Below are positions 1 to 64,000 of a stretch of DNA of 64,000 nt, piece after piece. The notes beneath the pieces were generated by a model that saw only the letters and a list, made by a program, of their open reading frames with translations, did not search any database and was not told the origin of the DNA. The position numbers were made by a program, and so were the translations under genes. The DNA is taken from the IMG/VR virus record IMGVR_UViG_3300041402_000314, positions 1 through 64,000 of that record. One strand, 5' to 3'. Positions within the stretch are counted from its first letter, which is position 1; every line of letters begins with the position of its first letter.

Positions 1-571
1 TAAGAGGCTTGATGTTAGGGATATTATCAGACTTATCACCGATCATTATCTTGATATCAAGCTGTCTCTGAGGGTCTTCTTCCTCCACGAACTCTTTTTT
101 CATAGGGTCATATAGGGAGACACCATCATGCTTCAATAGTTGAACATAGTCCTTATCAGAAGTCACGATAACACTTTTACCATTAGCTGGTAACATTCTT
201 GAAAGAACACCAATAATATCATCGGCTTCTACCCAATTTATGCGAATGATTTTGAACGGAAAAGACTTCTTGATATCTGCCGTGAACTCATCCATATAAG
301 CATAGTATTTATCCCAAGGGAAAACGTCTTGGTCGCGCTTATCTTTCCTATGAGCCTTATAATCAGCAAAGATTTTCTTTCGCCAGTAATTCTTACCGTC
401 CACCGCTATAATTATTTCAGTCGGCCTAAATTTCTTTATATTATAGAACAGGGAATTCATTACCCTATGCTTATGTAATTTGAAATCTGGATTAGGGTCA
501 TTAATAAGACTCATATCAGCAAATAAAGTACGGATACAAAGATGGTTATAGTCTATATAGAGTCTGGACAT
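1..571 (-). CDS. rnh: T4 RNase H-like 5'-3' exonuclease (FEN1/PIN fold), truncated by the window edge
   Basis: Not in the ORF track. Manual translation from ATG at 571: MSRLYIDYNHL...AVDGKNYWRKKIFADYKAHRK...VEADDIIG...VTSDKDYVQL...IGDKSDNIP; these are the acidic motifs of T4 RNase H. Confidence 0.9.
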   Translation of the reverse strand, partial: MSRLYIDYNHLCIRTLFADMSLINDPNPDFKLHKHRVMNSLFYNIKKFRPTEIIIAVDGKNYWRKKIFADYKAHRKDKRDQDVFPWDKYYAYMDEFTADIKKSFPFKIIRINWVEADDIIGVLSRMLPANGKSVIVTSDKDYVQLLKHDGVSLYDPMKKEFVEEEDPQRQLDIKIMIGDKSDNIPNIKPL

Positions 572-1026
572 TAAGCTAGATTCTCCCTTACTATTTTACT
601 AGCAAGTTTACCATCAAACATACCATCATAATTTTCTTTGATTAGACCCATCACTTTACCCATATCTTTCATAGATGAAAATCCTGAAGTCTCTATAATG
701 TCGTTAATAATGACAGTCAGCTCATCTTCCCTGAGTTGTATAGGGAGATATACGGAAAATAGTAATTTCTCGGCCTCGCATTCGGCAATTTCTACCGTAA
801 GGCTTTCATTTCCATTTTTCTTTTCCATCACTTTAATGGTCTCATCGATGCCTTTGATAAACTTCTTCACAGTCTGAATGACCTCGGCATCAGTAGAGAT
901 TCTATTAGCATCGTTCTTACCGATCATAGATGCTTCTGAATATAGGGTAGTAAGCGCAGTGGCTTTATCGGTCTCTCTTGCCTTTCTAGCTACAAGAGAG
1001 TCTTCTTTGATTTGATCTATTAACAT
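571..1026 (-). CDS. GatB/YqeY domain protein
   Basis: Helical protein with YLPIQL..DEL and MKDMGKVMG..K motifs of YqeY. ATG at 1026 follows an AGGAG RBS; the ORF track start at 1062 lies next to the promoter -10. Confidence 0.85.
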   Translation of the reverse strand: MLIDQIKEDSLVARKARETDKATALTTLYSEASMIGKNDANRISTDAEVIQTVKKFIKGIDETIKVMEKKNGNESLTVEIAECEAEKLLFSVYLPIQLREDELTVIINDIIETSGFSSMKDMGKVMGLIKENYDGMFDGKLASKIVRENLA

Positions 1027-1065
1027 TATAATCACTCCTAAACGAATATTCACATAATCCAATAC

Positions 1066-1094
1066 ATTATACCAAAAAGGTATGATGTTGTCAA
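1066..1094 (-). promoter_or_regulatory. sigma70-type early promoter
   Basis: TTGACA-17 nt-TATAAT with TG at the extended -10 position. Confidence 0.85.
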
Positions 1095-1097
1095 GTT

Positions 1098-1310
1098 TTA
1101 CTTATTATCCAATATGGCTATCCCCAAACATAACAGTATAGCTATTACAAAGAGGAAAGCTACGCCACCAAAGAATAATACAAATGGTAGCCATAGCGGA
1201 GATAATACCCATAACCATGACCAATCTATTGTCTCAGTAACCTTTAAGATAATAAAAATTAAGGTTAAAGGGATAGTTGGTAAGGTTATTACTACTTTAT
1301 TATTTTGCAT
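1098..1310 (-). CDS. small membrane protein
   Basis: Two hydrophobic segments and an IDWSWLWVLSPLW motif seen in small phage membrane proteins. Confidence 0.7.
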   Translation of the reverse strand: MQNNKVVITLPTIPLTLIFIILKVTETIDWSWLWVLSPLWLPFVLFFGGVAFLFVIAILLCLGIAILDNK

Positions 1311-1566
1311 TTCTCTGGATTTCTACTTTAGCACCAGCTACCATGCTTTTCTTGAGACACTTACAGAGAATATGATTCCTAGATTCTACCTGTATAGCGG
1401 TATAACCTCTACCATAACACTTATTACAGTTGGCCTTTGGCTTAAACTTCTTTACGGTCTCTTCAAACTCCTTTGCTTCCAAGAAAGATGGAATAAAGCT
1501 TTCTACATCCATTAAGTCCTTAACTGCGTCCAACATACTATTCATTTTACTCGGTGCTTCTACCAT
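1300..1566 (-). CDS. hypothetical protein with CxxC zinc motif
   Basis: CNKCYGRG...CKC; overlaps neighbours in operon fashion. Confidence 0.6.
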   Translation of the reverse strand: MVEAPSKMNSMLDAVKDLMDVESFIPSFLEAKEFEETVKKFKPKANCNKCYGRGYTAIQVESRNHILCKCLKKSMVAGAKVEIQRNAK

Positions 1567-1981
1567 TTTCTTCCTCCGTTTTGTTTACATAATTGGCTAC
1601 ATCACCTAAAGTTGTACACCATTTACCGCCATTCTTTTCAATCATTTTACCAACCGCAGTGAGAGACCTGAATTGACCCGCATCAAAAAACTTAGTTCCG
1701 TTAAAGTCTGTTATAATAGGCTCGGTAAGAAAACAGAAAATAGTCTTCTCAGGTCTTTTATTCGAGTCATCCGTGACTTCTGCTATCGAATAAACTCCAG
1801 TCATTTCAGGAGTAATCACATATAGAACAAAATCACATGATTCTCTTTGTTTGATCTCTTCCGCCATACAATCTGGAGTCCAATCATCTACCACTGGATT
1901 GAAATAATCAATTGTAAGCATAGGTATTAATTTCTCTCTCCACGTACTGTTATTACATGTCCCTCCGAGGAAGACTTTCAT
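1547..1981 (-). CDS. nucleoside 2-deoxyribosyltransferase-like protein
   Basis: N-terminal KVFLGGTC..STWRE, YFNP, and SIAEV motif with catalytic-type Glu. Confidence 0.75.
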   Translation of the reverse strand: MKVFLGGTCNNSTWREKLIPMLTIDYFNPVVDDWTPDCMAEEIKQRESCDFVLYVITPEMTGVYSIAEVTDDSNKRPEKTIFCFLTEPIITDFNGTKFFDAGQFRSLTAVGKMIEKNGGKWCTTLGDVANYVNKTEEENGRSTE

Positions 1982-1992
1982 ATTTTATCTCC

Positions 1993-2709
1993 TTATATCT
2001 CCGTACAGATTACTTGAATTATTTCTCTACTAGGCATTAATATAGCCGTTAGTTTAGCACCTTCTATCTTACCACATGCGGTATCAATATTTATAGCAGC
2101 TAATTCATCAAGTCTTTTGATATGCTGGACTTCATGATCAGGAGTATGGCCTATTACTTGTATTTTATCCATAACCGCCAATTCATCTCTATTCCACATT
2201 AAATCCATGTTGCTTTTATCGGTTCCGTCATCCCATTTTCCTACCATAAATTCACCAGTAGCTCTCATTGGATGAATACCAGCATGAGAAAGAATGAAAT
2301 CATCGGTCTCTATAAAAATAGGCATCGATAATAGGTATTCCATATGGTCATCAGGTACTTGACAATTAGAACTAATAGTATAGCTCCCATACATATCAGG
2401 CACTTCAAAGGATTCACCACCGTAACTTCTTATGGTTTTATCACCACCATTCATTTCAAAGATACTTTCATCATATTCCTTTGTACCATTAAGGAAGTCG
2501 AGAAACATATCTTCATGATTTCCTCGGACGGCCTTGATATTATTATCCATACAAAGCTGTACAACTCCCTTAGAGTCTGGTCCTCGGTCTACTAGGTCTC
2601 CTACAGAGTATATTTGCTTGATGTCATCAGGAAGAGCATCTAAGAGCCTCTGGAGAGCATCTATACATCCATGTATATCACCTATCACGGCAGTCCTATT
2701 CATTATCAT
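1993..2709 (-). CDS. metallophosphoesterase, PPP/NinI-like Ser/Thr phosphatase
   Basis: GDIHG, GDLVDRG, RGNHE, HAG, GHTP and IDTAC motifs. Confidence 0.9.
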   Translation of the reverse strand: MIMNRTAVIGDIHGCIDALQRLLDALPDDIKQIYSVGDLVDRGPDSKGVVQLCMDNNIKAVRGNHEDMFLDFLNGTKEYDESIFEMNGGDKTIRSYGGESFEVPDMYGSYTISSNCQVPDDHMEYLLSMPIFIETDDFILSHAGIHPMRATGEFMVGKWDDGTDKSNMDLMWNRDELAVMDKIQVIGHTPDHEVQHIKRLDELAAINIDTACGKIEGAKLTAILMPSREIIQVICTEI

Positions 2710-2896
2710 TTCCCTTTAATTTAAAACCAATGATTTCACCAGTTCCTATCCACGTTTCCCTATATTCATATCGACCTATTTTCTTTACTAAGTCCTCATT
2801 ACCGCACTCAGGACATACTTCGTGTTCCCAAACTTTTTCAAACCAGCCACAATCACATGTTGATGTCTTTACGTATTTTCCTAAACTGCTCTTCAT
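2696..2896 (-). CDS. small zinc-ribbon protein
   Basis: CDCG...CPECG. Confidence 0.55.
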   Translation of the reverse strand: MKSSLGKYVKTSTCDCGWFEKVWEHEVCPECGNEDLVKKIGRYEYRETWIGTGEIIGFKLKGNDNE

Positions 2897-2915
2897 TCTC
2901 TATCTTCCTTATATT

Positions 2916-2989
2916 TGGAGCTGGCGATGAGATTTGAACTCACATATCAAGGGTTGCAGCCAAGCACCTAGCCATTCGGACACACCAGC
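2916..2989 (-). tRNA. tRNA-Cys(GCA)
   Basis: Cloverleaf; loop CTGCAAC; U73; encoded CCA. Confidence 0.9.
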
Positions 2990-3148
2990 TTATTTTTAAT
3001 ATACCTTCTTATAAAATCTCCAAAATATCTTATCATAGGAGATAGGGGTTTCATCACCATCCCATTCAACAAACATCATTGCTGGAAAAACCAATTCATC
3101 TTTTATGGTTGATACTTTCTTACCAGTATAAAAGAAATATTTCTTCAT

Positions 3149-3403
3149 TTATTTCTCCGTTTCGATTATCGCAAATACTAAAGCGTTTCCAAATTCTATT
3201 ATCCAAGTACCGTCTTCGGTTATGTCCGTATCTGGGATTCTTTTATTTATAGCACTCCACAAACTATATTTAGCCTGTCTGGTGTCCTCTTTTCTATATT
3301 CGTCCCATAGTCTCCATAACGTTTTTGCATCGGTATCATAAAACTTAAAAATCCTTGGTTCGAATTTTTTCTCTTCCTTCTTTCTCTTCAGAAATTCAAA
3401 CAT
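3149..3403 (-). CDS. hypothetical protein
   Basis: 84 aa ORF with GGAGAG RBS. Confidence 0.6.
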   Translation of the reverse strand: MFEFLKRKKEEKKFEPRIFKFYDTDAKTLWRLWDEYRKEDTRQAKYSLWSAINKRIPDTDITEDGTWIIEFGNALVFAIIETEK

Positions 3404-3651
3404 CTATCTCTCCATTTATATGTATAAACCAAATCCTAGAACTGCTATCATAACGCCTAGAGCTATCATAACTCCTAGAACTTTAACTACTACCATCGCT
3501 TCTTTCACTTTCTTTATCCTCGTTATTTTAAATTGTGTCGCGGTAAGTGTGTTTTCAAGACAACCTATCCGCCTCCCTCCCTAAAGGTGAACGATTTGTA
3601 TGAGATGTTTCAGGGACGATCTCAATTTTGTCATTCCAAATTATGAAGTAT

Positions 3652-3680
3652 ATTATACCAAATCAGTTATCATTTGTCAA
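3652..3680 (-). promoter_or_regulatory. sigma70-type early promoter
   Basis: TTGACA-17-TATAAT. Confidence 0.85.
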
Positions 3681-4351
3681 GTTATATTTTTCTTATTATT
3701 TCTTCTATTGTTAGCTTGTTCTTCATCCGTAGCCCATCTACAATTTGATGGTTCATAATTGCCGTCATTGTCTATCCTATCTATAGACAATCCCACTGGT
3801 CTTTCTCCCATATCTTCTAAGAAATTGATAATACCATCTTTAGATAACCATCTCTCACAAATTGTAATTCCTCTACCACCATAATCTTTATATGCTTTAG
3901 TTTTTTTATTATAGCATCTCGTTTTCATACCATGTAATGTGCGATATTCCACAGTATTTCTTTTTCCGTGAATAATCGAATGGGTATTAAGTTTTTCTTT
4001 ATGTAAACATCCACATGATTTAGTCGCTCCTGTTCTAACTTTGGTTGCTTGGGTTATTATATTACCACCACATTCACATTCGAACAACCAATCCATATGT
4101 TTATATCTACGAGGTGTTGGTTTAATCGCTGTTAATTTGTTAAACTTCTGACCCGTTATATCTCTTTTCTCTCTATCTATACACCCACATGATTTTATAT
4201 TACCTCGTTTGATAAGTTTCATGTCTTTAACAACTTCATTTCCACAATCACATTTTAATAACCAGAATGTCTTTTTATTTTCTCGGTAAGAAAAATCAAC
4301 AGCCGTTAATCTACCAAACTTTTGACTAGTATAATCTTTCCTAGGTGGCAT
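3677..4351 (-). CDS. HNH-type homing endonuclease (YGGRGI family)
   Basis: Two N-terminal (G/S)QKFxxLT..CxCG repeats, [39 protein letters not shown]. Confidence 0.85.
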
Positions 4352-4363
4352 AATTAATCCTTC

Positions 4364-5029
4364 TTATTTTTTCTTAGATCGTCTCTTATTGTTCTCTTGC
4401 TCTTTTTTGGTAGCCCACCTACAGTTGGAAGGTTCATAGTTACCATCATTATATATTCTGTCAATGGACAATCCTTCTGGTCTCTCACCCATATCTTCTA
4501 AGAAATTAACAAAACCGTCTTTACCTAACCATCTTTCACAAACTGTTATCCCTCTACCACCATAGTTTTTATATCCAGTTGCCTTTTCATTAGCACATCT
4601 CTGTTTCATACTACCCCAACTAATGTATGTTCTGGTGCGAATAGCACCATGTTTATAATTAGGATTTACACAACCACAAGTTTTCTTTTCACCTTTTCTT
4701 AATGCGTTACTTCTAGTGGTTATTTTATTCCCACAATCACATATACATTTCCAATATACCGCACCAAAATTATTTTTATGAGAAAATTCAACAGCAGTCA
4801 ATTTACCAAATTTCTGTCCAGATATGTCTAATCTTTTAGGTATACACCCACAAGATTTCGTAAATCCTCTTCGTAAAGAAGCTCCAGCAATATTTTTTTC
4901 ATTTCCACAATCACATAGGCATTTCCAGTAAGCTTTTTTATGTTTGCTGAAATGAGAAAACTTTATAATAGCCAACTTACCAAACTTTTGTCCAGTATAA
5001 TCTTTAACTCTATACGGTAGTTTGTTCAT
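4364..5029 (-). CDS. HNH-type homing endonuclease, tandem paralog
   Basis: Same architecture as 3677..4351 ([32 protein letters not shown]). Confidence 0.85.
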   Translation of the reverse strand: MNKLPYRVKDYTGQKFGKLAIIKFSHFSKHKKAYWKCLCDCGNEKNIAGASLRRGFTKSCGCIPKRLDISGQKFGKLTAVEFSHKNNFGAVYWKCICDCGNKITTRSNALRKGEKKTCGCVNPNYKHGAIRTRTYISWGSMKQRCANEKATGYKNYGGRGITVCERWLGKDGFVNFLEDMGERPEGLSIDRIYNDGNYEPSNCRWATKKEQENNKRRSKKK

Positions 5030-5035
5030 AATACT

Positions 5036-5230
5036 CTAACCTTTATAACCCAAGTGGGAGTCATATTCTTTACCTTCTTTCTTATTTTGTATTACGTATA
5101 TTTCGTGGGTACAAGACTCACAGCGATAGATAAATTTCAGGGGAGAGGTATAAATGGCTTCACCACTATACCTATATTCGGAACCACATTGACATTGGAT
5201 ATCTAACTTCTCTTCAACAGACATAAACAT
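5036..5230 (-). CDS. small zinc-ribbon protein
   Basis: CQCG...CESC. Confidence 0.5.
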   Translation of the reverse strand: MFMSVEEKLDIQCQCGSEYRYSGEAIYTSPLKFIYRCESCTHEIYVIQNKKEGKEYDSHLGYKG

Positions 5231-5245
5231 TGCTCCTAATCAAAT

Positions 5246-5320
5246 TGGTAGGTGAGGTAGGATTCGAACCTACAATCATATCCTTATGAAAGATACAAGG
5301 CTGACCACAACCACACACCC
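5246..5320 (-). tRNA. tRNA-Met/Ile2(CAT), non-initiator
   Basis: TATCT-TTCATAA-GGATA anticodon arm, TTCGAAT T-loop, CCA; atypical D-arm. Confidence 0.75.
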
Positions 5321-5425
5321 AAAAACATTTATTCATCCTACACAACGGTTGTACTTACCGTCCCTCTAGCCCATGTGACGTATATACGTTAGAGTCCACA
5401 TCCTCGGAAGAATAAAATATCAAAA

Positions 5426-5500
5426 TGGTGGTCTTACCCGGAACCGAACCGAGATTTTGCGATTATCAGTCGCGTGTTCTTCCAGTTGAACTATAAGACC
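5426..5500 (-). tRNA. tRNA-Ile(GAT)
   Basis: Loop CTGATAA; GGTCTTA/TAAGACC acceptor stem; CCA. Confidence 0.9.
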
Positions 5501-5507
5501 GTAAATT

Positions 5508-5579
5508 TGGGAGCGAGGCCAGAAATCGAATCTGGGAATTCGGGATATGAACCCAAATGGAATACCAACTCTCCTCGCG
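5508..5579 (-). tRNA. initiator-like tRNA-fMet(CAT)
   Basis: GGG/CCC in anticodon stem, C1 mismatch, loop TTCATAT, CCA; short D-loop. Confidence 0.75.
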
Positions 5580-5591
5580 ACAATTATTATT

Positions 5592-5667
5592 TGGTACGCC
5601 TACGAGGACTCGAACCTCGATTCTAGGTTTAGAAGACCTATGCCTTATCCTGTTAGACGATAGGCGC
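5592..5667 (-). tRNA. tRNA-Arg(TCT)
   Basis: TAGGT-CTTCTAA-ACCTA; CCA. Confidence 0.92.
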
Positions 5668-5677
5668 ACGATTATTT

Positions 5678-5822
5678 TGGTGTGAGTAGGGGGAATTAAA
5701 CCCATCATGCAACTACTAAGAGTGATCAAGCTCCTTTCGCCAACCTCCCTGCTTCGTCGCGAGAGCGCACATTGTATATGTCTCCCATTGTATCCACAGT
5801 GTACTACCTGTACTTTACCCAC
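5678..5822 (-). ncRNA. 145 nt tRNA-like RNA with ~70 nt insertion replacing the anticodon arm
   Basis: GTGGGTA/TACTCAC-A-CCA acceptor, GTAC-AGGTA-GTAC D-like arm, degenerate GGG-TTTAATT-CCC T-arm; no 7 nt anticodon loop found. Confidence 0.55.
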
Positions 5823-5928
5823 ACATTTATTTTAATGGGCGGTAAGTCTTGGCTCTTAACCGATGGCATATTCATACCTCCTCTTTAAAGTTGGTTGCAA
5901 ATGCACTTACCGCCCGATTTTATTTTTG

Positions 5929-6001
5929 TGCGTCTGGTGGGAGTCGAACCCACTACCGTTGGTTTTAGAAACCACGACTCTAGCCGTTGAGTTACAGACG
6001 C
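5929..6001 (-). tRNA. amber suppressor tRNA(CTA)
   Basis: Canonical spacing GCGTCTG-TA-ACTC-AACGGCTA-GAGT-C-GTGGT-TTCTAAA-ACCAA-CGGTA-GTGGG-TTCGACT-CCCAC-CAGACGC-A places CTA at positions 34-36; CCA not fully encoded. Confidence 0.85.
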
Positions 6002-6008
6002 GAACTAA

Positions 6009-6302
6009 TTAAATTAATCTCATACTCTTAAAATGATCATTGTTTCCAAGACTAGCTATAGCAGTCATTTGATCGCCTATATCAGGCTCTCTGAAACTTA
6101 TGTGACATATTCTATCACACTCCAACTTCTTTGTCAAGCTAATTAATTCGTTCTCGTCTCTAATACTTAAATAGACTAGGGTTCCGTTATCCCAATCAGT
6201 GTCGCGGTTGCGAAGGACATACTCAGCTAAAGCATGACCTCCCTGTACCGCCTGTTGGGATTTACTTAAGTCCTTACGCACCACAACATACAGCTTCTTC
6301 AT
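6009..6302 (-). CDS. peptidyl-tRNA hydrolase type 2-like protein
   Basis: KLYVVVRKDL..QQAVQGGHA and FREPDIGDQMTAIA match the phage Pth2-like family. Confidence 0.8.
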   Translation of the reverse strand: MKKLYVVVRKDLSKSQQAVQGGHALAEYVLRNRDTDWDNGTLVYLSIRDENELISLTKKLECDRICHISFREPDIGDQMTAIASLGNNDHFKSMRLI

Positions 6303-6579
6303 TTACTACCTCCCTTGGCTCTATGCTCATCTTTATTTGATTAACATAGGTCATGTTTGGAGCATTACCATTCCGAATATCAGATTCAATTTCTTCCATT
6401 GATCTACCTCTCAGAAGGCAATAAGCTATATGGTGATGCCTAGCTTCGTATCTAAGCCTCAGAAGACCTTCTACGTAGCCATATTCAGACCCTTTTCTGA
6501 GTCCTTTCTTTTCTTTGATCTCTTTAGCGAGACCTTTAATATGTTGCTTTAATTCTATAAATTTCATGTTGTTCTCCAT
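6274..6579 (-). CDS. conserved phage hypothetical protein
   Basis: EARHHHIAYCLLRGRSMEEIE; directly upstream of the Pth2-like gene. Confidence 0.65.
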   Translation of the reverse strand: MENNMKFIELKQHIKGLAKEIKEKKGLRKGSEYGYVEGLLRLRYEARHHHIAYCLLRGRSMEEIESDIRNGNAPNMTYVNQIKMSIEPREVVNEEAVCCGA

Positions 6580-6785
6580 CGTTAAGGTTAAAGATATAGT
6601 TAAATTTCCATATACCCTTACTCTGGAGGACTTCTTTCATTATAACTCTAAAGCATTATTTTCTCCTTTTAAAAGTTTGTTGATCGCTTCTTTAGCTTCA
6701 GCGAGTTTCTTAACATCCGAAAGCTCATCTAAAGACTCTTGTAATTCCTTTGAAAAACTGTATGTAGCGGAATCTGGATATGTGC

Positions 6786-6992
6786 TTACTTTAGGTCTAA
6801 ACATCGTTTATTCCTCTTGTATTTTATACCTTTCCAGAATTCACAATTTTTACCGCTATCGATATCGGTTCTACAATCATGATACTCACATATACCGCTA
6901 TTACCTTTCATATGTTTCATTCTGGTAAAATCTATACAATTTCCACAATTTTTACGTTTCATATGAACTTTTGATATGAACGATATCCTCAA
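6786..6992 (-). CDS. small Cys-rich protein
   Basis: CGNC..CEYHDC..CEFW. Confidence 0.45.
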   Translation of the reverse strand: MRISFISKVHMKRKNCGNCIDFTRMKHMKGNSGICEYHDCRTDIDSGKNCEFWKGIKYKRNKRCLDLK

Positions 6993-7167
6993 GAAATGTA
7001 TTTTCTTTACCGTTGAAATAATTAGCAGCGTTTGTTACGGCTTTAATCATAGCTTCATCATCACCTCTACAAGGATAACCTCCTTCAATATGTTTGTTAA
7101 TTTCTTTTAATATTACATCCAACTCTTCTAACTGTGATTCTGTTATTTCATCATTGCTTATATCCAT
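6952..7167 (-). CDS. hypothetical protein
   Basis: 71 aa ORF with AAGGA RBS. Confidence 0.55.
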   Translation of the reverse strand: MDISNDEITESQLEELDVILKEINKHIEGGYPCRGDDEAMIKAVTNAANYFNGKENTFLEDIVHIKSSYET

Positions 7168-7186
7168 AACACAATTCCTTAAATTT

Positions 7187-7262
7187 TGGTAGCGAAGATC
7201 GGATTCGAACCGATGATTCTCGCCTTATGAGGACGATGAGATGACCACTTCTCTACTTCGCG
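7187..7262 (-). tRNA. tRNA(CAT) with initiator-like C1:U72 acceptor
   Basis: CGCGAAG/CTTCGCT-A-CCA; loop CTCATAA; anticodon stem lacks the three G:C pairs of fMet tRNA. Confidence 0.85.
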
Positions 7263-7274
7263 ACATTTAATTGT

Positions 7275-7499
7275 TTATTTATTTTCACTTAACCAAGATA
7301 GAAATTTTTGTAAAAGTTCTTTATTTATACTCCATTCAGTACCTTGATATCCTATTTGTTCCTCTTCATCATCTAAAGTATCTAAATATTCTAATACTTT
7401 AAGAGACACATAATTATTAGAATATTTTTTTATATCCATCTCTACATGATCAGCATATACATCTAAAATTTTTAACTTTTTCTTATCTTTAGCTTTCAT
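7275..7499 (-). CDS. hypothetical protein
   Basis: 74 aa ORF with GGGAG RBS. Confidence 0.55.
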   Translation of the reverse strand: MKAKDKKKLKILDVYADHVEMDIKKYSNNYVSLKVLEYLDTLDDEEEQIGYQGTEWSINKELLQKFLSWLSENK

Positions 7500-7737
7500 A
7501 ATAAACTCCCATCAATTAGATTGTCGAATGCGAGACCAGCCTGTGAAGTCTTCCACCATCAAGGTTGCTTAAACTCGCGTTTTCAGGCTTGTATCCAAGG
7601 TGCTGATTTTGAGTTTTCGACAAAATTTAATTATAGAGAGAGAGTAGGGATTTACTGGAGAGGATTTCCATGCTGTCCATATAACCCTCGAAGTGGCTCT
7701 CAATACCTCTTTATATTCGTATCTTCACCCTGCCCTC

Positions 7738-8253
7738 TTAATATACTCCTAAATCCTTAAGCATCTGGTTTATACCAAGACTCTCATGGTACTTCTTGAT
7801 GAATTGGCTGATAGTTGGTTGTTTTGGTTCATAACCTCTTTCAATGAAATGCATACCAGCTTCACTTAAGGACATATCACCTTTATAGCTGTTACACTTT
7901 TTACATGAACATACGGTATTCTCGAAAGTATTCTTACCACCTCTAGCTCTCGGAATAACATGATCTATATTAAGCTTTGACCTTCTATCTTCAGGACAAT
8001 AAACACAGGTGAAATTATCCCTCACCATAACATTTCTCTTAGTCCATACAACAGCTCTCTTATAGATACACTTGATAAGATAAACCAGTCTAATTACAAT
8101 AGGTGTCTTATACTCTTCAGAAAATGAACGTACTACTTCATCATCAGAATGCTTTACTACTTCGACTTTACCTTTAGCCATGTAGTGAAGAGCTTTCTTC
8201 AAAGACACTTTATTCAAAAAAGTGTAATCGTAGTTTAATAATATTACGTTCAT
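7738..8253 (-). CDS. HNH endonuclease (McrA/HNH_5-like)
   Basis: RDNFTCVYC, NIDHVIPRARGG, CSCKKCNSYKG. Confidence 0.9.
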   Translation of the reverse strand: MNVILLNYDYTFLNKVSLKKALHYMAKGKVEVVKHSDDEVVRSFSEEYKTPIVIRLVYLIKCIYKRAVVWTKRNVMVRDNFTCVYCPEDRRSKLNIDHVIPRARGGKNTFENTVCSCKKCNSYKGDMSLSEAGMHFIERGYEPKQPTISQFIKKYHESLGINQMLKDLGVY

Positions 8254-8288
8254 CGTACTTTCCTTTTAATTATTTATATCTTCTAAAA

Positions 8289-8365
8289 TGGTGAGACTGA
8301 ACGGATTTGAACCGCTGACGCTCTGCTCTTCAAGCAGACGCTCTACCAGACTGAGCTACAATCCC
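8289..8365 (-). tRNA. tRNA-Phe(GAA)
   Basis: TCTGC-TTGAAGA-GCAGA; CCA. Confidence 0.93.
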
Positions 8366-8369
8366 ATTG

Positions 8370-8429
8370 TATATTTAATTACGTATCCGTAGTGCCATAA
8401 ATGTCAATATAGATACGTAATTAAATATA
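8370..8429. repeat. 18 bp perfect inverted repeat between tRNA-Phe and tRNA-Arg
   Basis: TATATTTAATTACGTATC (8370-8387) / GATACGTAATTAAATATA (8412-8429), 24 nt loop. Confidence 0.9.
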
Positions 8430-8507
8430 TGGAACCCTTAGAGAGATTCGAACTCTCGCATGTCTGACGTTCGTAGCGTCACGCTCTGTCCACTGAGCTA
8501 TAAGGGC
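8430..8507 (-). tRNA. tRNA-Arg(ACG)
   Basis: TGACG-CTACGAA-CGTCA; CCA. Confidence 0.93.
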
Positions 8508-8578
8508 AAAAAAATAATCTGGTGGCAATATTAACGACCTTTGCTCTTATTATCGGGACGGTCAAGCGAGAACCAGAT

Positions 8579-8782
8579 TTATTTACTTTTTTTCAAACAC
8601 GTTTTACATTTTTTAATTTTCAGATCATCATGTCCTATTCCATAATCGCCATTTTTCCAAAGTTCTTCCTTGAAAACAGAACATTTATCAAAACTACTTA
8701 GCTGCGAACAGGCGGTTTCATTAGATTTAATTCTACAATAATCGCCATCTGGTACTTCGATATCAACATTTATAATCATCAA
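8579..8782 (-). CDS. small Cys-rich hypothetical protein
   Basis: VEVPDGDYC...CSQL..CSVF...KCKTC. Confidence 0.5.
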   Translation of the reverse strand: MMIINVDIEVPDGDYCRIKSNETACSQLSSFDKCSVFKEELWKNGDYGIGHDDLKIKKCKTCLKKSK

Positions 8783-8801
8783 TCATCTCTCTTTAAAAAA
8801 T

Positions 8802-8875
8802 TGGTCGATCTTGCGGAGTTTAACCGCTCATCCAAACCCTCACGGTAAGGTATGCTGACGTTACATTAAAGACCG
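8802..8875 (-). ncRNA. degenerate tRNA-like gene
   Basis: CGGTCTT/AAGATCG-A-CCA acceptor with G3:U70, D-arm similar to the tRNA-Gln(TTG) here, TTAAACT T-loop; anticodon arm folds as CCTTA-CCG-TGAGG with no 7 nt loop. Confidence 0.6.
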
Positions 8876-8881
8876 ATAAAT

Positions 8882-9139
8882 TTATTGAGCTATACCAAGA
8901 ACACTTTCAAGATTACCTTTGAGACTCGAAGCCATATTCTTAGCAGCTTCAAGAGTAGTATTAGAATTCTTTACTTCTGTTTCGAGAATAGCAAGCTCTT
9001 CTTTCGCAATATCCACTCTCTGGTTGTTGGCATCGATCACCTGATCAACCTCACCCATACCCTTATTCAAATCGGTAATATCGGTTTTAATCCTCTCTAC
9101 TGTCTTTTCAATCCTAGCCAAACCTTTTTTCTCAAACAT
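8882..9139 (-). CDS. coiled-coil hypothetical protein
   Basis: Heptad pattern; GGAG RBS. Confidence 0.6.
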   Translation of the reverse strand: MFEKKGLARIEKTVERIKTDITDLNKGMGEVDQVIDANNQRVDIAKEELAILETEVKNSNTTLEAAKNMASSLKGNLESVLGIAQ

Positions 9140-9682
9140 TTATAACTCCTCCATTTTTGGTTTATACTGCGTTTTACGAAACTTTTTCCAACACCTATTA
9201 TTATAATCCGATCTACAAACATCATCCCAAGAAGTAGGAAGTCGTCCTCTACCTCTCTTCTTCCTAATATACTTCTTATCATATACACTTTCTATGATGG
9301 CTTGCCTAGTCTTGGGATGTCTATAATACTTTCCATAACCACCCTTTCCTACGAAAGGAACAGGACCATTTCTGAATCCAAGGTAATTTTTGCTTCTAGC
9401 GAGTCTCGACCAATACTTCCTTTCAGGCTTTTTATACTTTTCAATAGCTTCCTCAATTACATAGGTCTGAACTACTCTGTTCATACTATCCAAGACAATG
9501 TAATCTACTGGAATTCTCTCATATACATATCCTATATCATAATAGTTAGTCCCTCTGGTATAAGTATCATTAAAATTGTTACCTATACCATGCATACCAA
9601 TACATGAAATAAGATGTTCAAATGACTCGTATTCTCGAAAGTTATTCTCTCGATCAATCAGGTAATGCTTGTTATTTTTCAT
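9140..9682 (-). CDS. hypothetical basic protein
   Basis: 180 aa; AAGGAG RBS; FRNGPVP and LPTSWDD..RSDY..CWKKFRKTQYK. Confidence 0.65.
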   Translation of the reverse strand: MKNNKHYLIDRENNFREYESFEHLISCIGMHGIGNNFNDTYTRGTNYYDIGYVYERIPVDYIVLDSMNRVVQTYVIEEAIEKYKKPERKYWSRLARSKNYLGFRNGPVPFVGKGGYGKYYRHPKTRQAIIESVYDKKYIRKKRGRGRLPTSWDDVCRSDYNNRCWKKFRKTQYKPKMEEL

Positions 9683-9833
9683 TTTCTAGTCTCCTTTTAT
9701 AGGTTTAACTAGAAAATGTCTTTTTCGAACCTCTTCATATCCTTTCCTTTCTTTTAATTATTTATATTGGGGCGAAGGTCAACCTTTCGGTCATTTTTAC
9801 ACTGGTGATCTGCCAGTCCTCCGCCATAATTTT

Positions 9834-9909
9834 TGGCGACCTTGAGGGGAATCGAACCCCTAACCTATTCGCAGACAACGAACTGCTCTTCCATTTGAGC
9901 TACAAGGCC
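9834..9909 (-). tRNA. tRNA-Asp(GTC)
   Basis: GTTCG-TTGTCTG-CGAAT; G73; CCA. Confidence 0.9.
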
Positions 9910-9927
9910 ATTTAATTTATTAAAGCT

Positions 9928-9956
9928 ATTATACCAAATTCAGTTTTGTTTGTCAA
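9928..9956 (-). promoter_or_regulatory. sigma70-type promoter driving tRNA-Asp
   Basis: TTGACA-17-TATAAT. Confidence 0.85.
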
Positions 9957-9964
9957 GCTTTATT

Positions 9965-10300
9965 TTATATATTTTGCATTTGTTTTAAAGTTTTTCTTCT
10001 ATTTTTAATCCTTTTTATAAGTTCTTCAAATCTAATAATTTCTTCTACGAATGGTAATCTATCGCCTTTTTCTGCATTACATTTTTTATGAGCTAATACA
10101 TGATTGTATCTAAGTACCTTTCCCATTTTATATTTTTTAGCTACAAAATGATCTACTGTATATCCTCGGTTCCTACCTTTATTTTTAGCAAGCCACATAG
10201 GATTACCACAGTAAAAACATTCGCCTTGTTGCGCCATCATAAGTTCCATATGATATCCAGCTAATTCCATAATTTTCTCCTTCTTTGAATTATGAACCAA
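9965..10300 (-). CDS. HNH endonuclease
   Basis: QQGECFYCG, TVDHF, AHKKCNAEKG. Confidence 0.8.
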   Translation of the reverse strand: MVHNSKKEKIMELAGYHMELMMAQQGECFYCGNPMWLAKNKGRNRGYTVDHFVAKKYKMGKVLRYNHVLAHKKCNAEKGDRLPFVEEIIRFEELIKRIKNRRKTLKQMQNI

Positions 10301-10343
10301 TCATAACATGGAGAAAACTATTTGTCAAGAACTTTTTTTATTT

Positions 10344-10417
10344 TGGATGAGGTAGATGGATTCGAACCATCATTAACTCATTCAGAGTGAGTCGTCTTAC
10401 CATTGGACTATACCCCA
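10344..10417 (-). tRNA. tRNA-Gln(CTG)
   Basis: ACTCA-CTCTGAA-TGAGT; U1:A72; CCA. Confidence 0.92.
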
Positions 10418-10428
10418 AAATTTTATTT

Positions 10429-10502
10429 TGGTGGAGATTAGGGGAGTCGAACCCCTTCAAAATCAGTGCAAATGATTTTCGCATCCCGATGCATCAATCC
10501 CC
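10429..10502 (-). tRNA. tRNA-Ala(TGC)
   Basis: G3:U70, loop TTTGCAC, CCA; overlapped by the upstream CDS. Confidence 0.88.
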
Positions 10503-11043
10503 AAAATTTCCTTATTTCCATTTTCTTTATTATGTCTTCAGCCAGTAAATCGATTCCTTCATCAGTTCCACCATCATATTCTACCACACTGATCTCATGT
10601 TTGTCAAGAAGTTTTCTCAGATTTTTATCAATATCTTTCGATTCATCTTCTGTCTGCATCCTACCTATAGGATTATACTCTTTGACTCTCTTCAGGAAGA
10701 CATTCATGGTTTCAAATGAATGATGTGCCTCCATTATAAGAGTATCTAAAGCCTTTCCTACTGTTGTCTTATCCCTGTTGTAATATAGGGATAGAAGCAG
10801 CGGAGAATCGGTTATAACAACATCTACTTGACCATTTAGCCTGAATACCTTATGATGTTGTTTAGCAAATACATATATCTGGTTATCGAAGATCGCTTCA
10901 TGTCTATCCCAGACCTTATCTTTAGCATATTCACTAACATATTCAGCATTAATACCAGCCTGTTTCAACTTACTAAATACACCTGTAGCAGTAGTTGATT
11001 TACCACAACCCGGACCACCAAACAGATTAATCAATAGCATCAA
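10438..11043 (-). CDS. P-loop NadR/AAA_28-like kinase
   Basis: INLFGGPGCGKST Walker A, EYAKD, ITDSPL; C-terminus reads through tRNA-Ala. Confidence 0.8.
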   Translation of the reverse strand: MMLLINLFGGPGCGKSTTATGVFSKLKQAGINAEYVSEYAKDKVWDRHEAIFDNQIYVFAKQHHKVFRLNGQVDVVITDSPLLLSLYYNRDKTTVGKALDTLIMEAHHSFETMNVFLKRVKEYNPIGRMQTEDESKDIDKNLRKLLDKHEISVVEYDGGTDEGIDLLAEDIIKKMEIRKFWGLMHRDAKIICTDFEGVRLP

Positions 11044-11248
11044 AAAATCCTATTCTTTCGGCTTGGTCATCAGTTATAGGAAGAACATTAATTAAAAAGA
11101 TTGTACTACTATCACTTTTCTCTTCTTCCACTCTCTCCAGAAACTCTATCGGACATTTTTCAATAGAGCTACCATATTTACCACCATCATCAAATAGAGC
11201 ATTCTGACAATAATATGTTATCAAATACATATCAAACTCCTTATTCAA
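11027..11248 (-). CDS. hypothetical protein
   Basis: 73 aa ORF coupled to the downstream kinase gene. Confidence 0.5.
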   Translation of the reverse strand: MNKEFDMYLITYYCQNALFDDGGKYGSSIEKCPIEFLERVEEEKSDSSTIFLINVLPITDDQAERIGFFDAID

Positions 11249-11343
11249 AAATCGTTATACCACAATCCTTACATGCCTTATAATCGAGAGAACCATTCAT
11301 AGACAACACTCTGACTTTATTGAGGTGCTTACAAAAAGCTAGT

Positions 11344-11604
11344 CTATATATCCTCCTCATCGCTGTTATTAGTCTTCTCATAGTCTGCCACCGCCTTTAA
11401 AAAAGTTTCATAAGAATACATTCTACCACTATGTTTACTATCTGGATACATTACTTGTCCAGTTACCGTATACAATCTAGGTGATTTTTGATCTAAATAT
11501 TTCTTCGCTTCAATCATCCGTTTTATCAATTCTTCTTGAAACTCTTTACCAGTTTCTTCGCCAAATACTTTCAAGAGTTCTTCTTCAGAATCAATTACTT
11601 TCAT
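11344..11604 (-). CDS. hypothetical protein
   Basis: 86 aa, overlapping start/stop with 11601..11813. Confidence 0.55.
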   Translation of the reverse strand: MKVIDSEEELLKVFGEETGKEFQEELIKRMIEAKKYLDQKSPRLYTVTGQVMYPDSKHSGRMYSYETFLKAVADYEKTNNSDEEDI

Positions 11605-11813
11605 TTCCCTTCAGCAATCAGATTCAAATGCTTTCTAATGTACCTCATGAAAAGAAGAGCTTTATCTTCCTCTAAGAAAGTAGCAGTTCCAGTATCTTCT
11701 ATAGGTACAGGAAACTCAAAACCACATTCGGTTACATACCATAGATTCAAGTCCTTATAACGCTGAAATTTAACTACTTTATTGTCTTTTACCATGTCTT
11801 TAATAATGCTCAT
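11601..11813 (-). CDS. conserved phage hypothetical protein
   Basis: WYVTECGFEFPVPIEDTGTATFLEEDKALLFMRYIRK; GAGGA RBS. Confidence 0.7.
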   Translation of the reverse strand: MSIIKDMVKDNKVVKFQRYKDLNLWYVTECGFEFPVPIEDTGTATFLEEDKALLFMRYIRKHLNLIAEGK

Positions 11814-11820
11814 ATTTTCC

Positions 11821-12075
11821 TCACTTAACTATCTTTAAATGTCGTTCATTCTTTATCTTCTGTTTAAGATCGAGTGTATAAAAATATTCGACCATTTCAT
11901 CTACAAAGTCTGGGTCTCTCATCACCCTATCCATAATACTTATAGCTAAAATACTAGGCATCGGACTTGTGCCGTTTTCTTTCTCTTCGGCAGTGGGTTT
12001 TGGTATATGAGAATGAACCCTTCCATTCGTCTTAAAAATTACCGCTGTATCGCCATTTTCCAGATAAATACTCAT
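11821..12075 (-). CDS. hypothetical protein
   Basis: 84 aa ORF in operon. Confidence 0.55.
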   Translation of the reverse strand: MSIYLENGDTAVIFKTNGRVHSHIPKPTAEEKENGTSPMPSILAISIMDRVMRDPDFVDEMVEYFYTLDLKQKIKNERHLKIVK

Positions 12076-12314
12076 AACAAATCCTGTCCTAGATCACATT
12101 TATCTTTTCTATACTTTTTGTTAAATTTCCACTTACAATCGATATATCTTTTTCTAAATCTAGCTTTGAGACCTACATGAATTGGTAGACCAAAACATAA
12201 TAGTGAATATCTTTTATATGCTTTTTGACTATATTTACCTATACCTATCATAAATAAAATAGAATAGAACTTTTTAACTCCATGAAGATATAAACTTAGA
12301 AAGTAATCATTCAT
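12072..12314 (-). CDS. hypothetical protein
   Basis: Probable ATG at 12314; the longer ORF-track version starts inside tRNA-His. Confidence 0.45.
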   Translation of the reverse strand: MNDYFLSLYLHGVKKFYSILFMIGIGKYSQKAYKRYSLLCFGLPIHVGLKARFRKRYIDCKWKFNKKYRKDKCDLGQDLL

Positions 12315-12336
12315 AACAAACCTATATTCAAATTTT

Positions 12337-12410
12337 TGGGGTGAAGCCGGGAATCGAACCCTAGTCTCCTGATTCACAGTCAGGCATTCTGCCACTGAAC
12401 TAGCAACACC
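12337..12410 (-). tRNA. tRNA-His(GTG)
   Basis: CCTGA-CTGTGAA-TCAGG; G-1:C73 configuration; CCA. Confidence 0.9.
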
Positions 12411-12417
12411 ATAATTC

Positions 12418-12678
12418 TTAAATTTCTTTTATTGTTATCTCTACTTCAACTGCTTCCATATCCTTTTTAGTAAGTTTTTTACCTGATCTATCCCAAAACC
12501 AGTTACCAAGAAAACCTGCTTCAGCTTTCTTCTTTGTGTTATAGGTAAGAACTCTTTTCTTATCAGTCTTATCATCTACCAATATAAGTTCTCTATTCCT
12601 CGGAACGCCTTTGGCTATAACAGTCTTGTCTTGATTCATTATAATCCATTTTCTTTCAGTATATTCAAACTTATCCAT
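12418..12678 (-). CDS. hypothetical protein
   Basis: 86 aa; GGAG RBS. Confidence 0.6.
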   Translation of the reverse strand: MDKFEYTERKWIIMNQDKTVIAKGVPRNRELILVDDKTDKKRVLTYNTKKKAEAGFLGNWFWDRSGKKLTKKDMEAVEVEITIKEI

Positions 12679-12694
12679 TCATCAAACTCCTAAT

Positions 12695-12868
12695 TTAATC
12701 TTCTAACAATCTACATATTTTCTTAAATTTTTCTTTATTTACATAAACTATTCTTTCATCATCAGAAAGATAAATACCTATTGTTTGATTTCTGATTTCT
12801 ATATTCAGGGTCTTACCCTCACAATCAGTATTATAACTATCTTCAACAATATTAAGCTTTACTTCCAT
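12695..12868 (-). CDS. hypothetical protein
   Basis: AGGAG RBS before MEVKLNIV. Confidence 0.5.
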   Translation of the reverse strand: MEVKLNIVEDSYNTDCEGKTLNIEIRNQTIGIYLSDDERIVYVNKEKFKKICRLLED

Positions 12869-12893
12869 GATCAAACTCCTAATCAATTAATTT

Positions 12894-12968
12894 TGGAAGC
12901 CCTACTCAGATTTGAACTGAGACGATAAGGTTCAAAACCTTACATGCTAACCATTACATTATAGGGCA
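12894..12968 (-). tRNA. tRNA-Gln(TTG)
   Basis: TAAGG-TTTTGAA-CCTTA; U1:A72; CCA. Confidence 0.92.
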
Positions 12969-13257
12969 TCATTTATCTCTATCGCGACATTTATCACGTC
13001 ATTTTGTCGCGATTATTATATTACCACAAGAAAAAATATTATCATAATTATAGAAATTAACCACATCAATCCATCTATTTCACCGAGCGTATCATCACAT
13101 ATCATTTCAAGTTCAGGCCACTCAATTTCTTCATCGGTCTTTTCCATAATTTTCCTATTTTATAGTTGGGTGGTGTCTCGCAACTTAGTCATCAGAGTGT
13201 CTTAATCGCTTTGTCTAACACTTTCTCACCCAAGCAGTTAGATTGCTTTATATTTTT

Positions 13258-13341
13258 TGGTAGGAGAGGAGGGATTTGAACCCTCAATCCCGAAGGCACT
13301 GGTTCCTAAGACCAGCGTGTATTCCGTTCCACCACCCTCCC
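13258..13341 (-). tRNA. tRNA-Leu(TAG)
   Basis: CTGGT-CTTAGGA-ACCAG, long variable arm, CCA. Confidence 0.93.
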
Positions 13342-13348
13342 ACATATT

Positions 13349-13645
13349 TTATATCTCTATCGGTTCTGGTAAATCAACATTATTCATAGATATCGCTTTA
13401 GCTTCACCAGTCTTTAAATTAACTTCGATCTCAAATGATATTTCGAATCCAGTACGGCAGAAATTATCAAGAGCCTTTCCACTTAAGCCCATTTCCTTGC
13501 CATTATTATAATTTCCATCTCCATCTGAATGAACAAAAAATGTAGTTTTAACTTTCTCTACTATTTCTAATTCACCACCACATTCTGGACAGAAATTAAA
13601 CTTCTCTACCTGTACAACTTCACAAAATCTACACCACTTAGACAT
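13349..13645 (-). CDS. zinc-ribbon hypothetical protein
   Basis: MSKWCRFC...FCPECG; ATG at 13645 after AGAGG RBS (the ORF-track start lies in tRNA-Leu). Confidence 0.55.
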   Translation of the reverse strand: MSKWCRFCEVVQVEKFNFCPECGGELEIVEKVKTTFFVHSDGDGNYNNGKEMGLSGKALDNFCRTGFEISFEIEVNLKTGEAKAISMNNVDLPEPIEI

Positions 13646-13667
13646 AATCAAACCTCTATTCAAATTT

Positions 13668-13757
13668 TGGTAGGAGTAGTCGGACTCGAACCGACAAGGG
13701 CGCATACGTCCCGCGAGATTTTAAGTCTCGTGTGTATACCAATTCCACCATACTCCC
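13668..13757 (-). tRNA. tRNA-Leu(TAA)
   Basis: CGAGA-CTTAAAA-TCTCG, long variable arm, CCA. Confidence 0.93.
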
Positions 13758-13771
13758 ACATATATTTTATT

Positions 13772-14023
13772 TTAATTAGCTGGTTCAGGCTTTTCTTGCC
13801 AATGGGTTACATTCCAACCCCAATTATATTCTTTCCATGTTTCAAAGTCAAACCATATTTGTTTATTGGCATCAAACCACAACATCATTACTTCTGGGTC
13901 ATCGTTTGGGTCTCTATGACCATCATCGAGTTCGACAGTGACAATATACTCACCAATAACATTCCAATGTTTATTCTTTTCTAAAGGCAATCTATCTTTA
14001 ACTGATATCCAATTACTTTCCAT
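13772..14023 (-). CDS. DUF551-like protein
   Basis: WISVKDRLP...VTHWQEKPEP. Confidence 0.8.
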   Translation of the reverse strand: MESNWISVKDRLPLEKNKHWNVIGEYIVTVELDDGHRDPNDDPEVMMLWFDANKQIWFDFETWKEYNWGWNVTHWQEKPEPAN

Positions 14024-14041
14024 TTCAATCCTTTAGTTTTA

Positions 14042-14116
14042 TGGTCAAGGCGGGGAGATTCGAACTCCCACTTCATGTTCCCAAAACATGGGTGCTACCA
14101 TTAACACTACGCCAAG
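14042..14116 (-). tRNA. tRNA-Pro(TGG)
   Basis: CATGT-TTTGGGA-ACATG; C1:G72, A73; two U:U mismatches at acceptor pairs 2 and 3. Confidence 0.85.
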
Positions 14117-14401
14117 AAATTTAGAGCTACTTTATCACGACATGATTAGAACCACCTGATCTGTTTCGATCAATTTCACTCAAGGTATCGTACTTGCTTC
14201 TACTGGTTAGGTTTCCGCACTCTTATACCTAAATCTTTTTAATTTAACAACTGAGGATGGTTAGTCCTCCCGATATAGCCTTCATTGATCACCATTCAAT
14301 CCATCAGCCAAGTTTTCTCTCTTCTTATCCGCTAAGATAAAAATACTCTTCTTTATACAGTCCTTACCGTACCATCGGCTATTGTCAAAAATCTTTTAAG
14401 T

Positions 14402-14486
14402 TGGCTCCAGCGGTAGGATTCGAACCTACATAGTCCTTTCGGACAGTGATTAACAGTCACCTGCATTGCCAATCTGCCACGCTGGA
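14402..14486 (-). tRNA. tRNA-Asn(GTT) with long variable arm
   Basis: TCCAGCG/CGCTGGA-G-CCA, loop CTGTTAA, extra GTCC-GAAA-GGAC arm. Confidence 0.88.
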
Positions 14487-14497
14487 ACATATATTTT

Positions 14498-14585
14498 TGG
14501 TCTCGCGATCTGGATTCAAACCAGAATCTCCTGTCAGTGTTTTGTCATATTTTGGCTCATCAGCCTTTAATTAAACTACCACGAG
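14498..14585 (-). ncRNA. tRNA-like RNA lacking a canonical anticodon arm
   Basis: CTCGTGG/TCGCGAG-A-CCA, TCTGG-TTTGAAT-CCAGA T-arm; central GGCT-GATG-AGCC hairpin plus an A-rich stretch. Confidence 0.65.
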
Positions 14586-14601
14586 ACATATTTTATATTT
14601 T

Positions 14602-14684
14602 TGGTTGTCCGAGTAGGAATTGAACCTACTAATCAGAGGCGGTTATACCGTCATTCCTCGTTTACCCACCACATGGGACGGACA
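14602..14684 (-). ncRNA. tRNA-like RNA with remodelled D and anticodon arms
   Basis: TGTCCG/CGGACA-A-CCA, GTAGG-TTCAATT-CCTAC T-arm; central GAGG/CCTC stem with bulge and CGGT-ATA-ACCG triloop. Confidence 0.65.
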
Positions 14685-14861
14685 ACATATTTTATTTTAT
14701 TTGCCAGTGTACAACAATTATACTCGCTAACTGGCTACCGAGAGTTTAGAGTCACGACAAGCAAAATAAAATCATATGAGCCAGCTTGTCGCGAATCTTT
14801 GCATTGTTGTCAACGAACGATTAATCAATGACGGCTCATATGCAGAAAAACTTTATATTTT

Positions 14862-14932
14862 TGGTGGGTGTGGATGGATTTGATACCATCATTTCTCTGT
14901 ACATAGTGCCTTCAATCTTAGACGACACACCC
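14862..14932 (-). ncRNA. tRNA-like RNA with truncated anticodon arm
   Basis: GGGTGTG/CACACCC-A-CCA, GTCT/AGGC D-stem, ~12 nt anticodon region, 8 nt T-loop TATCAAAT. Confidence 0.65.
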
Positions 14933-14945
14933 ATAACTTTTTATT

Positions 14946-15281
14946 TTAAGATGTAATTAGTTCAACTATCTTCTTAAAATAATCTTTGGATATAGAATCA
15001 AATCCTATTTCATCCATCCTTTCCACCAAATCATATTTATTAGTTGTTACATACTGAGCTAAATTACAGTGGAAGTCATCACAACCTTCACCGAACAATA
15101 CAAATCCCATTTGCCCGAACTCACCATCATCTATTCGGCTCATTATCTCGTATTTTAAATCAAACTCTTCTGGAAAGTCGATATATCTCTTTGTCGCATA
15201 TTTTATCGACATATTTTTCAATACTTCGAATGTATATCTTTTAAAAACATAATTCCAAATTCTATCAAATCTAGCGATCAT
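14946..15281 (-). CDS. hypothetical protein
   Basis: 111 aa; GAGGA RBS. Confidence 0.6.
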   Translation of the reverse strand: MIARFDRIWNYVFKRYTFEVLKNMSIKYATKRYIDFPEEFDLKYEIMSRIDDGEFGQMGFVLFGEGCDDFHCNLAQYVTTNKYDLVERMDEIGFDSISKDYFKKIVELITS

Positions 15282-15302
15282 AAACTTTCCTCAATAATAT
15301 TT

Positions 15303-15377
15303 TGGCAGGTCGCCAAGGACTTGAACCCTGATTCTCGGCATTGGAAACCGATGCTCTACCAATTGAACTAACGACCC
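15303..15377 (-). tRNA. tRNA-Trp(CCA)
   Basis: TCGGT-TTCCAAT-GCCGA; G73; CCA. Confidence 0.9.
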
Positions 15378-15386
15378 ACATTTTAA

Positions 15387-15578
15387 TTACTCTTCTCTTA
15401 CTATCTTAAATCCTTTTACCTTTTGTATATCTGGAATGAGGCTTTTGGAATATATTAATCTCCATGTTCCATCACCAACCTTTTCTATATTGATCATCTC
15501 AATTTTAGTATCGATCTCTACTACCTTGGAAAGCTCCAATACTTTCCCTATTCCTTCTATCTCAATGCTTCGCTTCAT
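15387..15578 (-). CDS. hypothetical protein
   Basis: 63 aa ORF in operon. Confidence 0.55.
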   Translation of the reverse strand: MKRSIEIEGIGKVLELSKVVEIDTKIEMINIEKVGDGTWRLIYSKSLIPDIQKVKGFKIVREE

Positions 15579-15777
15579 ATTCTTTTATCTTCCTAGCTAC
15601 TAGACTTGGTTTAACTGGATATTCGCCTATCGTATCTCCATATTCGCCATCTGATAATTCAAACAATATTTTCTTATCTTTCCAGACTTTTAACGTATGC
15701 CCTTCCCAATAATCTTGAATACTCCAAGCATATTTAACACCGTCTACAACAATATCCCTAAACTTCTTTTTAGCCAT
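15562..15777 (-). CDS. hypothetical protein
   Basis: MAKKKFRDIVVDGVKYAW; overlapping start/stop. Confidence 0.6.
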   Translation of the reverse strand: MAKKKFRDIVVDGVKYAWSIQDYWEGHTLKVWKDKKILFELSDGEYGDTIGEYPVKPSLVARKIKEYEAKH

Positions 15778-15919
15778 TCGGTATCTCTCCTGTTAGTAAC
15801 CAAAAATCATATTCATCTCTTGTCCAGCCTAACACATCCCAAAGAGTTCTATCATCTTCTTTATCTTCGTGCCATTTATCTATAGCTCCATCTATCTCTT
15901 TTTCGTCCGTAATTTTCAT
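15770..15919 (-). CDS. small hypothetical protein (possibly leaderless mRNA)
   Basis: ATG at 15919 lies 7 nt below the -10 box; WHE...LWDVLGWTRDEY. Confidence 0.55.
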   Translation of the reverse strand: MKITDEKEIDGAIDKWHEDKEDDRTLWDVLGWTRDEYDFWLLTGEIPNG

Positions 15920-15926
15920 AACACCT

Positions 15927-16002
15927 ATTATACCAAAATCAATCTCGTTTGTCAAGCATAAAAAAAGCCTCTTAAACATTTTATTTGTCTAAGAGGCTTT
16001 TT
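15927..16002 (-). terminator. intrinsic terminator fused to a sigma70 promoter
   Basis: AAAAAGCCTCTTA/TAAGAGGCTTTTTTT, then ATGC, then TTGACA-17-TATAAT. Confidence 0.85.
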
Positions 16003-16021
16003 AGAGTTATGTATATTATTA

Positions 16022-16168
16022 CTACTCTATATAGAACTCCCCCTTAGACGATACAAACCAATCCGCATTCAGCGCATTGAGATTTAGATGTAGGTCTGCA
16101 TTACATTGAATTACTGGCAATGTCGGTAAATTATTAAATTGTCTATTATCGTTTCTTCGAATGTTCAT
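16022..16168 (-). CDS. putative attenuator leader peptide 1 (48 aa, Asn-rich)
   Basis: Own promoter at 16195-16224, GAAGGGA RBS; MNIRRNDNRQFNNLPTLPVIQCNADLHLNLNALNADWFVSSKGEFYIE-TAG; its 3' end is complementary to the terminator 5' arm. Confidence 0.5.
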   Translation of the reverse strand: MNIRRNDNRQFNNLPTLPVIQCNADLHLNLNALNADWFVSSKGEFYIE

Positions 16169-16248
16169 TTTCCCTTCTCTAATTTTATATACACATTATA
16201 CCATAAAGGATATGTGTTTGTCAAGTCTTTGTTTTAAGTATTTATATA

Positions 16249-16440
16249 TCAAGAATTTTTCTTGTCCAGAACACCCCATGATGAACCACATGGTTTAGTC
16301 GGAAAACCACACTGCTTTAATTGACTAGCTACCCATTCAGCTATTTCTTCCCTAGTTTTATCTTTGAATCCACTAGGATACATATTCATAGTAATAGCTA
16401 TATCAAAACAAATATCCACAAGCTCTTGTTTTTCACTCAT
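16249..16440 (-). CDS. hypothetical protein
   Basis: 63 aa; GGAG RBS. Confidence 0.55.
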   Translation of the reverse strand: MSEKQELVDICFDIAITMNMYPSGFKDKTREEIAEWVASQLKQCGFPTKPCGSSWGVLDKKNS

Positions 16441-16815
16441 TTACAAACTCCTCCATCAATCTTCTAGCTTCTCTATGATCACAATTTAATGCTCTCTCGA
16501 TATCATAACGAAGTAATGCTTCTGGTTGACCAATAAATTCAAGAGCTAATTTACCTATGATCTCTCTAACAGTAAGATCGTATTTCTCTATTCTATCACT
16601 CAGTTCCATTATATACTCCTCCTATCCAATCAGGAGGTGCTAGAAATACACCCTTCCCATCATGATTCTTACATCCCTTATTAGAGCAGTAATACCACCA
16701 ATCCCATTCATTAGCATCTTTGAAATTAGTAAACTCATTATTACAACAAGCCATTACTACAGGCCATCCACAGTCTTTGCAGTAATTATGTTCATATATT
16801 CTAGCAGAAGAACTA

Positions 16816-17109
16816 CTATTCTTCGCTTTCACCGAACATCTCCTTGAATCTTTCGCCAGCTTCTCTTCCCGATCTACCTGCTTCAAGAAAGTCTTCGACT
16901 TGTTCCATAGTTTCCAATGTTACCACAGGATGTTCGCCCGACTCATTATCTATCAGGTTATTTAATCGTACTTCCATAGCCCCAGATTCCATTAGGATAT
17001 GGTATATGTCGCCTTTCGACTTCTCAAGCTCTTCCAAGAACTGTTCTCTAGGCATTGCCCTTAGTTCCTCAAAGACCACATCCATCGCTTTTCTCATTTT
17101 ATCATTCAT
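16816..17109 (-). CDS. hypothetical protein
   Basis: 97 aa acidic ORF. Confidence 0.55.
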   Translation of the reverse strand: MNDKMRKAMDVVFEELRAMPREQFLEELEKSKGDIYHILMESGAMEVRLNNLIDNESGEHPVVTLETMEQVEDFLEAGRSGREAGERFKEMFGESEE

Positions 17110-17112
17110 TAT

Positions 17113-17304
17113 CTAACCTGCTGTTGGGTCTTCGATATAACCATTTCTCGATGCAGTAATGAGTTGGCAAAAGAATCGTAGAGTCTCTTCATCCGCTATT
17201 TTTCGATAAAGACCAATAGCAACGAAATCATCTTCTGACCCTTCAATTTTATTGTATATTGATGTTAATTCATGAACATTTGTCATTTCAAACTCCTTAT
17301 TCAA
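17113..17304 (-). CDS. hypothetical protein
   Basis: AAGGAG RBS. Confidence 0.5.
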   Translation of the reverse strand: MNKEFEMTNVHELTSIYNKIEGSEDDFVAIGLYRKIADEETLRFFCQLITASRNGYIEDPTAG

Positions 17305-17492
17305 TATTTCTTTCCTTTAAGTATTTCATCAAACATGCTCATGAAATTAGTATCTTGAAGGTCGGGTGTTTTATGATGCTTCCTCATATTTGTACATGAA
17401 CTACATATATGAGAGATATTCTTCTTTAATTTAGCATCTCTAATTTCGCCTAAATATGTTCCACAATCAACACAATGGATATCTCTAGCCAC
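17301..17492 (-). CDS. small zinc-finger protein
   Basis: HCVDCG...ICSSC; GTG start after AGGAG. Confidence 0.55.
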   Translation of the reverse strand: MARDIHCVDCGTYLGEIRDAKLKKNISHICSSCTNMRKHHKTPDLQDTNFMSMFDEILKGKKY

Positions 17493-17515
17493 ATTAAACT
17501 CCTATTCAAATATTT

Positions 17516-17592
17516 TGGTGGGTCTGACTGGAATTGAACCAGCGTTTTTCTCCGTAAGAGGGAGCTACAAAGCCAACTTTTGTTACAAACCC
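17516..17592 (-). tRNA. tRNA-Lys(CTT)
   Basis: CTCC-CTCTTAC-GGAG; GGGTTTG/CAGACCC-A-CCA. Confidence 0.85.
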
Positions 17593-17605
17593 ATTTAATT
17601 TATTT

Positions 17606-17680
17606 TGGTGAGGCCACTCGGAACTGCCCCGAGATTGACTGGTTAAAAGCCAGATATTCTTCTAGTTGAATTATAGCCCC
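17606..17680 (-). tRNA. tRNA-Lys(TTT)
   Basis: Loop CTTTTAA; non-canonical T-loop GGCAGTT; CCA. Confidence 0.88.
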
Positions 17681-17692
17681 ATTAATTTATAT

Positions 17693-17779
17693 TGGTGGGA
17701 TTGGAAGGATTTGAACCTTCGATGCATCTCTGCGTTCGGTTATGAGCCGAGTGCCTTAACCAGACTAGGCAACAATCCC
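17693..17779 (-). tRNA. tRNA(CAT) Met/Ile2 with long variable arm
   Basis: Loop CTCATAA; extra GCA-GAGA-TGC arm; GGGATTG/CAATCCC-A-CCA. Confidence 0.87.
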
Positions 17780-17785
17780 AATATT

Positions 17786-18061
17786 TTATTTCCGATTTTC
17801 CTTTAATGCTTTTTCGAGAGCTTCTAAATATTTTTCAAAATTTCCAGTTAGCCCAATGCCTTCTCTTTGTCTAAGTCCAGTGATATGAGCTATGAAATCT
17901 TTTTCATCAACCTTTTCTGGAAGTTCTTCAAACGGAATTCCGTTTCTTTTATAATAAATGAAGCCTGATATCATCCACCAAGCATCACAGTCATCTTCGA
18001 AACAGGCATCATATTCGAAGAGCAATGCTTTATGTTTTTTATTAAATATTTCAGAATCCAT
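17786..18061 (-). CDS. hypothetical protein
   Basis: 91 aa, TAATG coupling to the upstream ORF. Confidence 0.55.
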   Translation of the reverse strand: MDSEIFNKKHKALLFEYDACFEDDCDAWWMISGFIYYKRNGIPFEELPEKVDEKDFIAHITGLRQREGIGLTGNFEKYLEALEKALKENRK

Positions 18062-18246
18062 TAATCTTCCTCAAATATCGCTTCACATTTCTTTACATCT
18101 TTTTGTTTCAAGAGACCAACCATGAACTTCTGTATATGATATAAAACTTCTATATCATCACGATCTTGAGTTGGTTGATTAGGAGTTATTTCAGGACTCC
18201 TTAATTTTGTACCATCTTCAAGATGGATTTCTAAGTAATATGGCAT
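18061..18246 (-). CDS. hypothetical protein
   Basis: GAGG RBS. Confidence 0.5.
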   Translation of the reverse strand: MPYYLEIHLEDGTKLRSPEITPNQPTQDRDDIEVLYHIQKFMVGLLKQKDVKKCEAIFEED

Positions 18247-18258
18247 AGCCTCTTATTT

Positions 18259-18334
18259 TGGTGTTCCCACCGAGGCTTAAACTCGGTTCTCCATATTGAG
18301 AGTATGGTATCCTAATCAGGTAGACGATAGGAAC
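18259..18334 (-). tRNA. tRNA-Glu(CTC)
   Basis: CCATA-CTCTCAA-TATGG; CCA. Confidence 0.88.
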
Positions 18335-18349
18335 AATATTTAATTTTAA

Positions 18350-18427
18350 TGGTACACCTACGGGGTACTGACCCCCCCCGATCTCCAACGTGAAAGGCTG
18401 GCGAATTGTCCACTATTCGATAGGTGT
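18350..18427 (-). tRNA. tRNA-Glu(TTC) with disrupted T-loop
   Basis: CCAGC-CTTTCAC-GTTGG; T-arm reads CGGGG-GGGGTCAGTA-CCCCG (G8 run); 5' end overlapped by the endonuclease CDS. Confidence 0.7.
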
Positions 18428-19312
18428 ATAATCTTTTCTCTGATAATATTCTACTTCTGGATGGTATTTTTTAATCCATCTCTTAGTTTGTGTATGGCTT
18501 AATTCCCATATATCAGCTACTTGCTGTAACCATCCGAATTTATTTTTATCGACAGATTCTAAAGTTTTTCCTCTTTTACCTATAATTTTTTGGGTCGCTT
18601 TCTGTCTCTTTTCCTTTTCTCTTTTAACCTCTAGTACCTTCTTCTCTTTTCCTGTTAGAAGTTCACAAGTTTTACTAACCTCATTGATATCACCAATAAA
18701 CTGTTCTAAATCTATTATGATAGAGTTAACATCACTCAATACCTGTTTTGCCTTAACTCTATAGACTCTCCAACCTTGAGTTATTAGAAGAGTATCTTTT
18801 TTATCGTCACTAGCTTTTCTCTCAGGTTGTTCATGTTGCCCACCATCTATTTCAACTGCTACTTTAACATTCTCGAAAGCAAAATCTACAAAATATGGAT
18901 AGAAGCTTTTCTCTCTAGTTATTTCAAACTTATCATACCATCCATGTCTTTTCACCGCATTAATAAATACCTTTTCAGGCCAACTCATTTCATTACCAGT
19001 TCGCCAAGCTGTACAACTAGGATTCGCTTTCATATATGCGAGTCGCTTTTTTCTTATTTTCTCTCTAGTCTCTTCCGAAACAGATTTCCGATCTAATAAC
19101 GTTTCGATACACTTCTTATCACCACAACTCTTCTGGAAGGATATGGATTTTCTTAATTTAGCGTCTTTCCCACATACTTCACATTTCGGGATTAAAAATT
19201 TTTTATGAACAATAACATATTCTAATAGAGAAATATCATGTTGATTTTTTAAATGAATACTTAATCCTAAGTTTGATTTAGTCTTTTTATTACATATTTT
19301 ACATTCTTCCAT
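18413..19312 (-). CDS. DUF559/Vsr-like (PD-D/ExK) endonuclease with N-terminal zinc fingers
   Basis: CKIC..HLKNQH, CEVC, YFVDFAFENVKVAVEIDGGQH, DKKDTLLITQGWRVYR. Confidence 0.85.
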   Translation of the reverse strand: MEECKICNKKTKSNLGLSIHLKNQHDISLLEYVIVHKKFLIPKCEVCGKDAKLRKSISFQKSCGDKKCIETLLDRKSVSEETREKIRKKRLAYMKANPSCTAWRTGNEMSWPEKVFINAVKRHGWYDKFEITREKSFYPYFVDFAFENVKVAVEIDGGQHEQPERKASDDKKDTLLITQGWRVYRVKAKQVLSDVNSIIIDLEQFIGDINEVSKTCELLTGKEKKVLEVKREKEKRQKATQKIIGKRGKTLESVDKNKFGWLQQVADIWELSHTQTKRWIKKYHPEVEYYQRKDYTPIE

Positions 19313-19399
19313 TCGAAAATTCTCCGTTTTTAAGTATTTATACTTTCGGAAAAGTTTCGAACCTGTTTTAAAAGAGCAAGTTAAAAATCCTATTAATTT

Positions 19400-19476
19400 T
19401 GGTAGAGCTAGGGGGAATCGAACCCATCCGTTTTATGGTTGAAAACCATATGTCCTAACCGTTAGACGATAGCTCC
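19400..19476 (-). tRNA. tRNA-Glu(TTC)
   Basis: TATGG-TTTTCAA-CCATA; CCA; weak T-stem. Confidence 0.88.
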
Positions 19477-19486
19477 AAAATTATTT

Positions 19487-19699
19487 TTAATTTCTTTCCA
19501 TTTGTACCGTTCCACATTCAGGACAGCCGTATAAATTTACCTGGCGATCGGGTGACCAACTTTCACCAGTTTCTATAACAAAGTATCCCTTTATCTTTCT
19601 AAATTTATCACCATCAGGATTCACTTCAATATATTCATCCGCATCAATTCCATTATCAACCCAACCCATACCCTGTTCATATCCACAAACACATTTCAT
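19487..19699 (-). CDS. small zinc-ribbon protein
   Basis: MKCVCGY...LYGCPECG; GGAGA RBS. Confidence 0.6.
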   Translation of the reverse strand: MKCVCGYEQGMGWVDNGIDADEYIEVNPDGDKFRKIKGYFVIETGESWSPDRQVNLYGCPECGTVQMERN

Positions 19700-19701
19700 G
19701 A

Positions 19702-19926
19702 TTATCTCCTATGTACACAAAAGCTAGACACAATACAATCCAGATTACATTCTATTTTTCTCTCACATGGAGGATAGGCTTTCTTGTTAAATACTGCATT
19801 AACAAATCCTACTCCCATATGCGCTCCCATGATATCAGTGAACTCTTTCTCGGTGAAAGCATCACTGTTTAGAAGCATTAAATCCATTACTGTAACGAAG
19901 GTTACGTTTTCCTGAAAGTCATTCAT
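19702..19926 (-). CDS. hypothetical protein (possibly leaderless mRNA)
   Basis: ATG at 19926 is 7 nt below the TATAAT at 19934-19939; the ORF-track TTG start is the -35 box. Confidence 0.5.
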   Translation of the reverse strand: MNDFQENVTFVTVMDLMLLNSDAFTEKEFTDIMGAHMGVGFVNAVFNKKAYPPCERKIECNLDCIVSSFCVHRR

Positions 19927-19933
19927 AAGACAC

Positions 19934-20006
19934 ATTATAACAAATTGTTTTCCAGAAGTCAAGCATAAAAAAAAGCCTTTCAGAAATTAAATTCTTGAAA
20001 GGCTTT
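19934..20006 (-). terminator. intrinsic terminator fused to a sigma70 promoter
   Basis: AAAGCCTTTCA/TGAAAGGCTTT + T8, then ATGC, then TTGACT-17-TATAAT. Confidence 0.85.
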
Positions 20007-20033
20007 GGTGTTAATAATTGTATAGGAGTGGTA

Positions 20034-20150
20034 TTACTCGTCAGGCCACTCCATAGATACACGAAAGCCTTTATCTTTGAACTCTTTAGGTTCAAGTATA
20101 TTCTTTTTCTCTATTGCTATGTGTTTAGATAATTCTTTCGTTATTTGCAT
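20034..20150 (-). CDS. putative attenuator leader peptide 2 (38 aa, Lys/Glu-rich)
   Basis: AAGGA RBS; MQITKELSKHIAIEKKNILEPKEFKDKGFRVSMEWPDE-TAA; late promoter TATAAATA at 20178-20185. Confidence 0.5.
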   Translation of the reverse strand: MQITKELSKHIAIEKKNILEPKEFKDKGFRVSMEWPDE

Positions 20151-20402
20151 TTCGTGTCCTTTTATTAGTGTTTCAAGTATTTATATCTTTAGAAAATTTT
20201 CTAGGGTCTCCGAAATTTATAGAGCAACCCCTACACTCATAATAAATTGTTTTATTGTGAGTTGTCAGACCCAAACTAATGATATCCACTCTACTTATAC
20301 TTCTATATCTATTATGTCCGCATATCGGACAAATAAAATCTTCCAATTTTTATACCCCTATTATACCACAACTGGTATCAGTTTGTCAAGTCTTATTATT
20401 TT

Positions 20403-20476
20403 TGGTACTCCCTGATGGTACTGCCCCACCGCTTATTGGATGTAAACCAATCGCACTACTATTATACTAAGGGAGC
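20403..20476 (-). tRNA. tRNA-Val(TAC)
   Basis: ATTGG-TTTACAT-CCAAT; T-loop GGCAGTA; CCA. Confidence 0.87.
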
Positions 20477-20482
20477 AAATAT

Positions 20483-21394
20483 TTAATCTGTCTTTAATCT
20501 AAATCTACCCATTTCAGGACAACCTTCTCTCTTGAAATGAGTTCCTTCATACCTATTTATAACACCTTTTACTACCTTACCATCGACACAATCTGAATTC
20601 TTAAGAGCCTCATATATCTTAACGGCTTCTGGAGAATACATTATGTCATTTTTGGCAAGTCCTAATTCCATTCTCTCCATTACCATGATAGCATCAAAGG
20701 TCTTATAATCACAGCCTAGTTGTGCCTCATCGGTATTATCATCGGTCACACCAAGTCCATCACTAGGAGCCTGAGTTATGATATCTTCTCTAACACCCAA
20801 TAACCTAGCTATCGTAGGTAGTTCAAATCCCTTGAATATATATTGTATCGGTGCGAGGTCTCCAACGTCTCCGTGTAGTGTCCAGAAACCAGCGAGATAT
20901 TCACTGTAATTATCTGTACTCAGAACCAGACCATCATTCAGTCTAGCCATATCATAGAGCGTCATCATTCTCAACCGAGCTTTTATATTTCCCTGTCTGA
21001 TAGCACCATGATTAATTTTACCTGCTATGATGTCGTTATGTCTTAACACATTAGGTATAAATGTTTCCATAGTTTCATCTAACCAATGGACGCTATCATA
21101 GACAGTACAATGATTTGCACCAACCCATCCAGCCTGTTCACTATGCTTATCCGTTGTCGAAAGAGGTATATGGAGTCCGATCAAAGGAACGCCTATATAT
21201 TTCTCCTGACAAAGTGCAGCTATAACCGCACTATCGAGGCCACCAGAAACACCAACAACCAAAGATTTGAGCTTATTCTTATATACATAATCAGATACAA
21301 ATCTTCGCATTCTTCCTATGATGTCTTCAGCTTGCTCATCACTTAAGGTATATTTTGGTTCAACTGCTTCGACTAATCTCTTCAACTCAGACAT
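20483..21394 (-). CDS. nadE: NH3-dependent NAD+ synthetase
   Basis: VGVSGGLDSA PP-loop, GNIKARLRMMTLY, STDNYSE, FWTLHGD, APSDGL, TDEAQLG. Confidence 0.92.
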   Translation of the reverse strand: MSELKRLVEAVEPKYTLSDEQAEDIIGRMRRFVSDYVYKNKLKSLVVGVSGGLDSAVIAALCQEKYIGVPLIGLHIPLSTTDKHSEQAGWVGANHCTVYDSVHWLDETMETFIPNVLRHNDIIAGKINHGAIRQGNIKARLRMMTLYDMARLNDGLVLSTDNYSEYLAGFWTLHGDVGDLAPIQYIFKGFELPTIARLLGVREDIITQAPSDGLGVTDDNTDEAQLGCDYKTFDAIMVMERMELGLAKNDIMYSPEAVKIYEALKNSDCVDGKVVKGVINRYEGTHFKREGCPEMGRFRLKTD

Positions 21395-21426
21395 CCCAAA
21401 CCTCCATTATCAATTAAATGTATTTT

Positions 21427-21819
21427 TCAATAATCTTTATTCTTCAAAATTTCTTCCGCACCCTCATATAGTTCTTTAGCACCTTCGATATCTCCCTCAA
21501 CCCATCTTTCGAAAGAACTATTATTAGATTGGCAAGGAACTATTATAAGTCGTCCGTCTGAATAACCTGCTCCATGAGGCCATAGTTTATATAAAGGACA
21601 ATAATCTTCACAATCCATATCACCAAACGCATGAGGTTTTCTATCAGCATATTCACAACAAAAACATTCATTTTTCACATAACCATATTTATCCCATTCA
21701 GGCCATGCCCTTTTATCATGTGATTTATTTTCATAAACCCACTTCCAAAGCTCAATAGTCAATTCTATAACTTTTTTCTTAGTCAATCTAAAAGGTTTCT
21801 GGTGATCTAAATCAAACAT
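21427..21819 (-). CDS. Cys-rich hypothetical protein
   Basis: CFCCEY...CEDYCPL; GGAG RBS. Confidence 0.6.
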   Translation of the reverse strand: MFDLDHQKPFRLTKKKVIELTIELWKWVYENKSHDKRAWPEWDKYGYVKNECFCCEYADRKPHAFGDMDCEDYCPLYKLWPHGAGYSDGRLIIVPCQSNNSSFERWVEGDIEGAKELYEGAEEILKNKDY

Positions 21820-21845
21820 ATTTCATATCTCCTAATCAATATTGT

Positions 21846-22061
21846 TTAAAACCAATTTCCTTGCGAATCTTGCATAACTTCTTTTCCACATTTCGAACAT
21901 GTAGCAAGGGCAGAGCATCCATCAAAACTATTATTACCACCACTTCCATTATGCCATCCGAATGTCGAGCAGCTATAATGAGTACCTTTAAATCTGTCTA
22001 TCAGACAAAGAATGAATGGTAATAAAAATACCATAATCAAAATAATTAAAATAATTTTCAT
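21846..22061 (-). CDS. small membrane-anchored zinc-finger protein
   Basis: N-terminal hydrophobic helix; CSTFGWH...CSKCG. Confidence 0.6.
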   Translation of the reverse strand: MKIILIILIMVFLLPFILCLIDRFKGTHYSCSTFGWHNGSGGNNSFDGCSALATCSKCGKEVMQDSQGNWF

Positions 22062-22347
22062 GGGTTCTCCTCAAAAAATAGTGTATTGACCGTTCTCTTC
22101 TTCAACTTTCCTAATATATTCTTTGAGCTTTTTTACAGTTTTTTCCCGAAGAATTAACTTACCTTTATGGTAAAGATCATATCCCTCTTCTTTCATATGA
22201 TAACAATTATATTTATCAGTCACCGCCTTTATATTCCAAAGATAACCCATAACATTATCTGGTTTTTCTCTAGGAAAGTAATGATTACCATCATCTACAT
22301 AATGTGATCGTTGGTTTCTACTATATTCCCATTCAAGTTCTATCATT

Positions 22348-22539
22348 TTATTTCTCTTTTGGGTGTATGAACACCGTTGTTTTTTCTGGTGGTTTTGGTT
22401 CACATCTACTACAATGTCTTACTATTTCAAAATGTTCTGGACTATGACATTCACATTTAATATCATAGTAATAATATTTTCTACTTAGTTCAGAACTCTG
22501 TCCGCAAATATCACATACCCCGACTTCTATCTCACCCAT
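22348..22539 (-). CDS. small Cys-rich protein
   Basis: CDIC...CECH...HCSRC. Confidence 0.55.
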   Translation of the reverse strand: MGEIEVGVCDICGQSSELSRKYYYYDIKCECHSPEHFEIVRHCSRCEPKPPEKTTVFIHPKEK

Positions 22540-23011
22540 TTGACGTTCCCCAGATATTATACGGATTCTTTATCAAATTCGAATTAAGATATCTCGCATC
22601 ATCCGTAACTTCTTCTGTAACCCATTTAGGTTTCGCAAAGGTCTGATCTTCAGATTCTAATTCTATCTCTGCTACTATTAGTCCTTCGTTATCACCCCTA
22701 AATACATCGATTTCCCATGTCATACCAAAAACGACATATTCTAACCTAGTCTTCTCTAAAACACATTCACATTGTCCTAAAAGTCTCTCGGCATCGGCTA
22801 TCGGAATAGATAGTTCATATTCTACTCGCGTAATAGATTTATCACTCGATTTATAGGTCAAGAAGGCATCGTTACCGCTAGTTCTAACTCTTAATACTTT
22901 AAGACCAGACTCCATGAGATATCCTTGCCTGATTTTATGTATTTTATTACATGTATCACAAGACGGTAAATTAACATGGTCTACCAAAAACTTTCTTTCA
23001 ATTTCTACCAT
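22532..23011 (-). CDS. CYTH domain protein (adenylate cyclase/triphosphatase-like)
   Basis: EIERKFLV, IRQGYL, RVR, LTYK, EKTR, WEIDVF, AEIEL, YLNSNL. Confidence 0.9.
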   Translation of the reverse strand: MVEIERKFLVDHVNLPSCDTCNKIHKIRQGYLMESGLKVLRVRTSGNDAFLTYKSSDKSITRVEYELSIPIADAERLLGQCECVLEKTRLEYVVFGMTWEIDVFRGDNEGLIVAEIELESEDQTFAKPKWVTEEVTDDARYLNSNLIKNPYNIWGTSNG

Positions 23012-23032
23012 CTCAATCCTCTTTCAATTTTT

Positions 23033-23120
23033 TGGCGGTGAGGGTGGGAGTCGAACCCACGCACCTGTTACAGCCTAACGGTTTAGCAAACCGTCCTCTT
23101 AACCACTTGAGTACCCCACC
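23033..23120 (-). tRNA. tRNA-Ser(GCT)
   Basis: ACGGT-TTGCTAA-ACCGT, long variable arm, G73, CCA. Confidence 0.93.
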
Positions 23121-23280
23121 TAAATTATAATCTATATCCACACACTCTACAAACCATTTTAATCTCGAATTCAGTTTTACCTATCTGAACTTTGACTAAT
23201 CCAATTTCTTCAGCTTTACAGTGAGGACATTTCTTACCAGCTATTATTATATTAATATTTCTCTCACTCATTTAAAAAGT

Positions 23281-23309
23281 ATTATACTACATCCTTATCT
23301 GTTTGTCAA
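23281..23309 (-). promoter_or_regulatory. sigma70-type promoter
   Basis: TTGACA-17-TATAAT. Confidence 0.8.
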
Positions 23310-24181
23310 GTCCTATATAGACAGTTTTTAATAATATATCCCAACACATCATTATCCACCAACCGTTTAGCCATCGGAATATTCTGTGTATCTATAGCAC
23401 TTCTAACCACTGTAGACGAACAATCTATTGGAGCATCGGCATCTACCAGCATATGAGGTTCTTTCAGGAACCACGAGCTACTTGTTATATTCAAATCTTC
23501 TTCAGCTCTCGGAACAACTACAAAGGGTATTCTTCTTTCCAGTTCATCCCAACCAACCCATTTATTGGTGGTCATAGCATTATCAGCTCCCATTATGAAA
23601 GAGAACTGGTAATTATCATACTCAGGGTCATCGAGGATGCGATTCACGCAGTTTAAAGTCTCTCCCTTGAGCATGTGCCTTATTTCATAATCAAAAGCCT
23701 TTATACGTCCATCTACGGCTACAGCCATCTCTACCATTTTCAATCTTTGTTCTGGAGAAGTCATTTCCTTTCCGAACAGATGTTGGTAGCAAGGCATCAA
23801 CCAGACTTCATCAAATTTACCTGTAGCATCCAGAACCAATTGAGCTGTTTCTATATGACCTTTAGTAACAGGGTCAAAAGCTCCACCCAATATGGCTACC
23901 TTAGTCTTACGGCCTAATGATTTATATTGCTGTTCTCTTCTCTTTATCTTCTCATGAGCCATAGCTATGACATTAGATGCGTCCTCGCCCATTTCAGAGA
24001 TACCAGCTAGAACAGAACAAAGCAGATCGCCATATTCTTCTTTGAGATGATTTATATCAAGAAATCTACCGACCTCTTCTGCTTCTCTCTGGATATCCTT
24101 AACTCTTTCCGTTAATGGAGTCCTACCGAACATCTTTTGGAAGAGTTCATAATTCCTGTCTTGAAGGTCTTTTATACTCAT
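23306..24181 (-). CDS. nadD: MazG-like domain fused to NadD/NMNAT nucleotidyltransferase
   Basis: N-terminal REAEEV...EEYGDLL (MazG-like); C-terminal AILGGAFDPVTKGH (HxGH), FIMGAD, CSSTVVR. Probable ATG at 24181; the ORF track extends to 24283. Confidence 0.85.
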   Translation of the reverse strand: MSIKDLQDRNYELFQKMFGRTPLTERVKDIQREAEEVGRFLDINHLKEEYGDLLCSVLAGISEMGEDASNVIAMAHEKIKRREQQYKSLGRKTKVAILGGAFDPVTKGHIETAQLVLDATGKFDEVWLMPCYQHLFGKEMTSPEQRLKMVEMAVAVDGRIKAFDYEIRHMLKGETLNCVNRILDDPEYDNYQFSFIMGADNAMTTNKWVGWDELERRIPFVVVPRAEEDLNITSSSWFLKEPHMLVDADAPIDCSSTVVRSAIDTQNIPMAKRLVDNDVLGYIIKNCLYRT

Positions 24182-24355
24182 AGTTAATCCACAAATATCT
24201 CTAAAGGTTTTATCAGATAAATCCCTAATCATAGGCATTAATATTTTAGGAATTTCTTCATCCACAGTTAATCCCACTACCAACTATCATCATTATTAAT
24301 CCAGCGATAATGATGATAGTACCAAATATCAATTCAAACAGTCTCCATTTGTCCA

Positions 24356-24580
24356 TTATTTTATCACCCAAGCGTCAACAACACCCTTTATACGACCTGT
24401 TTGAAGTGCTTCAGAATACCCCCTTAACATACCTTCTTCGATGGTTCTCACTAATCTATCACCACATTTATCGAAGACGGTTTGGGCGAATGTTTCCTTA
24501 TCCTCTTCGGATGCCCAATCAGGACAAATATTATCCAAAAATTCTAAGATCGTTTTCTTATATTTGATATCAGTTTCCAT
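24356..24580 (-). CDS. hypothetical protein
   Basis: GAGGAG RBS. Confidence 0.55.
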   Translation of the reverse strand: METDIKYKKTILEFLDNICPDWASEEDKETFAQTVFDKCGDRLVRTIEEGMLRGYSEALQTGRIKGVVDAWVIK

Positions 24581-24645
24581 AAACGTTTCTCCTCAATTTT
24601 CAAACCATTATATTGTATATCAAATCAAAAGTCAAGTATTAATTT

Positions 24646-24720
24646 TGGAGCGGATATCGGAATTCGAATCCGACCTTTAAACTTGGCAAGCTTACGTGCT
24701 ACCACTAACACTATATCCGC
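24646..24720 (-). tRNA. tRNA-Gly(GCC)
   Basis: TAAGC-TTGCCAA-GTTTA; U73; CCA. Confidence 0.9.
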
Positions 24721-24726
24721 AAATTT

Positions 24727-24805
24727 TGGAGCGGATGGGGCGAGTCGAACGCCTTATTTACAGTTTGGAAAACTGCTTACCAATACCCTTGGCTTAACCA
24801 CCCGC
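24727..24805 (-). tRNA. tRNA-Gly(TCC) with enlarged D region
   Basis: GCAGT-TTTCCAA-ACTGT; GCGGGTG/CATCCGC-T-CCA; D region refolded as GCCAA-GGGTA-TTGGT. Confidence 0.8.
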
Positions 24806-24997
24806 ATTATCTAAACATTCTTTACATTTAAAAATTTCTGTACCATCATACATTTCAGTTTTAGAGTCGATTTTCCATAACCCCATACCAAACAATATAC
24901 AACTACTATCTTGCAAAAACCTACATATAACATATGCTCCTTCGGCATTCAAACTTCTACAAAGCTTACCATCTGGAACTTGAACTTGAACTAACAT
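24794..24997 (-). CDS. small Cys-rich protein, paralog-like to 8579..8782
   Basis: VQVPDGKLC...CRFL..CILF...KCKECL; stop codon lies inside tRNA-Gly(TCC). Confidence 0.5.
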   Translation of the reverse strand: MLVQVQVPDGKLCRSLNAEGAYVICRFLQDSSCILFGMGLWKIDSKTEMYDGTEIFKCKECLDNAGG

Positions 24998-25018
24998 TTT
25001 ATTCGCCTTTTTATTTTT

Positions 25019-25114
25019 TGGAGGAGAGGAGGAGATTTGAACTCCCATCGGAACCCGAAGACCCCGAATACGCTTTTCAAGAGCGTTCGACTATTCCCCA
25101 CTGTCAACCTCTCC
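25019..25114 (-). tRNA. tRNA-Ser(TGA)
   Basis: ACGCT-CTTGAAA-AGCGT, long TTCG-capped variable arm, U73 discriminator (G is usual for Ser), CCA. Confidence 0.85.
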
Positions 25115-25121
25115 AAATATT

Positions 25122-25322
25122 TTATAATCTAATACGTGACCCATCATTCCAAACCCATTCAAATACGGTATCGGAATCCCTGAATTTAATGAGATAACCA
25201 CTTCTCCAGTCAAGGCCACCTGTTTCTATTTTATGTTTCACCCACTCATCAATTTGCTTTCTTGTGGACAAATCGGTTCCTGTTTCTTCTGTATTATTTT
25301 TAATCAGTTTATAACGTGCCAT
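25122..25322 (-). CDS. hypothetical protein
   Basis: GAGGAAGG RBS. Confidence 0.5.
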   Translation of the reverse strand: MARYKLIKNNTEETGTDLSTRKQIDEWVKHKIETGGLDWRSGYLIKFRDSDTVFEWVWNDGSRIRL

Positions 25323-25323
25323 T

Positions 25324-25554
25324 TCAAACCTTCCTCAATTTCCATGCTAACCAATGGATAAATCCTTTAGAATATTTATAGTCATAAAATACAATAGCAG
25401 GTCTCATATTTTCAACATGTTTAATAAAATCTTTAGACATGTAAGGTGCTTTCAAAATTACCTTCGGTGATGATATATAAGGTAATATTTCTTCTATCTC
25501 TAAAAAATCTATTTGATGGATTCTAGCTATATTTTCAATATCTTCTTTAGTCAT
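25324..25554 (-). CDS. hypothetical protein
   Basis: 76 aa in operon. Confidence 0.5.
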   Translation of the reverse strand: MTKEDIENIARIHQIDFLEIEEILPYISSPKVILKAPYMSKDFIKHVENMRPAIVFYDYKYSKGFIHWLAWKLRKV

Positions 25555-25786
25555 TATTACCTTTGTATGTAAAATGATACCAATACCTAATACTCAAAAC
25601 AACCCAAAGGACAATCCATATTACATTAATAACTGGCACTGCTAATATTCCGCTCATATACCATATTATAGGGTTTTTATAATTATAACCGAATTTATGA
25701 TCAGGACCGCGAAATATATCTTCGCCAATGCAATACAAATAAAAACAAATAGCCAATCCTAAACCAACATACAAATAATATAACAT
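25547..25786 (-). CDS. membrane protein
   Basis: Two hydrophobic helices; GAGGA RBS. Confidence 0.6.
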   Translation of the reverse strand: MLYYLYVGLGLAICFYLYCIGEDIFRGPDHKFGYNYKNPIIWYMSGILAVPVINVIWIVLWVVLSIRYWYHFTYKGNND

Positions 25787-25802
25787 ATTATCCTCAATTT
25801 TT

Positions 25803-25890
25803 TGGCGGAGCGTGAGGAATTCGAATCCTCGTAGCTGTTACGCTAACCATCGCTTTCCAAGCGAGTACCTTACCACTCAGTCAACACTCC
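25803..25890 (-). tRNA. tRNA-Ser(GGA)
   Basis: Loop TTGGAAA, long variable arm, G73, CCA. Confidence 0.92.
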
Positions 25891-26180
25891 TAGAATTTTT
25901 TCATAACTTCTTTTATATCTTTACCATAACATTCTCTATTCAACTGACAAGTTTTTATATTGGCGGTTATATCGAAATCTTTAACTTTATCTAATTTCAA
26001 ATTCATTAATGTATTAGTAATGAATGATTCTGTTCGGTCTTGTATTTCCAGATCATCCTCATCATATTTATAATCAATACCAGCTTCAGTCAATGCCTGT
26101 TCTATTATAAAAGCAACAGTTGATTTACCAGCACCAGCGGTTCCGCCTATTTTTATTATCACATCGCTATTCATAATCAA
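25890..26180 (-). CDS. short P-loop-containing hypothetical protein
   Basis: IKIGGTAGAGKST Walker A-like motif in a 96 aa ORF. Confidence 0.55.
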   Translation of the reverse strand: MIMNSDVIIKIGGTAGAGKSTVAFIIEQALTEAGIDYKYDEDDLEIQDRTESFITNTLMNLKLDKVKDFDITANIKTCQLNRECYGKDIKEVMKKF

Positions 26181-26199
26181 ACTCCTTATTCAATTTTAA

Positions 26200-26285
26200 T
26201 GGTGGGTATGGAATGATTCGAACATTCTCAGCCTAAGACAGTGGATTTACAGTCCACTTCAGCTCTCCAACTCTGACGCATACCC
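26200..26285 (-). tRNA. tRNA-Tyr(GTA)
   Basis: GTGGA-CTGTAAA-TCCAC, variable arm, A73, CCA. Confidence 0.92.
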
Positions 26286-26299
26286 ATTTATTTAATTTT

Positions 26300-26385
26300 T
26301 GGTGGTCGTAGTAAGAATCGAACTTACACAGTACAAAGACGAGAGGTTTACAATCTCCGAGGCTCACCACCTGCCCAATACGACC
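26300..26385 (-). tRNA. second tRNA-Tyr(GTA)
   Basis: Loop TTGTAAA, variable arm, GGTCGTA/TACGACC-A-CCA; mismatch at pair 31:39. Confidence 0.82.
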
Positions 26386-26511
26386 TTATTTTTAATGCTG
26401 GAGTTAAGTTGTATCCAGCTACCCACATAGCTAAATTATGAAGTGCTACATCAGGAACCGTTGCGCGTCCTTGTTAGGCAATCAAGCTTCCTTCATAATC
26501 GCGGTATTTTT

Positions 26512-26659
26512 AATATGTATTCATGGTGAGTGGCACTAAGCCCTTACAATCTAGTTCATTAATCGTCATTAATGCTATTATTTTATCGGTTTGGCTGTCT
26601 ACTTTAACCGCTAGATCAAGCATTTACAGCTACCTTATGCCTCCCCATCAATACATATT
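26512..26659 (-). ncRNA. candidate rod-shaped ncRNA
   Basis: Nested stems AATATGTATT/AATACATATT, ATGG/CCAT, GGCA/TGCC, TAAG/CTTA, ATCTAG/CTAGAT, CGGTT/AACCG, CATTAAT/ATTAATG. Confidence 0.5.
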
Positions 26660-26666
26660 TAATTTT

Positions 26667-26742
26667 TGGAGCCTCCAGAGACAATCGAAATCTCATCTAT
26701 GGGTTACAAATCCATTGTTCTTGCCACTTGAACTATAGAGGC
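26667..26742 (-). tRNA. tRNA-Thr(TGT)
   Basis: Loop TTTGTAA; GCCTCTA/TGGAGGC-T-CCA. Confidence 0.9.
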
Positions 26743-26751
26743 ATATTTTTC

Positions 26752-26941
26752 TTATTTTATCCTATCTCTCAATTCTAACAACTCAAAATGAGTCTTGCGA
26801 AGTGTTTCTCTAAACTTCTGATTATACTCTTCAGAACCCCCAACATTCTTCAACCACGATCTCTGATAAATTTTTAATCGCAGACTGAAGGTGTGCTTTA
26901 ACGTCATCCAATCTTTCATCCGCTGTTGTAGTAACACTCAT
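26752..26941 (-). pseudogene. frameshifted small protein gene
   Basis: GGGAG RBS + ATG at 26941: MSVTTTADERLDDVKAHLQSAIKNLSEIVVEECWG, then a stop; removing one G from the G5 run (26837-26841) continues as SEEYNQKFRETLRKTHFELLELRDRIK. Confidence 0.6.
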
Positions 26942-26959
26942 CTCAAACTCCCTTTAATT

Positions 26960-27400
26960 ATTGGTCATAGTGATACGGACTATGACCGATCTCTATTTTT
27001 CACTACCGCACTAGCTACACTACACTTAGTAGTAGTCACCCCTTATAGTCAGTGTTATCAGCTTCTATGGCTTATTGCGTCTCTATGAGAAGACCTACCT
27101 CCACTTTTACCCTTGTTAGGGTGATAACCTTTCTATATCGTACAGGGATTATTCCGTCACGTTAATTAGAGTACGCATCTAATATCGTCTATTCCTACCT
27201 ACTCTTTTTTCAATAGGAACGGAAAGATTAATGGTGTTCAGGTCGCTCTATTGTCTCCTAGTCAGGTATTAAAAAAGAACCACTTCCTTTCAGAGAATCG
27301 AACTCCAACATCGTTTTGCCTAGAATTTATTGATGTCTCCTACCCATTACAAGAAACCATTCTACTTAGATACGATAGCCCTCAATGCACCATTAAAATT
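26960..27400 (-). ncRNA. candidate large structured ncRNA (~440 nt)
   Basis: No credible ORF; consensus promoter at 27416-27444; several long-range stems and a TTCGATT T-loop hairpin. Confidence 0.55.
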
Positions 27401-27415
27401 ATTCATTATTAAACC

Positions 27416-27444
27416 ATTATAACAAATTCCTTTTCATTTGTCAA
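27416..27444 (-). promoter_or_regulatory. sigma70-type promoter upstream of the large ncRNA candidate
   Basis: TTGACA-17-TATAAT. Confidence 0.85.
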
Positions 27445-27452
27445 GAACTATT

Positions 27453-28511
27453 TTACATTTGTTCTTGTTGGAAGAAATAATCTCTTACTACCTTAGAGAC
27501 TTTGTTGTTTACTTCCTTGACATCCAGACCAGCATCGGTAATGATGTCGAGGTCTTCCTTTACGATATCACCAATAACCCATCTGATGAAATCTCCCATT
27601 CCTTTACGATCTATCTCTCCGCCATTCAGAGTATCGAATGTTTCCTGTATGCCTTGCTCCATACGGAAAGCAGGAGTAATCTTATTTACCACTTCATTAA
27701 CAAGATTCATTTTAGCTTCGTCTACTTTAGGCAGCTTCTTTACTTTACTGGTAGAATGCTTTTCTCCCTTGACCTTAAAGCGAAAGTCATTGCCGTTAAA
27801 AACGCCTTTCCAGACCACACCCTCACCAACACCTTCATTTCCTAATTGGAAGGCCACAGGGCATCTTTCCTCGACTTCCAAAGTGATTTCATTCAACTTA
27901 TTCTGAAAAGCCTCTGGTTTATTGAAATCTATTTTTATTTCGAAGGTAGGAAATTCATCTATAAAGTAAATGTTATGATCATTAATTTTACTACCTCTAT
28001 TATTCGGACATACTTTACTTAAGTCTAACCAGAATCCATCTTCTTCATCATCATGAGACGTTATCTTAACATCGAAGATAACGAACATCTTATCAAGCCC
28101 ATTGACCCCAACACCTTTCTGAATAGACCCACCGCTGACTTCCCCGAAAATAGAAATGATGTTATTAATAGTATCGATATTAAAATCCTTAATTATTTCA
28201 GCTACGATATTATTGAATGAAACTTTTCTCGCATGTACGAAACAAGAAAACCCACAATTATCTTTTTCTGGGGTGATGATATTTTTCCTAGATTGCGTCC
28301 AAATACCACTTTCAGCATTAAAGCATACTGCACCATTACTTCCATGAATTTTAGTGGTTCCTGTTAATTTCAGAACTGGTTTCGGTCTCATCCCATCATA
28401 TACGGGTTCACCATCTTCTCCTATTCCTACAAAACTAGCAGAATGGCTTATATGTTTAACAATATTTCTATACTGTTCTATACTTGGGTACTTAATAAAC
28501 TTCTTTTCCAT
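27453..28511 (-). CDS. ATP-dependent RNA ligase (Rnl2-like)
   Basis: KYPSI, TKIHGSN (motif I KxxG), IFGEV, VIFDV, GEGVVW, FKVKGEKH. Confidence 0.88.
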   Translation of the reverse strand: MEKKFIKYPSIEQYRNIVKHISHSASFVGIGEDGEPVYDGMRPKPVLKLTGTTKIHGSNGAVCFNAESGIWTQSRKNIITPEKDNCGFSCFVHARKVSFNNIVAEIIKDFNIDTINNIISIFGEVSGGSIQKGVGVNGLDKMFVIFDVKITSHDDEEDGFWLDLSKVCPNNRGSKINDHNIYFIDEFPTFEIKIDFNKPEAFQNKLNEITLEVEERCPVAFQLGNEGVGEGVVWKGVFNGNDFRFKVKGEKHSTSKVKKLPKVDEAKMNLVNEVVNKITPAFRMEQGIQETFDTLNGGEIDRKGMGDFIRWVIGDIVKEDLDIITDAGLDVKEVNNKVSKVVRDYFFQQEQM

Positions 28512-28579
28512 TTTTATTCAATCTCCTATTTTATTCTTTATATAAATAATTAAAACACTTAATATCTTAGGACTAATAT

Positions 28580-29365
28580 ATGTTTCATTATGTTTATAGA
28601 ATAACCAATATAACGCCTCGATTAGAAAAATATTATATTGGAGTTCGATCTTCTTTAGATGAACCAAATGATGATAATTATTGGTCTTCATCGAAATATT
28701 TAAAGGAAGATATTAGTACCTTTGGTTTATCAAATTTTAAAAAGAAAATCATCAAAATTTTCAACAACCGAAAAGAAGCCATTGATTTCGAAATCAAAAT
28801 TCAAACTAAATTACAAGTTCATCACCATCCCTTATTTTATAATAAATCTACACAACCTTCAAATAAATTCAACAATCAAGGAAATCCAGAAATTATTAAA
28901 AGAAAAGTTCAAACAATGCAAAATACTATCATTGATGGTAAAACACTTTATCAAATAGCCGTCGCTAAAGGTATTGAAACTAAAAAGACAAAAATTTTAC
29001 CAAATGGTTTAACTGTATCAGAAAATCAAGTAGCTAATTTTATCGCCAATTTAGATATTCCCGATTCTAAAACTGGATTGACTCTTAGACAAAAATTACG
29101 GAAACCAAAAAACAATACATCTAATTATACTGGCAATCCAAAAACAGTCATTTTATATGATAGTAAAGATAATATCAAACATACTATCAATGATGGATTC
29201 CAAAAATACTGTCTTTTGTATAATTTACCATATACTGCTTTCAGAAAATCATACGGCGAACAAATACCAGTATATGAAAATATAACAAATCCCCGTACTA
29301 TTACCCTATTAAAGAACAAAAAATATTGGCAATATAAAGGTTGGTATGCCATTTTAAAGGTTTAG
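28580..29365 (+). CDS. GIY-YIG (Seg-like) homing endonuclease
   Basis: HYVYRITN...YYIGVRS, YWSSS, AIDFEIK, FYNK; opposite strand to neighbours; TATAAATA late promoter upstream. Confidence 0.85.
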   Translation: MFHYVYRITNITPRLEKYYIGVRSSLDEPNDDNYWSSSKYLKEDISTFGLSNFKKKIIKIFNNRKEAIDFEIKIQTKLQVHHHPLFYNKSTQPSNKFNNQGNPEIIKRKVQTMQNTIIDGKTLYQIAVAKGIETKKTKILPNGLTVSENQVANFIANLDIPDSKTGLTLRQKLRKPKNNTSNYTGNPKTVILYDSKDNIKHTINDGFQKYCLLYNLPYTAFRKSYGEQIPVYENITNPRTITLLKNKKYWQYKGWYAILKV

Positions 29366-29383
29366 TTCTTAATTCTAGGTTTC

Positions 29384-29686
29384 TCAATCTCCCTTATAAT
29401 ATTCACTTCTTCGTTTGGTAAAATTTTCTTTGTACAGCTCTTCTAGTCTTTCCTCAGTATTCTTCTCTGGTAGAACTGCATCTACTCCACATACAGGACA
29501 CATAGCAGTTTGTCCATCATCGACATATTCTGTTATCCCAGAACCTTTATAATTAGTACAACAACAGTAACAGCTACAATCGGTATCATCATTTATCAGA
29601 TGAGCATTTTTAAAAGACATTTCAGTTGCATTCCTTGTTGTAGAAAACATAGTATCAGGGCAATTATCTTCAAAATGTTTAGTCAT
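29384..29686 (-). CDS. conserved Cys-rich zinc-binding protein
   Basis: CSCYCC...DDGQTAMCPVCGVDAVLP; GGAG RBS. Confidence 0.65.
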   Translation of the reverse strand: MTKHFEDNCPDTMFSTTRNATEMSFKNAHLINDDTDCSCYCCCTNYKGSGITEYVDDGQTAMCPVCGVDAVLPEKNTEERLEELYKENFTKRRSEYYKGD

Positions 29687-29715
29687 TTTTCAATCTCCTT
29701 AATTATTTAAAGACT

Positions 29716-29784
29716 ATTGTAACAAATTTGTTTTCAGATGTCAAGCACAAAAAAGCCTCTCATCCGATTATGGAGAAGAGGCTT
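29716..29784 (-). terminator. intrinsic terminator fused to a sigma70 promoter
   Basis: AAGCCTCT..TCC/GGA..AGAGGCTT + T run, then GTGC, then TTGACA-17-TACAAT. Confidence 0.85.
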
Positions 29785-29811
29785 ATTGATAACAAAATTT
29801 TCCGTTACGTC

Positions 29812-29922
29812 TTACAATAAACCCTCTCCATTAGATATAGCTGTGCCAGTATAGCTGGAACTCTCGGTTCCGACTACTGAATACGAATAGCTATATGTTG
29901 TGGTTGTGTTTATTGCGTTCAT
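29812..29922 (-). CDS. putative attenuator leader peptide 3 (36 aa, Thr/Ser/Tyr-rich)
   Basis: AAGGA RBS; MNAINTTTTYSYSYSVVGTESSSYTGTAISNGEGLL-TAA. Confidence 0.55.
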   Translation of the reverse strand: MNAINTTTTYSYSYSVVGTESSSYTGTAISNGEGLL

Positions 29923-29968
29923 TTTGTTTCCTTTATTTTTAATTAATTTTTCGAAATGTTCTATTACA

Positions 29969-30223
29969 TTATCCTTTTTTTCCAGTTACATAACTTGGTT
30001 TCGTAACCGTTACATTCTTATTTTTAATAGTAACGACATCATCTTTAAAGATAGTTACATCTTTACCATTGATTTTAACCGAAAATTTACCATTAGGCTC
30101 TACATTTGAATCGAAACCAGCTTTATTTAAAAGTTTGCGTATTTTCTCTTGATTCTTACTGCCCTCATACGTAACACTACCTTCATTCAGGGCTTCATCT
30201 ATCCTTTCTATAATATCGGTCAT
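29969..30223 (-). CDS. late hypothetical protein with MxDIIERIDxxLxE N-terminus
   Basis: TATAAATA at 30242-30249; AAGGA RBS. Confidence 0.65.
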   Translation of the reverse strand: MTDIIERIDEALNEGSVTYEGSKNQEKIRKLLNKAGFDSNVEPNGKFSVKINGKDVTIFKDDVVTIKNKNVTVTKPSYVTGKKG

Positions 30224-30241
30224 GACAATCCTTATTTTAAG

Positions 30242-30249
30242 TATTTATA
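30242..30249 (-). promoter_or_regulatory. T4-type late promoter
   Basis: TATAAATA just upstream of an RBS. Confidence 0.7.
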
Positions 30250-30413
30250 TCTTCTATTTTTCTTCTCTGAATGCGTGACTAACTAAGGCGGAATCTTCAC
30301 CGCAATCAGGACATCTTTCTGTATGAGGTGGAGTCAAAGCCTTCGCAACTGATTTCTCAAAATATTTATGACACTTCTTACAAAAGTATTTATATAATGC
30401 CATATTTATCTCC

Positions 30414-31193
30414 TTAAATGTCTAGTGAGATAGCGACATCGCTATAGAATTTAGCCCATCCACTAAGAAATTCATTTCTTTCTTTCTCACCATTGAATAT
30501 GATGAAGAAGTCAGCGTGTACATCATCTCCCTCTGTATCTTGAGTCATCTTTATTTCGTTTTCTCCATAATTCACGTTTACGGTGATATCAATATCGCCT
30601 ACACTCAGGAATAAATTCTCGTTGTCACCATAGCGAAGATTAGAGAATATATCATTTAGTTTTCTAAAGAACTCTATATTGGTATCATTTATCGGTAAAA
30701 AGTTCCCACCAACAGTTGATACCATGTCAGAACCTACGAATACAGAGACACCGAAGTTAATATAACCATTAGACTTCTCAAAATCCATATTAATATATTC
30801 ATCTCGACCAGCCATTGGAATATTGATAGAAGTGATATCTTCTAATACCTCTTCTTTTAGTTTCCTCAAGAAAGTCATATCAGTTCCACCCGTCTCATGA
30901 ATGACTTTACCTTCTGGTTTATGGTCAGCTAGAAGAAGAGCAGTCAAACCAATTTTCAAGAAAAGATGGTCTCCAACTATAGTACGAATCTTAAGAATGA
31001 AACGGTCTAAACTGGTAAAACTGTTTTTTTCCTCTTTTGTGGTTAGCTTCTTTTTGAGGATTTTTCCTTTCTCGTCAATTATTCCAAGGTCAAAACTTTT
31101 CCATTTTTTGAACGGAGTTATGAACTTTTTGGCAAGATAGAAGACTATTGCTAAATCTGTATATTTTCCTTCTCTAAGTAATTTTTGATTCAT
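30414..31193 (-). CDS. T4-like conserved hypothetical protein, apparently two-domain
   Basis: FYLAKKFITPFKKWKSFDLGIIDEKGKILKK resembles a family conserved in T4-like phages; internal MTFLRKLKEE restart-like motif. Confidence 0.6.
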   Translation of the reverse strand: MNQKLLREGKYTDLAIVFYLAKKFITPFKKWKSFDLGIIDEKGKILKKKLTTKEEKNSFTSLDRFILKIRTIVGDHLFLKIGLTALLLADHKPEGKVIHETGGTDMTFLRKLKEEVLEDITSINIPMAGRDEYINMDFEKSNGYINFGVSVFVGSDMVSTVGGNFLPINDTNIEFFRKLNDIFSNLRYGDNENLFLSVGDIDITVNVNYGENEIKMTQDTEGDDVHADFFIIFNGEKERNEFLSGWAKFYSDVAISLDI

Positions 31194-31196
31194 ATT

Positions 31197-31748
31197 TTAC
31201 CATTTATTAGGGGTATCGTTATGTGCGTTTCCTTTAGAATCTAAACCACCTTTCCACTCGCCTTTCTTCCAGATAGCGAATTTCTCATTCCATGTACCCA
31301 GAACCCAAGTTCCGTTATACCAGACCAATTTATTACCTTTCTTACCGATCACAGCATCTTTGATACCTGCCATTATAACCCAATGCCAATGAGGATTTTT
31401 CTGAATATCTTCTAATTCAAGACCATCCTTTAGCTCACGTATTCCAAGGATACCAAGATTATCATTCTCATTCTGCTCATTCATATAGTCTTTGAAGCTC
31501 ATACTTTCTTTTACTCCTGTAGCTGGTTCAAATGAAATAGTTTTATGGTCATGATCGGCTAACCATTTCTTAGCTTCACTGGCACTGAATTTTTTAGCAT
31601 CGAATCTGATAGCCTGAATTTCAGACTTATTATTCTTTACTCCCCAGATCACATCTATCCCAGAACCGAATTTATCATTCTCTCTTCGGATTCTATCAAA
31701 TTGATCAGGGTCTTTAAGTCTTCCGCTATGTTCATTTGGAAATGGCAT
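31197..31748 (-). CDS. hypothetical virion-associated protein
   Basis: PFPNEHSGRLKDP...IQAIRFDAKKFSASEAKKWL domain, then an internal MSFKDYMNE segment. Confidence 0.55.
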   Translation of the reverse strand: MPFPNEHSGRLKDPDQFDRIRRENDKFGSGIDVIWGVKNNKSEIQAIRFDAKKFSASEAKKWLADHDHKTISFEPATGVKESMSFKDYMNEQNENDNLGILGIRELKDGLELEDIQKNPHWHWVIMAGIKDAVIGKKGNKLVWYNGTWVLGTWNEKFAIWKKGEWKGGLDSKGNAHNDTPNKW

Positions 31749-31754
31749 AATTCT

Positions 31755-32027
31755 CTACATTCCCTTTTCGATAACAGATTTTAAAAGTTTATCTTTAGTA
31801 TCTAAAACAAAGGCTTTTCCTTTATCCTTGATAGTACCCTTTATTTCTTCGGCTCTATTGTATAAATTTATCGTTTTTGAGCCTTCCATTTCTGGAACCG
31901 TATCAATATCTTTCCAACCTTTTATATGATTGAAGAGGTCTTTGATGTTCTTAATATTAAAGGTATATTTATAGGAAAATACAGCTTCCTCGATAACCTG
32001 TTTATCTAAAAAATCTGAAAATTTCAT
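31755..32027 (-). CDS. late hypothetical protein
   Basis: MKFSDFLDKQVIEE N-terminus. Confidence 0.55.
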   Translation of the reverse strand: MKFSDFLDKQVIEEAVFSYKYTFNIKNIKDLFNHIKGWKDIDTVPEMEGSKTINLYNRAEEIKGTIKDKGKAFVLDTKDKLLKSVIEKGM

Positions 32028-32492
32028 TTATTTCACCTTTAAATAGTTGTTAGAGTATTTAATTAGAAAAGGAGAACGATAACCAGACTCCTTCATAAAT
32101 GCCTTTACTTTCTCGTTGTTTATCTTATATCTAGCTCCCTTTTCTCTGTATGTAGATGCCCTGAAATAATCCTCGGATTCAACTTCAAAACAAGGATAGC
32201 CATGCTCATGACTATCGGGACATATTTTACCTTTCTCATCTCTCTTATAAAGAGGAGTATCAGGAATAGCTATATCAGTAGAAAGAGTTCCAGATGATGC
32301 GCTAACTGCCTCTTCTTCTCTTAGAACTTTCGTTTCGAGACTCTTATACAAGGACTCGTCTTTCTGTACCAGAATCCAAGATGTTTCAGATTCATTGACA
32401 ACGTTGTGCTTAAAATCATTGAGCCTAGCCCAATAACATGCAGAATTTCTATCATATTTCTCCTTTGGGAAAATAAGTGACTGAATATCCAT
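32028..32492 (-). CDS. late hypothetical protein
   Basis: IQSLIFPKEKY..W domain similar to 31197..31748; TATAAATA at 32522-32529. Confidence 0.55.
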   Translation of the reverse strand: MDIQSLIFPKEKYDRNSACYWARLNDFKHNVVNESETSWILVQKDESLYKSLETKVLREEEAVSASSGTLSTDIAIPDTPLYKRDEKGKICPDSHEHGYPCFEVESEDYFRASTYREKGARYKINNEKVKAFMKESGYRSPFLIKYSNNYLKVK

Positions 32493-32542
32493 CTGATCTC
32501 CTAAAATATAAATGTTTTAATTATTTATACTTTAGAAATCTT

Positions 32543-32944
32543 TTATAATATAATTAGTTCCTGTCCTCTACGATATTTCTCAAACTCGGATATGGTATGA
32601 TTAGTTCCTTTCGAATTTTTAGAGGTAAGGGCTATAAGAACAGTAGATCGTTTAGCTATTTCCGTGTTCCTATTATAGCATAATATTCCATAATCTCTTT
32701 TGGGATTTCCTGTATCAGGGTCATTTTGTTTATCAGGGTAGAATATGAGAATAGGTATTCCATAAGTACGTGCAATATCTTCAGCGAAACGATCACCACC
32801 TTCGGGGCAACCACCTGACACCAATATCAGATTTCTTTCATGTATATCATAAAAGGAGAATATACGATCTTCTATTAATTTATAATCTTCTTTTGAACAT
32901 CTTTCCCTCGAACCAACTACACCCAGAAAAAATCTTTTAGCCAT
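32543..32944 (-). CDS. SLOG (DprA/YspA-like) family protein
   Basis: GVVGSR, LVSGGCPEGGDRFAE, RNTEIA, SKGTNHTI. Confidence 0.8.
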   Translation of the reverse strand: MAKRFFLGVVGSRERCSKEDYKLIEDRIFSFYDIHERNLILVSGGCPEGGDRFAEDIARTYGIPILIFYPDKQNDPDTGNPKRDYGILCYNRNTEIAKRSTVLIALTSKNSKGTNHTISEFEKYRRGQELIIL

Positions 32945-32964
32945 ACACAAACTCCTCTTTATGA

Positions 32965-33201
32965 TTATTTATACACCTTTCTCTTCACGGTAAATACATT
33001 TGCTGCTTTCAGTGAAATCTCTATTTCACTATCGAGCATTACATCATTATGCTTAACACATCCACCAGAACTGATCTCCAGACCGCCATCAGATTTTTCG
33101 TATATAGTGAATAATACTCTACCATCATCGGCAATAATATCTATTTCCCTAACATCAATTGCATCAAGTACCTTTGTGTTAGATATCGGTTTAATTTTCA
33201 T
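32965..33201 (-). CDS. hypothetical protein
   Basis: AAGGAG RBS. Confidence 0.55.
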   Translation of the reverse strand: MKIKPISNTKVLDAIDVREIDIIADDGRVLFTIYEKSDGGLEISSGGCVKHNDVMLDSEIEISLKAANVFTVKRKVYK

Positions 33202-33342
33202 TTTATACTCCTTTTTGGTTTCATATCGAGGATACTCTTTTTATTCTTTCTCTTAGGATTATTACACATACAACACCAGCCTCTTCATGGAATATAATAG
33301 GCTACATTACCACATTCACAATCATATGTTTTTGTTTTCATT

Positions 33343-33804
33343 TTAGGCCACCGCTGATTGAAGGAAAGCTGCACCTTTAGGAGTGATTGAATAGTAATCA
33401 CCTTTCAATGGTAGCTTTTCTACCAGACCGTTATTAACGAACTTATGGAAAGCCCTTGTAAAGGCTCTGATATGTCCATTTCTTACAGTTAATTTCCTTC
33501 CTAGCTTCTCTTGGAGGCTTTCGACTATGACTTCCAGATCATTCCTTTTGATCTTAGGAGCAGAACCGAGAATCATAAGAGCATAGTAAGGAATCTTATT
33601 CCTCTTAATATAACTCTTCGAGTCTGATAGTTTCGCTATATCAGACATCTTCATATGCTCATAATCATGGAGGTGAATAGTAGGACTGAAAGGTTTAACC
33701 TCTCTCCTAGCTATGATAGTCTCAGGCTTAATTGATCTCTGACTATCATCAGAAGTCCCTATTGAACCATCTCTCTTTCTGAATACATATTCTATAATTT
33801 TCAT
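33343..33804 (-). CDS. hypothetical protein, possible C-terminal winged helix
   Basis: AAGGAG RBS before ATG at 33804; ends FVNNGLVEK...YYSITPKG. Confidence 0.55.
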   Translation of the reverse strand: MKIIEYVFRKRDGSIGTSDDSQRSIKPETIIARREVKPFSPTIHLHDYEHMKMSDIAKLSDSKSYIKRNKIPYYALMILGSAPKIKRNDLEVIVESLQEKLGRKLTVRNGHIRAFTRAFHKFVNNGLVEKLPLKGDYYSITPKGAAFLQSAVA

Positions 33805-33881
33805 TTCGATCTCCTTTATTAATGTTTCCCTCACCTACAACTACATCTTATCAAAAGAGAGATTGTTTGTCAAGAGAAAAA

Positions 33882-34094
33882 TCATTCTTCCTCTATACTT
33901 TCATCAACATCACATTTATTACAATGAAATTTTACCTCTGTACCTCCACTACCCTCTTCTTCTGAAAACCAAGAAAAAACCTCGATTTCTACACTTTCAT
34001 GTCCGCACTTTTTACATTTGATATCGAAGCCTTGGATTTCATGATATGTTGTATCGCCCTCAGTATCTTCTCCGAAATTAATATGGCTTTTCAT
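33882..34094 (-). CDS. small zinc-ribbon protein
   Basis: CKKCG...CNKC. Confidence 0.55.
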   Translation of the reverse strand: MKSHINFGEDTEGDTTYHEIQGFDIKCKKCGHESVEIEVFSWFSEEEGSGGTEVKFHCNKCDVDESIEEE

Positions 34095-34390
34095 TTTTCA
34101 ATCTCCTTTATCATTTTTTCGAATTTATGATAGTTTTCAGTTACCCAGACAAAAGGAGAAACCCAACCAATAACAGGGTTGCCGTCTCTAACTTCTTTAC
34201 AATACGGACTCTCCTTAGTCAGGATATATAATGCTACGCCATGACTAAAAGGTATTCCGTTCCTTTTCCATATTGATTCGTAAGTATAACATTTATCGCC
34301 ATCCGCCACGATTATACCACTAGAATAACTCAAATTCAACTTCTTATAGATAGCAGGTAAATACTTTTCTAACCACTCATAATGATTCAT
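34091..34390 (-). CDS. hypothetical protein
   Basis: 99 aa; GGAG RBS. Confidence 0.6.
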   Translation of the reverse strand: MNHYEWLEKYLPAIYKKLNLSYSSGIIVADGDKCYTYESIWKRNGIPFSHGVALYILTKESPYCKEVRDGNPVIGWVSPFVWVTENYHKFEKMIKEIEK

Positions 34391-34681
34391 TTTATTTCTC
34401 CTAATATATTAGTTCCGATCAGGTCTGCTAATTTCTCTTTGTTCCGACCTATCGGATTTCTCAGAAATTCTCTGATCACTGATTCTAATTCGATGATCTT
34501 TATTTGTTCTTTCTCTCTCAGTCTTTTAGCTAAATCCTTACTTATTTCTCGACATATATCATGATGTTTTTCTGTAATGCTACCCACGCCCTTACAACAC
34601 AAACAAGGATTGTTGGTATTACCAAAAGGCGATACTTTAATACCTTTACATACAGGACAAGTGATCATCTTCAAGTCTCCT

Positions 34682-34984
34682 TTAGTTCTTGAAAAGGGCA
34701 ATAGCACCCGGATTATCCCACTCATATCGTAGACCATTCTTTTCGAGGTAGCTTTCAAGTTTTGGATTAGCCCAAGGATATCCGCCTCTGAATTCTCCAT
34801 AATAATCGATGACCGTAACCTCGAAGTCTTCTGAGCCATCTTCGAGCTGTACGGTTTCTTTAGCATAGGACTCGCTGGTTACTTTAACATAACCATCTAT
34901 CTCAAAACATACTGGATAGTCTTTATGGACAGGCGGAAACATCTTATTGATGTCTTTAATGATGGTAGCGTTTCGTTTCATTAC
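34682..34984 (-). CDS. hypothetical protein
   Basis: GGAG RBS; promoter upstream at ~35025-35050. Confidence 0.55.
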   Translation of the reverse strand, partial: VMKRNATIIKDINKMFPPVHKDYPVCFEIDGYVKVTSESYAKETVQLEDGSEDFEVTVIDYYGEFRGGYPWANPKLESYLEKNGLRYEWDNPGAIALFKN

Positions 34985-35106
34985 AGTCTCCAATTAGTGG
35001 TTAACTCTCACTTACATATACATCGTATCATAGTAGAATATGATTGTCAACAAAAAAAGACCATCCTCGAAAGAATGGTCTTTGATGTTACTCATGTTAT
35101 TATGTT

Positions 35107-35325
35107 TTAATCTATATCCAGATCGTCATCGTCCAGATCGTCAATTTCTTCTTTATCGATATACTTCTGTTTAAGCTTATCAAAAATTTCGATAGCTTCT
35201 TTCATAGCTTCTTTAGTTGTTTCTCCATAGGTTTTTACATTAAAAGTAGCGTCACCTTTCGCTGACATTTTGATCTCTACCGAATTTGAATTTAACGCCT
35301 TTGTGTACTGTACATCTTCACTCAT
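35107..35325 (-). CDS. hypothetical acidic protein
   Basis: 72 aa with Asp-rich tail. Confidence 0.55.
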   Translation of the reverse strand: MSEDVQYTKALNSNSVEIKMSAKGDATFNVKTYGETTKEAMKEAIEIFDKLKQKYIDKEEIDDLDDDDLDID

Positions 35326-35327
35326 AT

Positions 35328-36077
35328 TTAAACTCCTCTCATTTTGATTTTATGTTTCTTTGCTAATGAATATATTACACCACCTATAAATTGAACTGAA
35401 GTAGCTCCAATCCAAGGAAATGTTAAACCTGTTACAACACCAGTCGTAAACAACAGCATTAGTTTTATACCTTCCTTACCAGTAAATATAGATGATAATG
35501 TTACGTTTCCAGCTAAAGCATCTAACATATCAGAGAAATTAAAGTCGTATGTAGGGTCTCCAGTAAAGCTCATATTGAGCCAGATGAAGATTAATATGCT
35601 GGCTACACCTACACCAATAATCCTTTTAGTCTTTGGATGCTTCTTAAGATATTCATCTAGCTTCTTGAACTCTGTTTCAGTCCATTTAGATATGCCTTTC
35701 TTCTCTGCATATTCAGCGATGGTATCAGCTAGTATACTAGCCATTTTAAAGCCCTTCTTAGCGATATCAAATAGCTTTTTCAGATTCCATCCTATTCTTT
35801 GGAAGAACTTAAACACTTCTTTATTCATGAAGAGCTTTACCAGTTCACTCGCTTCTATCTTTAGTTGTGAAGCTAGTTCCCTGATAAAGTCTAGTTTCTT
35901 TCTTATAGAGGCTGATATATCACTAAATACCCCTTCATTTAATCTCTTATATGTCTTACTCTTGACGAATAAAAGAAAGTCGAAATATTCAGTCTCTTCA
36001 ACGATATGTTCTTGTATGATAGGTTGGATATCGGTATAATCGAAATCCGAATATTCGATATGATTCTTTAAAGTCAT
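35328..36077 (-). CDS. hypothetical protein with C-terminal hydrophobic segments
   Basis: 249 aa; GGAG RBS. Confidence 0.6.
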   Translation of the reverse strand: MTLKNHIEYSDFDYTDIQPIIQEHIVEETEYFDFLLFVKSKTYKRLNEGVFSDISASIRKKLDFIRELASQLKIEASELVKLFMNKEVFKFFQRIGWNLKKLFDIAKKGFKMASILADTIAEYAEKKGISKWTETEFKKLDEYLKKHPKTKRIIGVGVASILIFIWLNMSFTGDPTYDFNFSDMLDALAGNVTLSSIFTGKEGIKLMLLFTTGVVTGLTFPWIGATSVQFIGGVIYSLAKKHKIKMRGV

Positions 36078-36087
36078 TTCTTCTCCG

Positions 36088-36591
36088 TTATAAATTATCT
36101 ATTATAATATCCAAAGTATTATCTTTACCTTTCAATCCTTTGAAAAATTTACTATTCAAATACTCATTTTTCATCGTTTCACTTTTTATGATAGCTTCTT
36201 TTTCAAATGGTAAATCTGAGTATTCTTGATAGACTAACTTATTATATTCGGACACGCTGATTATTTCCTTACCTTTCCAAGTTATTTGTTTATAATCATC
36301 AGAAATTCCTAATTCTTTTTTAACTACTTGTTTTACATGTACTAATTCATGTATCAATGCAGAAATATTAAATTTATATCCAGATTTATTATTATAATGA
36401 ACGGTGAAATTGCTGTTATTAATCGAATCTTTATTTAATGAAATATCACCGAAAGTCTTTTTAATCGGTTTAGATTTCAACTTAATTTTAGCCTTAATTT
36501 TAAATTTATCTATACAAAAATCTATCACACTCTGAAAGAGTATTTTTTCAAATGGTTTAATTCCTTCTCTTAAATATTCTTTTAATTGCAT
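36088..36591 (-). CDS. HExxH metalloprotease-like protein
   Basis: ALIHELVHVKQ...LPFEKEA. Confidence 0.7.
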   Translation of the reverse strand: MQLKEYLREGIKPFEKILFQSVIDFCIDKFKIKAKIKLKSKPIKKTFGDISLNKDSINNSNFTVHYNNKSGYKFNISALIHELVHVKQVVKKELGISDDYKQITWKGKEIISVSEYNKLVYQEYSDLPFEKEAIIKSETMKNEYLNSKFFKGLKGKDNTLDIIIDNL

Positions 36592-36602
36592 ATTTACTCC
36601 GT

Positions 36603-37745
36603 TTATTTGATATTGACCAATCTACGACCATGTTCACCACCATCTTTTCTGAAAATAACACATTCCATAGTTCTTGTGGCTCTATATCCAGAACTATATG
36701 TCCATGCATCTTTAGCTGTAATGGCTCTGAATGCCTCGACAATACAGCCCGGATGCTCTTTGACCTCTTTATGATGAATATGACCTGTCCAGAAAGTTCG
36801 GTATGTTGTGTTACCCCATTCACGAGGCTTATCAGTTGCCATGATACCCGGTAATCTATCTGCCTTTAAACCACCATGAGTAATGCCTATAAGATTTTTA
36901 CCGAAAACGTGATAGGCAAAAGACCCAACGGGTAATTCGATTTCAACTCTAGGATTGTTTTCAAAATATGCTTTCATCATCATAGCTAACCACATACTAC
37001 TATGATCGTCATGATTTCCAACACCAGATTTAACAATGACTTTTTCGTGTTTTTCTAACGCTAAATTGATAACATTTCTGTAAGTTCGAACACCAACTTG
37101 AATAATTTTACCCCACCTACCATCAACATCCAAAACATGCCCAGATCGCATAGTTTTATTTTCAGTTGAATCAGTATGGAAAAAATCTGCTAAGTTAGCT
37201 ATCAGACATTCTTTAGTTGCGGGTGCTGAGTCCACTAATTCTTTTATGGAGGAAGTGATAATTTCTTCGCATATTTTCAGGTCATAATCTTTTCCAGTTT
37301 CTTCATGCCATGACAACATACCGAGATGTGCATCAGCAATCGGATACGTAACTAATAAATCGTCTATGGTGTTGTTAGGTTTTTTTATAACAGAGGAAGC
37401 GTTTTTACAAGGCTCTAAAATTCCTTCTACTGCTTCTTTGATTTTATCAAGAAGTTCGGTTTTACTTTTATCGGTCTTGACCCATTGCTGTTTTACATTT
37501 CCTTCGCCATCATAGTTAGTCGAAATTCCTTTTATGAAATGATCGGGAAGAACATCGTTTATCCTTTCCCCTACAACAGGGGAATGTTCGGGACTATATT
37601 TTATTTTATATTTTTTCCTTTCGATAGCTTTTACAGTTCTATCAAAACCATTTTCCGATAATAATTTTTGAATTACACTTCTAGATTTACTAAAATTTCT
37701 TAATAAAATTTCTTCCTCGTCTCTACTCCAAGCATTATTGACCAT
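36603..37745 (-). CDS. calcineurin-like phosphoesterase-fold protein with N-terminal HTH
   Basis: WSRDEEEIL (Myb/HTH-like), ADAHLG, ADFFH, GNHD, THG, GHIHH. Confidence 0.75.
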   Translation of the reverse strand: MVNNAWSRDEEEILLRNFSKSRSVIQKLLSENGFDRTVKAIERKKYKIKYSPEHSPVVGERINDVLPDHFIKGISTNYDGEGNVKQQWVKTDKSKTELLDKIKEAVEGILEPCKNASSVIKKPNNTIDDLLVTYPIADAHLGMLSWHEETGKDYDLKICEEIITSSIKELVDSAPATKECLIANLADFFHTDSTENKTMRSGHVLDVDGRWGKIIQVGVRTYRNVINLALEKHEKVIVKSGVGNHDDHSSMWLAMMMKAYFENNPRVEIELPVGSFAYHVFGKNLIGITHGGLKADRLPGIMATDKPREWGNTTYRTFWTGHIHHKEVKEHPGCIVEAFRAITAKDAWTYSSGYRATRTMECVIFRKDGGEHGRRLVNIK

Positions 37746-37871
37746 ATATCAAACTCCTATTGTTTACTATTTTAAATACTTATACCCAAAAATAAAGGGT
37801 CTCCTACTTAAAGAAGACCCTATTATAACACAAACTTATTTAAAATTGCAAATCAGAGGAAATTTTAACCA

Positions 37872-38279
37872 TTACTTTTTCTTTTTCTTATAAGTATACG
37901 CAGGAGCCTCTTCTACTTCCTCTTCATCATCATCATCGTCTTTCTTTTTATCGATGAAGGGATTTTTCTTTTTCTTCTTACCTTTATCATCATCTTTATC
38001 ATCTTTATCATCTTCATCCGCTTGCTCTTCTACAGAACCGAGAACTTCCTTACCGATCTTGGTATAAGCATCAGAGAGCTTTGCCATGAAATCATTGGCT
38101 TCTTTGCTATCATTGGTAGCAAGACCCTTAAGAAGCTGGAGACCTTTCATCTGCTCTTCATTAGAGCCTTTGAAGTCAGTCTTCATTAAGTCCTGAATGA
38201 TTTTCTTTACATCGAACGCCTCAACCACTAACTCTGTACCGATTATATCTGCTAACTTTTCTAAAATATTTTCTTTCAT
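37872..38279 (-). CDS. acidic late protein, possible prohead core/internal protein
   Basis: MKENILEKL N-terminus; D/E/K-rich tail. Confidence 0.5.
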   Translation of the reverse strand: MKENILEKLADIIGTELVVEAFDVKKIIQDLMKTDFKGSNEEQMKGLQLLKGLATNDSKEANDFMAKLSDAYTKIGKEVLGSVEEQADEDDKDDKDDDKGKKKKKNPFIDKKKDDDDDEEEVEEAPAYTYKKKKK

Positions 38280-38302
38280 ATATCTTCTCCTTTAAAAGTT
38301 TA

Positions 38303-38812
38303 TTATCTTGAACCCGGTCTACGTTTTGTTCTACCGAGTCGTTTACCCTTAAGTCCTTTACCTGTCTTCTGAACTCTCTTGAGTTTCATTTTATTACTTC
38401 TTTTATACTTCTTCTTCCATTGTCTGAGCTTAACCTTATTCTTTCTTCTATAGACCCTAGCCTTTCTTTTCTGTCCAGAGGTCATCTTCTTCAAGAATTT
38501 CTTTTCTTGAAGACTCTCATCTACTTCATCTTCGTCATCATCCTCGATCATATCCATGATTTCATCCAGCTTCTTAGTGCTACTATCATCCAGCTTCTCA
38601 TCATCAATAGAGATAACAAAATCAACTATGGTATCGAAGAGAGTAGTTAATGATTCACTACTCACCTCATCCAGTTTCTCATTATCTATGGATTTTATGA
38701 AGGCAAGCATCTTGTCTAATAGCTGATCTTCGAAATCACTGTCTATGGTATCATCATCTTCAGTTGCTTCTGACATCAGTAAATCCAACTTCTTTATTAA
38801 ATCTTCATTCAT
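38303..38812 (-). CDS. acidic-N/basic-C late protein, possible prohead core (gp68-like)
   Basis: MNEDLIKKLDLLMSE; acidic half, then a K/R-rich C-terminus. Confidence 0.45.
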   Translation of the reverse strand: MNEDLIKKLDLLMSEATEDDDTIDSDFEDQLLDKMLAFIKSIDNEKLDEVSSESLTTLFDTIVDFVISIDDEKLDDSSTKKLDEIMDMIEDDDEDEVDESLQEKKFLKKMTSGQKRKARVYRRKNKVKLRQWKKKYKRSNKMKLKRVQKTGKGLKGKRLGRTKRRPGSR

Positions 38813-38835
38813 ATTCTACTCCTTAATTCTTATCT

Positions 38836-38913
38836 ATTATTACTCTGACTTGACAAACCAATATTGCTTATGGTATAATAAAGACAACTTGGACAGAAAA
38901 GCCAATTAAAATT
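38836..38913 (+). repeat. 78 bp direct repeat copy 1, contains TTGACA-18-TATAAT
   Basis: Identical to 39361-39438 except TG/GT at two adjacent positions. Confidence 0.95.
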
Positions 38914-38926
38914 AGTTATAATTGAT

Positions 38927-39286
38927 TTATACTCTAGCTTTTATTTTAGTATTATCTAGTAAGTCACTGATTTGAATTATCCATAGATCATCTATTTTAT
39001 CTTCATCATAGAAACCATTAATGTCAAATGATTCAGAGATAAAATAGCCTATTAGGTTCTTACCATCATCACTATCATTGTTACGTATTATCTGTTCAAA
39101 GAGAAATGATTCATGAAATGATCTCCTAAGAACAACTATCCTATTGTAAATGGAATGTAGCTTATCTGTATTAGGACGTTTAATATATGAATTAGTTGTC
39201 CTCTTAATACTTCTAAACATCATATAATCTTCCTCAAAATCATCTGCTACCATACTTCTATAATTCATTAAAAATTTATCTTCCAT
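38927..39286 (-). CDS. T4-like conserved hypothetical protein
   Basis: FEEDYMMFRSIKR...YNRIVVLRRSF; GAGG RBS; flanked by the 78 bp repeats. Confidence 0.6.
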   Translation of the reverse strand: MEDKFLMNYRSMVADDFEEDYMMFRSIKRTTNSYIKRPNTDKLHSIYNRIVVLRRSFHESFLFEQIIRNNDSDDGKNLIGYFISESFDINGFYDEDKIDDLWIIQISDLLDNTKIKARV

Positions 39287-39360
39287 ATTCCTCTCGTTTT
39301 CCTATTGACTTAAAATTATGAATGTAATATAATAACAGTTTTAATTATTTATATATCTTG

Positions 39361-39438
39361 ATTATTACTCTGACTTGACAAACCAATATGTCTTATGGTA
39401 TAATAAAGACAACTTGGACAGAAAAGCCAATTAAAATT
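39361..39438 (+). repeat. 78 bp direct repeat copy 2, contains TTGACA-18-TATAAT
   Basis: See copy 1; located at the minus-to-plus strand switch. Confidence 0.95.
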
Positions 39439-39493
39439 GATTAAAACTAATATTAGACTAAAGAATACATACGGTAAATGAGATTACTTTAGT

Positions 39494-39501
39494 TATAAAT
39501 A
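39494..39501 (+). promoter_or_regulatory. T4-type late promoter
   Basis: TATAAATA upstream of uvsY. Confidence 0.7.
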
Positions 39502-39526
39502 CTTATACATGAAATGGAGAGAGTAA

Positions 39527-39952
39527 ATGGCTATTGATGGAATGACTATTGATGAATTTGATGAGAAGGTATGTGAAGAAATTAAATATGATAAGACTGT
39601 AGCTGGATGTATCATAGCTGAAGGTGAACAGATAGATAAGATACAAGGATTTATGAGATTGAAGCATATTGCTCAAGAGGAACTACGTGCAAGGGAATCT
39701 AGGTTAGCTAGAGTATATAAAGAAAGATATAATCATTATAAATTTGATTATGATCGTACTTTAACTGCTGAAGAAATCAAGAGATATGTATCTGGTGATG
39801 ATGCTTATAGAAAAACTAATAAAGCCTGTAATCTAAAGAAATTGGAACTGGAAGCTATAGAAGATGCTATTGCTGGATATAAAGATAGAGGATGGAGAGT
39901 AAAGAATCTAATTGAGTTAATGAAAATGAATATGGAGTACGGAATCTATTGA
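39527..39952 (+). CDS. uvsY: UvsY-like recombination mediator
   Basis: Helical 141 aa; YVSGDD..Y, AIEDAIAGYKDRGWRVKNLIE; directly upstream of uvsW. Confidence 0.75.
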   Translation: MAIDGMTIDEFDEKVCEEIKYDKTVAGCIIAEGEQIDKIQGFMRLKHIAQEELRARESRLARVYKERYNHYKFDYDRTLTAEEIKRYVSGDDAYRKTNKACNLKKLELEAIEDAIAGYKDRGWRVKNLIELMKMNMEYGIY

Positions 39953-41658
39953 TTAATATAAGAAAGAAAAATAATAGCTATCTGAGTATAACTGGTCATC
40001 TCGAAGACTTATATGTACTCAGGGAATGGTTCGGTAAAGAAAAGAAAAATTGGAGATTCGATAAGAAAAGGGTCGAAGAAGGTTGGGATGGTAAGATCAG
40101 ACATTTTAATATGTTTGAAAAAACTCTTCCTTATGGTCTTATTGGTGAACTGTTTGATTGTATAGAAGCTCATGATATGGCTTGTGATATAGATGATAAG
40201 CTGTTAAAAGAGATAGATTCTAAGAAGTTAACCGACTTCGAAGAGTATGCCTTCATGAACGTCAATCCTAAATATCTTAAGGGTGGGGAATGTGAGCCTA
40301 GAGATTATCAAGATGAGGGAGCTAGGCTTCTTCTCGAAGATAAGAGAGGTATATTAGAACACGCCACCCGTTCTGGTAAATCTTTGACATCTTTCTATGC
40401 CGTAAATTATATCTTTAATAAATTTAAGGAACAGATACTTGAGAAAAATATCAAGATCATGGTAATAGTTCCTACCACCCATCTCATACTTGCATTCAGT
40501 AAGGATTTTGTAGAGTATGGTATAGATGAGAAATATGTGGGTAGGTATTATGCGAAAGAAAAAGATAATGATACTCCTATAGTTGTAGGTACTTGGCAAT
40601 CATTAAGAAGTGCGAACCATTTTCATAAGAATGTAGTATTTGCTGTCGGTGATGAGTGTCATGGCGGTAAAGCCTATGAAGTTAAACAACTTCTGGAAAA
40701 ACTCATTAACGCTAAGATTAGATTAGGTATGACAGCTACTCTTCCATCTGATGAGAATGAGAGATTTACTATCATAGGAAGTTTCGGTCCTATCCTAAGT
40801 TCGGTTGGTGCTAGAGAGCTTATTAATAGAGGCATATTAGCAGAGCCTCATATCAAATTTTTGATGTTAAATTATCCTAGAGGTACTGATGCTGAAGTAA
40901 AGAGAAAGACTGATGCTATTAAGAAGAATGAAGAAGCTAAGTTTCAATATGTTATTGAACGTTTGAAAGAGAAATTGACTCCATATTATCATAGTATCGA
41001 GAAGCTGGAAGAAAGTATCGAAAACCATTGCAATTTCAAGACTTTTAGTATTGGGAATGGTGTCTTTACCGAAACCGATAAGAAAATAACCGATAAAAAG
41101 GTTGCGAAAATTAGATCAGAAGTTCGGAAATTTAATGAGAAAACATTACGGTTTATCTTAGAAAAGGAGACTGTTAGGGATAATACCAACCGAAAGAAAA
41201 TAACTAGGAATATCATAAAGAAGCATGGTGATGAAACTATGTTATTCCTCTTCAATGAGGAAAAATTCGGATTGGATTATCTGGATTATCTGAGAGAACA
41301 ATACCCAGATAAGATAATCCATTTCGTAAACTATCGTGTTGATGTAAAGGAAAGAGAGAAGATAATAAAAGATGCTGTCGAAAAGAAAGGCGTGATATTG
41401 GTTGCTTCTCTCAAGACATTTGCATTGGGTGTTACTATTCCAAATCTAAGTGTTATAGGTTTATTATGGGGTGGTAAGTCTGAGATAACCGTTCCTCAAG
41501 CATTGGGTAGAGGATTGATGATATGTGGAACCAAAAATACAGTTACTTTATATGACTATGCAGATCAGTTATTCTATACTAAGAAACATGCGAATGAGAG
41601 GCTTAAAATCTACATGAAGGAATCGCACAAAGTTCAGATACATGAAATGAATTTATAA
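39949..41658 (+). CDS. uvsW: UvsW-like SF2 DNA helicase
   Basis: WDGKIRHF, PRDYQ, ATRSGKS, DECH, GMTAT, QALGRG. Confidence 0.92.
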   Translation: MINIRKKNNSYLSITGHLEDLYVLREWFGKEKKNWRFDKKRVEEGWDGKIRHFNMFEKTLPYGLIGELFDCIEAHDMACDIDDKLLKEIDSKKLTDFEEYAFMNVNPKYLKGGECEPRDYQDEGARLLLEDKRGILEHATRSGKSLTSFYAVNYIFNKFKEQILEKNIKIMVIVPTTHLILAFSKDFVEYGIDEKYVGRYYAKEKDNDTPIVVGTWQSLRSANHFHKNVVFAVGDECHGGKAYEVKQLLEKLINAKIRLGMTATLPSDENERFTIIGSFGPILSSVGARELINRGILAEPHIKFLMLNYPRGTDAEVKRKTDAIKKNEEAKFQYVIERLKEKLTPYYHSIEKLEESIENHCNFKTFSIGNGVFTETDKKITDKKVAKIRSEVRKFNEKTLRFILEKETVRDNTNRKKITRNIIKKHGDETMLFLFNEEKFGLDYLDYLREQYPDKIIHFVNYRVDVKEREKIIKDAVEKKGVILVASLKTFALGVTIPNLSVIGLLWGGKSEITVPQALGRGLMICGTKNTVTLYDYADQLFYTKKHANERLKIYMKESHKVQIHEMNL

Positions 41659-41686
41659 TGAAAAAGAAGGGTGGTAAATAAACAAC

Positions 41687-41971
41687 ATGGGAATAGACAT
41701 AAAAGAATCGATAAGAATAGCGAAAATATTTAAAGAGAAAAAAGCTAGGGGTGAAAACTTAAATAAAGGAGAAGAAGTTATCTTGACTTTGGCTTCGGAA
41801 TATGCTAAAATACATGCTCAAGATTTTAAAATATCTAATGAATTATGTGTCGATATAATATCTGTACATAAAGAAAGAATTGGACAATCTAAAGAATCTT
41901 CTATACCAGTAGATACTATGGAAATGAATATGCTACTCGATGGTTTATTAGAAAGATTATACATTAGTTAA
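41687..41971 (+). CDS. hypothetical protein
   Basis: 94 aa ORF. Confidence 0.55.
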   Translation: MGIDIKESIRIAKIFKEKKARGENLNKGEEVILTLASEYAKIHAQDFKISNELCVDIISVHKERIGQSKESSIPVDTMEMNMLLDGLLERLYIS

Positions 41972-41987
41972 ATGATAAGGAGAAAAC

Positions 41988-42632
41988 ATGTTAAAAGTAT
42001 TTTTATTGTTGATTGGATTGTTAGTAACTTCTAATTCATACGCTGGAACAATCGAGGTTGGGCATGAAGAGACAAGTAATGGTATATCCAATAACTATGC
42101 CTCAACTTTAAATATCGTTGATAAAATCGAAGATATGGCGATAAAGGTTAGTTATGAATATGGAAAGACTGATGATATTATAATAAAAGATTCTGGAAAC
42201 ATTAGCCTTGGTTATGACCCCGAATTAAATGAAAGATGGGGTCTATGGTTAGATGAGACCATAGGATATAATAAGATCATCAATATAGACTATGAAAATA
42301 TGCTAGGTATCGGTCTTAGATATTATATCATGAAAAACGATTATGGAAAATTATCTATTAGTGGTGGTATATTATATCATTATATTTCTGAACAAGAAGA
42401 AGGTAGATATTCGTGGATGTTAAAATATGGGAATGATATATATGAAGTCCTGTATTTTTACCAACCATCTTTTAAAGATAGTAATGATTATATAACAAAA
42501 GTTGATAGTTCTATTAAAGTAGCAGAATTAAATGATTTTCTTACTATGAAATTGTATTATAAGACTGAGTATAGGTCTATAATCGAGTATGATTATGAAA
42601 AGATTGGTGTAAAATTTAGTATAGAATATTAA
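41988..42632 (+). CDS. DUF481-like outer-membrane beta-barrel protein
   Basis: Signal peptide ending SYA; alternating aromatic beta strands (YEYGKT, LGIGLRYY, KIGVKFSIEY). Confidence 0.65.
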   Translation: MLKVFLLLIGLLVTSNSYAGTIEVGHEETSNGISNNYASTLNIVDKIEDMAIKVSYEYGKTDDIIIKDSGNISLGYDPELNERWGLWLDETIGYNKIINIDYENMLGIGLRYYIMKNDYGKLSISGGILYHYISEQEEGRYSWMLKYGNDIYEVLYFYQPSFKDSNDYITKVDSSIKVAELNDFLTMKLYYKTEYRSIIEYDYEKIGVKFSIEY

Positions 42633-42646
42633 TAAAGGAGACTAAT

Positions 42647-43249
42647 TTGAAAGGATTTTTAACAGCTTTTATAATGCTGTGTTACATTTTTATGTCTAGT
42701 GTAGCATATAGTGATGGCGTAAAGAGACATAGCGATATTCCAAAAGAAGTATATTATAAGTTCATAAAGAAGGTAAGACCTCATATTTCAGATCATGAGA
42801 TGAATCAGATTTTAAATGCTGTGATCTATTATAGTCCTAGATATTTTGGTGATGATATAGAAGGTATCGAGTGGACTCTTTCGATAATAGCGGGAGAAAG
42901 TTCTTTTAGAAATGTTTTAGGAGACTTAGATAAAGGTATTTCACATGGATATATGCAGATACAAAAACGAACTTGCGATGAGACACGAAAATTCAATGGT
43001 ATAAAGAGGAAGTTGGATTTAAACAAACTGTATCAGAATATTCACTGTGGGATGGGACATCTTTCTCAACTACATAAAAGATATGATGGTAATTTTATTT
43101 ATGCTGTTATAGCTTACAATAACGGTTATCCGTCTACAGATAGATGGATTAGAAGAGGAACTATTAGCACTAAGACCGAATATTTGTCGTGGATTTTAAG
43201 TAAGAAAAATAAGTTAAATAAACTTAAAAATTCTCCGAAGTATAAATAA
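42647..43249 (+). CDS. lytic transglycosylase (SLT domain)
   Basis: N-terminal hydrophobic helix, ESSF catalytic Glu, GYMQI, AVIAYNNG. Confidence 0.88.
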   Translation: MKGFLTAFIMLCYIFMSSVAYSDGVKRHSDIPKEVYYKFIKKVRPHISDHEMNQILNAVIYYSPRYFGDDIEGIEWTLSIIAGESSFRNVLGDLDKGISHGYMQIQKRTCDETRKFNGIKRKLDLNKLYQNIHCGMGHLSQLHKRYDGNFIYAVIAYNNGYPSTDRWIRRGTISTKTEYLSWILSKKNKLNKLKNSPKYK

Positions 43250-43348
43250 TTAAAAGAGAGTAAGCTAAGTAGTTGGTGCTACTTAGCAACAGGTGGAGTG
43301 ATTTACCTGCTGTCCTCTCTCATACCTATTTATATAAGGAGTGGTGTC

Positions 43349-44299
43349 ATGTCAACAACTATAAATCCCGAAAATCCAATTTTTTACACTTACTTAATTT
43401 TAGACCCGAGATATAAAGGAACCTTCGTCTATGATGATGGTAAACTAATATCAGATTATTTACCTATCTATGGGGGAAAGGGATATGATGATAGATGTAA
43501 TGACCATTTGAGAGATGCTATCAATTCTATTAAAAAATCTGATAAATTAAATCTTCTTAGAAAAATATTAGAAGAAGGATTTGAACCTAAAATTTTTAAA
43601 GTATTAGAAAACGTAACTGAGAAAGAAGCATTTGCTAAAGAAAGATATGTAATAAGAGTAATTGGTAGACTAGATAAAGGATTGGGAACCTTACTCAATA
43701 AAACCGATGGCGGGGAAGGTTGGGGTGGTTTTATTAGAACCAGAGAACATAAAAGAAAAATAAGCGAAGCTAATAAAGGCCAAGATAGTGATAAATTGTG
43801 GTATAATGATGGTAAAAATGAAAGAAGATATAAAGAAGACAAACAACCAGAGGATTGGGTCTTGGGTAGATTAAAATTTTCAGACAAACACATAAAATCC
43901 TTGAGCAAGATATCTAAAAATAAAATATGGTATAATGATGGTAAAAACTTGACAAGATGTCTTATCGGAGAACAGCCAATAGGATGGGTGGAGGGTCCAT
44001 TACCAATGAAAAGAGAAACCAAAGAAAAACTTAGTAAAATATTTAAAAATGTGCCGAATTTATTTAGAAAGGGGCGACGTTATTATAACGATGGTGAATT
44101 AGAGCGATTTTATTTAGAGAATCAACAACCAGATGGGTGGGTATTGGGTAGATTGAGTAAAGGACGTAAACATCATTGTTATAAAAAATCTCCTAAAAAT
44201 AAAGGGAAGCGTTGTTATAATAACGGAAGTATAAACAAATGTTTTCTCGAAGACAAACAACCAGAGGATTGGGTCTTGGGTATGCTTAGAAAATTATGA
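43349..44299 (+). CDS. GIY-YIG-type homing endonuclease with NUMOD3 and repeated C-terminal DNA-binding modules
   Basis: YTYLILDPR..YGGKG, LLNKTDGGEG, EHKRKISEA, about four (W/Y)YNDG..QPxxWVxG repeats; ATG at 43349 after AAGGAG. Confidence 0.82.
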   Translation: MSTTINPENPIFYTYLILDPRYKGTFVYDDGKLISDYLPIYGGKGYDDRCNDHLRDAINSIKKSDKLNLLRKILEEGFEPKIFKVLENVTEKEAFAKERYVIRVIGRLDKGLGTLLNKTDGGEGWGGFIRTREHKRKISEANKGQDSDKLWYNDGKNERRYKEDKQPEDWVLGRLKFSDKHIKSLSKISKNKIWYNDGKNLTRCLIGEQPIGWVEGPLPMKRETKEKLSKIFKNVPNLFRKGRRYYNDGELERFYLENQQPDGWVLGRLSKGRKHHCYKKSPKNKGKRCYNNGSINKCFLEDKQPEDWVLGMLRKL

Positions 44300-44306
44300 G
44301 TCGAAT

Positions 44307-44335
44307 TTGACAAATGAGACCTAGAATGATATAAT
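44307..44335 (+). promoter_or_regulatory. sigma70-type promoter
   Basis: TTGACA-17-TATAAT. Confidence 0.8.
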
Positions 44336-44456
44336 GTAGACAATAAAAAAAGGCTATCAGTGGAGGAGTACCGATAGCCCTAAAAATAGGAGGTAGTAGG
44401 ATTCTTTCAATCCATGCCTTTTAATTATTTATATATCGAATATTTTTGGAGAAATT

Positions 44457-44711
44457 ATGTATTTAGATGATGTGAATGTAGGCGATATGGTTATAGCCGA
44501 TTTTAAACTTGGGAATATAATAGGTTCTTTAAAAGGAAAGATAGTCGATAAATGGGTTACTGATCTACCATATGAGATCAGAATAGGCGTAGAATTTCCA
44601 GATATATTGATTGATGAAAACTTTGAATGTAAAGGACATTCTTGTAGAGGAAATGGAAAGGATGGATTCTGTTACTATCTAAACTTAAACGAAATTAAAC
44701 TACAAGGATAA
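44457..44711 (+). CDS. SH3-like hypothetical protein
   Basis: VGDMV...GKIV...IGVEF...GHSC.G.GKDGFCYY. Confidence 0.55.
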   Translation: MYLDDVNVGDMVIADFKLGNIIGSLKGKIVDKWVTDLPYEIRIGVEFPDILIDENFECKGHSCRGNGKDGFCYYLNLNEIKLQG

Positions 44712-44714
44712 TCA

Positions 44715-45002
44715 ATGCTGAATGGTGACAGAGTAGGTGCTGTTAAGAGTTTTGATCATGGTACATTAAAGGTTTTTGGATTCGGTGAATATGTTGGTGA
44801 AGAAGTACCACCAGAAGAGGGTATAGGTTATAGTAAGTTTTTATATGAAGGACAACAAAAAGACCATAAAATTCTGTTAGATGATGGACATGTTATTTAC
44901 GGCAGTGAGTGTTGGTTATTCGATGAGCTGGAAGTAAGAAAATCCATGAAAGAATATGATCATGTTGAATACGTGGATATAGATGAATTGAGAAAGGGTT
45001 AA
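44715..45002 (+). CDS. hypothetical protein
   Basis: 95 aa; ILLDDGHVIYGSECW. Confidence 0.55.
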   Translation: MLNGDRVGAVKSFDHGTLKVFGFGEYVGEEVPPEEGIGYSKFLYEGQQKDHKILLDDGHVIYGSECWLFDELEVRKSMKEYDHVEYVDIDELRKG

Positions 45003-45016
45003 GAGGAGTAGAAAAA

Positions 45017-45577
45017 TTGAGTAATATGTTCGTATGTGGAGACCATCATTTTTTTCATAAGAATTGTATAAAATATGATGGAAGACCATTTTCATCAGTA
45101 AAGGAAATGAATGAGACTATGATTGAAAGACATAATGAGATAGTCGGTAAAGGCGATCTTGTTTATAGTGTCGGTGATTTTTGTTTCGGTGGAACGGAAG
45201 CATGGAAGAAAATAAGATCAAGGATGAATGGAGACTGGCATCTAGTCATGGGAAATCATGACAGACAAAGTTCTCATTTTCTAAAGACTCTATTTTCCAC
45301 CATCCATGAGATAAAGAACCTTAGAATAGGTAAACATACCATCGTTCTTTCTCACTATCCGATGTACGCATGGGAGAAATCCCATTATGGAAGCTTTCAT
45401 TGTCATGGACATGAGCATGGTTCTCTGAAGGACGGCTACGATCAGACAGGTAAAATTCTGGATGTGGGAGTCATGACCAATAATTATTACCCATATTCAG
45501 TAGAAGACATCATAGATCATATGAAAACCAAACCTGATAACTGGAATCAACTTGATAATAGGAGATTGAAGAAATGA
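45017..45577 (+). CDS. calcineurin-like phosphoesterase
   Basis: GDHHFFH, VGDF, GNHD, LSHYP, HGHEH, DVGV. Confidence 0.88.
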   Translation: MSNMFVCGDHHFFHKNCIKYDGRPFSSVKEMNETMIERHNEIVGKGDLVYSVGDFCFGGTEAWKKIRSRMNGDWHLVMGNHDRQSSHFLKTLFSTIHEIKNLRIGKHTIVLSHYPMYAWEKSHYGSFHCHGHEHGSLKDGYDQTGKILDVGVMTNNYYPYSVEDIIDHMKTKPDNWNQLDNRRLKK

Positions 45578-45786
45578 GCGAACAGATTGAAAAGGCTATG
45601 AAAACTTTGAAAGAAGCTATGTTAGCCGACCCAGACTATGCTCATGCTTGGCATTGTAATCTCGCTATGGCTTTCTATGATGCGATGGATGATAATTGTA
45701 TCGATGAAAACTGTAAGGAAGTATGGCGAAACGAAGGTGCTTCAAGATTTATGAAATTAGCTTTTGGTGTTGATACCGAAGCATAA
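45574..45786 (+). CDS. hypothetical protein
   Basis: DPDYAHAWHCNLAMAFYD. Confidence 0.6.
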   Translation: MSEQIEKAMKTLKEAMLADPDYAHAWHCNLAMAFYDAMDDNCIDENCKEVWRNEGASRFMKLAFGVDTEA

Positions 45787-45805
45787 CTTTAAATAGGAGT
45801 CTTAA

Positions 45806-46141
45806 ATGAGTGAGAATGTCCGTGAAGACGTAATAAGTAAGATCGTTAGGGTAAAGATCAATGGAGAAGAATATAGCGGTTTAGATACCAAAGAGGCCGT
45901 TGGAATAGCTCTTCAGCCTATGCTACCACATCTAAAATACATGTCGAGGGAAAATGTTGGAAAATATATCAATGACATAAAGGAAATGTTGGAAAATGAC
46001 TTGAGTATGAAGGTATCAACTACAGTTACGAATTTTTTAACCAATATAAAAGAGATGAGAGAAGATAAAGTTATGGTAGCTGTTTATGATTTACTACTTA
46101 ATATTGAAGGGCTTGGGATGGGTAAGAGGTATGGGTCTTAA
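45806..46141 (+). CDS. hypothetical protein
   Basis: AGGAG RBS. Confidence 0.55.
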   Translation: MSENVREDVISKIVRVKINGEEYSGLDTKEAVGIALQPMLPHLKYMSRENVGKYINDIKEMLENDLSMKVSTTVTNFLTNIKEMREDKVMVAVYDLLLNIEGLGMGKRYGS

Positions 46142-46647
46142 TGGAGAAAGTGAGAGAATGGGATATCCAGAATCTCCTATATAAACATCTCCAGTACGAT
46201 AAGCAACATGAATGTATATACCCCAATAATTGTAGTTTGTTTGGTTGGGAAGCTGATATGATTAGTGCTACTAAAGCAGGATACGTGAATGAATATGAGA
46301 TCAAGGTTAGTCGTTCAGACTTTAAAGCTGATTTCAAGAAGCCTAAACATAGGTATTTTCTGAAGGAGTCTATACGACATAAACATTACCCTGCTTATTT
46401 CTGGTATGTTACATATGGATTTGAGATAACTGACGATATGATACCTTCCTATGCTGGACATATAGAAATAGTACATCATAGAGTTAGAAAGAACCAGTTA
46501 ATGCTCGATGTAAAGAAGAAGGCTCCTAAGATCAATGATTATAAGCTTGATGAAAAGCGGAGAAATAGATTGTATTCTGGTATGTACTATAAGTATTGGA
46601 ATATAAGAGAAAAAGAACTTAAACTTTTAGAAGAGGAGAACAAATGA
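46141..46647 (+). CDS. MmcB-like PD-(D/E)xK endonuclease
   Basis: WEADM...EYEIKVSRSDFKADFKK. Confidence 0.75.
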   Translation: MEKVREWDIQNLLYKHLQYDKQHECIYPNNCSLFGWEADMISATKAGYVNEYEIKVSRSDFKADFKKPKHRYFLKESIRHKHYPAYFWYVTYGFEITDDMIPSYAGHIEIVHHRVRKNQLMLDVKKKAPKINDYKLDEKRRNRLYSGMYYKYWNIREKELKLLEEENK

Positions 46648-46925
46648 GACCGATTGGAGAAAGAGTAATTGTAAAGAGAGAAGAGATATCTAATGTGACT
46701 GATAGTGGTATTGTTACGTCTACAGGACAGCAAGAATTATCTGATAGAGCAGAGGTAATTGCCGTAGGAAGCGGTAAAAAATTAAATGATGGTACAACCC
46801 TAGCTCTATCTGTTAAAGTAGGCGATAACGTCATTATTAACAGGTATGCTGGACAAGAAGTTATTATTGAAGAGGAAAGTCATATTCTTCTCAATGAAGC
46901 CGATATTTTTGCTGTGATAGATTGA
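46644..46925 (+). CDS. groES: co-chaperonin GroES
   Basis: MRPIGERVIV, SGIV, VIAVGSG, VKVGDNV, YAGQEV, EADIFAVI. Confidence 0.93.
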   Translation: MRPIGERVIVKREEISNVTDSGIVTSTGQQELSDRAEVIAVGSGKKLNDGTTLALSVKVGDNVIINRYAGQEVIIEEESHILLNEADIFAVID

Positions 46926-47001
46926 ATCGAATAAATTATAAATATATGAACAAAGGAGAGCTACTATGATTAAATAAATCAGAACCCTTAAGGAGGGCAA
47001 T

Positions 47002-47259
47002 ATGAAAGATCATAGTAAGAGAGCTTTAAGAAGACATCACCTAGAGAGGCTTAAACGGAAACGTGCGTCATATTATTGGTGGTGGGCTGGTAGTGATGTT
47101 AAACGTCTTGGTAAGGTAGTAACCACACCTTGTATGTGTAGTTGCTGGATGTGCGGAAATCCTAGAAAGTATTATAAAGGACAATGGGGAGAAGAACGTA
47201 CTATTCAGGAAAGAAAGTATTTTCAGGAATCCATCGAAGAACTTTTGGAAGAAGTATAA
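47002..47259 (+). CDS. conserved hypothetical basic protein
   Basis: RALRRHH...TPCMCSCWMCGNPRK...TIQE. Confidence 0.65.
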   Translation: MKDHSKRALRRHHLERLKRKRASYYWWWAGSDVKRLGKVVTTPCMCSCWMCGNPRKYYKGQWGEERTIQERKYFQESIEELLEEV

Positions 47260-47288
47260 ATACTTAAAAACCTTACGGAGATAGATAT

Positions 47289-47558
47289 ATGAACGAAGAA
47301 TTAATGAAGAAGATAGATGGGTTGATTCCAGAAGAAGAAGAGGTTGTGGAGGAAGCTAAGTCCATAGTTATCATAAATGAACTCAAAAGAGAAATTGAAA
47401 AACTGGTATCATGGTTAGAAAATAAATCTAAAGATAATCAAATTTCTAAGAAAATGGTAGTAGATAATATAGATTTGAAATGTAGGGGTATTGTACCAGA
47501 ATTAATGTTAAATATTGTTAGAAAATCTTTGAAGAAGAACGGAATTGATATAACTTAA
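47289..47558 (+). CDS. late hypothetical protein
   Basis: MNEELMKKIDGLIPE; TATAAATA at 47255-47262. Confidence 0.6.
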   Translation: MNEELMKKIDGLIPEEEEVVEEAKSIVIINELKREIEKLVSWLENKSKDNQISKKMVVDNIDLKCRGIVPELMLNIVRKSLKKNGIDIT

Positions 47559-47593
47559 AAAAGAGGTGCTAATATAATTTAGCACCTCTTTTC
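47557..47593. terminator. bidirectional intrinsic terminator between convergent genes
   Basis: AAGAGGTGCTAA/TTAGCACCTCTT with A and T tails. Confidence 0.85.
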
Positions 47594-47749
47594 ATTTCTA
47601 CTCTTCTAACAATGTTTTTTCTTCCTTTACGGTCTCAGTTTCTTCAACTAATTTTTCTCCGCATTTAGGACAATAATTGTCTTTTTCTTCAACTTTAGCT
47701 TTACATCTAGTACAAATTGTTTCCATATAATTCTCCTTAATATTTTTTA

Positions 47750-48058
47750 TTACTCTTCTTTATCTGATAGAAAGCCCCGACCCCTCAGTTTTTTATCCAG
47801 ATTATGATGTCTCAGAATCTTAGATTTGTCACCCTTTGCTGCGTTATTCGCTTTACAATCAGTATATTCATAGGTATAGCCGTCACTGCTGTTACATTCT
47901 CCAGAAAATTTAAAAGCCGTTCCAGTAGAAACATCTTTACTAAAACTTTCTTTTTCTTTACATTCGGGACAATCTTTAATAACTTCTCCTTCTGATATTC
48001 TTTCTATATTTTCATCAGTAAACCCACATTTTGAACATGTTCTTTGATAAATCGGCAT
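47750..48058 (-). CDS. FmdB-family zinc-ribbon protein
   Basis: MPIYQRTCSKCG...CPEC. Confidence 0.75.
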   Translation of the reverse strand: MPIYQRTCSKCGFTDENIERISEGEVIKDCPECKEKESFSKDVSTGTAFKFSGECNSSDGYTYEYTDCKANNAAKGDKSKILRHHNLDKKLRGRGFLSDKEE

Positions 48059-48192
48059 ATTAATTCTCCATTGTATAAATACTTATAAAAGAGAGTTAGC
48101 TTTGATGGTCGAATCATCTCAGCAACAAGTAGGAGCTATCTTACTTGATGTCCTCTCACTACTATTTATATCACTTATAAAGGAGCTATATC

Positions 48193-49026
48193 ATGCTAGA
48201 AGAAACCCATATCTATTATACCTATGTTCTAATCAATCCACTAAAACCAAGCAAAGAATCTTATATAGGAGGAATCTCTTTATATGATAATGAACCATTT
48301 TATTTTGGTATCAGTAAAAGAGAAGAAAGATTAAATGAACATCTAGCATGTTATGATACCGATAAAAATGGACATAAGAAGAATACCATCAAGAAGATAC
48401 AAAGAAATGGTTCAGACCCAATTTTTATTAAAATATTAGAAAATGTAGATGAGCAAATTGCGAAGAATAAAGAAATAGAAATGATTGCTTATTATGGACG
48501 ATTCGATAAAAAATTAGGTCCATTGACTAATATGACCGATGGAGGAGATGGTTTCAGTGGTTTTATTAGAACTGAAGAACATAAAAGAAAAATAAGTGAA
48601 GCACTGAAAGGATGTAAAGGCAGGAAGAAAAATCAAGACGAAAAAGATAAAATTTCTTTTACTTGTAAAAAATTCTACCAGACAGAAGAAGGGAAAGAAA
48701 TAAAGAAAAATCAATCAGAAAATAGTAGAGGAAATGGTAATTATAATTTTGGTAAAAAATTATCTGAAGAATCAATAGAAAAACGTACAAAGACTAGACA
48801 TGAAAATGGTAATTATAAACAATCCGAATCCGCAAAAGAAAAATGTAGACAAGTATCAAATGACTATTGGAATTCTCCAGAAGGCCAAAAACGGAAAACG
48901 AAATTGAAAAATAAAATACCTCTTAATAAAGGAAAGAAACTTTATAATAATGGAATCCTTCAGAAATGTTTCAAAGAAGGTAAACAACCTGAAGGATGGA
49001 CAAAGGGTTCAATTAAGAACCCTTAG
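48193..49026 (+). CDS. GIY-YIG-type homing endonuclease with NUMOD3
   Basis: YYTYVLINP..PFYFG, LTNMTDGGDG, EHKRKISEALKG, LYNNG..QPEGW; related to 43349..44299. Confidence 0.8.
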   Translation: MLEETHIYYTYVLINPLKPSKESYIGGISLYDNEPFYFGISKREERLNEHLACYDTDKNGHKKNTIKKIQRNGSDPIFIKILENVDEQIAKNKEIEMIAYYGRFDKKLGPLTNMTDGGDGFSGFIRTEEHKRKISEALKGCKGRKKNQDEKDKISFTCKKFYQTEEGKEIKKNQSENSRGNGNYNFGKKLSEESIEKRTKTRHENGNYKQSESAKEKCRQVSNDYWNSPEGQKRKTKLKNKIPLNKGKKLYNNGILQKCFKEGKQPEGWTKGSIKNP

Positions 49027-49219
49027 TTTGGTAGCCGTCAGAAAACCATCCTTTTCCTTTTAATATAAATCCGCCAGAATTCCCTATGGATTTTTTGAAA
49101 GTCTTAGAAGATTTGCAAACTTTACAAAAGAGAACGCACTGAGATTTAGCTTCATCCATTTTTAAGTATCGCTCTATATTATCATCACAATGCTCACAGC
49201 GATACTCATATATTGCCAT
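49013..49219 (-). CDS. FmdB-family zinc-ribbon protein
   Basis: MAIYEYRCEHC...CKVC...FILKGKGWF..GY. Confidence 0.8.
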   Translation of the reverse strand: MAIYEYRCEHCDDNIERYLKMDEAKSQCVLFCKVCKSSKTFKKSIGNSGGFILKGKGWFSDGYQTKGS

Positions 49220-49367
49220 TCTCTTCGTTCTCCTTAATCGCTTTCTTTTTATACATTTCAGCTAAACCCACGATTTCATAACCATCTAATCTGAAATCAA
49301 AAGTATCTTCCCACTTACCTGTATCCTGAAGATATTTCTTTGCTTCTTCGAAATCGTTGGTATCCAT

Positions 49368-49670
49368 TCAGTCTCCTTCTTCAGCACTTAGTCTTTCTAT
49401 TTCGTTATTTATCTCTACCATTTTTTCAGCTATTTCTTTACCTGATAACGGATGGGTAAGAGGTGCTACTAAAAATCTTACTTGATTAGCAATTTCACAA
49501 AGACCGAATTCATCATCTTCTTTCAATTCTCTTCTCAGATCATCTAAATCATGTTTAACTGGTTCCTGTGTATAACCTACAGAATGTATAATAGACTCAT
49601 TAAAATATACCAATATAACATAATTCCATTTCTCATCTAACATAACATCTATTTTTTCAACTATGTCCAT
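49368..49670 (-). CDS. late hypothetical protein
   Basis: MDIVEKIDVMLDE; TATAAATA at 49690-49697. Confidence 0.6.
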   Translation of the reverse strand: MDIVEKIDVMLDEKWNYVILVYFNESIIHSVGYTQEPVKHDLDDLRRELKEDDEFGLCEIANQVRFLVAPLTHPLSGKEIAEKMVEINNEIERLSAEEGD

Positions 49671-49702
49671 AATTTGTTCCTCTCGTAAGTATTTATATCT
49701 AT

Positions 49703-51493
49703 TTATTCCTCTACCTTGATCTTAGAGAAATCTCCTTCCTTATAACATTCAATTCTAGTAGCATCTTCTATGACCAAATCCTTGTTATGGGACACGACAA
49801 AAATATTCTTAAGTTGTTCCTTCTTAACCTTCTCTTTGAGTATAGAAATGAAGATACCTTGAGCAATAGAATCTATGGAACCATCAAGCAGCTCATCGAG
49901 AACCAATATGTTAGTATGAACACTATTTTTGTTTCTGGTCATGTCGATGAAAGATAGAAGAATAGCAAGATCGATTCTCTTCTTTTCACCAGCGGACAAG
50001 TTGTAATAGTTCAAACCTTTCTTAGAGAATCCCTTTAATGTGATATCGAAAGTATCAGAGAATTCTACATGGAAATTCTTTTCAAAATCACTCATATACT
50101 TCTTGATAGAGGAATTCAGGAAAGGAAGGTCTTTCTTGATAGCGGAAGCCTTTACACCTTCATCCGATAAAATGGTTTTGAGAGAGGTCAGGAGCTTGAG
50201 TTTGGCTTCGAAGCTTTCCTTCTCGACCTTGAGCTTCTTGTACTTCTCTACATAGTCCTTTATCTTCTGCTTATCAATGAGTCCAGAGATATGATTATCG
50301 ATAGTATCTAATTTCTTTGAGTTGATATCCCTTTCTATTCTTTCAATACGTGTCTCAATACCAGATACTTTAACATCTATATCGCTGTTAGTAGCCCATA
50401 TAGCTTCGATAGTATCTTTAAGACTTTCTTTTTCTTCATTAACAACAGTTTGTTCCGTTGCAATAGCATCTTTCTTCTTACTATCAAGCTTAATCTTTTT
50501 CTTCAGATCAGCGATTTCTTTCTTATAGGTCTTAATATGTCCTTGGCGGTGCTTATCATCCATCTCAGAAGCGCATGTAGGACACGTAGAATTGTCCTCA
50601 AAGAACGTTATCTCCTTCTCCTTGCCCTCGATATCCCTTTCATAGTTTTCTACGCTTAAATCGAGTTTTGTGAACTCCTGCCTGAGAGCATCGTATTTTG
50701 ATTCCTTGGTGGAAAGTTCATCTTTCTCTTTCTTTATCTTCTTTTCATCGACCAACTTACTTTCAAGAGGTTCAATCTGGCTTTCCAGTTCTTTCAATTC
50801 CTTCTCAAGAGCCTCAATAGCATCTAGTTTATCCTGCTCGAACTTTTCCTTCAGCTCTTTATACTTCTTAAGCTTATCCTTACCATCTATGACTATCTCT
50901 TTAGTGAATTCAAAGTCCTTTTTGGTATTGTTAAGCATGTCCTTAGTATCTTTAATTCTCTTCTTAACGTTGTCTAACATCAGGGAGTATATCTTGAGTC
51001 CCATCAAATTCTCTGTTATACTTCTAGTCTCGGTTGGTTCAAGATCGACAAAAGGCTTAGATGTATTCACACTCAGTACAGAAATATTCTTGAAGGTGAG
51101 AGCATCCATCTGAATGATTCTATCCAGCTCTTTTTGAACGAGAACAGCGGAAGAAAGGCTATCCATTTTCTTACCATCTTTCCATAGTTCAAGGTAGTTA
51201 GGCTTCAAACCTCTTTTAACCGTATATTTGGTTCTACCGTCTATAGTAAAATCAAGAGTAACCTCACATTCTTTCTTGTTGATGTTGTTGATTACCTGTT
51301 TCTGGGTTATCTTCTTTCTATGAATCTTTCCGAATAGAGCAAAGGATATAGCATCGACTATTGAGGTAGACTTACCAGTTCCATTTTCTCCTGTGATCAG
51401 AGTGAAGGCACTCTTATTTAAAAATATCTCGGTAATAGCATTACCATAACTCAAAAAATTCTTTAACGTTATTTTTCCAAAATCAATTCTCAT
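49703..51493 (-). CDS. recombination endonuclease subunit gp46 (Rad50/SbcC-like)
   Basis: LKNFLSYGN, GENGTGKST, CPTC zinc hook, LSAGEKKRIDLA, LVLDE, VVSH. Confidence 0.93.
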   Translation of the reverse strand: MRIDFGKITLKNFLSYGNAITEIFLNKSAFTLITGENGTGKSTSIVDAISFALFGKIHRKKITQKQVINNINKKECEVTLDFTIDGRTKYTVKRGLKPNYLELWKDGKKMDSLSSAVLVQKELDRIIQMDALTFKNISVLSVNTSKPFVDLEPTETRSITENLMGLKIYSLMLDNVKKRIKDTKDMLNNTKKDFEFTKEIVIDGKDKLKKYKELKEKFEQDKLDAIEALEKELKELESQIEPLESKLVDEKKIKKEKDELSTKESKYDALRQEFTKLDLSVENYERDIEGKEKEITFFEDNSTCPTCASEMDDKHRQGHIKTYKKEIADLKKKIKLDSKKKDAIATEQTVVNEEKESLKDTIEAIWATNSDIDVKVSGIETRIERIERDINSKKLDTIDNHISGLIDKQKIKDYVEKYKKLKVEKESFEAKLKLLTSLKTILSDEGVKASAIKKDLPFLNSSIKKYMSDFEKNFHVEFSDTFDITLKGFSKKGLNYYNLSAGEKKRIDLAILLSFIDMTRNKNSVHTNILVLDELLDGSIDSIAQGIFISILKEKVKKEQLKNIFVVSHNKDLVIEDATRIECYKEGDFSKIKVEE

Positions 51494-52533
51494 ATTTGTA
51501 CCTCACCATGTATTTCGTGGCTTAATTTTATAAGCTCAAGTTTATCAATATCATCGGAAAACTCCGATTCCTTTATGAAGACATTAAGATATTCCAGAGG
51601 ATTAGAAAGGTTCTCATCCATCTCATCTGGGGTCTCTATTTCACCATCATCAAAACCATCTATTGTAAGTGATAATAGATTTTTTGTTAATATCTTTTCT
51701 TGAAGCTTCAGGACCGCCTTCTCAGTAACATCTTCATCGATAGTTAATTTCACGAAGTTATGAGCGAGATCAGAACTCGTTACAGTCTTATTTTTTATCT
51801 GGCTCAGAAGAACCTTCTTATACTGCGGTGACATGGTATTAGGGATGAAGTCTAGGTCTCCGCTCCTGAAGTTAAGAATATAGACTCCTTTCTCATTACC
51901 ACAATCACCCCAATCCATATGGAAGGGATTTCCGACATAAGTGATACCATCCGATTCTTGTCTGATATGAAAATGTCCTGAGAATGTCTTTCCGAACGCC
52001 TTCTTAAATTTGGAAGCATCCAGACCTGTTTTTTCAGTGACTCCAGACACTAACTCGAAGCCGTTTATCTCGAAATGACCAAAACAATAATCCGCTTTCT
52101 GGGAAAACAATTCTTTGGCCTCATCTGAGTTTATAATCCAAGGACATAGAACGACATCTTTATTATCTATTGAGAATCTTTTGATATCCTTTACTACCTT
52201 GAAGTTAGGATGGGTATTTTCGAACATCCTCAGACTAGATATATTCCTCGTATTCTTATAGTATATATCATGGTTCCCTGTAAGAAGCTCAATATTTAGA
52301 TCAGGAAATTCAGTAACTATCGATTCGAAACAATCAATAGCTATGTTAATGGTTTTCGTATTAATAGCGTTTCTGTTATTAAAGAAGTCCGCTAATATAA
52401 AAAGATAATCTATGTTATTTTCTTGGATGGTAGGGATAAGAAAATTCTCTAACCAGTCCAAGAAAATATCGTGATAAGTATCTGAATCTCCCCGAACTCC
52501 AACATGCCAATCTGACGTAATCAATGCTTTCAT
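51490..52533 (-). CDS. recombination endonuclease subunit gp47 (Mre11/SbcD-like)
   Basis: SDWHVG, GNHD, GHFE, SGHFH, YVGNP; adjacent to gp46. Confidence 0.92.
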   Translation of the reverse strand: MKALITSDWHVGVRGDSDTYHDIFLDWLENFLIPTIQENNIDYLFILADFFNNRNAINTKTINIAIDCFESIVTEFPDLNIELLTGNHDIYYKNTRNISSLRMFENTHPNFKVVKDIKRFSIDNKDVVLCPWIINSDEAKELFSQKADYCFGHFEINGFELVSGVTEKTGLDASKFKKAFGKTFSGHFHIRQESDGITYVGNPFHMDWGDCGNEKGVYILNFRSGDLDFIPNTMSPQYKKVLLSQIKNKTVTSSDLAHNFVKLTIDEDVTEKAVLKLQEKILTKNLLSLTIDGFDDGEIETPDEMDENLSNPLEYLNVFIKESEFSDDIDKLELIKLSHEIHGEVQI

Positions 52534-52738
52534 ATTTTTCCTCTCTTATATTTTTATTAAAAATAAAACACCTAATACCGCAACTACTATTAATACTTGA
52601 AGTGCTAACATTGCTCCAGCATATCCACAATTATGTTCTTCGCCTTCTTGGTATACTACTCCACATCCATAACAATGATACTCAAAATCAGGAATCTTAA
52701 TATTTTTATCTGGTTTACTCATTATTTTCTCCTAACTG

Positions 52739-53050
52739 TTATAATTCAATACTATCAGGTATATTAAATCCTTCGATAATATATAGTTCATGAAACATAG
52801 GTCTCGTAAAATCTCGTTCTTTTTTAACTGTAGTGACACCCTCAACTTCTATCAATAAACACTGTACATATCCGACCCATCTCCCTGTCTTATCTGGAGG
52901 CCATAACATACAGTTATCAACAACACATTTCATCATATCGTTAACTCTATCTTCCGATATAAGCCCTGTAACCATCTCAGCATATCGTTCCTGTAGTTTA
53001 AGATAGAGTAGGTTGGTCAAATTCGTCATGATAAGATTATTGTTGATCAT
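52739..53050 (-). CDS. hypothetical protein
   Basis: DKTGRWVGYVQ...ERDFTRP. Confidence 0.55.
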   Translation of the reverse strand: MINNNLIMTNLTNLLYLKLQERYAEMVTGLISEDRVNDMMKCVVDNCMLWPPDKTGRWVGYVQCLLIEVEGVTTVKKERDFTRPMFHELYIIEGFNIPDSIEL

Positions 53051-53465
53051 ATTCCGATTCACAATCTCCAGAATCTTGTGAATCTATATATAAATTTTCT
53101 CTTTGTAAGAATTCATCGTAAGCTTGTTTTCTTATTTTCTCTATATTCATATTACCTTTCTTTTCCTTCTTAATTCTCATTATGAATGCGTTTATGATTG
53201 TTCTGGTAAAATACGCGAAAGGATTAGAACTTTTTGTTCTATCGAAAGTACCAGCATATCTACAAAGATTGAAAAGTGCGTCTGATTGCATTTCAGCTTT
53301 CCAGTCATCCGAATAGTTTATGAACTGCCTTGAGAATAAAAGATTTTTGGTCATATCCACAAAAATCTTACCTAGCTTTTCGGTTAAAACTTTTGTTTCT
53401 TTATATTCGTCTAAGAGTACCAAGAACTCAGTGTTATTTACAAAATATTTTTTCTTTATTGTCAT
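53037..53465 (-). CDS. T4 gp55-like late sigma factor
   Basis: YFVNNTEF, FINYS, EMQSDAL, FDRTKSSNPFAYFT..IINAF..RIKKEKK. Confidence 0.9.
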   Translation of the reverse strand: MTIKKKYFVNNTEFLVLLDEYKETKVLTEKLGKIFVDMTKNLLFSRQFINYSDDWKAEMQSDALFNLCRYAGTFDRTKSSNPFAYFTRTIINAFIMRIKKEKKGNMNIEKIRKQAYDEFLQRENLYIDSQDSGDCESEYDQQ

Positions 53466-53599
53466 CTATACTCCTTGTAGGTTTCCAACATGTTATTTTA
53501 AAAAATTCAACATGTTATTTAAAAGCCTATATTATACTACATTATAAGGGGTTTTGTCAAATCAGCCTATAAATATTTATATCGCATATTTGTGGCGAT

Positions 53600-53629
53600 T
53601 TGACAAAATGAGGTCAGATGAGTTATAAT
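53600..53629 (+). promoter_or_regulatory. sigma70-type promoter
   Basis: TTGACA-18-TATAAT. Confidence 0.8.
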
Positions 53630-53661
53630 GCAGTTAATAAATTTGAGGAGAAAAAACATCT

Positions 53662-54414
53662 ATGATTGAAAAAACTAGAGTAGTAGAAATTAGGAAGGGA
53701 GGTGAGTTATTTTATACAGATTGGGAAGATGGGGAATGGATTGAAACGAACGTAACAGAAACTATAAATAATCATTTATTTGACCCATGTTATTTCGCAG
53801 ATGATCTAATATTAAAGGATATATTCGATGTGGTAGAACCTAACATCGATCTATTTAAGATCATGATGCCATATGAGCAAATAGATAAAATAATAACGGA
53901 ATCTAAAACAGCTTGTTCTCCTGAAAACAACGAAAAACAAGACATTAGCCTATTGTTGGGTTGGTGTGTAGAACATGAGAAAGAGTTCAAGGAATTAGCA
54001 GTTCACACCACGTTCGATGGTGTTACCCATGAAGACAGAGAACAGGAAATAGAAGGTGATATAGGCAATGGTAGAATAGGTTTAGATTTTCTTCCTGCTA
54101 ATCATCTCATCGACTGTGAAATAAGACAGAATACGAGATTTGATGTCTGGGGCGGAATCGGATATGGTATAGAAGTGTCTAAAGAGCCTCTTATGCGGTT
54201 AGATTGTAAAAGTTTTACCTTGCTGGAAGTCATTTATGGGATTTTCTTCGAACTTTCCTTTCACGGTCCTCCAAGAGAGCGAGAGAGAAGAGGAAACGAA
54301 TTAGTAGAAACCATCAAGAAAGCAGAAGCGGATATGGCAGAAGGTAGGCTTAAAAGTATGACGATGGAAGAATTTGAAGATAAATATAAAGACTTATTAG
54401 GAGAAGATGAATAA
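53662..54414 (+). CDS. hypothetical protein
   Basis: 250 aa; GAGGAG RBS; [20 protein letters not shown]. Confidence 0.65.
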
Positions 54415-54842
54415 TGGATTTAAAAATAGTATATCATAGTAAAGAGTTGGTGAAGATAGTAAAAGAAGATCATGGAGATTGGATAGATTTGAGATCGGCA
54501 GAAACCGTGACCCTCAAAAAAGGTGAGTTCAAATACATTAGTTTGGGTATCTCGATTCATTTACCTGAAGGATATGAAGCGAATGTCGTGCCTAGAAGCA
54601 GCACATTCAAAAATTTCAAAATCATTCAGACTAATCATATGGGTGTGATCGATGAAACTTATTGTGGTAATGATGACATCTGGCATATGCCTGTTTATGC
54701 AATAGAAGATACCGTTATCAGCTTCAATGATAGGATTTGTCAGTTCAGAATCAATAAAAAACAGCCTCATATAACCTTCGATGAAGTAGAGAATCTTGAT
54801 AATGAATCTCGTGGTGGTTTGGGAAGTACAGGCATAAAATAG
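54414..54842 (+). CDS. dut: trimeric dUTPase
   Basis: [30 protein letters not shown]. Confidence 0.92.
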
Positions 54843-54871
54843 GATATAAATAATTTATATAGGGAGTAGAA

Positions 54872-55048
54872 ATGACTACAGAAAAAATTGATTTTTTGTT
54901 AACCGAATTACAAGATTATGAAGATAGATTAACCGAATGGGAAAACGATTTTATTGATCACGTTATTGATGACTTTGAAATACAAGGACATTTGACCGAA
55001 TCGCAAGTAGAAAAGATAACCCAGATACATCATAAATTAAATATATAG
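54872..55048 (+). CDS. small hypothetical protein
   Basis: Not in the track; GGGAG RBS, MTTEKIDFLL...LTEWENDFI...LTESQVEKI. Confidence 0.5.
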   Translation: MTTEKIDFLLTELQDYEDRLTEWENDFIDHVIDDFEIQGHLTESQVEKITQIHHKLNI

Positions 55049-55063
55049 AAGGAGTAAGGCTGT

Positions 55064-56953
55064 ATGGATTTATACCAACAAGTAATTTACAAATCAAAAT
55101 ATTCTAGGTGGCTAGAATCAGAAAAGAGAAGGGAAACATGGGACGAAACTGTAGATAGATATATTGATTTCTTTAAGGCTAAATTTGAAGACACTAAAGG
55201 CATTCCTTGGAAAGATTTGAGAACAGCTATTTTCAATCTTGAAGTAATGCCGTCAATGAGAGCTTTGATGACGGCTGGAAAGGCTCTTGATAGAGATAAT
55301 GTAGCTGGTTATAACTGCTCTTATATAGTTATTGACTCGCCTAGAGCCTTTGATGAGGCTCTATATATTTTATGTTGTGGAACAGGCGTGGGCTTCTCAG
55401 CGGAACGTCAATATGTATCCCAACTTCCTATCATCTCTGAAGATTTTCATGAAACTGATAGCGTTATTGTAGTAAAGGACTCTAAAATAGGATGGGCTTC
55501 TGCATTCAGGGAATTACTTTCTCTGTTATGGATAGGCCAAATTCCTAAATGGGATACGTCTAAAATAAGACCTGCTGGCGCGAAGCTGAAAACCTTTGGT
55601 GGTAGAGCATCTGGACCAGCACCTTTGGAAGACCTCTTTAGGTTTTCTGTGGCTATGTTTAAGAATGCTCAAGGTAGAAAACTCTCATCTATCGAATGCC
55701 ATGATTTGATGTGTAAGGTTGCCGATATAGTGGTTGTCGGTGGAGTAAGAAGATCAGCTCTTATATCTCTTTCTAATCTATCGGATGATAAAATAAGAGT
55801 GGCTAAACATGGACAATGGTGGGTAGATAATCCTCAGAGACAATTGGCTAATAATTCTGCGGTCTATACCGAGAGACCTGATAGTGGAATATTCATGAAT
55901 GAGTGGTTAGCATTATATGATAGTAAAAGTGGTGAACGTGGTATTGTAAATAGACAGGGATTGAAGAAACAGGCTAAGAAGACCGAGCGTAGAGATATTA
56001 ATCATGATTTCGGTGTTAATCCTTGTGGTGAAATCATTTTGCGACCATATCAGTTCTGTAATCTAACTGAAGTTGTGATCAGGCCAGAAGATACTAGAGA
56101 AACATTGGAAAGAAAGGTAAGGCTGGCTTCTATTCTCGGTACTATTCAAGCAAGTCAGGTTAATTTTAGGTATCTAAGAGCTATCTGGAAGAGAAATACT
56201 GAAGAGGAAGCACTATTAGGCTTATCCTTCACTGGAATAATGGATAACCTTCATACGGCAAATAGAGGTGATACCGCTAAAGAGCTGGCTATAGACCTTG
56301 ATTATTTAAAGAATTATGCTATTGAAGTCAATCAGAAATTTGCTAAGAAGATAGGTGTAAATCCTGCTACTTCTGTTACTGCGGTAAAGCCTTCAGGAAC
56401 AGTTTCACAGCTCGTAGATTCTGCATCTGGTATTCATCCTAGATTTGCACCACATTACATTAGGAGAATTCGTTTAGATAAGAAAGACCCTATCTGTCAG
56501 GTGTTGAAGGAACATAATATACCTGTCGAGGATGATGAGATGTCTCCTACTAATTATGTGTTTTCATTTCCTCGTAAATGTCATGAAGATTCTGCATTCG
56601 TAAAAGATTTTTCTGCTATCAAACAGTTAAATCATTGGCTTCTTTATAAGCAACAATGGTGTGAACATAATCCATCTGTTACCATTTATGTTAATGAAGA
56701 TGAATGGATGAAAGTCGGAGCATGGGTATATGATAACTTTGACGAGGTAGGTGGTTTGTCTTTCTTCCCCACATCTAATTCTACTAACAAACAACAGCCA
56801 TATACTGAGATCAATAAGGAAGAGTATGAAGAAGCTGCTGCTAAAATGCCTGAAGTTATTAATTGGGATTTGTTAAGTGAGTATGAAAAGGAAGATATGA
56901 CTGAGAGCCAACAGACTTTGGCGTGTACTGGAGCTGGTGGTTGTGAGATATAA
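55064..56953 (+). CDS. nrdJ: class II (adenosylcobalamin) ribonucleotide reductase
   Basis: RRETWDETVDRY, MPSMR, YNCS, GGVRRSA, NPCGEI, CNLTE, TAVKPSGT, C-terminal ACTGAGGCEI. Confidence 0.93.
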   Translation: MDLYQQVIYKSKYSRWLESEKRRETWDETVDRYIDFFKAKFEDTKGIPWKDLRTAIFNLEVMPSMRALMTAGKALDRDNVAGYNCSYIVIDSPRAFDEALYILCCGTGVGFSAERQYVSQLPIISEDFHETDSVIVVKDSKIGWASAFRELLSLLWIGQIPKWDTSKIRPAGAKLKTFGGRASGPAPLEDLFRFSVAMFKNAQGRKLSSIECHDLMCKVADIVVVGGVRRSALISLSNLSDDKIRVAKHGQWWVDNPQRQLANNSAVYTERPDSGIFMNEWLALYDSKSGERGIVNRQGLKKQAKKTERRDINHDFGVNPCGEIILRPYQFCNLTEVVIRPEDTRETLERKVRLASILGTIQASQVNFRYLRAIWKRNTEEEALLGLSFTGIMDNLHTANRGDTAKELAIDLDYLKNYAIEVNQKFAKKIGVNPATSVTAVKPSGTVSQLVDSASGIHPRFAPHYIRRIRLDKKDPICQVLKEHNIPVEDDEMSPTNYVFSFPRKCHEDSAFVKDFSAIKQLNHWLLYKQQWCEHNPSVTIYVNEDEWMKVGAWVYDNFDEVGGLSFFPTSNSTNKQQPYTEINKEEYEEAAAKMPEVINWDLLSEYEKEDMTESQQTLACTGAGGCEI

Positions 56954-56985
56954 ATCCGAAAATCATAAATAATTAAGAGAGTGAT

Positions 56986-57282
56986 ATGATAAAGCTAAAA
57001 AATAATTGGAATCTTAACATAGGCTTGGTTAGAGTCCGAGAAAATCTTTATAAAGTCATACTAGATGAAAATAGTCATTATTTCTCTAAGGGATATGACG
57101 CAATGGACTTGAATACCATAATCTCTATCGGTTTCGAGGGAGGCACTAAATTATATGTCGGTGAACATATCGAAACGATAGAAGAGAAGGTCATAGCCCA
57201 AACAGAAGATGAAGATAACGTAGTAGAATATCATATTACTTTCAAAGGAGAAGTGCCTAAAGAAATAATAGCAGAGGAATGA
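56986..57282 (+). CDS. hypothetical protein
   Basis: 98 aa in operon. Confidence 0.5.
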   Translation: MIKLKNNWNLNIGLVRVRENLYKVILDENSHYFSKGYDAMDLNTIISIGFEGGTKLYVGEHIETIEEKVIAQTEDEDNVVEYHITFKGEVPKEIIAEE

Positions 57283-57286
57283 AACT

Positions 57287-57586
57287 ATGGAAAAGGAAGG
57301 AAAGAAGAAAAGGAAAGTAAAGGTTCCTGTAAATCAGAAAAAGGAAGTCACTTTTGTAGATATAGAGCCTAAATTCGTGGGAGTTAAAGATAGTTACTTA
57401 CCTCACGTACTAGTTAAGTTGGATATCTGTTCGAGTAATAGTGAAGCTAGACAATATATCAGGTCTAAAGGCGTACTCTTAAACAGTGTCCAGACTAATA
57501 GCTGTGATGCCGTTTCAGAGGGTCTTAAGATAGAGCAGTTTGAATTGGCGGTGGACGGTGGACTATATCATATTTTTTTGATATAG
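57287..57586 (+). CDS. possible S4-like RNA-binding domain protein
   Basis: LVKLDICSSNSEARQYIRSKGVLLN resembles the S4 motif at the TyrRS C-terminus. Confidence 0.5.
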   Translation: MEKEGKKKRKVKVPVNQKKEVTFVDIEPKFVGVKDSYLPHVLVKLDICSSNSEARQYIRSKGVLLNSVQTNSCDAVSEGLKIEQFELAVDGGLYHIFLI

Positions 57587-57598
57587 TCAACCACCAAT

Positions 57599-57628
57599 TT
57601 GACAAAACAGCTCCGAATCTGTTATAAT
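57599..57628 (+). promoter_or_regulatory. sigma70-type promoter for DNA polymerase
   Basis: TTGACA-18-TATAAT. Confidence 0.8.
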
Positions 57629-57658
57629 GTTAGTTTAATTTGAGGAGTAAAATAGTTT

Positions 57659-60214
57659 ATGAGTTATGCCAATGTATATTTTGCCAGAAAGAAAACTGGT
57701 GATACGATTTATTTGTATGAATATGATAAAAATGGACAAAGACAGTTAAGAGAAGAAGAGTATGAATCCTATTGCTACATCCCAAGTGATGATGGTGATT
57801 ATAAAGATTTGTTCGGAAATCGTTGCAAGAAGAAAGTTTTTGATAGCTATTATGGTGATCAAAGGCCATACGTGAAAGATAAAACCACTTATGAAGGAGA
57901 TATACCACCCGAAGACAGGTTCTTAATAGACAATTACCATGATAAGAATCTACTAGAAACCATCCCAAAATTACAGGTTCATACCATAGACATCGAAACC
58001 GACTCCTGTGGTGGTATGTCTACTGCTTCTAGGATAGAAGATGAGATACTTCTCATCACTGTCTATTCTAATGTTACTAAAAAATATCATGTTTTCGGTG
58101 TAAAGGACTATACCCCAGAAGCGGATAATGTCGAATATAATTACTGTGAAGATGAGAGAGAACTACTTAAGAAATATTTTAAGTGGCATACTCAGAATTT
58201 CCCAGATGTTATAACTGGATGGAACAGTAAATGGTTCGATATACCTTACATTTTGGATAGAACTCTTCATTATAGCGAGAACATGCATAAAAGATATTCC
58301 CCTTTCAAAAACGTGAGAGAGTTGAACTTCGGAAATAAGGGATTTAATGATAGGGAATATGATATAGCAGGTATAACACAACTCGACTATCTTGATCTGT
58401 ATAAGGAATTTTCCATCAATGAATCAGAGTCTTATAAGCTTAACCATATTACTCATTTAGAACTAGGTGAAGAAAAGCTTAAGTTCGACGGCACTCTTTT
58501 TGACCTATGGAAGACAGATTGGAAGAAATATGTTGATTATAACATAAAAGACGTGGAACTTGTTAAGAAACTAGATGATAAACTGGCCTTCATCGATCTG
58601 ATTCAAGTACAGGCTTATATCTGTAAAGTTCCTCTGAAAAAGGTAAGTTCCTCCATAAAGAAGTTTGATAACTATCTGATGACTACATTGAAATCTCGTA
58701 AAATTGTGTTGCCTACTCTCAAGAGAAAAAGTAAGCAAGATTTTATAGGTGGATATGTGGCGAAACCACAAAGAGGATTCTATGCACATATAACCAGTTT
58801 TGACTTCAGGGCGTTGTATCCACATATTATATTTGCCCTGAATCTCTCTCCTGAGACGTTTGTTGGAGTTATCCTTGATGACATAGGCCAACCTTTTAGA
58901 GAGTTGGATATGGGCAAGATATGGGACGATAATGAGTATATTATTGTAGATCGTAAGAAGAATGAAAAGACGGTCAATGGTCTTAAGCTGAAGAAGTGGA
59001 TAAGGAAGAAGAAATACATGCTTTCCCCAAATGGTCTTATGTTCAAATCAGAAGAAGGATTTCTCCCTAAAGTAGTGCAAGGTGTCTTTAGTAAGAGAAA
59101 AGAATATAAGAAAATCATGCAACAACATAAGATGCAATACGAGAAGACCCAAAGCCAAGAAGATGCAGATTTGGCTCATAAGTATGATTTGTATCAGTAC
59201 GCTATGAAGATATTCGCTAACTCCATATATGGCATCATGGGTAACGCAAATTTCCGATTCTTTAATCCAGACTTCGCGGAAGCTATTACCTTAACAGGTA
59301 GGAAGGTTATCATATACTCTTCTGATAAAACCAATGAGTTATTTAAGGAAAAATTTGATTTGGATTATGACGCTGTTGTGTATGGAGACACAGATAGTAT
59401 ATATGTTAACTACCTACCAGTAGTAGAAAAATTCGGTCTCGAAAAAGACACTCTGATATCAGGCATAAATACTTTTAATGAAGAAACCATGCAGCCTTTT
59501 TTCGATGAGATATTTGATGAATTTTCAATGAATCTCATGAATACAGGCAAGAACTGGTTCGAGCTTGAGAGAGAATCTATCTCCACTGGTGCTATCTTCA
59601 TTGAGCCTAAGAAGTATTGCTGTCGTGTTATAGATGAGGAGTATACTACCTTTGCCGAGCCTAAGTTAAAAGTCAAAGGCATGGAAATAGTCAGGAGTTC
59701 TACACCAGCATTTTGTAGGGAAAAGATTAAGGAAGTTGTGAACCTGATAATAGATACGATGGATAGACAAAAGGTAATAGATGATATCCGAGATATCAGA
59801 CTGGATTTCTACAAACAGGACATTGAAGATATTGCTTTTCCTAGAGGAGTTAAGACTATAGATAAATATCTGGGTAGTCGAGGAAATATACTGAGTGGAT
59901 GTACTATTCAAGCAAGAGCCTCGATAAATTTCAACAATTTACTCAATCGTTTTGAAGTCAATGGGAAGTATACTGAGATACACCAAGGAGATAAGATAAA
60001 GTTCATATATATGAAAGAATCGAATACCGTTTTAACTGGTCAGAATATAATAGGATTCTCTGAGGTTTTACCAGAAGAATTTGGGCTTCATAAGTTCATA
60101 GATAAAGATACACAGTTTGAGAAATCATTCATGGGTCCAATCAAGAAACTTTTTGATGCGGTTGGTTTCGGTTATCCTAATATTGATGTTACTAACATGG
60201 AGGAATTTTTCTAG
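57659..60214 (+). CDS. family B DNA polymerase (T4 gp43-like)
   Basis: DIET, TGWNSKWFD, YNIKDV, SFDFRALYP, KIFANSIYG, YGDTDS, KKYC; intact, ends at TAG. Confidence 0.97.
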   Translation: MSYANVYFARKKTGDTIYLYEYDKNGQRQLREEEYESYCYIPSDDGDYKDLFGNRCKKKVFDSYYGDQRPYVKDKTTYEGDIPPEDRFLIDNYHDKNLLETIPKLQVHTIDIETDSCGGMSTASRIEDEILLITVYSNVTKKYHVFGVKDYTPEADNVEYNYCEDERELLKKYFKWHTQNFPDVITGWNSKWFDIPYILDRTLHYSENMHKRYSPFKNVRELNFGNKGFNDREYDIAGITQLDYLDLYKEFSINESESYKLNHITHLELGEEKLKFDGTLFDLWKTDWKKYVDYNIKDVELVKKLDDKLAFIDLIQVQAYICKVPLKKVSSSIKKFDNYLMTTLKSRKIVLPTLKRKSKQDFIGGYVAKPQRGFYAHITSFDFRALYPHIIFALNLSPETFVGVILDDIGQPFRELDMGKIWDDNEYIIVDRKKNEKTVNGLKLKKWIRKKKYMLSPNGLMFKSEEGFLPKVVQGVFSKRKEYKKIMQQHKMQYEKTQSQEDADLAHKYDLYQYAMKIFANSIYGIMGNANFRFFNPDFAEAITLTGRKVIIYSSDKTNELFKEKFDLDYDAVVYGDTDSIYVNYLPVVEKFGLEKDTLISGINTFNEETMQPFFDEIFDEFSMNLMNTGKNWFELERESISTGAIFIEPKKYCCRVIDEEYTTFAEPKLKVKGMEIVRSSTPAFCREKIKEVVNLIIDTMDRQKVIDDIRDIRLDFYKQDIEDIAFPRGVKTIDKYLGSRGNILSGCTIQARASINFNNLLNRFEVNGKYTEIHQGDKIKFIYMKESNTVLTGQNIIGFSEVLPEEFGLHKFIDKDTQFEKSFMGPIKKLFDAVGFGYPNIDVTNMEEFF

Positions 60215-60226
60215 TGGAGGATGTGA

Positions 60227-60553
60227 ATGAGTAAGAAAATAGAAGAGATAATAAAGGTTAGCACTTCGGGTTTGTTGGAGAGATTTTATGGTGATTATAA
60301 TGACATCATAACTAGAAAGACTATTACATCACAAGTCGATGATTTTTTAGAGTCATTAGAAATAAATGATTATGAAATCGTGTGTAATGATACCAACAAC
60401 CCTGCTAAAATGATCGATGAGAATAAACTTTTATTGGAAATATATATTCAATATCAAAACGATGAAGAGTATAAGAAATATAGATTTGAAATGAGCAGGG
60501 AAGGTGCAGACTTTTCAGAATTATTAGACAAAACGGAGGAAGTAAATGGGTAA
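60227..60553 (+). CDS. standalone tail-sheath C-terminal-like domain protein
   Basis: TRKTITSQVDDFLESL..DYEIVCNDTNNPAKMIDENKLLLEIYIQ resembles the C-terminus of contractile sheath (gp18-like) proteins. Confidence 0.55.
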   Translation: MSKKIEEIIKVSTSGLLERFYGDYNDIITRKTITSQVDDFLESLEINDYEIVCNDTNNPAKMIDENKLLLEIYIQYQNDEEYKKYRFEMSREGADFSELLDKTEEVNG

Positions 60554-61589
60554 ATTGTTAAAGAAGTTGAAGAAAATGAATGAGGAATCTGGAAATATGG
60601 TAACTAAGGGCATCGAGAATTATATTTCGACTGGTTCTTATGCGTTCAATGGCATACTTTCAGGAAAGTTGATCGATGGCGGTATCCCATGCGGAAGAGT
60701 AACAAGTATTATCGGTCAAAGTAGTTCTGGTAAGAGTCTTTTAGCTGGTATGATAAGTGCTAATGCTCAGAAGAAAAAATATGATGTTATTTGGCATGAC
60801 TCCGAAAAGGCTAATAGTGAACAGTTCATGGAAGGTGTGGGTTGTGAATGGGATAAAGTAGGCCATTCCGAGATATATACTCTCGAAGAATATAGAAATC
60901 AAATGTTCCAACTATTAAAAGAAGCTGAAACTGAAAAGAATCCTAAGTATCTATTTGTTCTCGATTCTCTTGGAAATCTGCCGACTAAGAAGGAATTATC
61001 GGATGCTGAAAAGGGTCATGATGCTATGGATATGGGTCTTAGAGCTAAGATCATTAAGAGTATGACTAGAATCCTTACTGGACATCTAGCTAAACTAGAC
61101 ATACCCTATCTCATACTTAATCATGGATATCAAGACCCTTCTAATCCTATGCAGAAGAGATTGAATCCTAGTGGTGGTCAAGGTGTTAAATACATCTCTA
61201 CTATTATGGCTGAAATGACAAAATCTAGGAAAAGAGATAGCCAGAAGCAGATAACAGGTAACATTTTTAAGATGACTACCACTAAAAACAGGTTAGTTCC
61301 TGAAGAGCAGACGGCAGAAGTCTTGATTGACTATGAAAAGGGTATTAATCCTTACTACGGTCTCTTGGCATATGCTATAGATTTTGGATTCATAAAGCAA
61401 ATAACCAAAATAAAGTATACTGTTAATCATATCGAAGGTAAGGAATTTAAGGTAAGTAATATCTATACTCCTGCTGTATGGGAGCCTATTATGGTAGAAC
61501 TGGATAAGTTATATCAGGAGAAGTATAAATTCTCCTCTATTGTTATGGATATGGATGGAAAAGAACCTGAATTGTTAGAAGAAGGTTAA
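60546..61589 (+). CDS. uvsX: UvsX/RecA-like recombinase
   Basis: STGSYAFN, GQSSSGKS Walker A, DSE, LDSLGNL, DMGLRAK, SGGQG. Confidence 0.92.
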   Translation: MGKLLKKLKKMNEESGNMVTKGIENYISTGSYAFNGILSGKLIDGGIPCGRVTSIIGQSSSGKSLLAGMISANAQKKKYDVIWHDSEKANSEQFMEGVGCEWDKVGHSEIYTLEEYRNQMFQLLKEAETEKNPKYLFVLDSLGNLPTKKELSDAEKGHDAMDMGLRAKIIKSMTRILTGHLAKLDIPYLILNHGYQDPSNPMQKRLNPSGGQGVKYISTIMAEMTKSRKRDSQKQITGNIFKMTTTKNRLVPEEQTAEVLIDYEKGINPYYGLLAYAIDFGFIKQITKIKYTVNHIEGKEFKVSNIYTPAVWEPIMVELDKLYQEKYKFSSIVMDMDGKEPELLEEG

Positions 61590-62048
61590 ATGCGTTTCCT
61601 AGATAAAATATTCGGTAAGAAAAAGGCTGGAGAAACTTTCATAGGCGAGAGACCAGACCCTACGGATAATCCACCTACAGAAAGACCTACGCTTACTGAA
61701 GGAAATACGAAAGGTGGAAATGGTCATGTTAAGGAGACAGGGGTGAGAAAGAAACCAAATTCTCCGCCTCCGTCACCTACACCGAAGAAGAGAAAGAAGA
61801 AAACAATAACAACTAAGAAAAGGAGTGTGAAAAAGATGGCAGGGGAAATAGTATACGAATATGTACAATGTAAATGTGAGGACTGGAAGACCCATCTACC
61901 TCAAATAGTTGAGCAACAACAATACGCTGTAAAGGAGGGTAGAAAAAAAGGTATTAATTTGGCCTACAATATGAAACCTTTTGTGTTCTGTCCTTGGTGT
62001 GGCTATAAAAGATATCGTTCTAATCGAGGTAAAAAGGCTAGTAAATAA
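61590..62048 (+). CDS. hypothetical protein, Pro-rich linker with C-terminal Cys motif
   Basis: CKCEDW...FVFCPWCG. Confidence 0.55.
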   Translation: MRFLDKIFGKKKAGETFIGERPDPTDNPPTERPTLTEGNTKGGNGHVKETGVRKKPNSPPPSPTPKKRKKKTITTKKRSVKKMAGEIVYEYVQCKCEDWKTHLPQIVEQQQYAVKEGRKKGINLAYNMKPFVFCPWCGYKRYRSNRGKKASK

Positions 62049-62062
62049 GGAGAAAAAATATT

Positions 62063-62326
62063 ATGGAAGATGCTAAAGTATGTGCAGTAAAAGAAGATAA
62101 ACATAGAGATTTAGATAATGCTATTGGGTCTATGGATGATGTTATTCATCGAGCGTATAGTATACTTAGACGTATTCAAGATGCTAGTGATGGTGATAGT
62201 GAAGGTACGGCTGAATGTAAAACACCTAGTCTTAAAGAAGTCTTGGATTTTGGAGCGGATAGAATACGAGAAAAAAATGGGGAACTCCATAAAATATTAG
62301 ATGAGATAACAGATAACCTCTTTTAG
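62063..62326 (+). CDS. coiled-coil hypothetical protein (paralog A)
   Basis: KH.DLDNAI...PSLKEVLD.GA.RI; similar to the next ORF. Confidence 0.6.
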   Translation: MEDAKVCAVKEDKHRDLDNAIGSMDDVIHRAYSILRRIQDASDGDSEGTAECKTPSLKEVLDFGADRIREKNGELHKILDEITDNLF

Positions 62327-62337
62327 GAGAATATATT

Positions 62338-62598
62338 ATGAATAAACCTGAAATTTTAGAGAATAAAGAAAATAAACATGTTGGCTTGAACGATGCTATT
62401 GATAATGTTGAGAGCATATTACATAGAGTTGAACGATTATATGAAAAAATTATGGAAATTTTACCAGAAGATAAGCCTTGCTCCGAAAAATTAAAACCTT
62501 CTCTTCATAATGTTCTTGAAGGCGGTGCTAAAAGACTTTATACTACAACGGATGAGATACATATGACGATCAATAAAATAGAAGATGTAATATTTTAA
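62338..62598 (+). CDS. coiled-coil hypothetical protein (paralog B)
   Basis: KH.GLNDAI...PSLHNVLE.GA.RL. Confidence 0.6.
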   Translation: MNKPEILENKENKHVGLNDAIDNVESILHRVERLYEKIMEILPEDKPCSEKLKPSLHNVLEGGAKRLYTTTDEIHMTINKIEDVIF

Positions 62599-62617
62599 AA
62601 ATAAAAATTAAATAAGC

Positions 62618-62668
62618 TTGACAAATCCTCCTAGAGTTGGTATAATACTATCAATTATAGGAGGATTT
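62618..62668 (+). promoter_or_regulatory. sigma70 promoter with an RBS-masking inverted repeat
   Basis: TTGACA-17-TATAAT; AAATCCTCCTA (62623-62633) pairs with TAGGAGGATTT (62658-62668), which contains the SD. Confidence 0.8.
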
Positions 62669-62676
62669 TTTAATTT

Positions 62677-63591
62677 ATGGGAAGTTTTTATACTACTGAG
62701 ATAAGTAAATATTCGCCTCTTTCGAGAGAAGAGGAGAAAGAAATAGCAATAAGATACAAAAAAGAAGGACATGATGTTGATGCCAATAAACTCATTACTA
62801 GCAATCTTAGATATGTGGTAAGAGTAGCTAATAAACTTTCTGTACGTTATAGAGATGTTGATATATCGGAGTTGATTCAGGAAGGAAATATAGGTTTAAT
62901 GAAAGCATTGGAAAAGTTCGAGCCTGAGAAAGGATTTAAACTCATTACATATGCTAATCAATGGATATTAACGTATATGAAAAGATTTATAGCTAAGAAT
63001 AATAATATTTGTTCCGCTACATTTGAGAATAACTATGAGCGGTTGTTTATGAAATCTCAAGGCAAAACAAAAGCTATTCACGATATTGATATTGGTACTT
63101 ATGAAGAGACGAATTTCAATGCTCTATATACTAATTGTACTGCTGAAGATAGATTAGCTGAAAAGAACTGGTTAAGATCAGTTCACGAAATAACAGATGA
63201 TGTCAATGAAAAATATAGTTTCGTTATTAAAAATCGATTGATAAGCGATGTTCCTTTGAAATTGGATGATATAGCGGAACATTTTAACATCAGTCGATCG
63301 GGCGCACATGATCTTGAGAAAAGAATAAAAGATAATCTGAAGAAGAGATTTATGGAGAGTCCAGACATAATGGAGTTTTTGGGTGAAGATACGATAAAAG
63401 TAAATGTTGAAATGGAAACGGTCAGAAGAAAGAAGAAAAAAATAGGCCATATTATTGACGAATTTGATTTTGACTTAGCAAAAGAACTACTCAAGAAAGA
63501 AACTTATAAAACGGTAGCTGAAAAAATGGGTATATCTAGGGGTTATCTACACACAATCATAAATCGTAAAGGTAAGGGAGCTGTGAAATGA
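62677..63591 (+). CDS. RpoH/RpoD-like sigma70-family sigma factor
   Basis: LSREEE, LITSNLRYVVRVA, ELIQEGNIGLMKALEKFEPEKGFKLITYANQWI, region 4 HTH LDDIAEHFNISR. Confidence 0.9.
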   Translation: MGSFYTTEISKYSPLSREEEKEIAIRYKKEGHDVDANKLITSNLRYVVRVANKLSVRYRDVDISELIQEGNIGLMKALEKFEPEKGFKLITYANQWILTYMKRFIAKNNNICSATFENNYERLFMKSQGKTKAIHDIDIGTYEETNFNALYTNCTAEDRLAEKNWLRSVHEITDDVNEKYSFVIKNRLISDVPLKLDDIAEHFNISRSGAHDLEKRIKDNLKKRFMESPDIMEFLGEDTIKVNVEMETVRRKKKKIGHIIDEFDFDLAKELLKKETYKTVAEKMGISRGYLHTIINRKGKGAVK

Positions 63592-63833
63592 AGAATGATG
63601 AGTGGACAACAGAATTTCCTAAAGAAAAAGGGGAATATTGGTTTTATGGGTATAGATATGGTAAGATTAGTGTAGGTAGAGAATGTGAACCTGAATTAAT
63701 GTTTGTTGAAGTTATAAAATCCTCTAATGGGTTTCTTTATAATGCTGCTGGACAAATGATGTGGGAGAGTGAAGTCGAGGAGCCTCATTTTAAAAAGGCT
63801 GATCTGCCCGAACTACCAGAAATGGAGAAATAA
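63588..63833 (+). CDS. hypothetical protein
   Basis: WTTEFPKEKGEYWFYG. Confidence 0.55.
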   Translation: MKNDEWTTEFPKEKGEYWFYGYRYGKISVGRECEPELMFVEVIKSSNGFLYNAAGQMMWESEVEEPHFKKADLPELPEMEK

Positions 63834-64000
63834 GATGAGATGTTATTGTGATACTTTACCAAAAGGTGAAATTTGTTGGAAATGTATAGATAATATAATC
63901 ACCTCGGATGACGTTGATACGGAGTTAGACTTGATTAGAAAAGACTTGGTTCATCAATTGAACATACCTGATGAACTTGATTGGGATTATTTTTTAGAGA

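Follow-up and report, generated by a model that had tools for sequence, protein, structure and literature searches.

Putative tRNA-shaped, non-decoding RNA genes in the tRNA island of a large uncultured marine-sediment phage

Small RNAs resembling tRNAs are already known from the tRNA clusters of phages. The small non-coding RNA genes rnaC and rnaD (species 1 and 2) of T4 belong to a tRNA cluster, and the species 1 and 2 RNAs have been unexplained for about fifty years. Staphylococcal non-proteinogenic tRNA-Gly species act outside translation as cell-wall donors; they have an altered T arm, with a normal anticodon arm and a defined glycine identity. The contents of phage tRNA clusters are commonly interpreted as codon supplements or as substitutes for defence-cleaved tRNAs. 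T5 tRNA-Lys counters PARIS (PMC11464382), a phage tRNA-Tyr counters a retron effector (PMC11555353), and anticodon-loop variants of phage tRNAs have been described in relation to tRNA-targeting defence (PMC10264068). YrlA-type bacterial Y RNAs mimic tRNA and are bound by Ro60 (PMC4201824). Mom, a phage enzyme, uses Gly-tRNA-Gly for non-ribosomal chemistry (PMC13219725).

Here we describe a large uncultured marine-sediment phage with about 35 tRNA genes, among them several tRNA-shaped RNA genes that appear to be non-decoding. At least one of these, element C, belongs to a group of RNAs termed the C family. The likeness to T4 rnaC and rnaD is that of small non-coding RNA genes in a T4-type tRNA cluster, co-oriented with the tRNAs and placed directly after them. 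rnaC (139 nt) and rnaD (119 nt) are longer than the C-family RNAs, which measure 69-83 nt and have a full tRNA core with an 8-nt T loop, whereas the 3' end of rnaC is a perfect T arm with a canonical loop (CCGGG-UUCGAAU-CCCGG) and rnaC has, as far as readable, no clean 7-bp acceptor. The T4 locus (L007) gave no match to covariance model R1, and no shared blocks were seen by eye.

YrlA is likewise a non-decoding RNA, and its tRNA-like domain consists of D and T arms and an acceptor-like stem. The elements here differ from it in their free CCA ends and tRNA-type flanks, and they have no Ro-binding helix and no Rfam Y-RNA match. The kinship to Y RNAs suggested in the initial annotation found no backing: there was no YrlA match, and a search for Ro60 (TROVE, PF05731) found none in the 204-kb record, with matches obtained in control genomes. 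The anti-defence phage tRNAs are also phage-encoded, clustered tRNA-type RNAs thought relevant to the conflict over host tRNAs; they are complete and decoding, and replace cleaved tRNAs or resist cleavage, whereas the RNAs here lack an anticodon loop and would replace nothing in translation. Staphylococcal tRNA-Gly resembles them in altered T-arm features and in being kept from translation, and differs in its anticodon arm.

The tRNA island and its uncalled elements

The window analysed was the whole stretch of 64,000 nucleotides (positions 1 to 64,000) of IMG/VR record IMGVR_UViG_3300041402_000314. Within the tRNA island, 28 tRNAs were called by ARAGORN, three more by Rfam only, and further odd ones were found by a custom scan. 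The features considered here, with A to E all on the minus strand within the island, are as follows.

14402..14486, minus strand: tRNA-Asn(GUU), 85 nt, the variable arm being unusually long; ARAGORN call, Rfam 56 bits.
14498..14585, minus strand: element A, 88 nt, 11 nt upstream of tRNA-Asn; strict scan and fold, with a homologue in L003.
14602..14684, minus strand: element B, 83 nt; fold, a present/absent cassette.
14685..14861, minus strand: 'mid', a 177-nt structured non-coding stretch between C and B.
14862..14932, minus strand: element C (c1), 71 nt; fold and family models R1 and R2, with homologues in L004 and L006.
8802..8875, minus strand: element D, 74 nt, weakly tRNA-like.
5678..5822, minus strand: element E, 145 nt, between a suppressor tRNA(CUA) and tRNA-Arg(UCU), the weakest of the five.

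A scan for an acceptor stem, a T arm and CCA on the minus strand of positions 1-30000 gave 29 matches. First-order Markov shuffles averaged 0.64 matches and never exceeded 5, so this combination occurs far above chance. A strict scan of the tRNA region returned A and one more uncalled element, at 2916-2989; the remaining ~400 kb (both strands) returned only 3 loop-unlike matches. Two candidates were rejected as mimics, being real tRNAs missed by ARAGORN: 2916-2989 (probably Cys, GCA) and 24727-24805 (Gly, UCC). The tRNA finders miss the non-decoding RNAs described here as well as several real odd tRNAs in this island, and the tRNA counts of such phages are therefore unreliable.

None of A to E was called as a tRNA by ARAGORN. 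Against RF00005 (gathering cutoff 29 bits), all five were without a match at E<=10, including inputs of ~100-460 bases, and the other Rfam families gave no match at E<=10 save a sub-cutoff tRNA-Sec score for B. ARAGORN found no tmRNA, and the sole Rfam tmRNA row was a tRNA-Ala below the cutoff, with none on A to E. The elements had initially been described as CCA-ended tRNA mimics that keep the acceptor stem and T arm. This holds for A, B and C, which have a 7-bp acceptor (6 bp and a mismatch in B), a discriminator, CCA and a 5-bp T stem; D is weak (4-bp T stem) and E weakest (3-bp). A spacer context shared with real tRNAs was borne out: elements and tRNAs alike have U at -1 in a 5' flank of the form ...AUAU(G)U, and AAAAUA next to CCA on the 3' side. 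In the fold reading, the 7-nt anticodon loop (5-bp stem, U33, purine 37) is absent from A, B and C, and these tRNA-shaped, CCA-ended RNAs would therefore not decode. A promoter and terminator scan of 13900-15500 gave no excess over shuffles.

The phage also encodes a tRNA-maintenance gene set, comprising PTH2 (6009-6302), an RNA ligase (27453-28511), RlaP and an enzyme of the CCA-adding type (at about 69.4 kb in the full record). Relatives were searched for in several ways. The 581-nt region matched only at its tRNA-Asn part in blastn against 50,697 phage records, and exact 25-27-mers of B and A had no match in IMG/VR. A single-protein NadE scan of IMG/VR also gave no match; an alignment-based NadE scan yielded 6 distant loci, none of which has a tRNA island, and the more distant NadE-bearing contigs L020-L022 were without the island. 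Between relatives, tRNAs with the same anticodon were only 62-69% identical. The island has a mosaic make-up, and its cassettes are rapidly gained and lost.

Element C and its family

The acceptor of C (GGGUGUG/CACACCC) is a perfect 7-bp helix followed by discriminator A73 and CCA. U8 is present, the D stem is GUCU/AGGC with D loop AAGAUUGA, and the T arm has the stem GAUGG/CCAUC and an 8-nt loop, UAUCAAAU. Where the anticodon arm would be, there is a 17-nt linker, ACUAUGUACAGAGAAAU, which forms at most a mini-hairpin of 2 bp and 6 nt. C scored 96 bits with R1 and 70 bits with R2, both covariance models. Its homologue at L004:18219-18287 is 85% identical, against a median of 64% for same-anticodon tRNAs, and another homologue lies in an unrelated phage (L006:3291-3361). 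Substitutions seen for C and A in the contigs of relatives lie in loops or preserve pairing; in the T stem of C, an A-U pair has become G.U. Reading C as protein-coding (ATG GGT GTG...) was rejected, because an indel between C and the L004 homologue shifts the frame and the nucleotides are still conserved. A metagenome pattern scan for C returned the L006 contig again and 4 chance matches only. The acceptor and T stem of C are those of phage tRNA-Tyr genes, which makes its descent from a tRNA likely.

The C family comprises 14 RNAs on at least 10 phage contigs and includes two further copies in the same genome, outside the window. Membership was defined by an R2 score well above that of ordinary tRNAs (over 50 bits, against 40 or less) together with the 8-nt T loop UAUCRARU, U8, A14, A15 and A47-U48; four members left out of the building of R2 still scored 52-58 bits, against 40 or less for ordinary tRNAs. 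L123 matched the pattern, failed model R2 and was not counted. The invariants are U8, A14, A15, A47-U48 and the 8-nt T loop within GGUAUCRARUCC, with the letters GGUAUC.A.UCC fixed in the T arm; the T-loop invariance is partly by construction, because two of the member-recruiting patterns fixed the T-loop sequence. The 7-bp acceptor is free in sequence, and the discriminator is A or G. At the anticodon position, the hairpin varies in stem (2-7 bp), loop (4-8 nt) and sequence.

It had been suggested that the elbow of these RNAs simply persists from tRNA. The C family proved to have a different, strictly conserved D-loop/T-loop pair instead: the D loop, AAGWU, lacks GG, and the 8-nt T loop, UAUCRARU, is not the canonical 7-nt loop. 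Such a non-canonical elbow is contrary to what a plain decoy of host tRNAs would require.

The stem cells of the family are paired in 96% of cases, compared with 34-56% in slid controls. Double (compensatory) changes were found at 13 of 16 pairs and in all three helices, a result reached by 0 of 500 shuffles; part of such covariation among paralogues stems from their origin in different tRNA-like ancestors. The covariation check proposed at the outset came out in favour for the C family, with stems that covary and an anticodon-position hairpin that varies. Intact tRNAs at the same places in relatives, which would have pointed to decay, were not seen for C or A. The anticodon-less design is found there: for A in L003 and metagenome contigs, and for C in L004, L006 and 11 further members.

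In 596 Gb of cellular genomes, the C-family pattern gave 30 matches, none of which fold. When the family members were compared with cultured phages by blastn, only tRNA-Tyr T-arm/acceptor similarity or noise came up, and no cultured carrier was found. The family is apparently phage-only and absent from Rfam. No protein neighbour is conserved across the members; only the L006 member has PTH2 directly upstream, HNH genes or unrelated small ORFs being the neighbours elsewhere. The gene context therefore points to no partner for the family. Copies c4 and c5 are far from any tRNA. Judged from its sequence and its homologues, C is a member of a conserved RNA family and not a decaying tRNA.

Elements A, B, D and E

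The acceptor of A (CUCGUGG/UCGCGAG) has 7 bp, two of them G-U pairs; A73 and CCA follow, and the T arm is UCUGG-UUUGAAU-CCAGA. The GGCT/AGCC hairpin said to replace the anticodon arm is real and sits elsewhere: the D arm has the stem GUUU/AAAC and an expanded loop that bears the hairpin GGCU-GAUG-AGCC, and the place of the anticodon arm is taken by a 12-nt linker, ACUGACAGGAGAU, which by eye is like that of C. The only full homologue, L003:8127-8214, is 90% identical with the same architecture (median for same-anticodon tRNAs, 69%), and near-identical copies occur in two other metagenomes. C and A are thus more conserved, in identity to L004 and L003 respectively, than the neighbouring real tRNAs. 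The T loop of A is UUUGAAU and its L003 counterpart is UUGGAAU; in the contigs of relatives, a G.U pair of the acceptor has become A-U with pairing kept. Among 9 substitutions in A, 2 fall in stems against ~4 expected, which is not a significant avoidance of stems. A hammerhead-like CUGAUGA in A was rejected as a ribozyme motif: L003 has CUGGUGA, and Rfam gave no ribozyme match. Under R2, A scores 28.6 bits, in the range of ordinary tRNAs, and with its 7-nt T loop it falls outside the C family as defined. On the strength of this modest score and the likeness of the linkers, A is possibly a more distant relative of that family.

The acceptor of B has 6 bp and a U.U mismatch, followed by A73 and CCA. 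Its T arm, GUAGG-UUCAAUU-CCUAC, has a canonical loop, and its D arm is CCCAU-GUG-GUGGG (5 bp, 3 nt). The anticodon arm is rebuilt, as the initial annotation had noted, into a bulged triloop stem: GAGG/CCUC, a 5-nt bulge and CGGU-AUA-ACCG together form an 8-bp bulged stem with the triloop AUA. L003 lacks B and shows a clean junction there at the repeated spacer, and in a metagenome contig position 14585 is joined straight to 14685, so that 99 nt are skipped with 11 letters shared. No homologue sharing its middle part was found; a B-like 3' half adjoins 'mid' in another metagenome run. B as a tRNA-Sec relic was rejected (Rfam 15 bits, cutoff 47). It is probably a separate cassette of the same general kind that was recently mobile. 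The neighbouring 'mid' is 85-86% identical to L003:7953-8126 (fold z -2.9), occurs also in relatives from runs X4 and X5, and has no conserved ORF.

D has a 7-bp acceptor with G3.U70, the only such pair among A to E, together with A73 and CCA. The loop on its short T stem is UUAAACU. The fold (z -1.1) is no better than shuffles, R2 gave 10.6 bits (E 0.85), and no homologue was found in L005/L024 or L023. E has a 7-bp acceptor, A73 and CCA; its fold z is -0.02, and no sequence homologue was found, the position in L023 being occupied by an unrelated ~112-nt tRNA-like fold without CCA. Both D and E may be relics undergoing decay. Treating the five elements as one family could not be upheld: C, possibly A and the two out-of-window copies group together, B is a singleton (like E, without a match under R2), and D and E have no detected homologues. 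The related claim of selection over decay stands for C and A, in view of the anticodon-less design in relatives and the covariation of stems; for B, relatives show only presence or absence.

Explanations and their meaning

Selection rather than decay is supported as the source of the pattern in C and A, and A, B and C, in the interval between tRNA-Trp and tRNA-Asn, are probably all genuine RNA genes of tRNA shape that do not decode. With moderate confidence, we propose that C and, distantly, A are phage-restricted anticodon-less tRNA bodies that would act in trans. Structure, conservation, covariation, phage restriction and cassette behaviour are observed, and the phage's tRNA-maintenance gene set adds context in favour; expression, processing and any partner are inferred and would be as follows. 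The elements would be co-transcribed with neighbouring tRNAs. RNase P would cleave them at the usual U(-1), and 3' trimming would stop at the encoded CCA; in members without encoded CCA, such as those in L005 and L006, the end would be completed by a phage or host CCA-adding enzyme. The product would be stable RNAs of ~70-90 nt. In the C family, the core contacts U8-A14 and A15-U48 are retained, the family elbow (short D loop AAGWU, 8-nt T loop UAUCRARU) stands in place of the canonical GG/T-Psi-C pair, and the anticodon arm has shrunk to a variable spacer hairpin. The action of such RNAs would involve the special elbow and the acceptor/CCA end rather than decoding. The preferred target would be a factor that recognises the body of tRNAs and handles or attacks them, which would be titrated, or from which phage tRNAs would be shielded.

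A stronger form of this proposal, which we put forward tentatively and regard as unlikely, is that C-like RNAs form a class of phage effector RNA not recognised before, with an anticodon-stripped body and a private elbow matured by the tRNA machinery. They would capture or inhibit defence enzymes that act generically on the acceptor/CCA end (for example toxSAS/CapRel-type pyrophosphokinases or MenT-type nucleotidyltransferases), or would be charged in the absence of an anticodon and serve as private aminoacyl donors. If so, the recurrent adjacency to tRNA-Asn would mark a functional cassette.

It is rather unlikely that the elements are processing punctuation, that is, minimal RNase P and 3'-end substrates that cut a polycistronic transcript and guard the ends of neighbours without any function in trans. 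RNase P requires an acceptor and a T arm. The elements lie in tRNA-type spacers with U at -1, acceptor sequences vary freely, and C begins 13 nt past an ORF, its L006 homologue 5 nt past a PTH2 ORF. However, this explanation does not account for the conserved non-canonical D-loop/T-loop pair and the U8-A14 and A15-U48 contacts across unrelated phages, for three elements in a row beside equally serviceable real tRNAs, or for c4 and c5, distant from any tRNA.

Quite improbable, too, is a role as aminoacyl carriers, in which an anticodon-blind synthetase would charge the RNAs for non-ribosomal donation or charging-state regulation and the elbow would avoid EF-Tu and the ribosome. The CCA end, the discriminator and the tRNA core are all retained. 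E. coli LeuRS reportedly reads A15-U48 and A73, with the anticodon arm dispensable, and this combination, which we take as a lead, is present in 9 of the 14 C-family members; G3.U70 with A73, the AlaRS mark, is present in D and in the L005 family member. Mom offers a phage precedent, and the relative L003 has a Mom gene, but a Mom-linked carrier was rejected, since no Mom homologue is present in this genome. Moreover, acceptor stems and discriminators differ among members, so that there is no single conserved identity set, and no transferase is linked to the C family.

We give the lowest probability of these alternatives to decaying tRNA pseudogenes, dead duplicates in a fast-turnover island whose acceptor and T arms are the last to erode. 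The mosaic island with its quick cassette turnover, the low identity of same-anticodon tRNAs, the presence or absence of B and the tRNA-Tyr-like acceptor and T stem of C would fit such decay, as would D and E with their weak T arms, shuffle-level folds and lack of homologues. Against it stand the 14 C-family members in unrelated phages, with shared derived features and compensatory changes in three helices, as well as conservation of C and A beyond that of neighbouring real tRNAs. Relatives have no intact tRNAs at the places of C and A, and the replaced arm of B is a well-formed 8-bp helix, not a set of scattered mismatches. The decoy role against anticodon nucleases, as initially stated, is unlikely because nothing like an anticodon loop is left to bind, and the non-canonical conserved elbow of the C family argues against plain mimicry of host tRNAs. 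The initially suggested sink for acceptor-end toxins may still apply.

Under the preferred reading of anticodon-less tRNA bodies, phage tRNA clusters would have a third class of content beside codon supplements and replacement tRNAs, namely conserved tRNA-shaped RNAs that are incapable of decoding. On comparative grounds, selection maintains C-like RNAs in large phages that are unrelated to one another. With its compactness and clear invariants, the family is a cleaner object for functional questions than T4 species 1 and 2. If its members are true inhibitors of tRNA-end-modifying toxins, or aminoacyl carriers, they would be an RNA-based addition to phage counter-defence.

The phage and its tRNA island

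The record is 204 kb long, with an estimated completeness of 89% and a GC content of approximately 35%; the window comprises its first 64 kb. The DNA runs containing the phage are marine sediment and cold-seep metagenomes. The family-B DNA polymerase (≤36% identity to gp43 of T4-like cyanophages) and the UvsW-, Rad50-, and RNR-type genes of the genome identify it as a distant T4-type myovirus. No close relative was found by DNA comparison in the phage or IMG/VR collections. Three related uncultured phages were reached via homologs of the NAD synthase encoded in the island: L003 (70% protein identity), L004/L023 (62%), and L005/L024 (59%).

The tRNA island extends from 2.9 to 26.7 kb on the minus strand. 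ARAGORN called 28 tRNAs, and three more were added by Rfam. CCA is encoded in nearly all island tRNAs. Most are flanked by ...AAUAU(G)U on the 5' side (24 of 31 have U at -1) and by AAAAUA-like spacers on the 3' side. Two likely tRNAs, missed by both tools, were recovered by our own scan and plug gaps in the phage tRNA set:

2916-2989, minus strand: likely tRNA-Cys(GCA), whose anticodon stem contains two U.U pairs
24727-24805, minus strand: likely tRNA-Gly(UCC), whose D arm is odd

The makeup of the island is mosaic. Among the relatives, tRNAs with the same anticodon share 49-99% identity, with medians of 62-69% for the window against L003, L004, and L005. Genes for several nucleases of homing type (DUF559, HNH) are scattered through the island, and cassettes are gained and lost at repeated AAAAUAU spacers. 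NAD synthase and NMN-adenylyltransferase-like/MazG genes also lie within it (window 20483-21394 and 23306-24283).

Anatomy and conservation of the tRNA-like elements

The initial annotation described five CCA-ended, tRNA-like elements (A to E) whose anticodon arm is lost or rebuilt:

14498-14585, minus strand: A, with acceptor CUCGUGG/UCGCGAG, A73, CCA, and T arm UCUGG-UUUGAAU-CCAGA
14602-14684, minus strand: B, with a 6-bp acceptor, a 5-bp/3-nt D arm, a canonical T arm, A73, and CCA
14862-14932, minus strand: C, with a perfect 7-bp acceptor, a 4-bp D stem, a 17-nt linker, a 5-bp T stem, and an 8-nt T loop
8802-8875, minus strand: D, with a good acceptor including G3.U70 and a 4-bp T stem
5678-5822, minus strand: E, with a 3-bp T stem and a fold not better than shuffles

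The outline drawn in that annotation holds for A, B, and C. The GGCU-GAUG-AGCC hairpin of A exists, but it is better placed as a D-loop insertion than as the proposed replacement of the anticodon arm; it sits between GUUU and AAAC, which pair as the D stem. The D arm GGUAGUUUAAGGCUGGUAAAAC, as in A but without the insertion, is present in a tRNA of L004. A lacks the whole anticodon arm, and its D stem is joined to U48 by only 12 nt. B carries, at the anticodon-arm site, a well-formed helix (GAGG/CCUC plus CGGU/ACCG) that contains a 5-nt bulge and is capped by a triloop. ARAGORN called none of the five elements, and no Rfam family matched them at E≤10, very short inputs included. The combined acceptor, T-arm, and CCA signature is far above chance (29 matches on the island strand versus 0.64 in Markov shuffles); a strict scan returned only three loop-unlike matches in the remaining ~400 kb.

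The interval between tRNA-Trp and tRNA-Asn is different in each phage compared ("mid" is a non-coding stretch and X an odd tRNA-like RNA):

Window: Trp, ORF, C, mid, B, A, Asn
L003: Trp, X, mid, A, Asn
L004: Trp, X, C, Asn, second C-like RNA
L005: Trp, Asn, Pro, C-like RNA

A is 90% identical to its L003 counterpart and has the same architecture. C is 85% identical to its L004 counterpart, which likewise lacks the anticodon arm. The median identity of same-anticodon tRNAs is 69% against L003 and 64% against L004, and C is more conserved than every such pair between the window and L004 (maximum 82%). The A-C region was also compared with contigs of four other sediment/cold-seep runs. In these contigs, A shows 2-5 changes, and the changes in C preserve T-stem pairing (A-U to G.U). 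Normal tRNAs at these loci in relatives, the test set by the initial annotation, were not found for A and C; the relatives keep the anticodon-less design. One metagenome form joins 14585 to 14685, an exact loss of B and one spacer, with 11 letters common to both sides, and a B-like 3' half adjoins mid in another virus. B behaves as a mobile cassette. The syntenic parts of L023 and L024 yielded no homologs of D or E; at the position of E, L023 has a ~112-nt tRNA-like fold, which is unrelated to E and has no CCA.

Two other elements occur in this interval. Mid (177 nt; window 14685-14861, minus strand) is shared with L003 at 85-86% identity and occurs in other metagenomes as well. It shows strong structure (z -2.9), matches no Rfam family, and contains no conserved ORF. 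X (L004:18105-18181; L003:7878-7952) has an 8-nt anticodon loop, UUGCGCGA, which is conserved in both relatives and absent from the window. Its anticodon stem differs with compensation between the copies (UUCUG/UGGAA vs GGGGA/UUCCC). The 3' half of the L003 copy is like that of the window tRNA-Trp, and its acceptor is unpaired.

The C family and its genomic neighborhood

The first family search used a pattern from blocks common to C and its L004 homolog. It recovered a copy in L006, an unrelated, GC-richer phage of 133 kb. The L006 acceptor (GCGGCGG/CUGCCGC) is wholly different from that of C yet pairs fully, the copy has the same blocks in the D loop and T arm as C and its L004 homolog, and a short CCCU-CGAA-AGGG hairpin occupies the anticodon-arm position. 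Double changes were already seen at five pairs among these three sequences. A coding reading of C was excluded by a frame-shifting indel relative to the L004 homolog. With covariance models and two scans of IMG/VR using degenerate patterns, the family grew to 14 members on at least 10 contigs: C itself, two copies elsewhere in the record (G000), two in L004, and one each in L005, L006, L041, L042, L060, L117, L118, L119, and L131. Two of the carrier contigs measure 309 kb and 473 kb. The further copies in the record are as follows:

G000 198579-198653, minus strand: C-family copy (L028:1272-1346)
G000 198808-198879, minus strand: C-family copy (L028:1501-1572)

They are 155 nt apart, remote from any called tRNA, and flanked by a 310-aa zinc-finger ORF and a 669-aa ORF without a Pfam match; RlaP lies ~2.5 kb upstream.

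Four members outside the training set of R2, the covariance model of the family, scored 52-58 bits, versus ≤40 bits for ordinary tRNAs. In the 14-sequence alignment, 96% of stem cells are paired and both sides have changed at 13 of 16 pairs, although covariation among paralogs partly reflects different ancestries. None of 500 shuffles matched these values, and pairing fell to 34-56% when partners were slid. U8, A14, A15, AU directly before the T stem (tRNA positions 47-48), and GGUAUC.A.UCC are invariant, the T-loop invariance partly by construction because the recruiting patterns fixed the T loop. The U8-A14 and 15-48 pairs stabilize the tRNA core. Their retention beside a D loop that lacks GG and a T loop with one base more than usual indicates that the family keeps an L-shaped body but with a private elbow. 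At the anticodon position, the hairpin varies in stem (2-7 bp) and loop (4-8 nt) and its sequence is not conserved; it is a spacer rather than a decoder. The pattern gave 30 matches in 596 Gb of bacterial and archaeal genomes, about the chance expectation, and none folded; as far as this pattern test reaches, the family is phage-restricted.

R2 gave A 28.6 bits, a score like those of ordinary tRNAs; with its 7-nt T loop, A falls outside the family by the membership test applied. It shares U8, A14, A15, and AU before the T stem with the family, and its linker ACUGACAGGAGAU resembles the C linker ACUAUGUACAGAGAAAU; this weak evidence makes A a probable diverged paralog. D scored 10.6 bits, and B and E gave no match.

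No conserved protein neighbor was found across C-family members. tRNA-Asn(GUU) is repeatedly adjoined directly by C-family members (window, L004, L041, L042, and L118) and also by A, separated by 3-13 nt in the window, L004, L041, and L118. By informal comparison, this is commoner than ~30 tRNA species per island would suggest, and a common cassette or a functional connection could underlie it. Other features of the island include:

14402-14486, minus strand: tRNA-Asn(GUU), 85 nt, with a long variable arm GUCCGAAAGGAC
6009-6302, minus strand: PTH2 peptidyl-tRNA hydrolase gene, directly followed by the suppressor tRNA
5928-6001, minus strand: amber-suppressor-type tRNA (anticodon CUA; ARAGORN "Pyl"), CCA not encoded
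5823-5927, minus strand: very stable long-range hairpin with an 11-bp stem, GGGCGGUAAGU/ACUUACCGCCC (fold z -5.0)
17606-17680, 18350-18427, and 20403-20476, minus strand: tRNAs with odd T loops (GGCAGUU, GGUCAGU, and GGCAGUA, respectively)

The long variable arm of tRNA-Asn is a class II feature, unusual for Asn; the L005 copy is 92 nt. The PTH2-tRNA(CUA) pair is syntenic in two relatives (L023:11902-12274; L024:10541-10911), and in L006 the slot immediately after PTH2 is filled by a C-family RNA. The hairpin encloses a strong Shine-Dalgarno sequence and the ATG of a ~23-codon ORF. The odd-T-loop tRNAs have proper anticodon loops and were missed by ARAGORN; two score ~44 bits in Rfam, and 18350-18427 resembles tRNA-Glu(UUC). 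They are a second elbow-variant type in the same island. In the tRNA-Arg(ACG) of L023 (10322-10400), the acceptor, anticodon loop, and T arm are retained, the D arm is down to ~6 nt, and the variable region is 21 nt.

Precedents and possible functions

The nearest precedents are T4 rnaC and rnaD, unexplained small RNAs in a tRNA cluster, one of which carries a perfect T arm; the C family shows no homology to them. Full-text literature searches returned work on phage tRNAs as counter-defense and on tRNA mimics of bacteria and RNA viruses. In the limited body of literature searched, no paper described tRNA bodies lacking an anticodon from the tRNA islands of phages, a silence that is not proof of novelty.

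The anatomy, with flanks as in tRNAs, U at -1, and CCA, argues for maturation by the tRNA machinery, and the RNAs would act via the acceptor end and elbow. The elbow, conserved yet non-canonical, counts against simple mimicry; it favors a dedicated partner, or else deliberate evasion of EF-Tu and the ribosome. Such evasion would also be compatible with an aminoacyl-carrier role, and Mom, which uses Gly-tRNA, is a phage precedent for that role (PMC13219725). A Mom homolog was not found in the genome. An acceptor-end sink is possible, the candidate enzymes being toxSAS, which pyrophosphorylate the tRNA CCA end (PMC11559606), and MenT, which extend tRNA acceptor ends (PMC10435456). The anticodon-nuclease decoys of the initial annotation are unlikely, since no anticodon loop is left, and its Y-RNA kinship was dismissed, with no Y-RNA model match and no Ro60 gene in the genome.

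The genome encodes several tRNA-upkeep functions, namely PTH2, an Rnl-type RNA ligase, RlaP, and its own CCA-adding-type nucleotidyltransferase (443-aa ORF at ~69.4 kb of G000, just beyond the window). Given this gene set, a role in conflict over tRNAs is preferred, in which some factor that recognizes the body of tRNAs would be bound or titrated by these RNAs.

What the first reader, a model, noticed from the sequence alone, without database searches (positions are those of the whole stretch)
15927..16224. Third attenuator-like unit: Asn-rich leader ending in an amber codon
Seen: dedicated sigma70 promoter (16195-16224), RBS and a 48 aa leader with 9 Asn ending at TAG. GTCTAAGGGG near the leader end pairs over 10 bp (one G:U) with CCTCTTAGAC in the terminator 5' arm. 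The downstream same-strand unit includes tRNA-Trp, the tRNA mimics and the unusual tRNA-Asn. Inference: an Asn-sensing attenuator; the TAG stop could also make it responsive to the phage amber suppressor.
Basis: partly seen in the sequence, partly recalled or inferred. Interest (0 to 1): 0.68.

Follow-up and report, generated by a model that had tools for sequence, protein, structure and literature searches.

The report
Phage mini-gene with switchable terminator
A conserved 48-codon gene of a T4-like marine-sediment phage has its own late and early promoters and ends in a terminator that the gene's last codons can pair with and block. It therefore looks like a ribosome-sensing attenuator in front of a tRNA operon, but the proposed asparagine and amber-codon sensing is not supported.

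Summary
The 10-bp pairing between the ORF end (16049-16040) and the terminator 5' arm (15996-15987) exceeds chance. No shuffle in 500 matched its duplex energy, and it is the strongest case among 38 terminator-like hairpins in the 204-kb genome. The unit is a conserved cassette found in eight related metagenome contigs. It consists of a T4-type late-promoter motif, a perfect sigma70 promoter, a weak SD, a 43-50 codon ORF, a terminator and a second perfect promoter. The ORF is a real coding gene: indels in codons 1-43 are multiples of three, pN/pS is 0.1-0.5, and 14 non-Asn residues are invariant. The pairing sits at the homologous place in all relatives, but covariation support is weak. My best reading (about 0.5) is a PeSL-type small-gene cassette whose terminator depends on translation reaching the ORF end. 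Asn specificity is not shown: no Asn is invariant and the codons are not tandem. A consensus promoter follows the terminator, and in this genome TAG is followed in frame by TAA TAA, so amber suppression adds one residue. No RNA data exist.

The parts
16232..16246 (-). T4-type late-promoter-like motif (TATAAATA plus a conserved extension) just upstream of the early promoter
   Evidence: The same 15-mer occurs 8 times in the genome and 0 times in the reversed control. It precedes the portal, virion structural and baseplate hub genes. A gp55-like late sigma is encoded at 53465-53037. The motif is conserved in all eight relatives.
16195..16224 (-). Early promoter P1: TTGACA, 18 nt, TATAAT with TG extended -10
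   Evidence: The -35 and -10 are invariant in relatives while the spacer varies.
16171..16179 (-). Purine-rich Shine-Dalgarno-like stretch, 2-3 nt before the ATG
   Evidence: The duplex with a canonical anti-SD is -5.6 kcal/mol, weaker than about 79% of genes. It is conserved as a purine-rich block in relatives.
16022..16168 (-). 48-codon ORF (P0001) ending in TAG at 16024-16022. The core is codons 1-43 and the tail is variable.
   Evidence: Indels of 3, 3 and 9 nt occur in the core and 1-2 nt G-run changes after Gly43. pN/pS is 0.1-0.49. There are 14 invariant residues.
16016..16021 (-). Two further in-frame TAA stops directly after the TAG
   Evidence: Read-through extension is 0 codons.
16040..16049 (-). 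Antiterminator strand (segment 2), inside codons 40-43
16003..16028 (-). Small hairpin between segment 2 and the terminator. It contains the stop codons.
   Evidence: A hairpin of different sequence lies at the same place in L009, L010 and L011.
15962..16002 (-). Intrinsic terminator: 5' arm 16002-15987 (segment 3 = 15996-15987), loop 15986-15978, 3' arm 15977-15962. The T run continues to 15960.
   Evidence: In relatives 96.6% of cells are paired, with three compensatory pairs.
15927..15955 (-). Early promoter P2 (TTGACA, 17 nt, TATAAT). Its -35 lies 6 nt after the terminator stem (4 nt after the T run); the next ATG (15919) comes 7 nt after its -10.
   Evidence: It is conserved in all relatives. 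The 13-nt T-run/-35 junction recurs at 19970.

Best explanation
This is a self-contained small-gene cassette in the hyperplastic early/tRNA region of a distant T4-like phage. It consists of a late promoter, a strong early promoter, a weak SD, a 43-50 codon gene, an intrinsic terminator, and directly after it the early promoter of the next operon. That last pair is a PeSL-type terminator/promoter composite. The gene encodes a conserved peptide of unknown role. I infer that the terminator depends on translation. In naked nascent RNA the last conserved codons (16049-16040) pair with the terminator's 5' arm before the 3' arm is made, which would favour read-through. A ribosome that has reached the end of the ORF lies on or next to that strand, so the terminator forms. 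Efficient coupled translation would therefore give termination, and a lagging or stalled ribosome would give read-through into the operon that starts with tRNA-Trp and tRNA-Asn. This would matter mainly when P2 is silent, for example for transcripts from the late promoter. Shown here: the parts, their conservation, coding selection, and the excess complementarity. Inferred: that the pairing changes termination, and what signal slows the ribosome.
For: The parts are documented. The cassette is the best conserved block (82-91% identity) in contigs L002-L006. Its flanks differ on both sides, with breakpoints at about 16260 and at the -10 of P2. A cold-seep contig keeps both borders but has 185 other letters in place of the interior. 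The same architecture is present in three more distant relatives, L009-L011. Coding evidence is the in-frame indels, pN/pS of 0.1-0.49 and 14 invariant residues. The pairing forms with probability about 0.99 in the nascent RNA lacking the 3' arm. The minimum-energy fold keeps it until the RNA is 95 nt long in a 104-nt local model, and the estimated refolding barrier is 11-12 kcal/mol. Against chance, none of 500 shuffles matched the duplex energy, and z is -3.46, the best of 38 hairpins. The homologous codons are the best partner of the arm in every relative. Duplex energies are -11.2 to -17.0 kcal/mol and z is -2.9 to -4.7, except in L004/L005. Across relatives 92.4% of cells are paired, against 24-54% when the partner is slid. 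One G:C to A:U double change occurs, and one pair appears as G:U, G:C or A:U. RNAalifold on the nascent part predicts exactly this helix. An X4 contig variant gives 10 Watson-Crick pairs. The stop codon lies 9 nt after the strand in 6 of 9 sequences. The order cassette, P2, 0-4 small ORFs, tRNA-Trp, tRNA-Asn is conserved. The late-promoter reading rests.
Against: There are no RNA or termination data: every run that holds the sequence is DNA. P2 is a perfect promoter right after the terminator, so read-through is not needed for downstream expression. Covariation is thin. The RNAalifold covariation term is about 0, only one double change comes from one lineage, and a G-rich strand tolerates C/U changes in the arm. 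The strand lies in coding sequence under selection, so its conservation is not independent evidence. In L004/L005 two synonymous changes weaken the pairing to -11.7 kcal/mol with a bulge (z about -1.9). G-run frameshifts move the stop from 9 to 15 nt (window) or 21 nt (L002) after the strand, so that spacing is not tightly held. In whole-transcript folds of L002-L006 the arm pairs with the SD region instead. The host is unknown. The strong SDs and extended -10 promoters would fit a host in which transcription and translation are poorly coupled; that link comes from my own knowledge and was not tested.
Confidence: 0.5

Rival explanations
1. This is an ordinary PeSL-type ORFan cassette. The terminator simply ends the upstream early operon and P2 restarts transcription. 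The complementarity between the ORF end and the terminator arm has no regulatory role and persists because those codons are under protein selection.
For: The terminator-plus-promoter composite with the same junction recurs at 20006/19962 and 29783. Indel breakpoints between relatives fall at the cassette borders. This matches the published description of PeSLs. P2 is conserved. Covariation is weak, and the pairing has eroded in L004/L005.
Against: The complementarity is a clear outlier: 0 of 500 shuffles, and the best of 38 hairpins. It is an outlier again in L009-L011, where the surrounding non-coding sequence has diverged. The arm changes in L010/L011 are matched by the coding strand.
Confidence: 0.3
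2. An Asn-sensing leader peptide stalls ribosomes at hungry Asn codons, the antiterminator is freed, and read-through raises the downstream tRNA-Asn.
For: The ORF has 9 Asn in 48 codons against a 5.5% genome mean, and the family has 5-9 Asn per peptide. Two or three Asn lie in codons 29-34, where a stalled ribosome would leave 16049-16040 free (geometry inferred). tRNA-Trp and tRNA-Asn are the first tRNAs downstream in the window, in L002 and in L009.
Against: No Asn column is invariant. Four of the window's nine Asn are not shared, and the only tandem pair is lost in four relatives (P0002, P0003, P0005, P0006). The Asn excess is not significant genome-wide, with an expectation of 0.42 such genes. 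The peptide is conserved at non-Asn residues with pN/pS below 0.5, unlike classical leaders. P2 intervenes. The tRNA-Asn is 1.5 kb away, among 17 downstream tRNAs.
Confidence: 0.12
3. The conserved peptide is an arrest peptide. It stalls its own ribosome in response to some ligand or host state and thereby sets the terminator switch. The known parallels are ermK-type and TnaC-type control.
For: The peptide is conserved at the amino-acid level, including W37 and F38 shortly before the stop. No autonomous fold is predicted, with pLDDT of 57. The stop position and the TAG are conserved in most relatives.
Against: The peptide has no similarity to any known arrest peptide or family. The tail between F38 and the stop is variable and has been frameshifted. 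There is no direct test.
Confidence: 0.06
4. The unit is a non-coding small RNA, or a switch read by the phage amber suppressor tRNA.
For: It is a promoter-to-terminator unit of about 230 nt. A tRNA with anticodon CUA is encoded at 6001-5928. The stop is TAG in 8 of 9 family members, and in some relatives read-through would carry ribosomes into the terminator.
Against: The in-frame indels and pN/pS below 0.5 show that it codes for protein. No Rfam family reaches its threshold. In this genome TAG is followed by TAA TAA, so the extension is 0 codons, and L002 ends in TAA.
Confidence: 0.02

Closest known systems
PeSL cassettes (promoter-early stem-loop) of T4-type phages (Arbiol et al. 2010, PMC2839356; Comeau et al. 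2014, PMC4122927)
   Same: Both have a consensus sigma70-type early promoter with an AT-rich upstream region and an adjacent stem-loop terminator. Both flank small ORFans in the hyperplastic region of a T4-like genome. Both are repeated in the genome, and insertions, deletions and replacements between relatives break at these elements.
   Different: The stem-loop here is a classical U-tailed terminator rather than a polyG/polyC stem. A late-promoter motif sits in front of P1. The described PeSLs have no pairing between the upstream ORF and the stem-loop. Mini-circle formation could not be tested.
Ribosome-mediated transcription attenuators of amino-acid operons (trp, his, leu, thr, pheST leaders; named from my own knowledge)
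   Same: Both have a short translated ORF with an SD, a strand at the ORF end that competes with the terminator 3' arm for the 5' arm, and a stop codon placed so that a terminating ribosome blocks the antiterminator.
   Different: The ORF is 43-50 codons long and conserved as a peptide. It has no tandem run of one codon and no conserved 1:2 pause hairpin. A strong promoter lies between the terminator and the downstream genes. Those genes are small ORFs and tRNAs, not a biosynthetic operon. The element belongs to a phage.
Morons of lambdoid phages (independent promoter-gene-terminator units; named from my own knowledge)
   Same: Both are autonomous transcription units carrying one small accessory gene, inserted between other genes and variably present among relatives.
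   Different: This one lies in a virulent T4-like genome rather than a prophage. It is expressed from phage-cycle promoters, both early and late.

Membership tests
Ribosome-mediated attenuator (trp/his type) | Short leader ORF with a start codon and ribosome binding site, translated | tested here: met
   The ORF has an ATG and a weak SD. In-frame indels and pN/pS of 0.1-0.49 indicate translation.
Ribosome-mediated attenuator (trp/his type) | Mutually exclusive antiterminator and terminator pairings that share the terminator 5' arm | tested here: met
   The 10-bp alternative helix was matched in duplex energy by 0 of 500 shuffles and is conserved in place in 8 relatives.
Ribosome-mediated attenuator (trp/his type) | Clustered (usually tandem) regulatory codons of one amino acid, conserved among relatives | tested here: not met
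   The 9 Asn are scattered with one tandem pair, which is lost in four relatives (P0002, P0003, P0005, P0006). No Asn column is invariant.
Ribosome-mediated attenuator (trp/his type) | Downstream genes depend on read-through, with no promoter between terminator and genes | tested here: not met
   The perfect promoter at 15955-15927 is conserved in all relatives.
Ribosome-mediated attenuator (trp/his type) | Upstream pause hairpin (1:2) that synchronises RNA polymerase and ribosome | tested here: inconclusive
   A predicted hairpin ahead of 16049 lies in a stretch that carries a 9-nt deletion in L004-L006.
Ribosome-mediated attenuator (trp/his type) | Termination efficiency changes with translation of the leader | not testable with these tools
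   No RNA runs hold the sequence.
PeSL composite of T4-type phages | Sigma70-consensus early promoter with an AT-rich upstream region | tested here: met
PeSL composite of T4-type phages | Stable stem-loop next to or overlapping the promoter; upstream of the -35 is one of the five described positions | tested here: met
   The terminator at 16002-15962 ends 6 nt before the -35 of P2. P1 has no stem-loop of its own.
PeSL composite of T4-type phages | Repeated in the hyperplastic regions of a T4-like genome, flanking ORFans | tested here: met
   T4-like core genes are present. Composites lie at 15999, 20006 and 29783 with a shared junction. The ORF has no family match.
PeSL composite of T4-type phages | Indels and replacements between related phages break at these elements | tested here: met
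PeSL composite of T4-type phages | Recombination between flanking copies gives mini-circles | not testable with these tools
   This needs inverse PCR on phage DNA.

The most novel reading that the evidence does not exclude
This would be a phage-encoded ribosome-sensing attenuator. When translation lags, through shortage of Asn- or Trp-tRNA or through arrest by the conserved peptide itself, transcripts from the late and early promoters read through the terminator into the phage's own tRNA-Trp/tRNA-Asn operon. The phage would thus tune its tRNA supply to translational demand, above all late in infection when sigma70-type promoters such as P2 are shut off.
Probability: 0.15. Interest if true: 0.8.

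Novelty: new variant of a known kind. Interest (0 to 1): 0.5.

Why it matters
Phage tRNA clusters are common, but how their expression is controlled is largely unknown. Leader-peptide attenuation is known for bacterial amino-acid and synthetase operons, not for phage tRNA operons; a library search for such a case found nothing relevant. If the pairing works as a switch, it would be a feedback from ribosome speed to phage tRNA supply, built into a mobile PeSL-type cassette. If it does not, the locus is still a clean example of PeSL-like modular shuffling. It lies far outside the enterobacterial and vibrio T4-like phages where PeSLs were described, and it carries tandem late and early promoters on a 48-codon gene.

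Tried and rejected
The following led nowhere.
- PHROGs on the ORF gave no family; of its seven neighbours only three had weak or functionless matches.
- The Rfam scan of 13000-18000 gave only tRNAs above threshold. The sRNA hits over the unit score 28 and 27 bits against thresholds of 80 and 55, so they are chance.
- Phage GenBank blastn found no close relative.
- Peptide-pattern scans of IMG/VR and of JGI metagenomes found no relative. L001, found with a neighbouring gene, was not used further.
- The ESM Atlas gave no usable hit.
- AlphaFold2 on the 8-sequence alignment gave pLDDT of 57 and no fold, so no fold search was made.
- The sequencing-run search found DNA metagenomes only (marine sediment, cold seep), so expression, 3' ends and read-through could not be read. 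I laid contigs of four runs on 421 bases only to look for variants.
- One script that held typed motifs came back unrun. I redid it with motifs cut from the window by coordinates.

I rejected the following ideas.
- The pairing is not a genome-wide repeated motif. The 7-mer occurs 18 times in scattered places and the 10-mers are essentially unique.
- Segment 2 is not a duplicated piece of the terminator, because similarity stops at the 10-11 paired bases.
- TAG is not recoded in this genome. It ends 50 of 406 genes, including the DNA polymerase gene, and read-through extensions are mostly short.

I named no other genetic code. P0006 had been called with TAG read as Gln by its source, so I cut it at the TAG. 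No complex prediction was run because no binding claim is made.

Full report
Setting. The window is the first 64 kb of a single 204,149-bp virus contig with 35% G+C. It encodes a family B DNA polymerase about 35% identical to those of T4-like cyanophages. It also encodes a UvsW-like helicase, an SbcC-like ATPase, an RNA ligase and a gp55-like late sigma at 53465-53037. It is therefore a distant T4-like phage. The only run that holds most of the stretch is a marine-sediment metagenome, and partial relatives lie in cold-seep and sediment runs. No RNA run holds it. The region 1-39,000 reads on the minus strand and is packed with 28 tRNA genes and small ORFs.

Observation.
- The promoter at 16224-16195 is a perfect TTGACA / 18 nt / TATAAT with TG before the -10.
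- A purine-rich SD-like stretch lies at 16179-16171.
- The ATG is at 16168, and the ORF has 48 codons with 9 Asn.
- The stop is TAG at 16024-16022.
- The terminator at 16002-15962 has a 17-pair stem followed by a T run.
- The 10 bases 16049-16040 pair with 15996-15987 with one G:U.

Such perfect promoters occur 15 times in the window against 0.13 expected, and 32 times in the genome. The TAG is followed in frame by TAA TAA. The lower coordinate of the finding, 15927, is the -10 of a second perfect promoter, P2 at 15955-15927, whose -35 lies 6 nt after the terminator stem and 4 nt after the T run.

Chance. The pairing is more than chance. One of 500 dinucleotide shuffles of the upstream RNA reached such a helix. 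None reached its duplex energy of -15.5 kcal/mol; the shuffles averaged -8.8 +/- 2.0. Among 38 terminator-like hairpins of the genome treated the same way, this one has the strongest upstream complement, with z of -3.46 and 0 of 200 shuffles. The short words involved are not a repeated motif of the genome. The Asn excess is less convincing. Asn makes up 5.5% of residues in 406 crude gene calls, and this ORF is the richest. However, the binomial expectation of one such 48-codon gene in the genome is 0.42.

Relatives. The word search found four close homologues at 77-86% identity. A profile search of 1.8 billion representatives found three more distant ones. All come from sediment-type metagenome contigs, L002-L006 and L009-L011. 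Scans of IMG/VR and JGI found none. In every contig the whole layout recurs:
- a TATAAATA motif with a conserved extension;
- the -35 and -10 of P1;
- a purine-rich SD;
- an ORF of 43-50 codons;
- a stop codon;
- the terminator;
- P2.

The block 16260-15927 is the best conserved part of the neighbourhood, at 82-91% identity. The genes on either side differ from contig to contig. The 63-codon gene upstream is absent in L002 and L005, and the 49- and 71-codon genes downstream are absent or replaced in L002, L004 and L006. One cold-seep contig keeps 16260-16229 and 15970-15950 but has 185 other letters in place of the 258-nt interior. Terminator-plus-promoter composites with the same T-run/-35 junction also lie at 20006/19962 and 29783. 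This is the behaviour described for PeSL elements of T4-type phages. Those are sigma70-consensus early promoters with an AT-rich upstream region and an adjacent stem-loop terminator. They flank ORFans in hyperplastic regions and serve as recombination points.

The late promoter. The 35 conserved bases upstream of P1 contain TATAAATA, the T4 late-promoter consensus (that identity is from my own knowledge). The 15-mer at 16246-16232 occurs eight times in the genome and never in the reversed control. It stands 20-35 nt before the SD of the portal, a virion structural and a baseplate hub gene. A gp55 homologue is present. The small gene is therefore probably transcribed both early and late.

The ORF is a real gene. 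Within codons 1-43 all indels among the six close sequences are 3, 3 and 9 nt long. After Gly43 a G run varies by 1-2 nt, so the tails and stops differ. Pairwise pN/pS is 0.10-0.49 in every comparison. Across eight peptides 14 residues are invariant (M1 I3 R9 L14 P15 T16 L17 Q21 C22 D25 L26 L28 W37 F38), and none of them is Asn. Asn counts are 9 in the window and 5-7 elsewhere. The peptide has no family match, no paralogue and no confident fold, with pLDDT of 57. This is not the pattern of a classical leader peptide, in which only the regulatory codons matter.

The alternative pairing. In a fold of the nascent transcript that stops before the terminator 3' arm, the 16049-16040 / 15996-15987 helix forms with probability about 0.99. 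It closes over a small hairpin that holds the stop codons. In a local model the minimum-energy fold keeps this helix until 95 of 104 nt are available. The direct-path barrier to the terminator fold is 11-12 kcal/mol. These are model results, not measurements.

In every relative the best partner of the terminator 5' arm inside the ORF is the homologous Ser/Thr-Lys-Gly/Glu/Arg codons. Duplex energies are -14.8 to -17.0 kcal/mol in L002, L003 and L006, and -15.2, -13.2 and -11.2 in L009, L010 and L011. The z values run from -2.9 to -4.7. On the eight-sequence alignment 92.4% of cells pair, against 24-54% when the partner is slid. One pair changes on both sides (G:C to A:U in L010/L011), and one pair occurs as G:U, G:C and A:U. 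Nine of 500 shuffles reach the observed values. The terminator itself scores 96.6% with three double changes. RNAalifold on the nascent part predicts exactly this helix, but its covariation term is about zero. A contig of run X4 carries a variant that makes all ten pairs Watson-Crick. The stop codon lies 9 nt behind the strand in six of nine sequences, 12 nt in L010, 15 nt in the window and 21 nt in L002. A terminating ribosome would therefore cover part of the strand or occupy the loop that the helix must close. That geometry is inferred from standard ribosome footprints.

Weaknesses of the switch reading.
- The strand is coding sequence under selection, so its conservation is not independent evidence.
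- A G-rich strand pairs with C or U, so arm changes need no compensation.
- In L004/L005 two synonymous changes cut the pairing to -11.7 kcal/mol with a bulge.
- The G-run frameshifts show that the stop spacing is not tightly held.
- In whole-transcript folds of L002-L006 the arm pairs with the SD region instead.
- P2, conserved everywhere, makes read-through unnecessary whenever sigma70-type promoters are active.

The switch would matter chiefly for late-promoter transcripts. That step is inference.

The Asn and amber claims. Downstream order is conserved. tRNA-Trp and then tRNA-Asn are the first tRNAs after the cassette in the window, in L002 and in L009, where they follow P2 within 100-200 nt. 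Two or three Asn codons lie in codons 29-34, where a stalled ribosome would leave the strand free. This keeps an Asn or Trp link possible. It is a one-in-ten kind of coincidence among 28 tRNAs, and the Asn codons are neither tandem nor invariant.

TAG ends 50 of 406 genes here, including the DNA polymerase gene, and read-through extensions are mostly short. TAG is therefore an ordinary stop despite the CUA tRNA at 6001-5928. For this ORF suppression adds one residue before TAA TAA. L002 ends in TAA. In some relatives a suppressed TAG would carry ribosomes into the terminator. I note this but do not build on it.

Verdict. The unit is best filed as a PeSL-type small-gene cassette with tandem late and early promoters. 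Its terminator carries a conserved, translation-sensitive-looking alternative pairing. I give about 0.5 to the pairing being a working switch, 0.3 to its being without function, about 0.12 to Asn-specific sensing, and very little to an amber link or a non-coding RNA. No known family describes this combination, and a library search for phage attenuators of tRNA genes found nothing relevant.

Noticed in passing
window 20389-19934 (minus) and 29922-29716 (minus): There are two sister units. One is a 38-codon ORF (20150-20034) with its own TATAAATA motif at 20185, a terminator at 20006-19972 and a promoter at 19962-19934. The other is a 36-codon ORF (29922-29812) with a terminator at 29783-29754 followed by a promoter. 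The first has a 9-nt complement of its terminator arm in its last codons (z -2.1); the second does not stand out (z -0.95).
   Followed up: partly
window 15927-15917 and 19934-19924 (minus): The ATG of the next gene lies exactly 7 nt after the -10 of P2 and of the 19962 promoter. Transcripts from these promoters would therefore be leaderless or nearly so. Relatives L002, L010 and L011 have a normal leader with an SD instead.
   Followed up: no
window 14402-14486 (minus); L009 550-613: The tRNA-Asn (GTT) is 85 nt long, with a long variable arm and an encoded CCA end. That is unusual for Asn. A cut-off copy of the same type follows tRNA-Trp in L009, whereas L002 has a 75-nt tRNA-Asn.
   Followed up: partly
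window 5928-6001 (minus): This is a tRNA with anticodon CUA (an amber suppressor, labelled Pyl by ARAGORN). It resembles none of the other 27 tRNAs. TAG nevertheless behaves as an ordinary stop genome-wide.
   Followed up: partly
window 17609-17680 (minus): Rfam finds a tRNA here (44.8 bits) that ARAGORN did not list, between tRNA-Met-like 17693-17779 and tRNA-Lys 17516-17592.
   Followed up: no
window 38850-38950, 39375-39475 (plus); genome 124470-124570: These are near-identical copies of a perfect promoter followed by the same roughly 35-nt transcribed leader. Their function is unknown.
   Followed up: no
window 14500-14900 (minus): This stretch is conserved in L002 (82-88% identity) and has tRNA-like T-arm signatures, but there is no tRNA call from ARAGORN or Rfam.
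   Followed up: no
L009 147-341: The source's gene caller read this 613-bp contig with TAG as Gln and so extended the homologous ORF through the terminator to 64 codons. Under the standard code it ends at TAG after 46 codons.
   Followed up: yes
window 16232-16246, 19328-19342, 30235-30249 (minus), 47255-47269 (plus); genome 107020, 129371, 163346, 184846: This 15-nt extended TATAAATA motif is the likely late promoter of the phage. It is also present before several small genes inside the early/tRNA region.
   Followed up: partly

Follow-up and report, generated by a model that had tools for sequence, protein, structure and literature searches.

A putative codon-sensing attenuator in front of the Glu/Ile/Lys tRNA genes of an uncultured T4-like phage

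In an uncultured T4-like phage, a short reading frame rich in Lys, Glu and ATA-Ile codons, competing RNA hairpins and an intrinsic terminator are located in front of the Glu/Ile/Lys tRNA genes, and two sister units in the same genome match their own tRNA blocks in the same way. On computational evidence only, which is comparative and statistical and does not show codon-dependent read-through, this unit is best explained as a ribosome-sensing transcription attenuator of the classical leader-peptide kind, by which the phage probably tunes tRNA transcription to how fast the matching codons are read. This explanation is more likely than not, but it is not secured. An earlier note, made from the sequence alone, had proposed a Lys/Glu-rich leader-peptide attenuator giving extra transcription of the matching tRNA genes; every element that it named is present and its interpretation is supported, except that the enriched codons are Lys, Glu and ATA-Ile, not only Lys and Glu. 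The window analyzed here is the first 64 kb of a 204-kb virus record (IMG/VR IMGVR_UViG_3300041402_000314). The record has T4-type replication genes (family B polymerase, UvsX-like recombinase, SbcCD-like nuclease and RNA ligase), but its DNA polymerase is only about 35% identical to those of T4-like cyanophages, and no near relative was found in the phage collection searched, by DNA or by protein. Near-identical DNA occurs in a marine sediment metagenome, and partial matches occur in cold-seep metagenomes.

Architecture of the leader region

All the elements are on the minus strand. A tRNA-Val gene (20476-20406) is followed by a sigma-70-type promoter, P1 (20389-20360; TTGACA, 18 nt, TG-extended TATAAT), which matches the consensus at 12 of 12 positions and is conserved in relatives, and then by a 57-codon zinc-ribbon-like ORF (20346-20173) that gives only a weak PHROG hit and is absent in four of the seven relatives. 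A T4-type late-promoter motif, TATAAATACTTGAAAC (20185-20170), lies about 35 nt before the ATG of the leader and is conserved in all seven versions of the unit described below. Its box, TATAAATA (20185-20178), fits an extended motif (TATAAATA, A/C, TTAAAA); TATAAATA occurs 85 times in the genome against about 50 in shuffles, and 37 copies carry the extension, many of them in front of a Shine-Dalgarno sequence plus ATG. The leader ORF itself (20150-20034) has 38 codons, including 7 Lys, 6 Glu, 4 Ile (all ATA) and 2 Met, and AAGGA lies 7 nt before its ATG. The ribosome-binding site and region 1, ACACGAAATG, are located at 20161-20148. Inside the ORF, a 6-bp hairpin (TTGAAC/GTTCAA, 20095-20077) that is invariant among the versions lies just before region 2, and it may act as a pause hairpin.

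Region 2, AAAGGCTTTCGTGT (20072-20059, codons 27-31), is complementary to region 3, ACACCAAAGCCTTT (20011-19998), at 13 of 14 positions with one C.C mismatch, exactly as the earlier note had stated, and the duplex has a predicted energy of -14.7 kcal/mol. Between these two regions, GGAGTGG (20052-20046) pairs with CCACTCC (20031-20025) to form a hairpin that holds the TAA stop codon (20036-20034) in its loop. Region 3 overlaps the 5′ arm of a strong intrinsic terminator (20006-19967), which consists of a 14-pair stem-loop (20006-19972, -15.9 kcal/mol) followed by eight T; it can pair either with region 2 or with the terminator 3′ arm. In co-transcriptional folding snapshots, the minimum free energy structure holds the 2:3 helix with the stop-codon hairpin at its tip until the terminator 3′ arm appears, whereas the full transcript prefers the terminator, -39.3 against -35.5 kcal/mol. 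Region 1 can pair with the 3′ half of region 2 both in the RNAalifold consensus fold of the seven versions, where the pairs are kept or wobble-compatible in most versions although only one-sided changes are seen, and in the single-sequence minimum free energy structure; the consensus fold also confirms the internal hairpin and the terminator. Sister unit A has an analogous 1:2 pairing.

Directly after the T tract lies a second consensus sigma-70-type promoter, P2 (19962-19934; TTGACT, 17 nt, TG-extended TATAAT), which the earlier note did not mention. In this unit (19939-19924) and in sister unit C (15932-15917), the ATG of the next ORF lies 7 nt after the -10 box of P2, suggesting leaderless mRNAs, while relatives have a normal leader with a ribosome-binding site at the same place. 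Two small ORFs of 74 and 70 codons (19926-19487), also unmentioned in the note, separate P2 from tRNA block B (19476-17516). This block holds Glu(ttc) (19476-19400), an atypical Glu(ttc) (18427-18350), Glu(ctc) (18334-18259), a tRNA with anticodon CAU (17779-17693), Lys(ttt) (17680-17609) and Lys(ctt) (17592-17516), together with an endonuclease gene and small ORFs. The other Glu genes and the Lys genes are supported by ARAGORN and/or Rfam, but the atypical Glu(ttc) is found only with relaxed ARAGORN and has an odd T arm. At 19312-18350, a DUF559/HNH-type endonuclease gene sits between tRNA-Glu copies and overlaps this atypical gene with its 3′ end, and relatives have the same endonuclease at this place. 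The CAU tRNA is 87 nt long with a long extra arm, and three relatives have a 74-nt tRNA-Ile(UAU) at the same position, which suggests two ways of reading ATA. Default ARAGORN misses five tRNA genes of the genome, Cys (2989-2916), Lys-ttt (17680-17609), Glu-ctc (18334-18259), Val-tac (20476-20406) and Gly-tcc (24805-24727), all of which are found by Rfam or relaxed ARAGORN, and the six genes in and beside block B whose sequences were read encode their CCA end. All tRNA genes of the genome lie between 2.9 and 26.7 kb on the minus strand, interspersed with NAD-related genes, namely NAD synthase (21394-20483), a CYTH-domain protein (23011-22532) and a nucleotidyltransferase of the NMN adenylyltransferase type (24283-23306).

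Association of three leaders with three tRNA blocks

To test whether the complementarity exceeds chance, terminators were predicted over the whole genome, 27 strong and compact ones were kept, and the 118 nt upstream of each were examined for a segment that pairs with the 5′ arm better than in shuffled versions. Only three terminators, at 29784, 20006 and 16000, have such a complement (0 of 300 shuffles each), and the rest follow the null. With 1000 shuffles the three give p of 0.001-0.004, and 5-10 of 3000 random genomic windows reach their values; for the present unit, the complement beats 999 of 1000 shuffles and 2990 of 3000 windows. All three are on the tRNA strand in front of tRNA blocks, each is preceded by a small ORF with a good ribosome-binding site, and each is followed by the same junction of a T tract, A or G, and then TGCTTGAC of a consensus promoter.

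The three terminators cut the tRNA region into three blocks. Sister unit A (29922-29753) has a 36-codon leader with a run of four Thr codons followed by alternating Tyr and Ser, in which 24 of 35 residues are Thr, Ser, Tyr, Gly or Val; its last codons and stop codon form the anti-terminator strand, and its terminator is conserved with a compensatory change in one locus (L036). It precedes block A, which holds Thr, Tyr x2, Ser x3, Gly x2 and Val. Sister unit C (16168-15964, or 16250-15964 with its own late motif and P1 promoter) has a 48-codon Asn/Leu-rich leader in which 35 of the first 37 residues have a tRNA in the downstream block, including single Cys, Trp and His. Block C holds Trp, Asn, Pro, Leu x2, Gln x2, His, Ala, Asp, Arg x2, Phe, Met-type x3, Ile, Cys and a tRNA with anticodon CUA (6001-5928), an amber reader called Pyl by ARAGORN. 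Leader C ends in TAG followed in frame by TAA TAA (16030-16022), so that its stop codon is also cognate to a tRNA of its block.

Each leader matches its own downstream block at the codon level: 20 of 35 codons in A, 18 of 37 in B and 35 of 47 in C are read by the tRNAs of their own block, against only 4-12 for either of the two other blocks. Among proteome windows of the same length, these values are reached by 4 of 8575, 39 of 8488 and 0 of 8010, respectively, and among 554 small ORFs of the genome each leader is at or next to the top. Leader A has no Lys codon and leader C has one, although Lys is the commonest residue of the proteome. The present unit, B, is the weakest of the three by itself (p about 0.005, with a 23% background), and its Lys/Glu/Ile codons are scattered rather than in a run, but the joint pattern is far from chance. 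The order of residues in the leaders mirrors tRNA gene order only loosely, and in unit A only.

It could be argued that the unit is an ordinary boundary between transcription units, at which a small conserved phage protein gene is ended by an intrinsic terminator and the next early promoter follows. Indeed, P1, the ORF and the terminator form a complete small unit, P2 restarts transcription at once, the peptide is conserved with in-frame indels, and Lys, Glu and Ile are the commonest residues of this AT-rich proteome, at 8-9% each. However, only the three terminators in front of tRNA blocks carry the complement, all three leaders match their own block and avoid the codons of the others, and the ORF product has no protein family hit; this view is considered unlikely, as the conservation described below also speaks against it. 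It is equally doubtful that the unit is a translation-coupled switch reporting general translation status, such as ribosome availability, coupling or host shut-off. The competing pairings involve the ribosome-binding site and the ORF end, so any change in initiation or elongation would shift the balance, and the relevant codons of this unit are dispersed; but a general sensor would have no reason to divide the amino acids among three leaders in line with three tRNA blocks.

Conservation in relatives

An exhaustive protein search found two homologs of the 38-residue product, and the neighboring 70-codon gene led to more contigs, whereas IMG/VR scans with two conserved words and with the NAD synthase found no homolog. 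Together they give seven distinct versions of unit B in the same gene order, that is, tRNA-Val, P1, leader, terminator, P2, variable ORFs, the 70-codon gene, and then Glu, Ile-type and Lys tRNAs; units A and C of the relatives were seen only where the retrieved loci reached. The ORF is kept through four different in-frame indels, one of which, of 3 nt, falls in the loop of the internal hairpin. About 37 nt covering the internal hairpin and region 2 are invariant even at synonymous sites, while the 70-codon neighbor is only 54-70% identical in protein. The peptide tail after region 2 is variable, but in all seven versions this stretch forms a hairpin more stable than shuffles (p 0-0.036), with the stop codon at the 3′ edge of the loop and with different arms (GGAG/CTCC, GAAG/CTTC, GAGG/CCTC, and GTGTAT/ATACA against GTGCG/CGCAC). 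Region 3 carries indels in two versions, yet 12-14 pairs with region 2 remain; all seven versions keep at least 12 complementary positions, and six of the seven truncated transcripts fold the anti-terminator as their minimum free energy structure. The pairing on which the earlier note's reading depended is thus retained in homologs. In unit C, the window and its relatives differ by one G inside region 2, which shifts the frame and the stop codon while the RNA elements stay, showing that the nucleotides, not the peptide tail, are constrained.

Because region 2 never varies among the close homologs, there is no classical two-sided covariation for the 2:3 helix except in a distant relative, L043, with 40% identity in the 70-codon gene. 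L043 has a late promoter, small ORF, stop-codon hairpin, terminator and promoter in the same order, and regions 2, 3 and 4 are all changed in step: region 2 is AGGGGATTT, region 3 is AAATCCCTT and the terminator 3′ arm is AAGGGATTT, so that the same three-way complementarity is rebuilt with other letters. Its 64-codon leader uses all 20 amino acids, as do 5.8% of proteome windows, and precedes one array of 20 tRNA genes. Of 45 distant loci found through the 70-codon gene, only L043 has this architecture. The long irregular hairpin could alternatively be an RNA processing, stability or translational-repression element of the tRNA precursor transcripts, since the leader transcripts are more structured than shuffles (z -2.2 to -4.5), the 1:2 pairing sequesters the start codon, and tRNA precursors need processing. 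However, the 3′ strand of the hairpin is exactly the terminator 5′ arm in four independent sequence contexts, and this view does not explain the match between codon content and tRNA block; it appears the least likely of the explanations considered.

Proposed mechanism and comparison with known systems

Transcripts can start at P1 or at the late promoter, and region 2 can pair with region 1, can pair with region 3 and thereby block the terminator, or can be kept from pairing by a ribosome. It is inferred that, when the Lys, Glu or Ile codons are read slowly because the matching tRNAs are scarce, damaged or uncharged, the ribosome lags behind, region 2 is free when region 3 emerges, the anti-terminator forms, and RNA polymerase runs on into the Glu/Ile/Lys tRNA block. 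When decoding is fast, the ribosome would cover region 2 or sit on the stop codon inside the structure, and the terminator would form. Some points count against this mechanism: four of the Lys/Glu/Ile codons (codons 22-27) lie so close to region 2 that a stall there should favor termination, the stop codon lies 22 nt after region 2, so a terminating ribosome does not cover region 2 itself, and a function of the conserved peptide is not excluded. In addition, P2 follows the terminator at once and late-promoter motifs lie inside the blocks (19342 in block B, and 9766 and 8278), so the tRNAs do not depend on read-through, which can only add to other transcription, as the earlier note had proposed. 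The result would be negative feedback on phage tRNA supply on top of unconditional transcription from P2. In a wider reading, which is about as likely as not, this phage lineage measures decoding capacity through three attenuators whose codon sets divide the amino acids as its three tRNA blocks do, and each block of roughly 6-19 tRNA genes receives extra transcription only when its own codons are read slowly; such an autoregulated viral tRNA supply could respond to host tRNA pools, host shut-off or anticodon-nuclease defenses.

Why phages carry tRNA genes is a long-standing question, for which codon compensation, replacement of degraded host tRNAs and escape from anticodon nucleases have been put forward (PMC10264068), all of which treat phage tRNAs as simply expressed. 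No description of leader-peptide attenuation of phage tRNA genes was found in the literature searched. If confirmed, such a sensor would be the first regulatory logic described for viral tRNA genes and the first leader-peptide attenuator whose regulated product is the tRNA itself. The tRNA regions of T4-like and T5-like phages likewise have clusters of tRNA genes mixed with small ORFs, homing endonucleases and NAD-salvage genes, with early and late promoters, and a T5-like region also holds an NMN adenylyltransferase and a transporter, but this T5-like region, scanned in the same way, has no such unit. The T-box riboswitch also senses tRNA status and switches between an anti-terminator and a terminator in front of translation-related genes, but it binds uncharged tRNA directly, needs no ORF and has a conserved T-box sequence; no Rfam match to it or to a leader family was found here at E up to 1-5, with only tRNA hits at 15000-27000 and no credible hit at 27000-31000, and PHROGs gave nothing for the unit. 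The closest resemblance appears to be to the Escherichia coli pheST attenuator with its pheM leader peptide and to multivalent leaders. In pheST, a gene of the translation apparatus is likewise preceded by a leader-peptide attenuator in which slow reading of cognate codons probably gives read-through of an intrinsic terminator; however, it is cellular, controls a synthetase protein gene, senses one amino acid through a run of Phe codons and has no strong promoter directly after the terminator, and it shows no sequence or Rfam relation to the present unit. The multivalent biosynthetic attenuators (thr, ilvGMEDA and ilvBN leaders) and the trp/his type have a short ORF, competing 1:2, 2:3 and 3:4 pairings, a terminator, and leaders that combine codons of several amino acids (general theory in PMC1183508). 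They regulate amino-acid biosynthesis and therefore report charged tRNA as a proxy for the amino acid, whereas here the putatively regulated products are the tRNAs themselves, three units divide the code among them, and the stop codon sits in an apical hairpin between regions 2 and 3.
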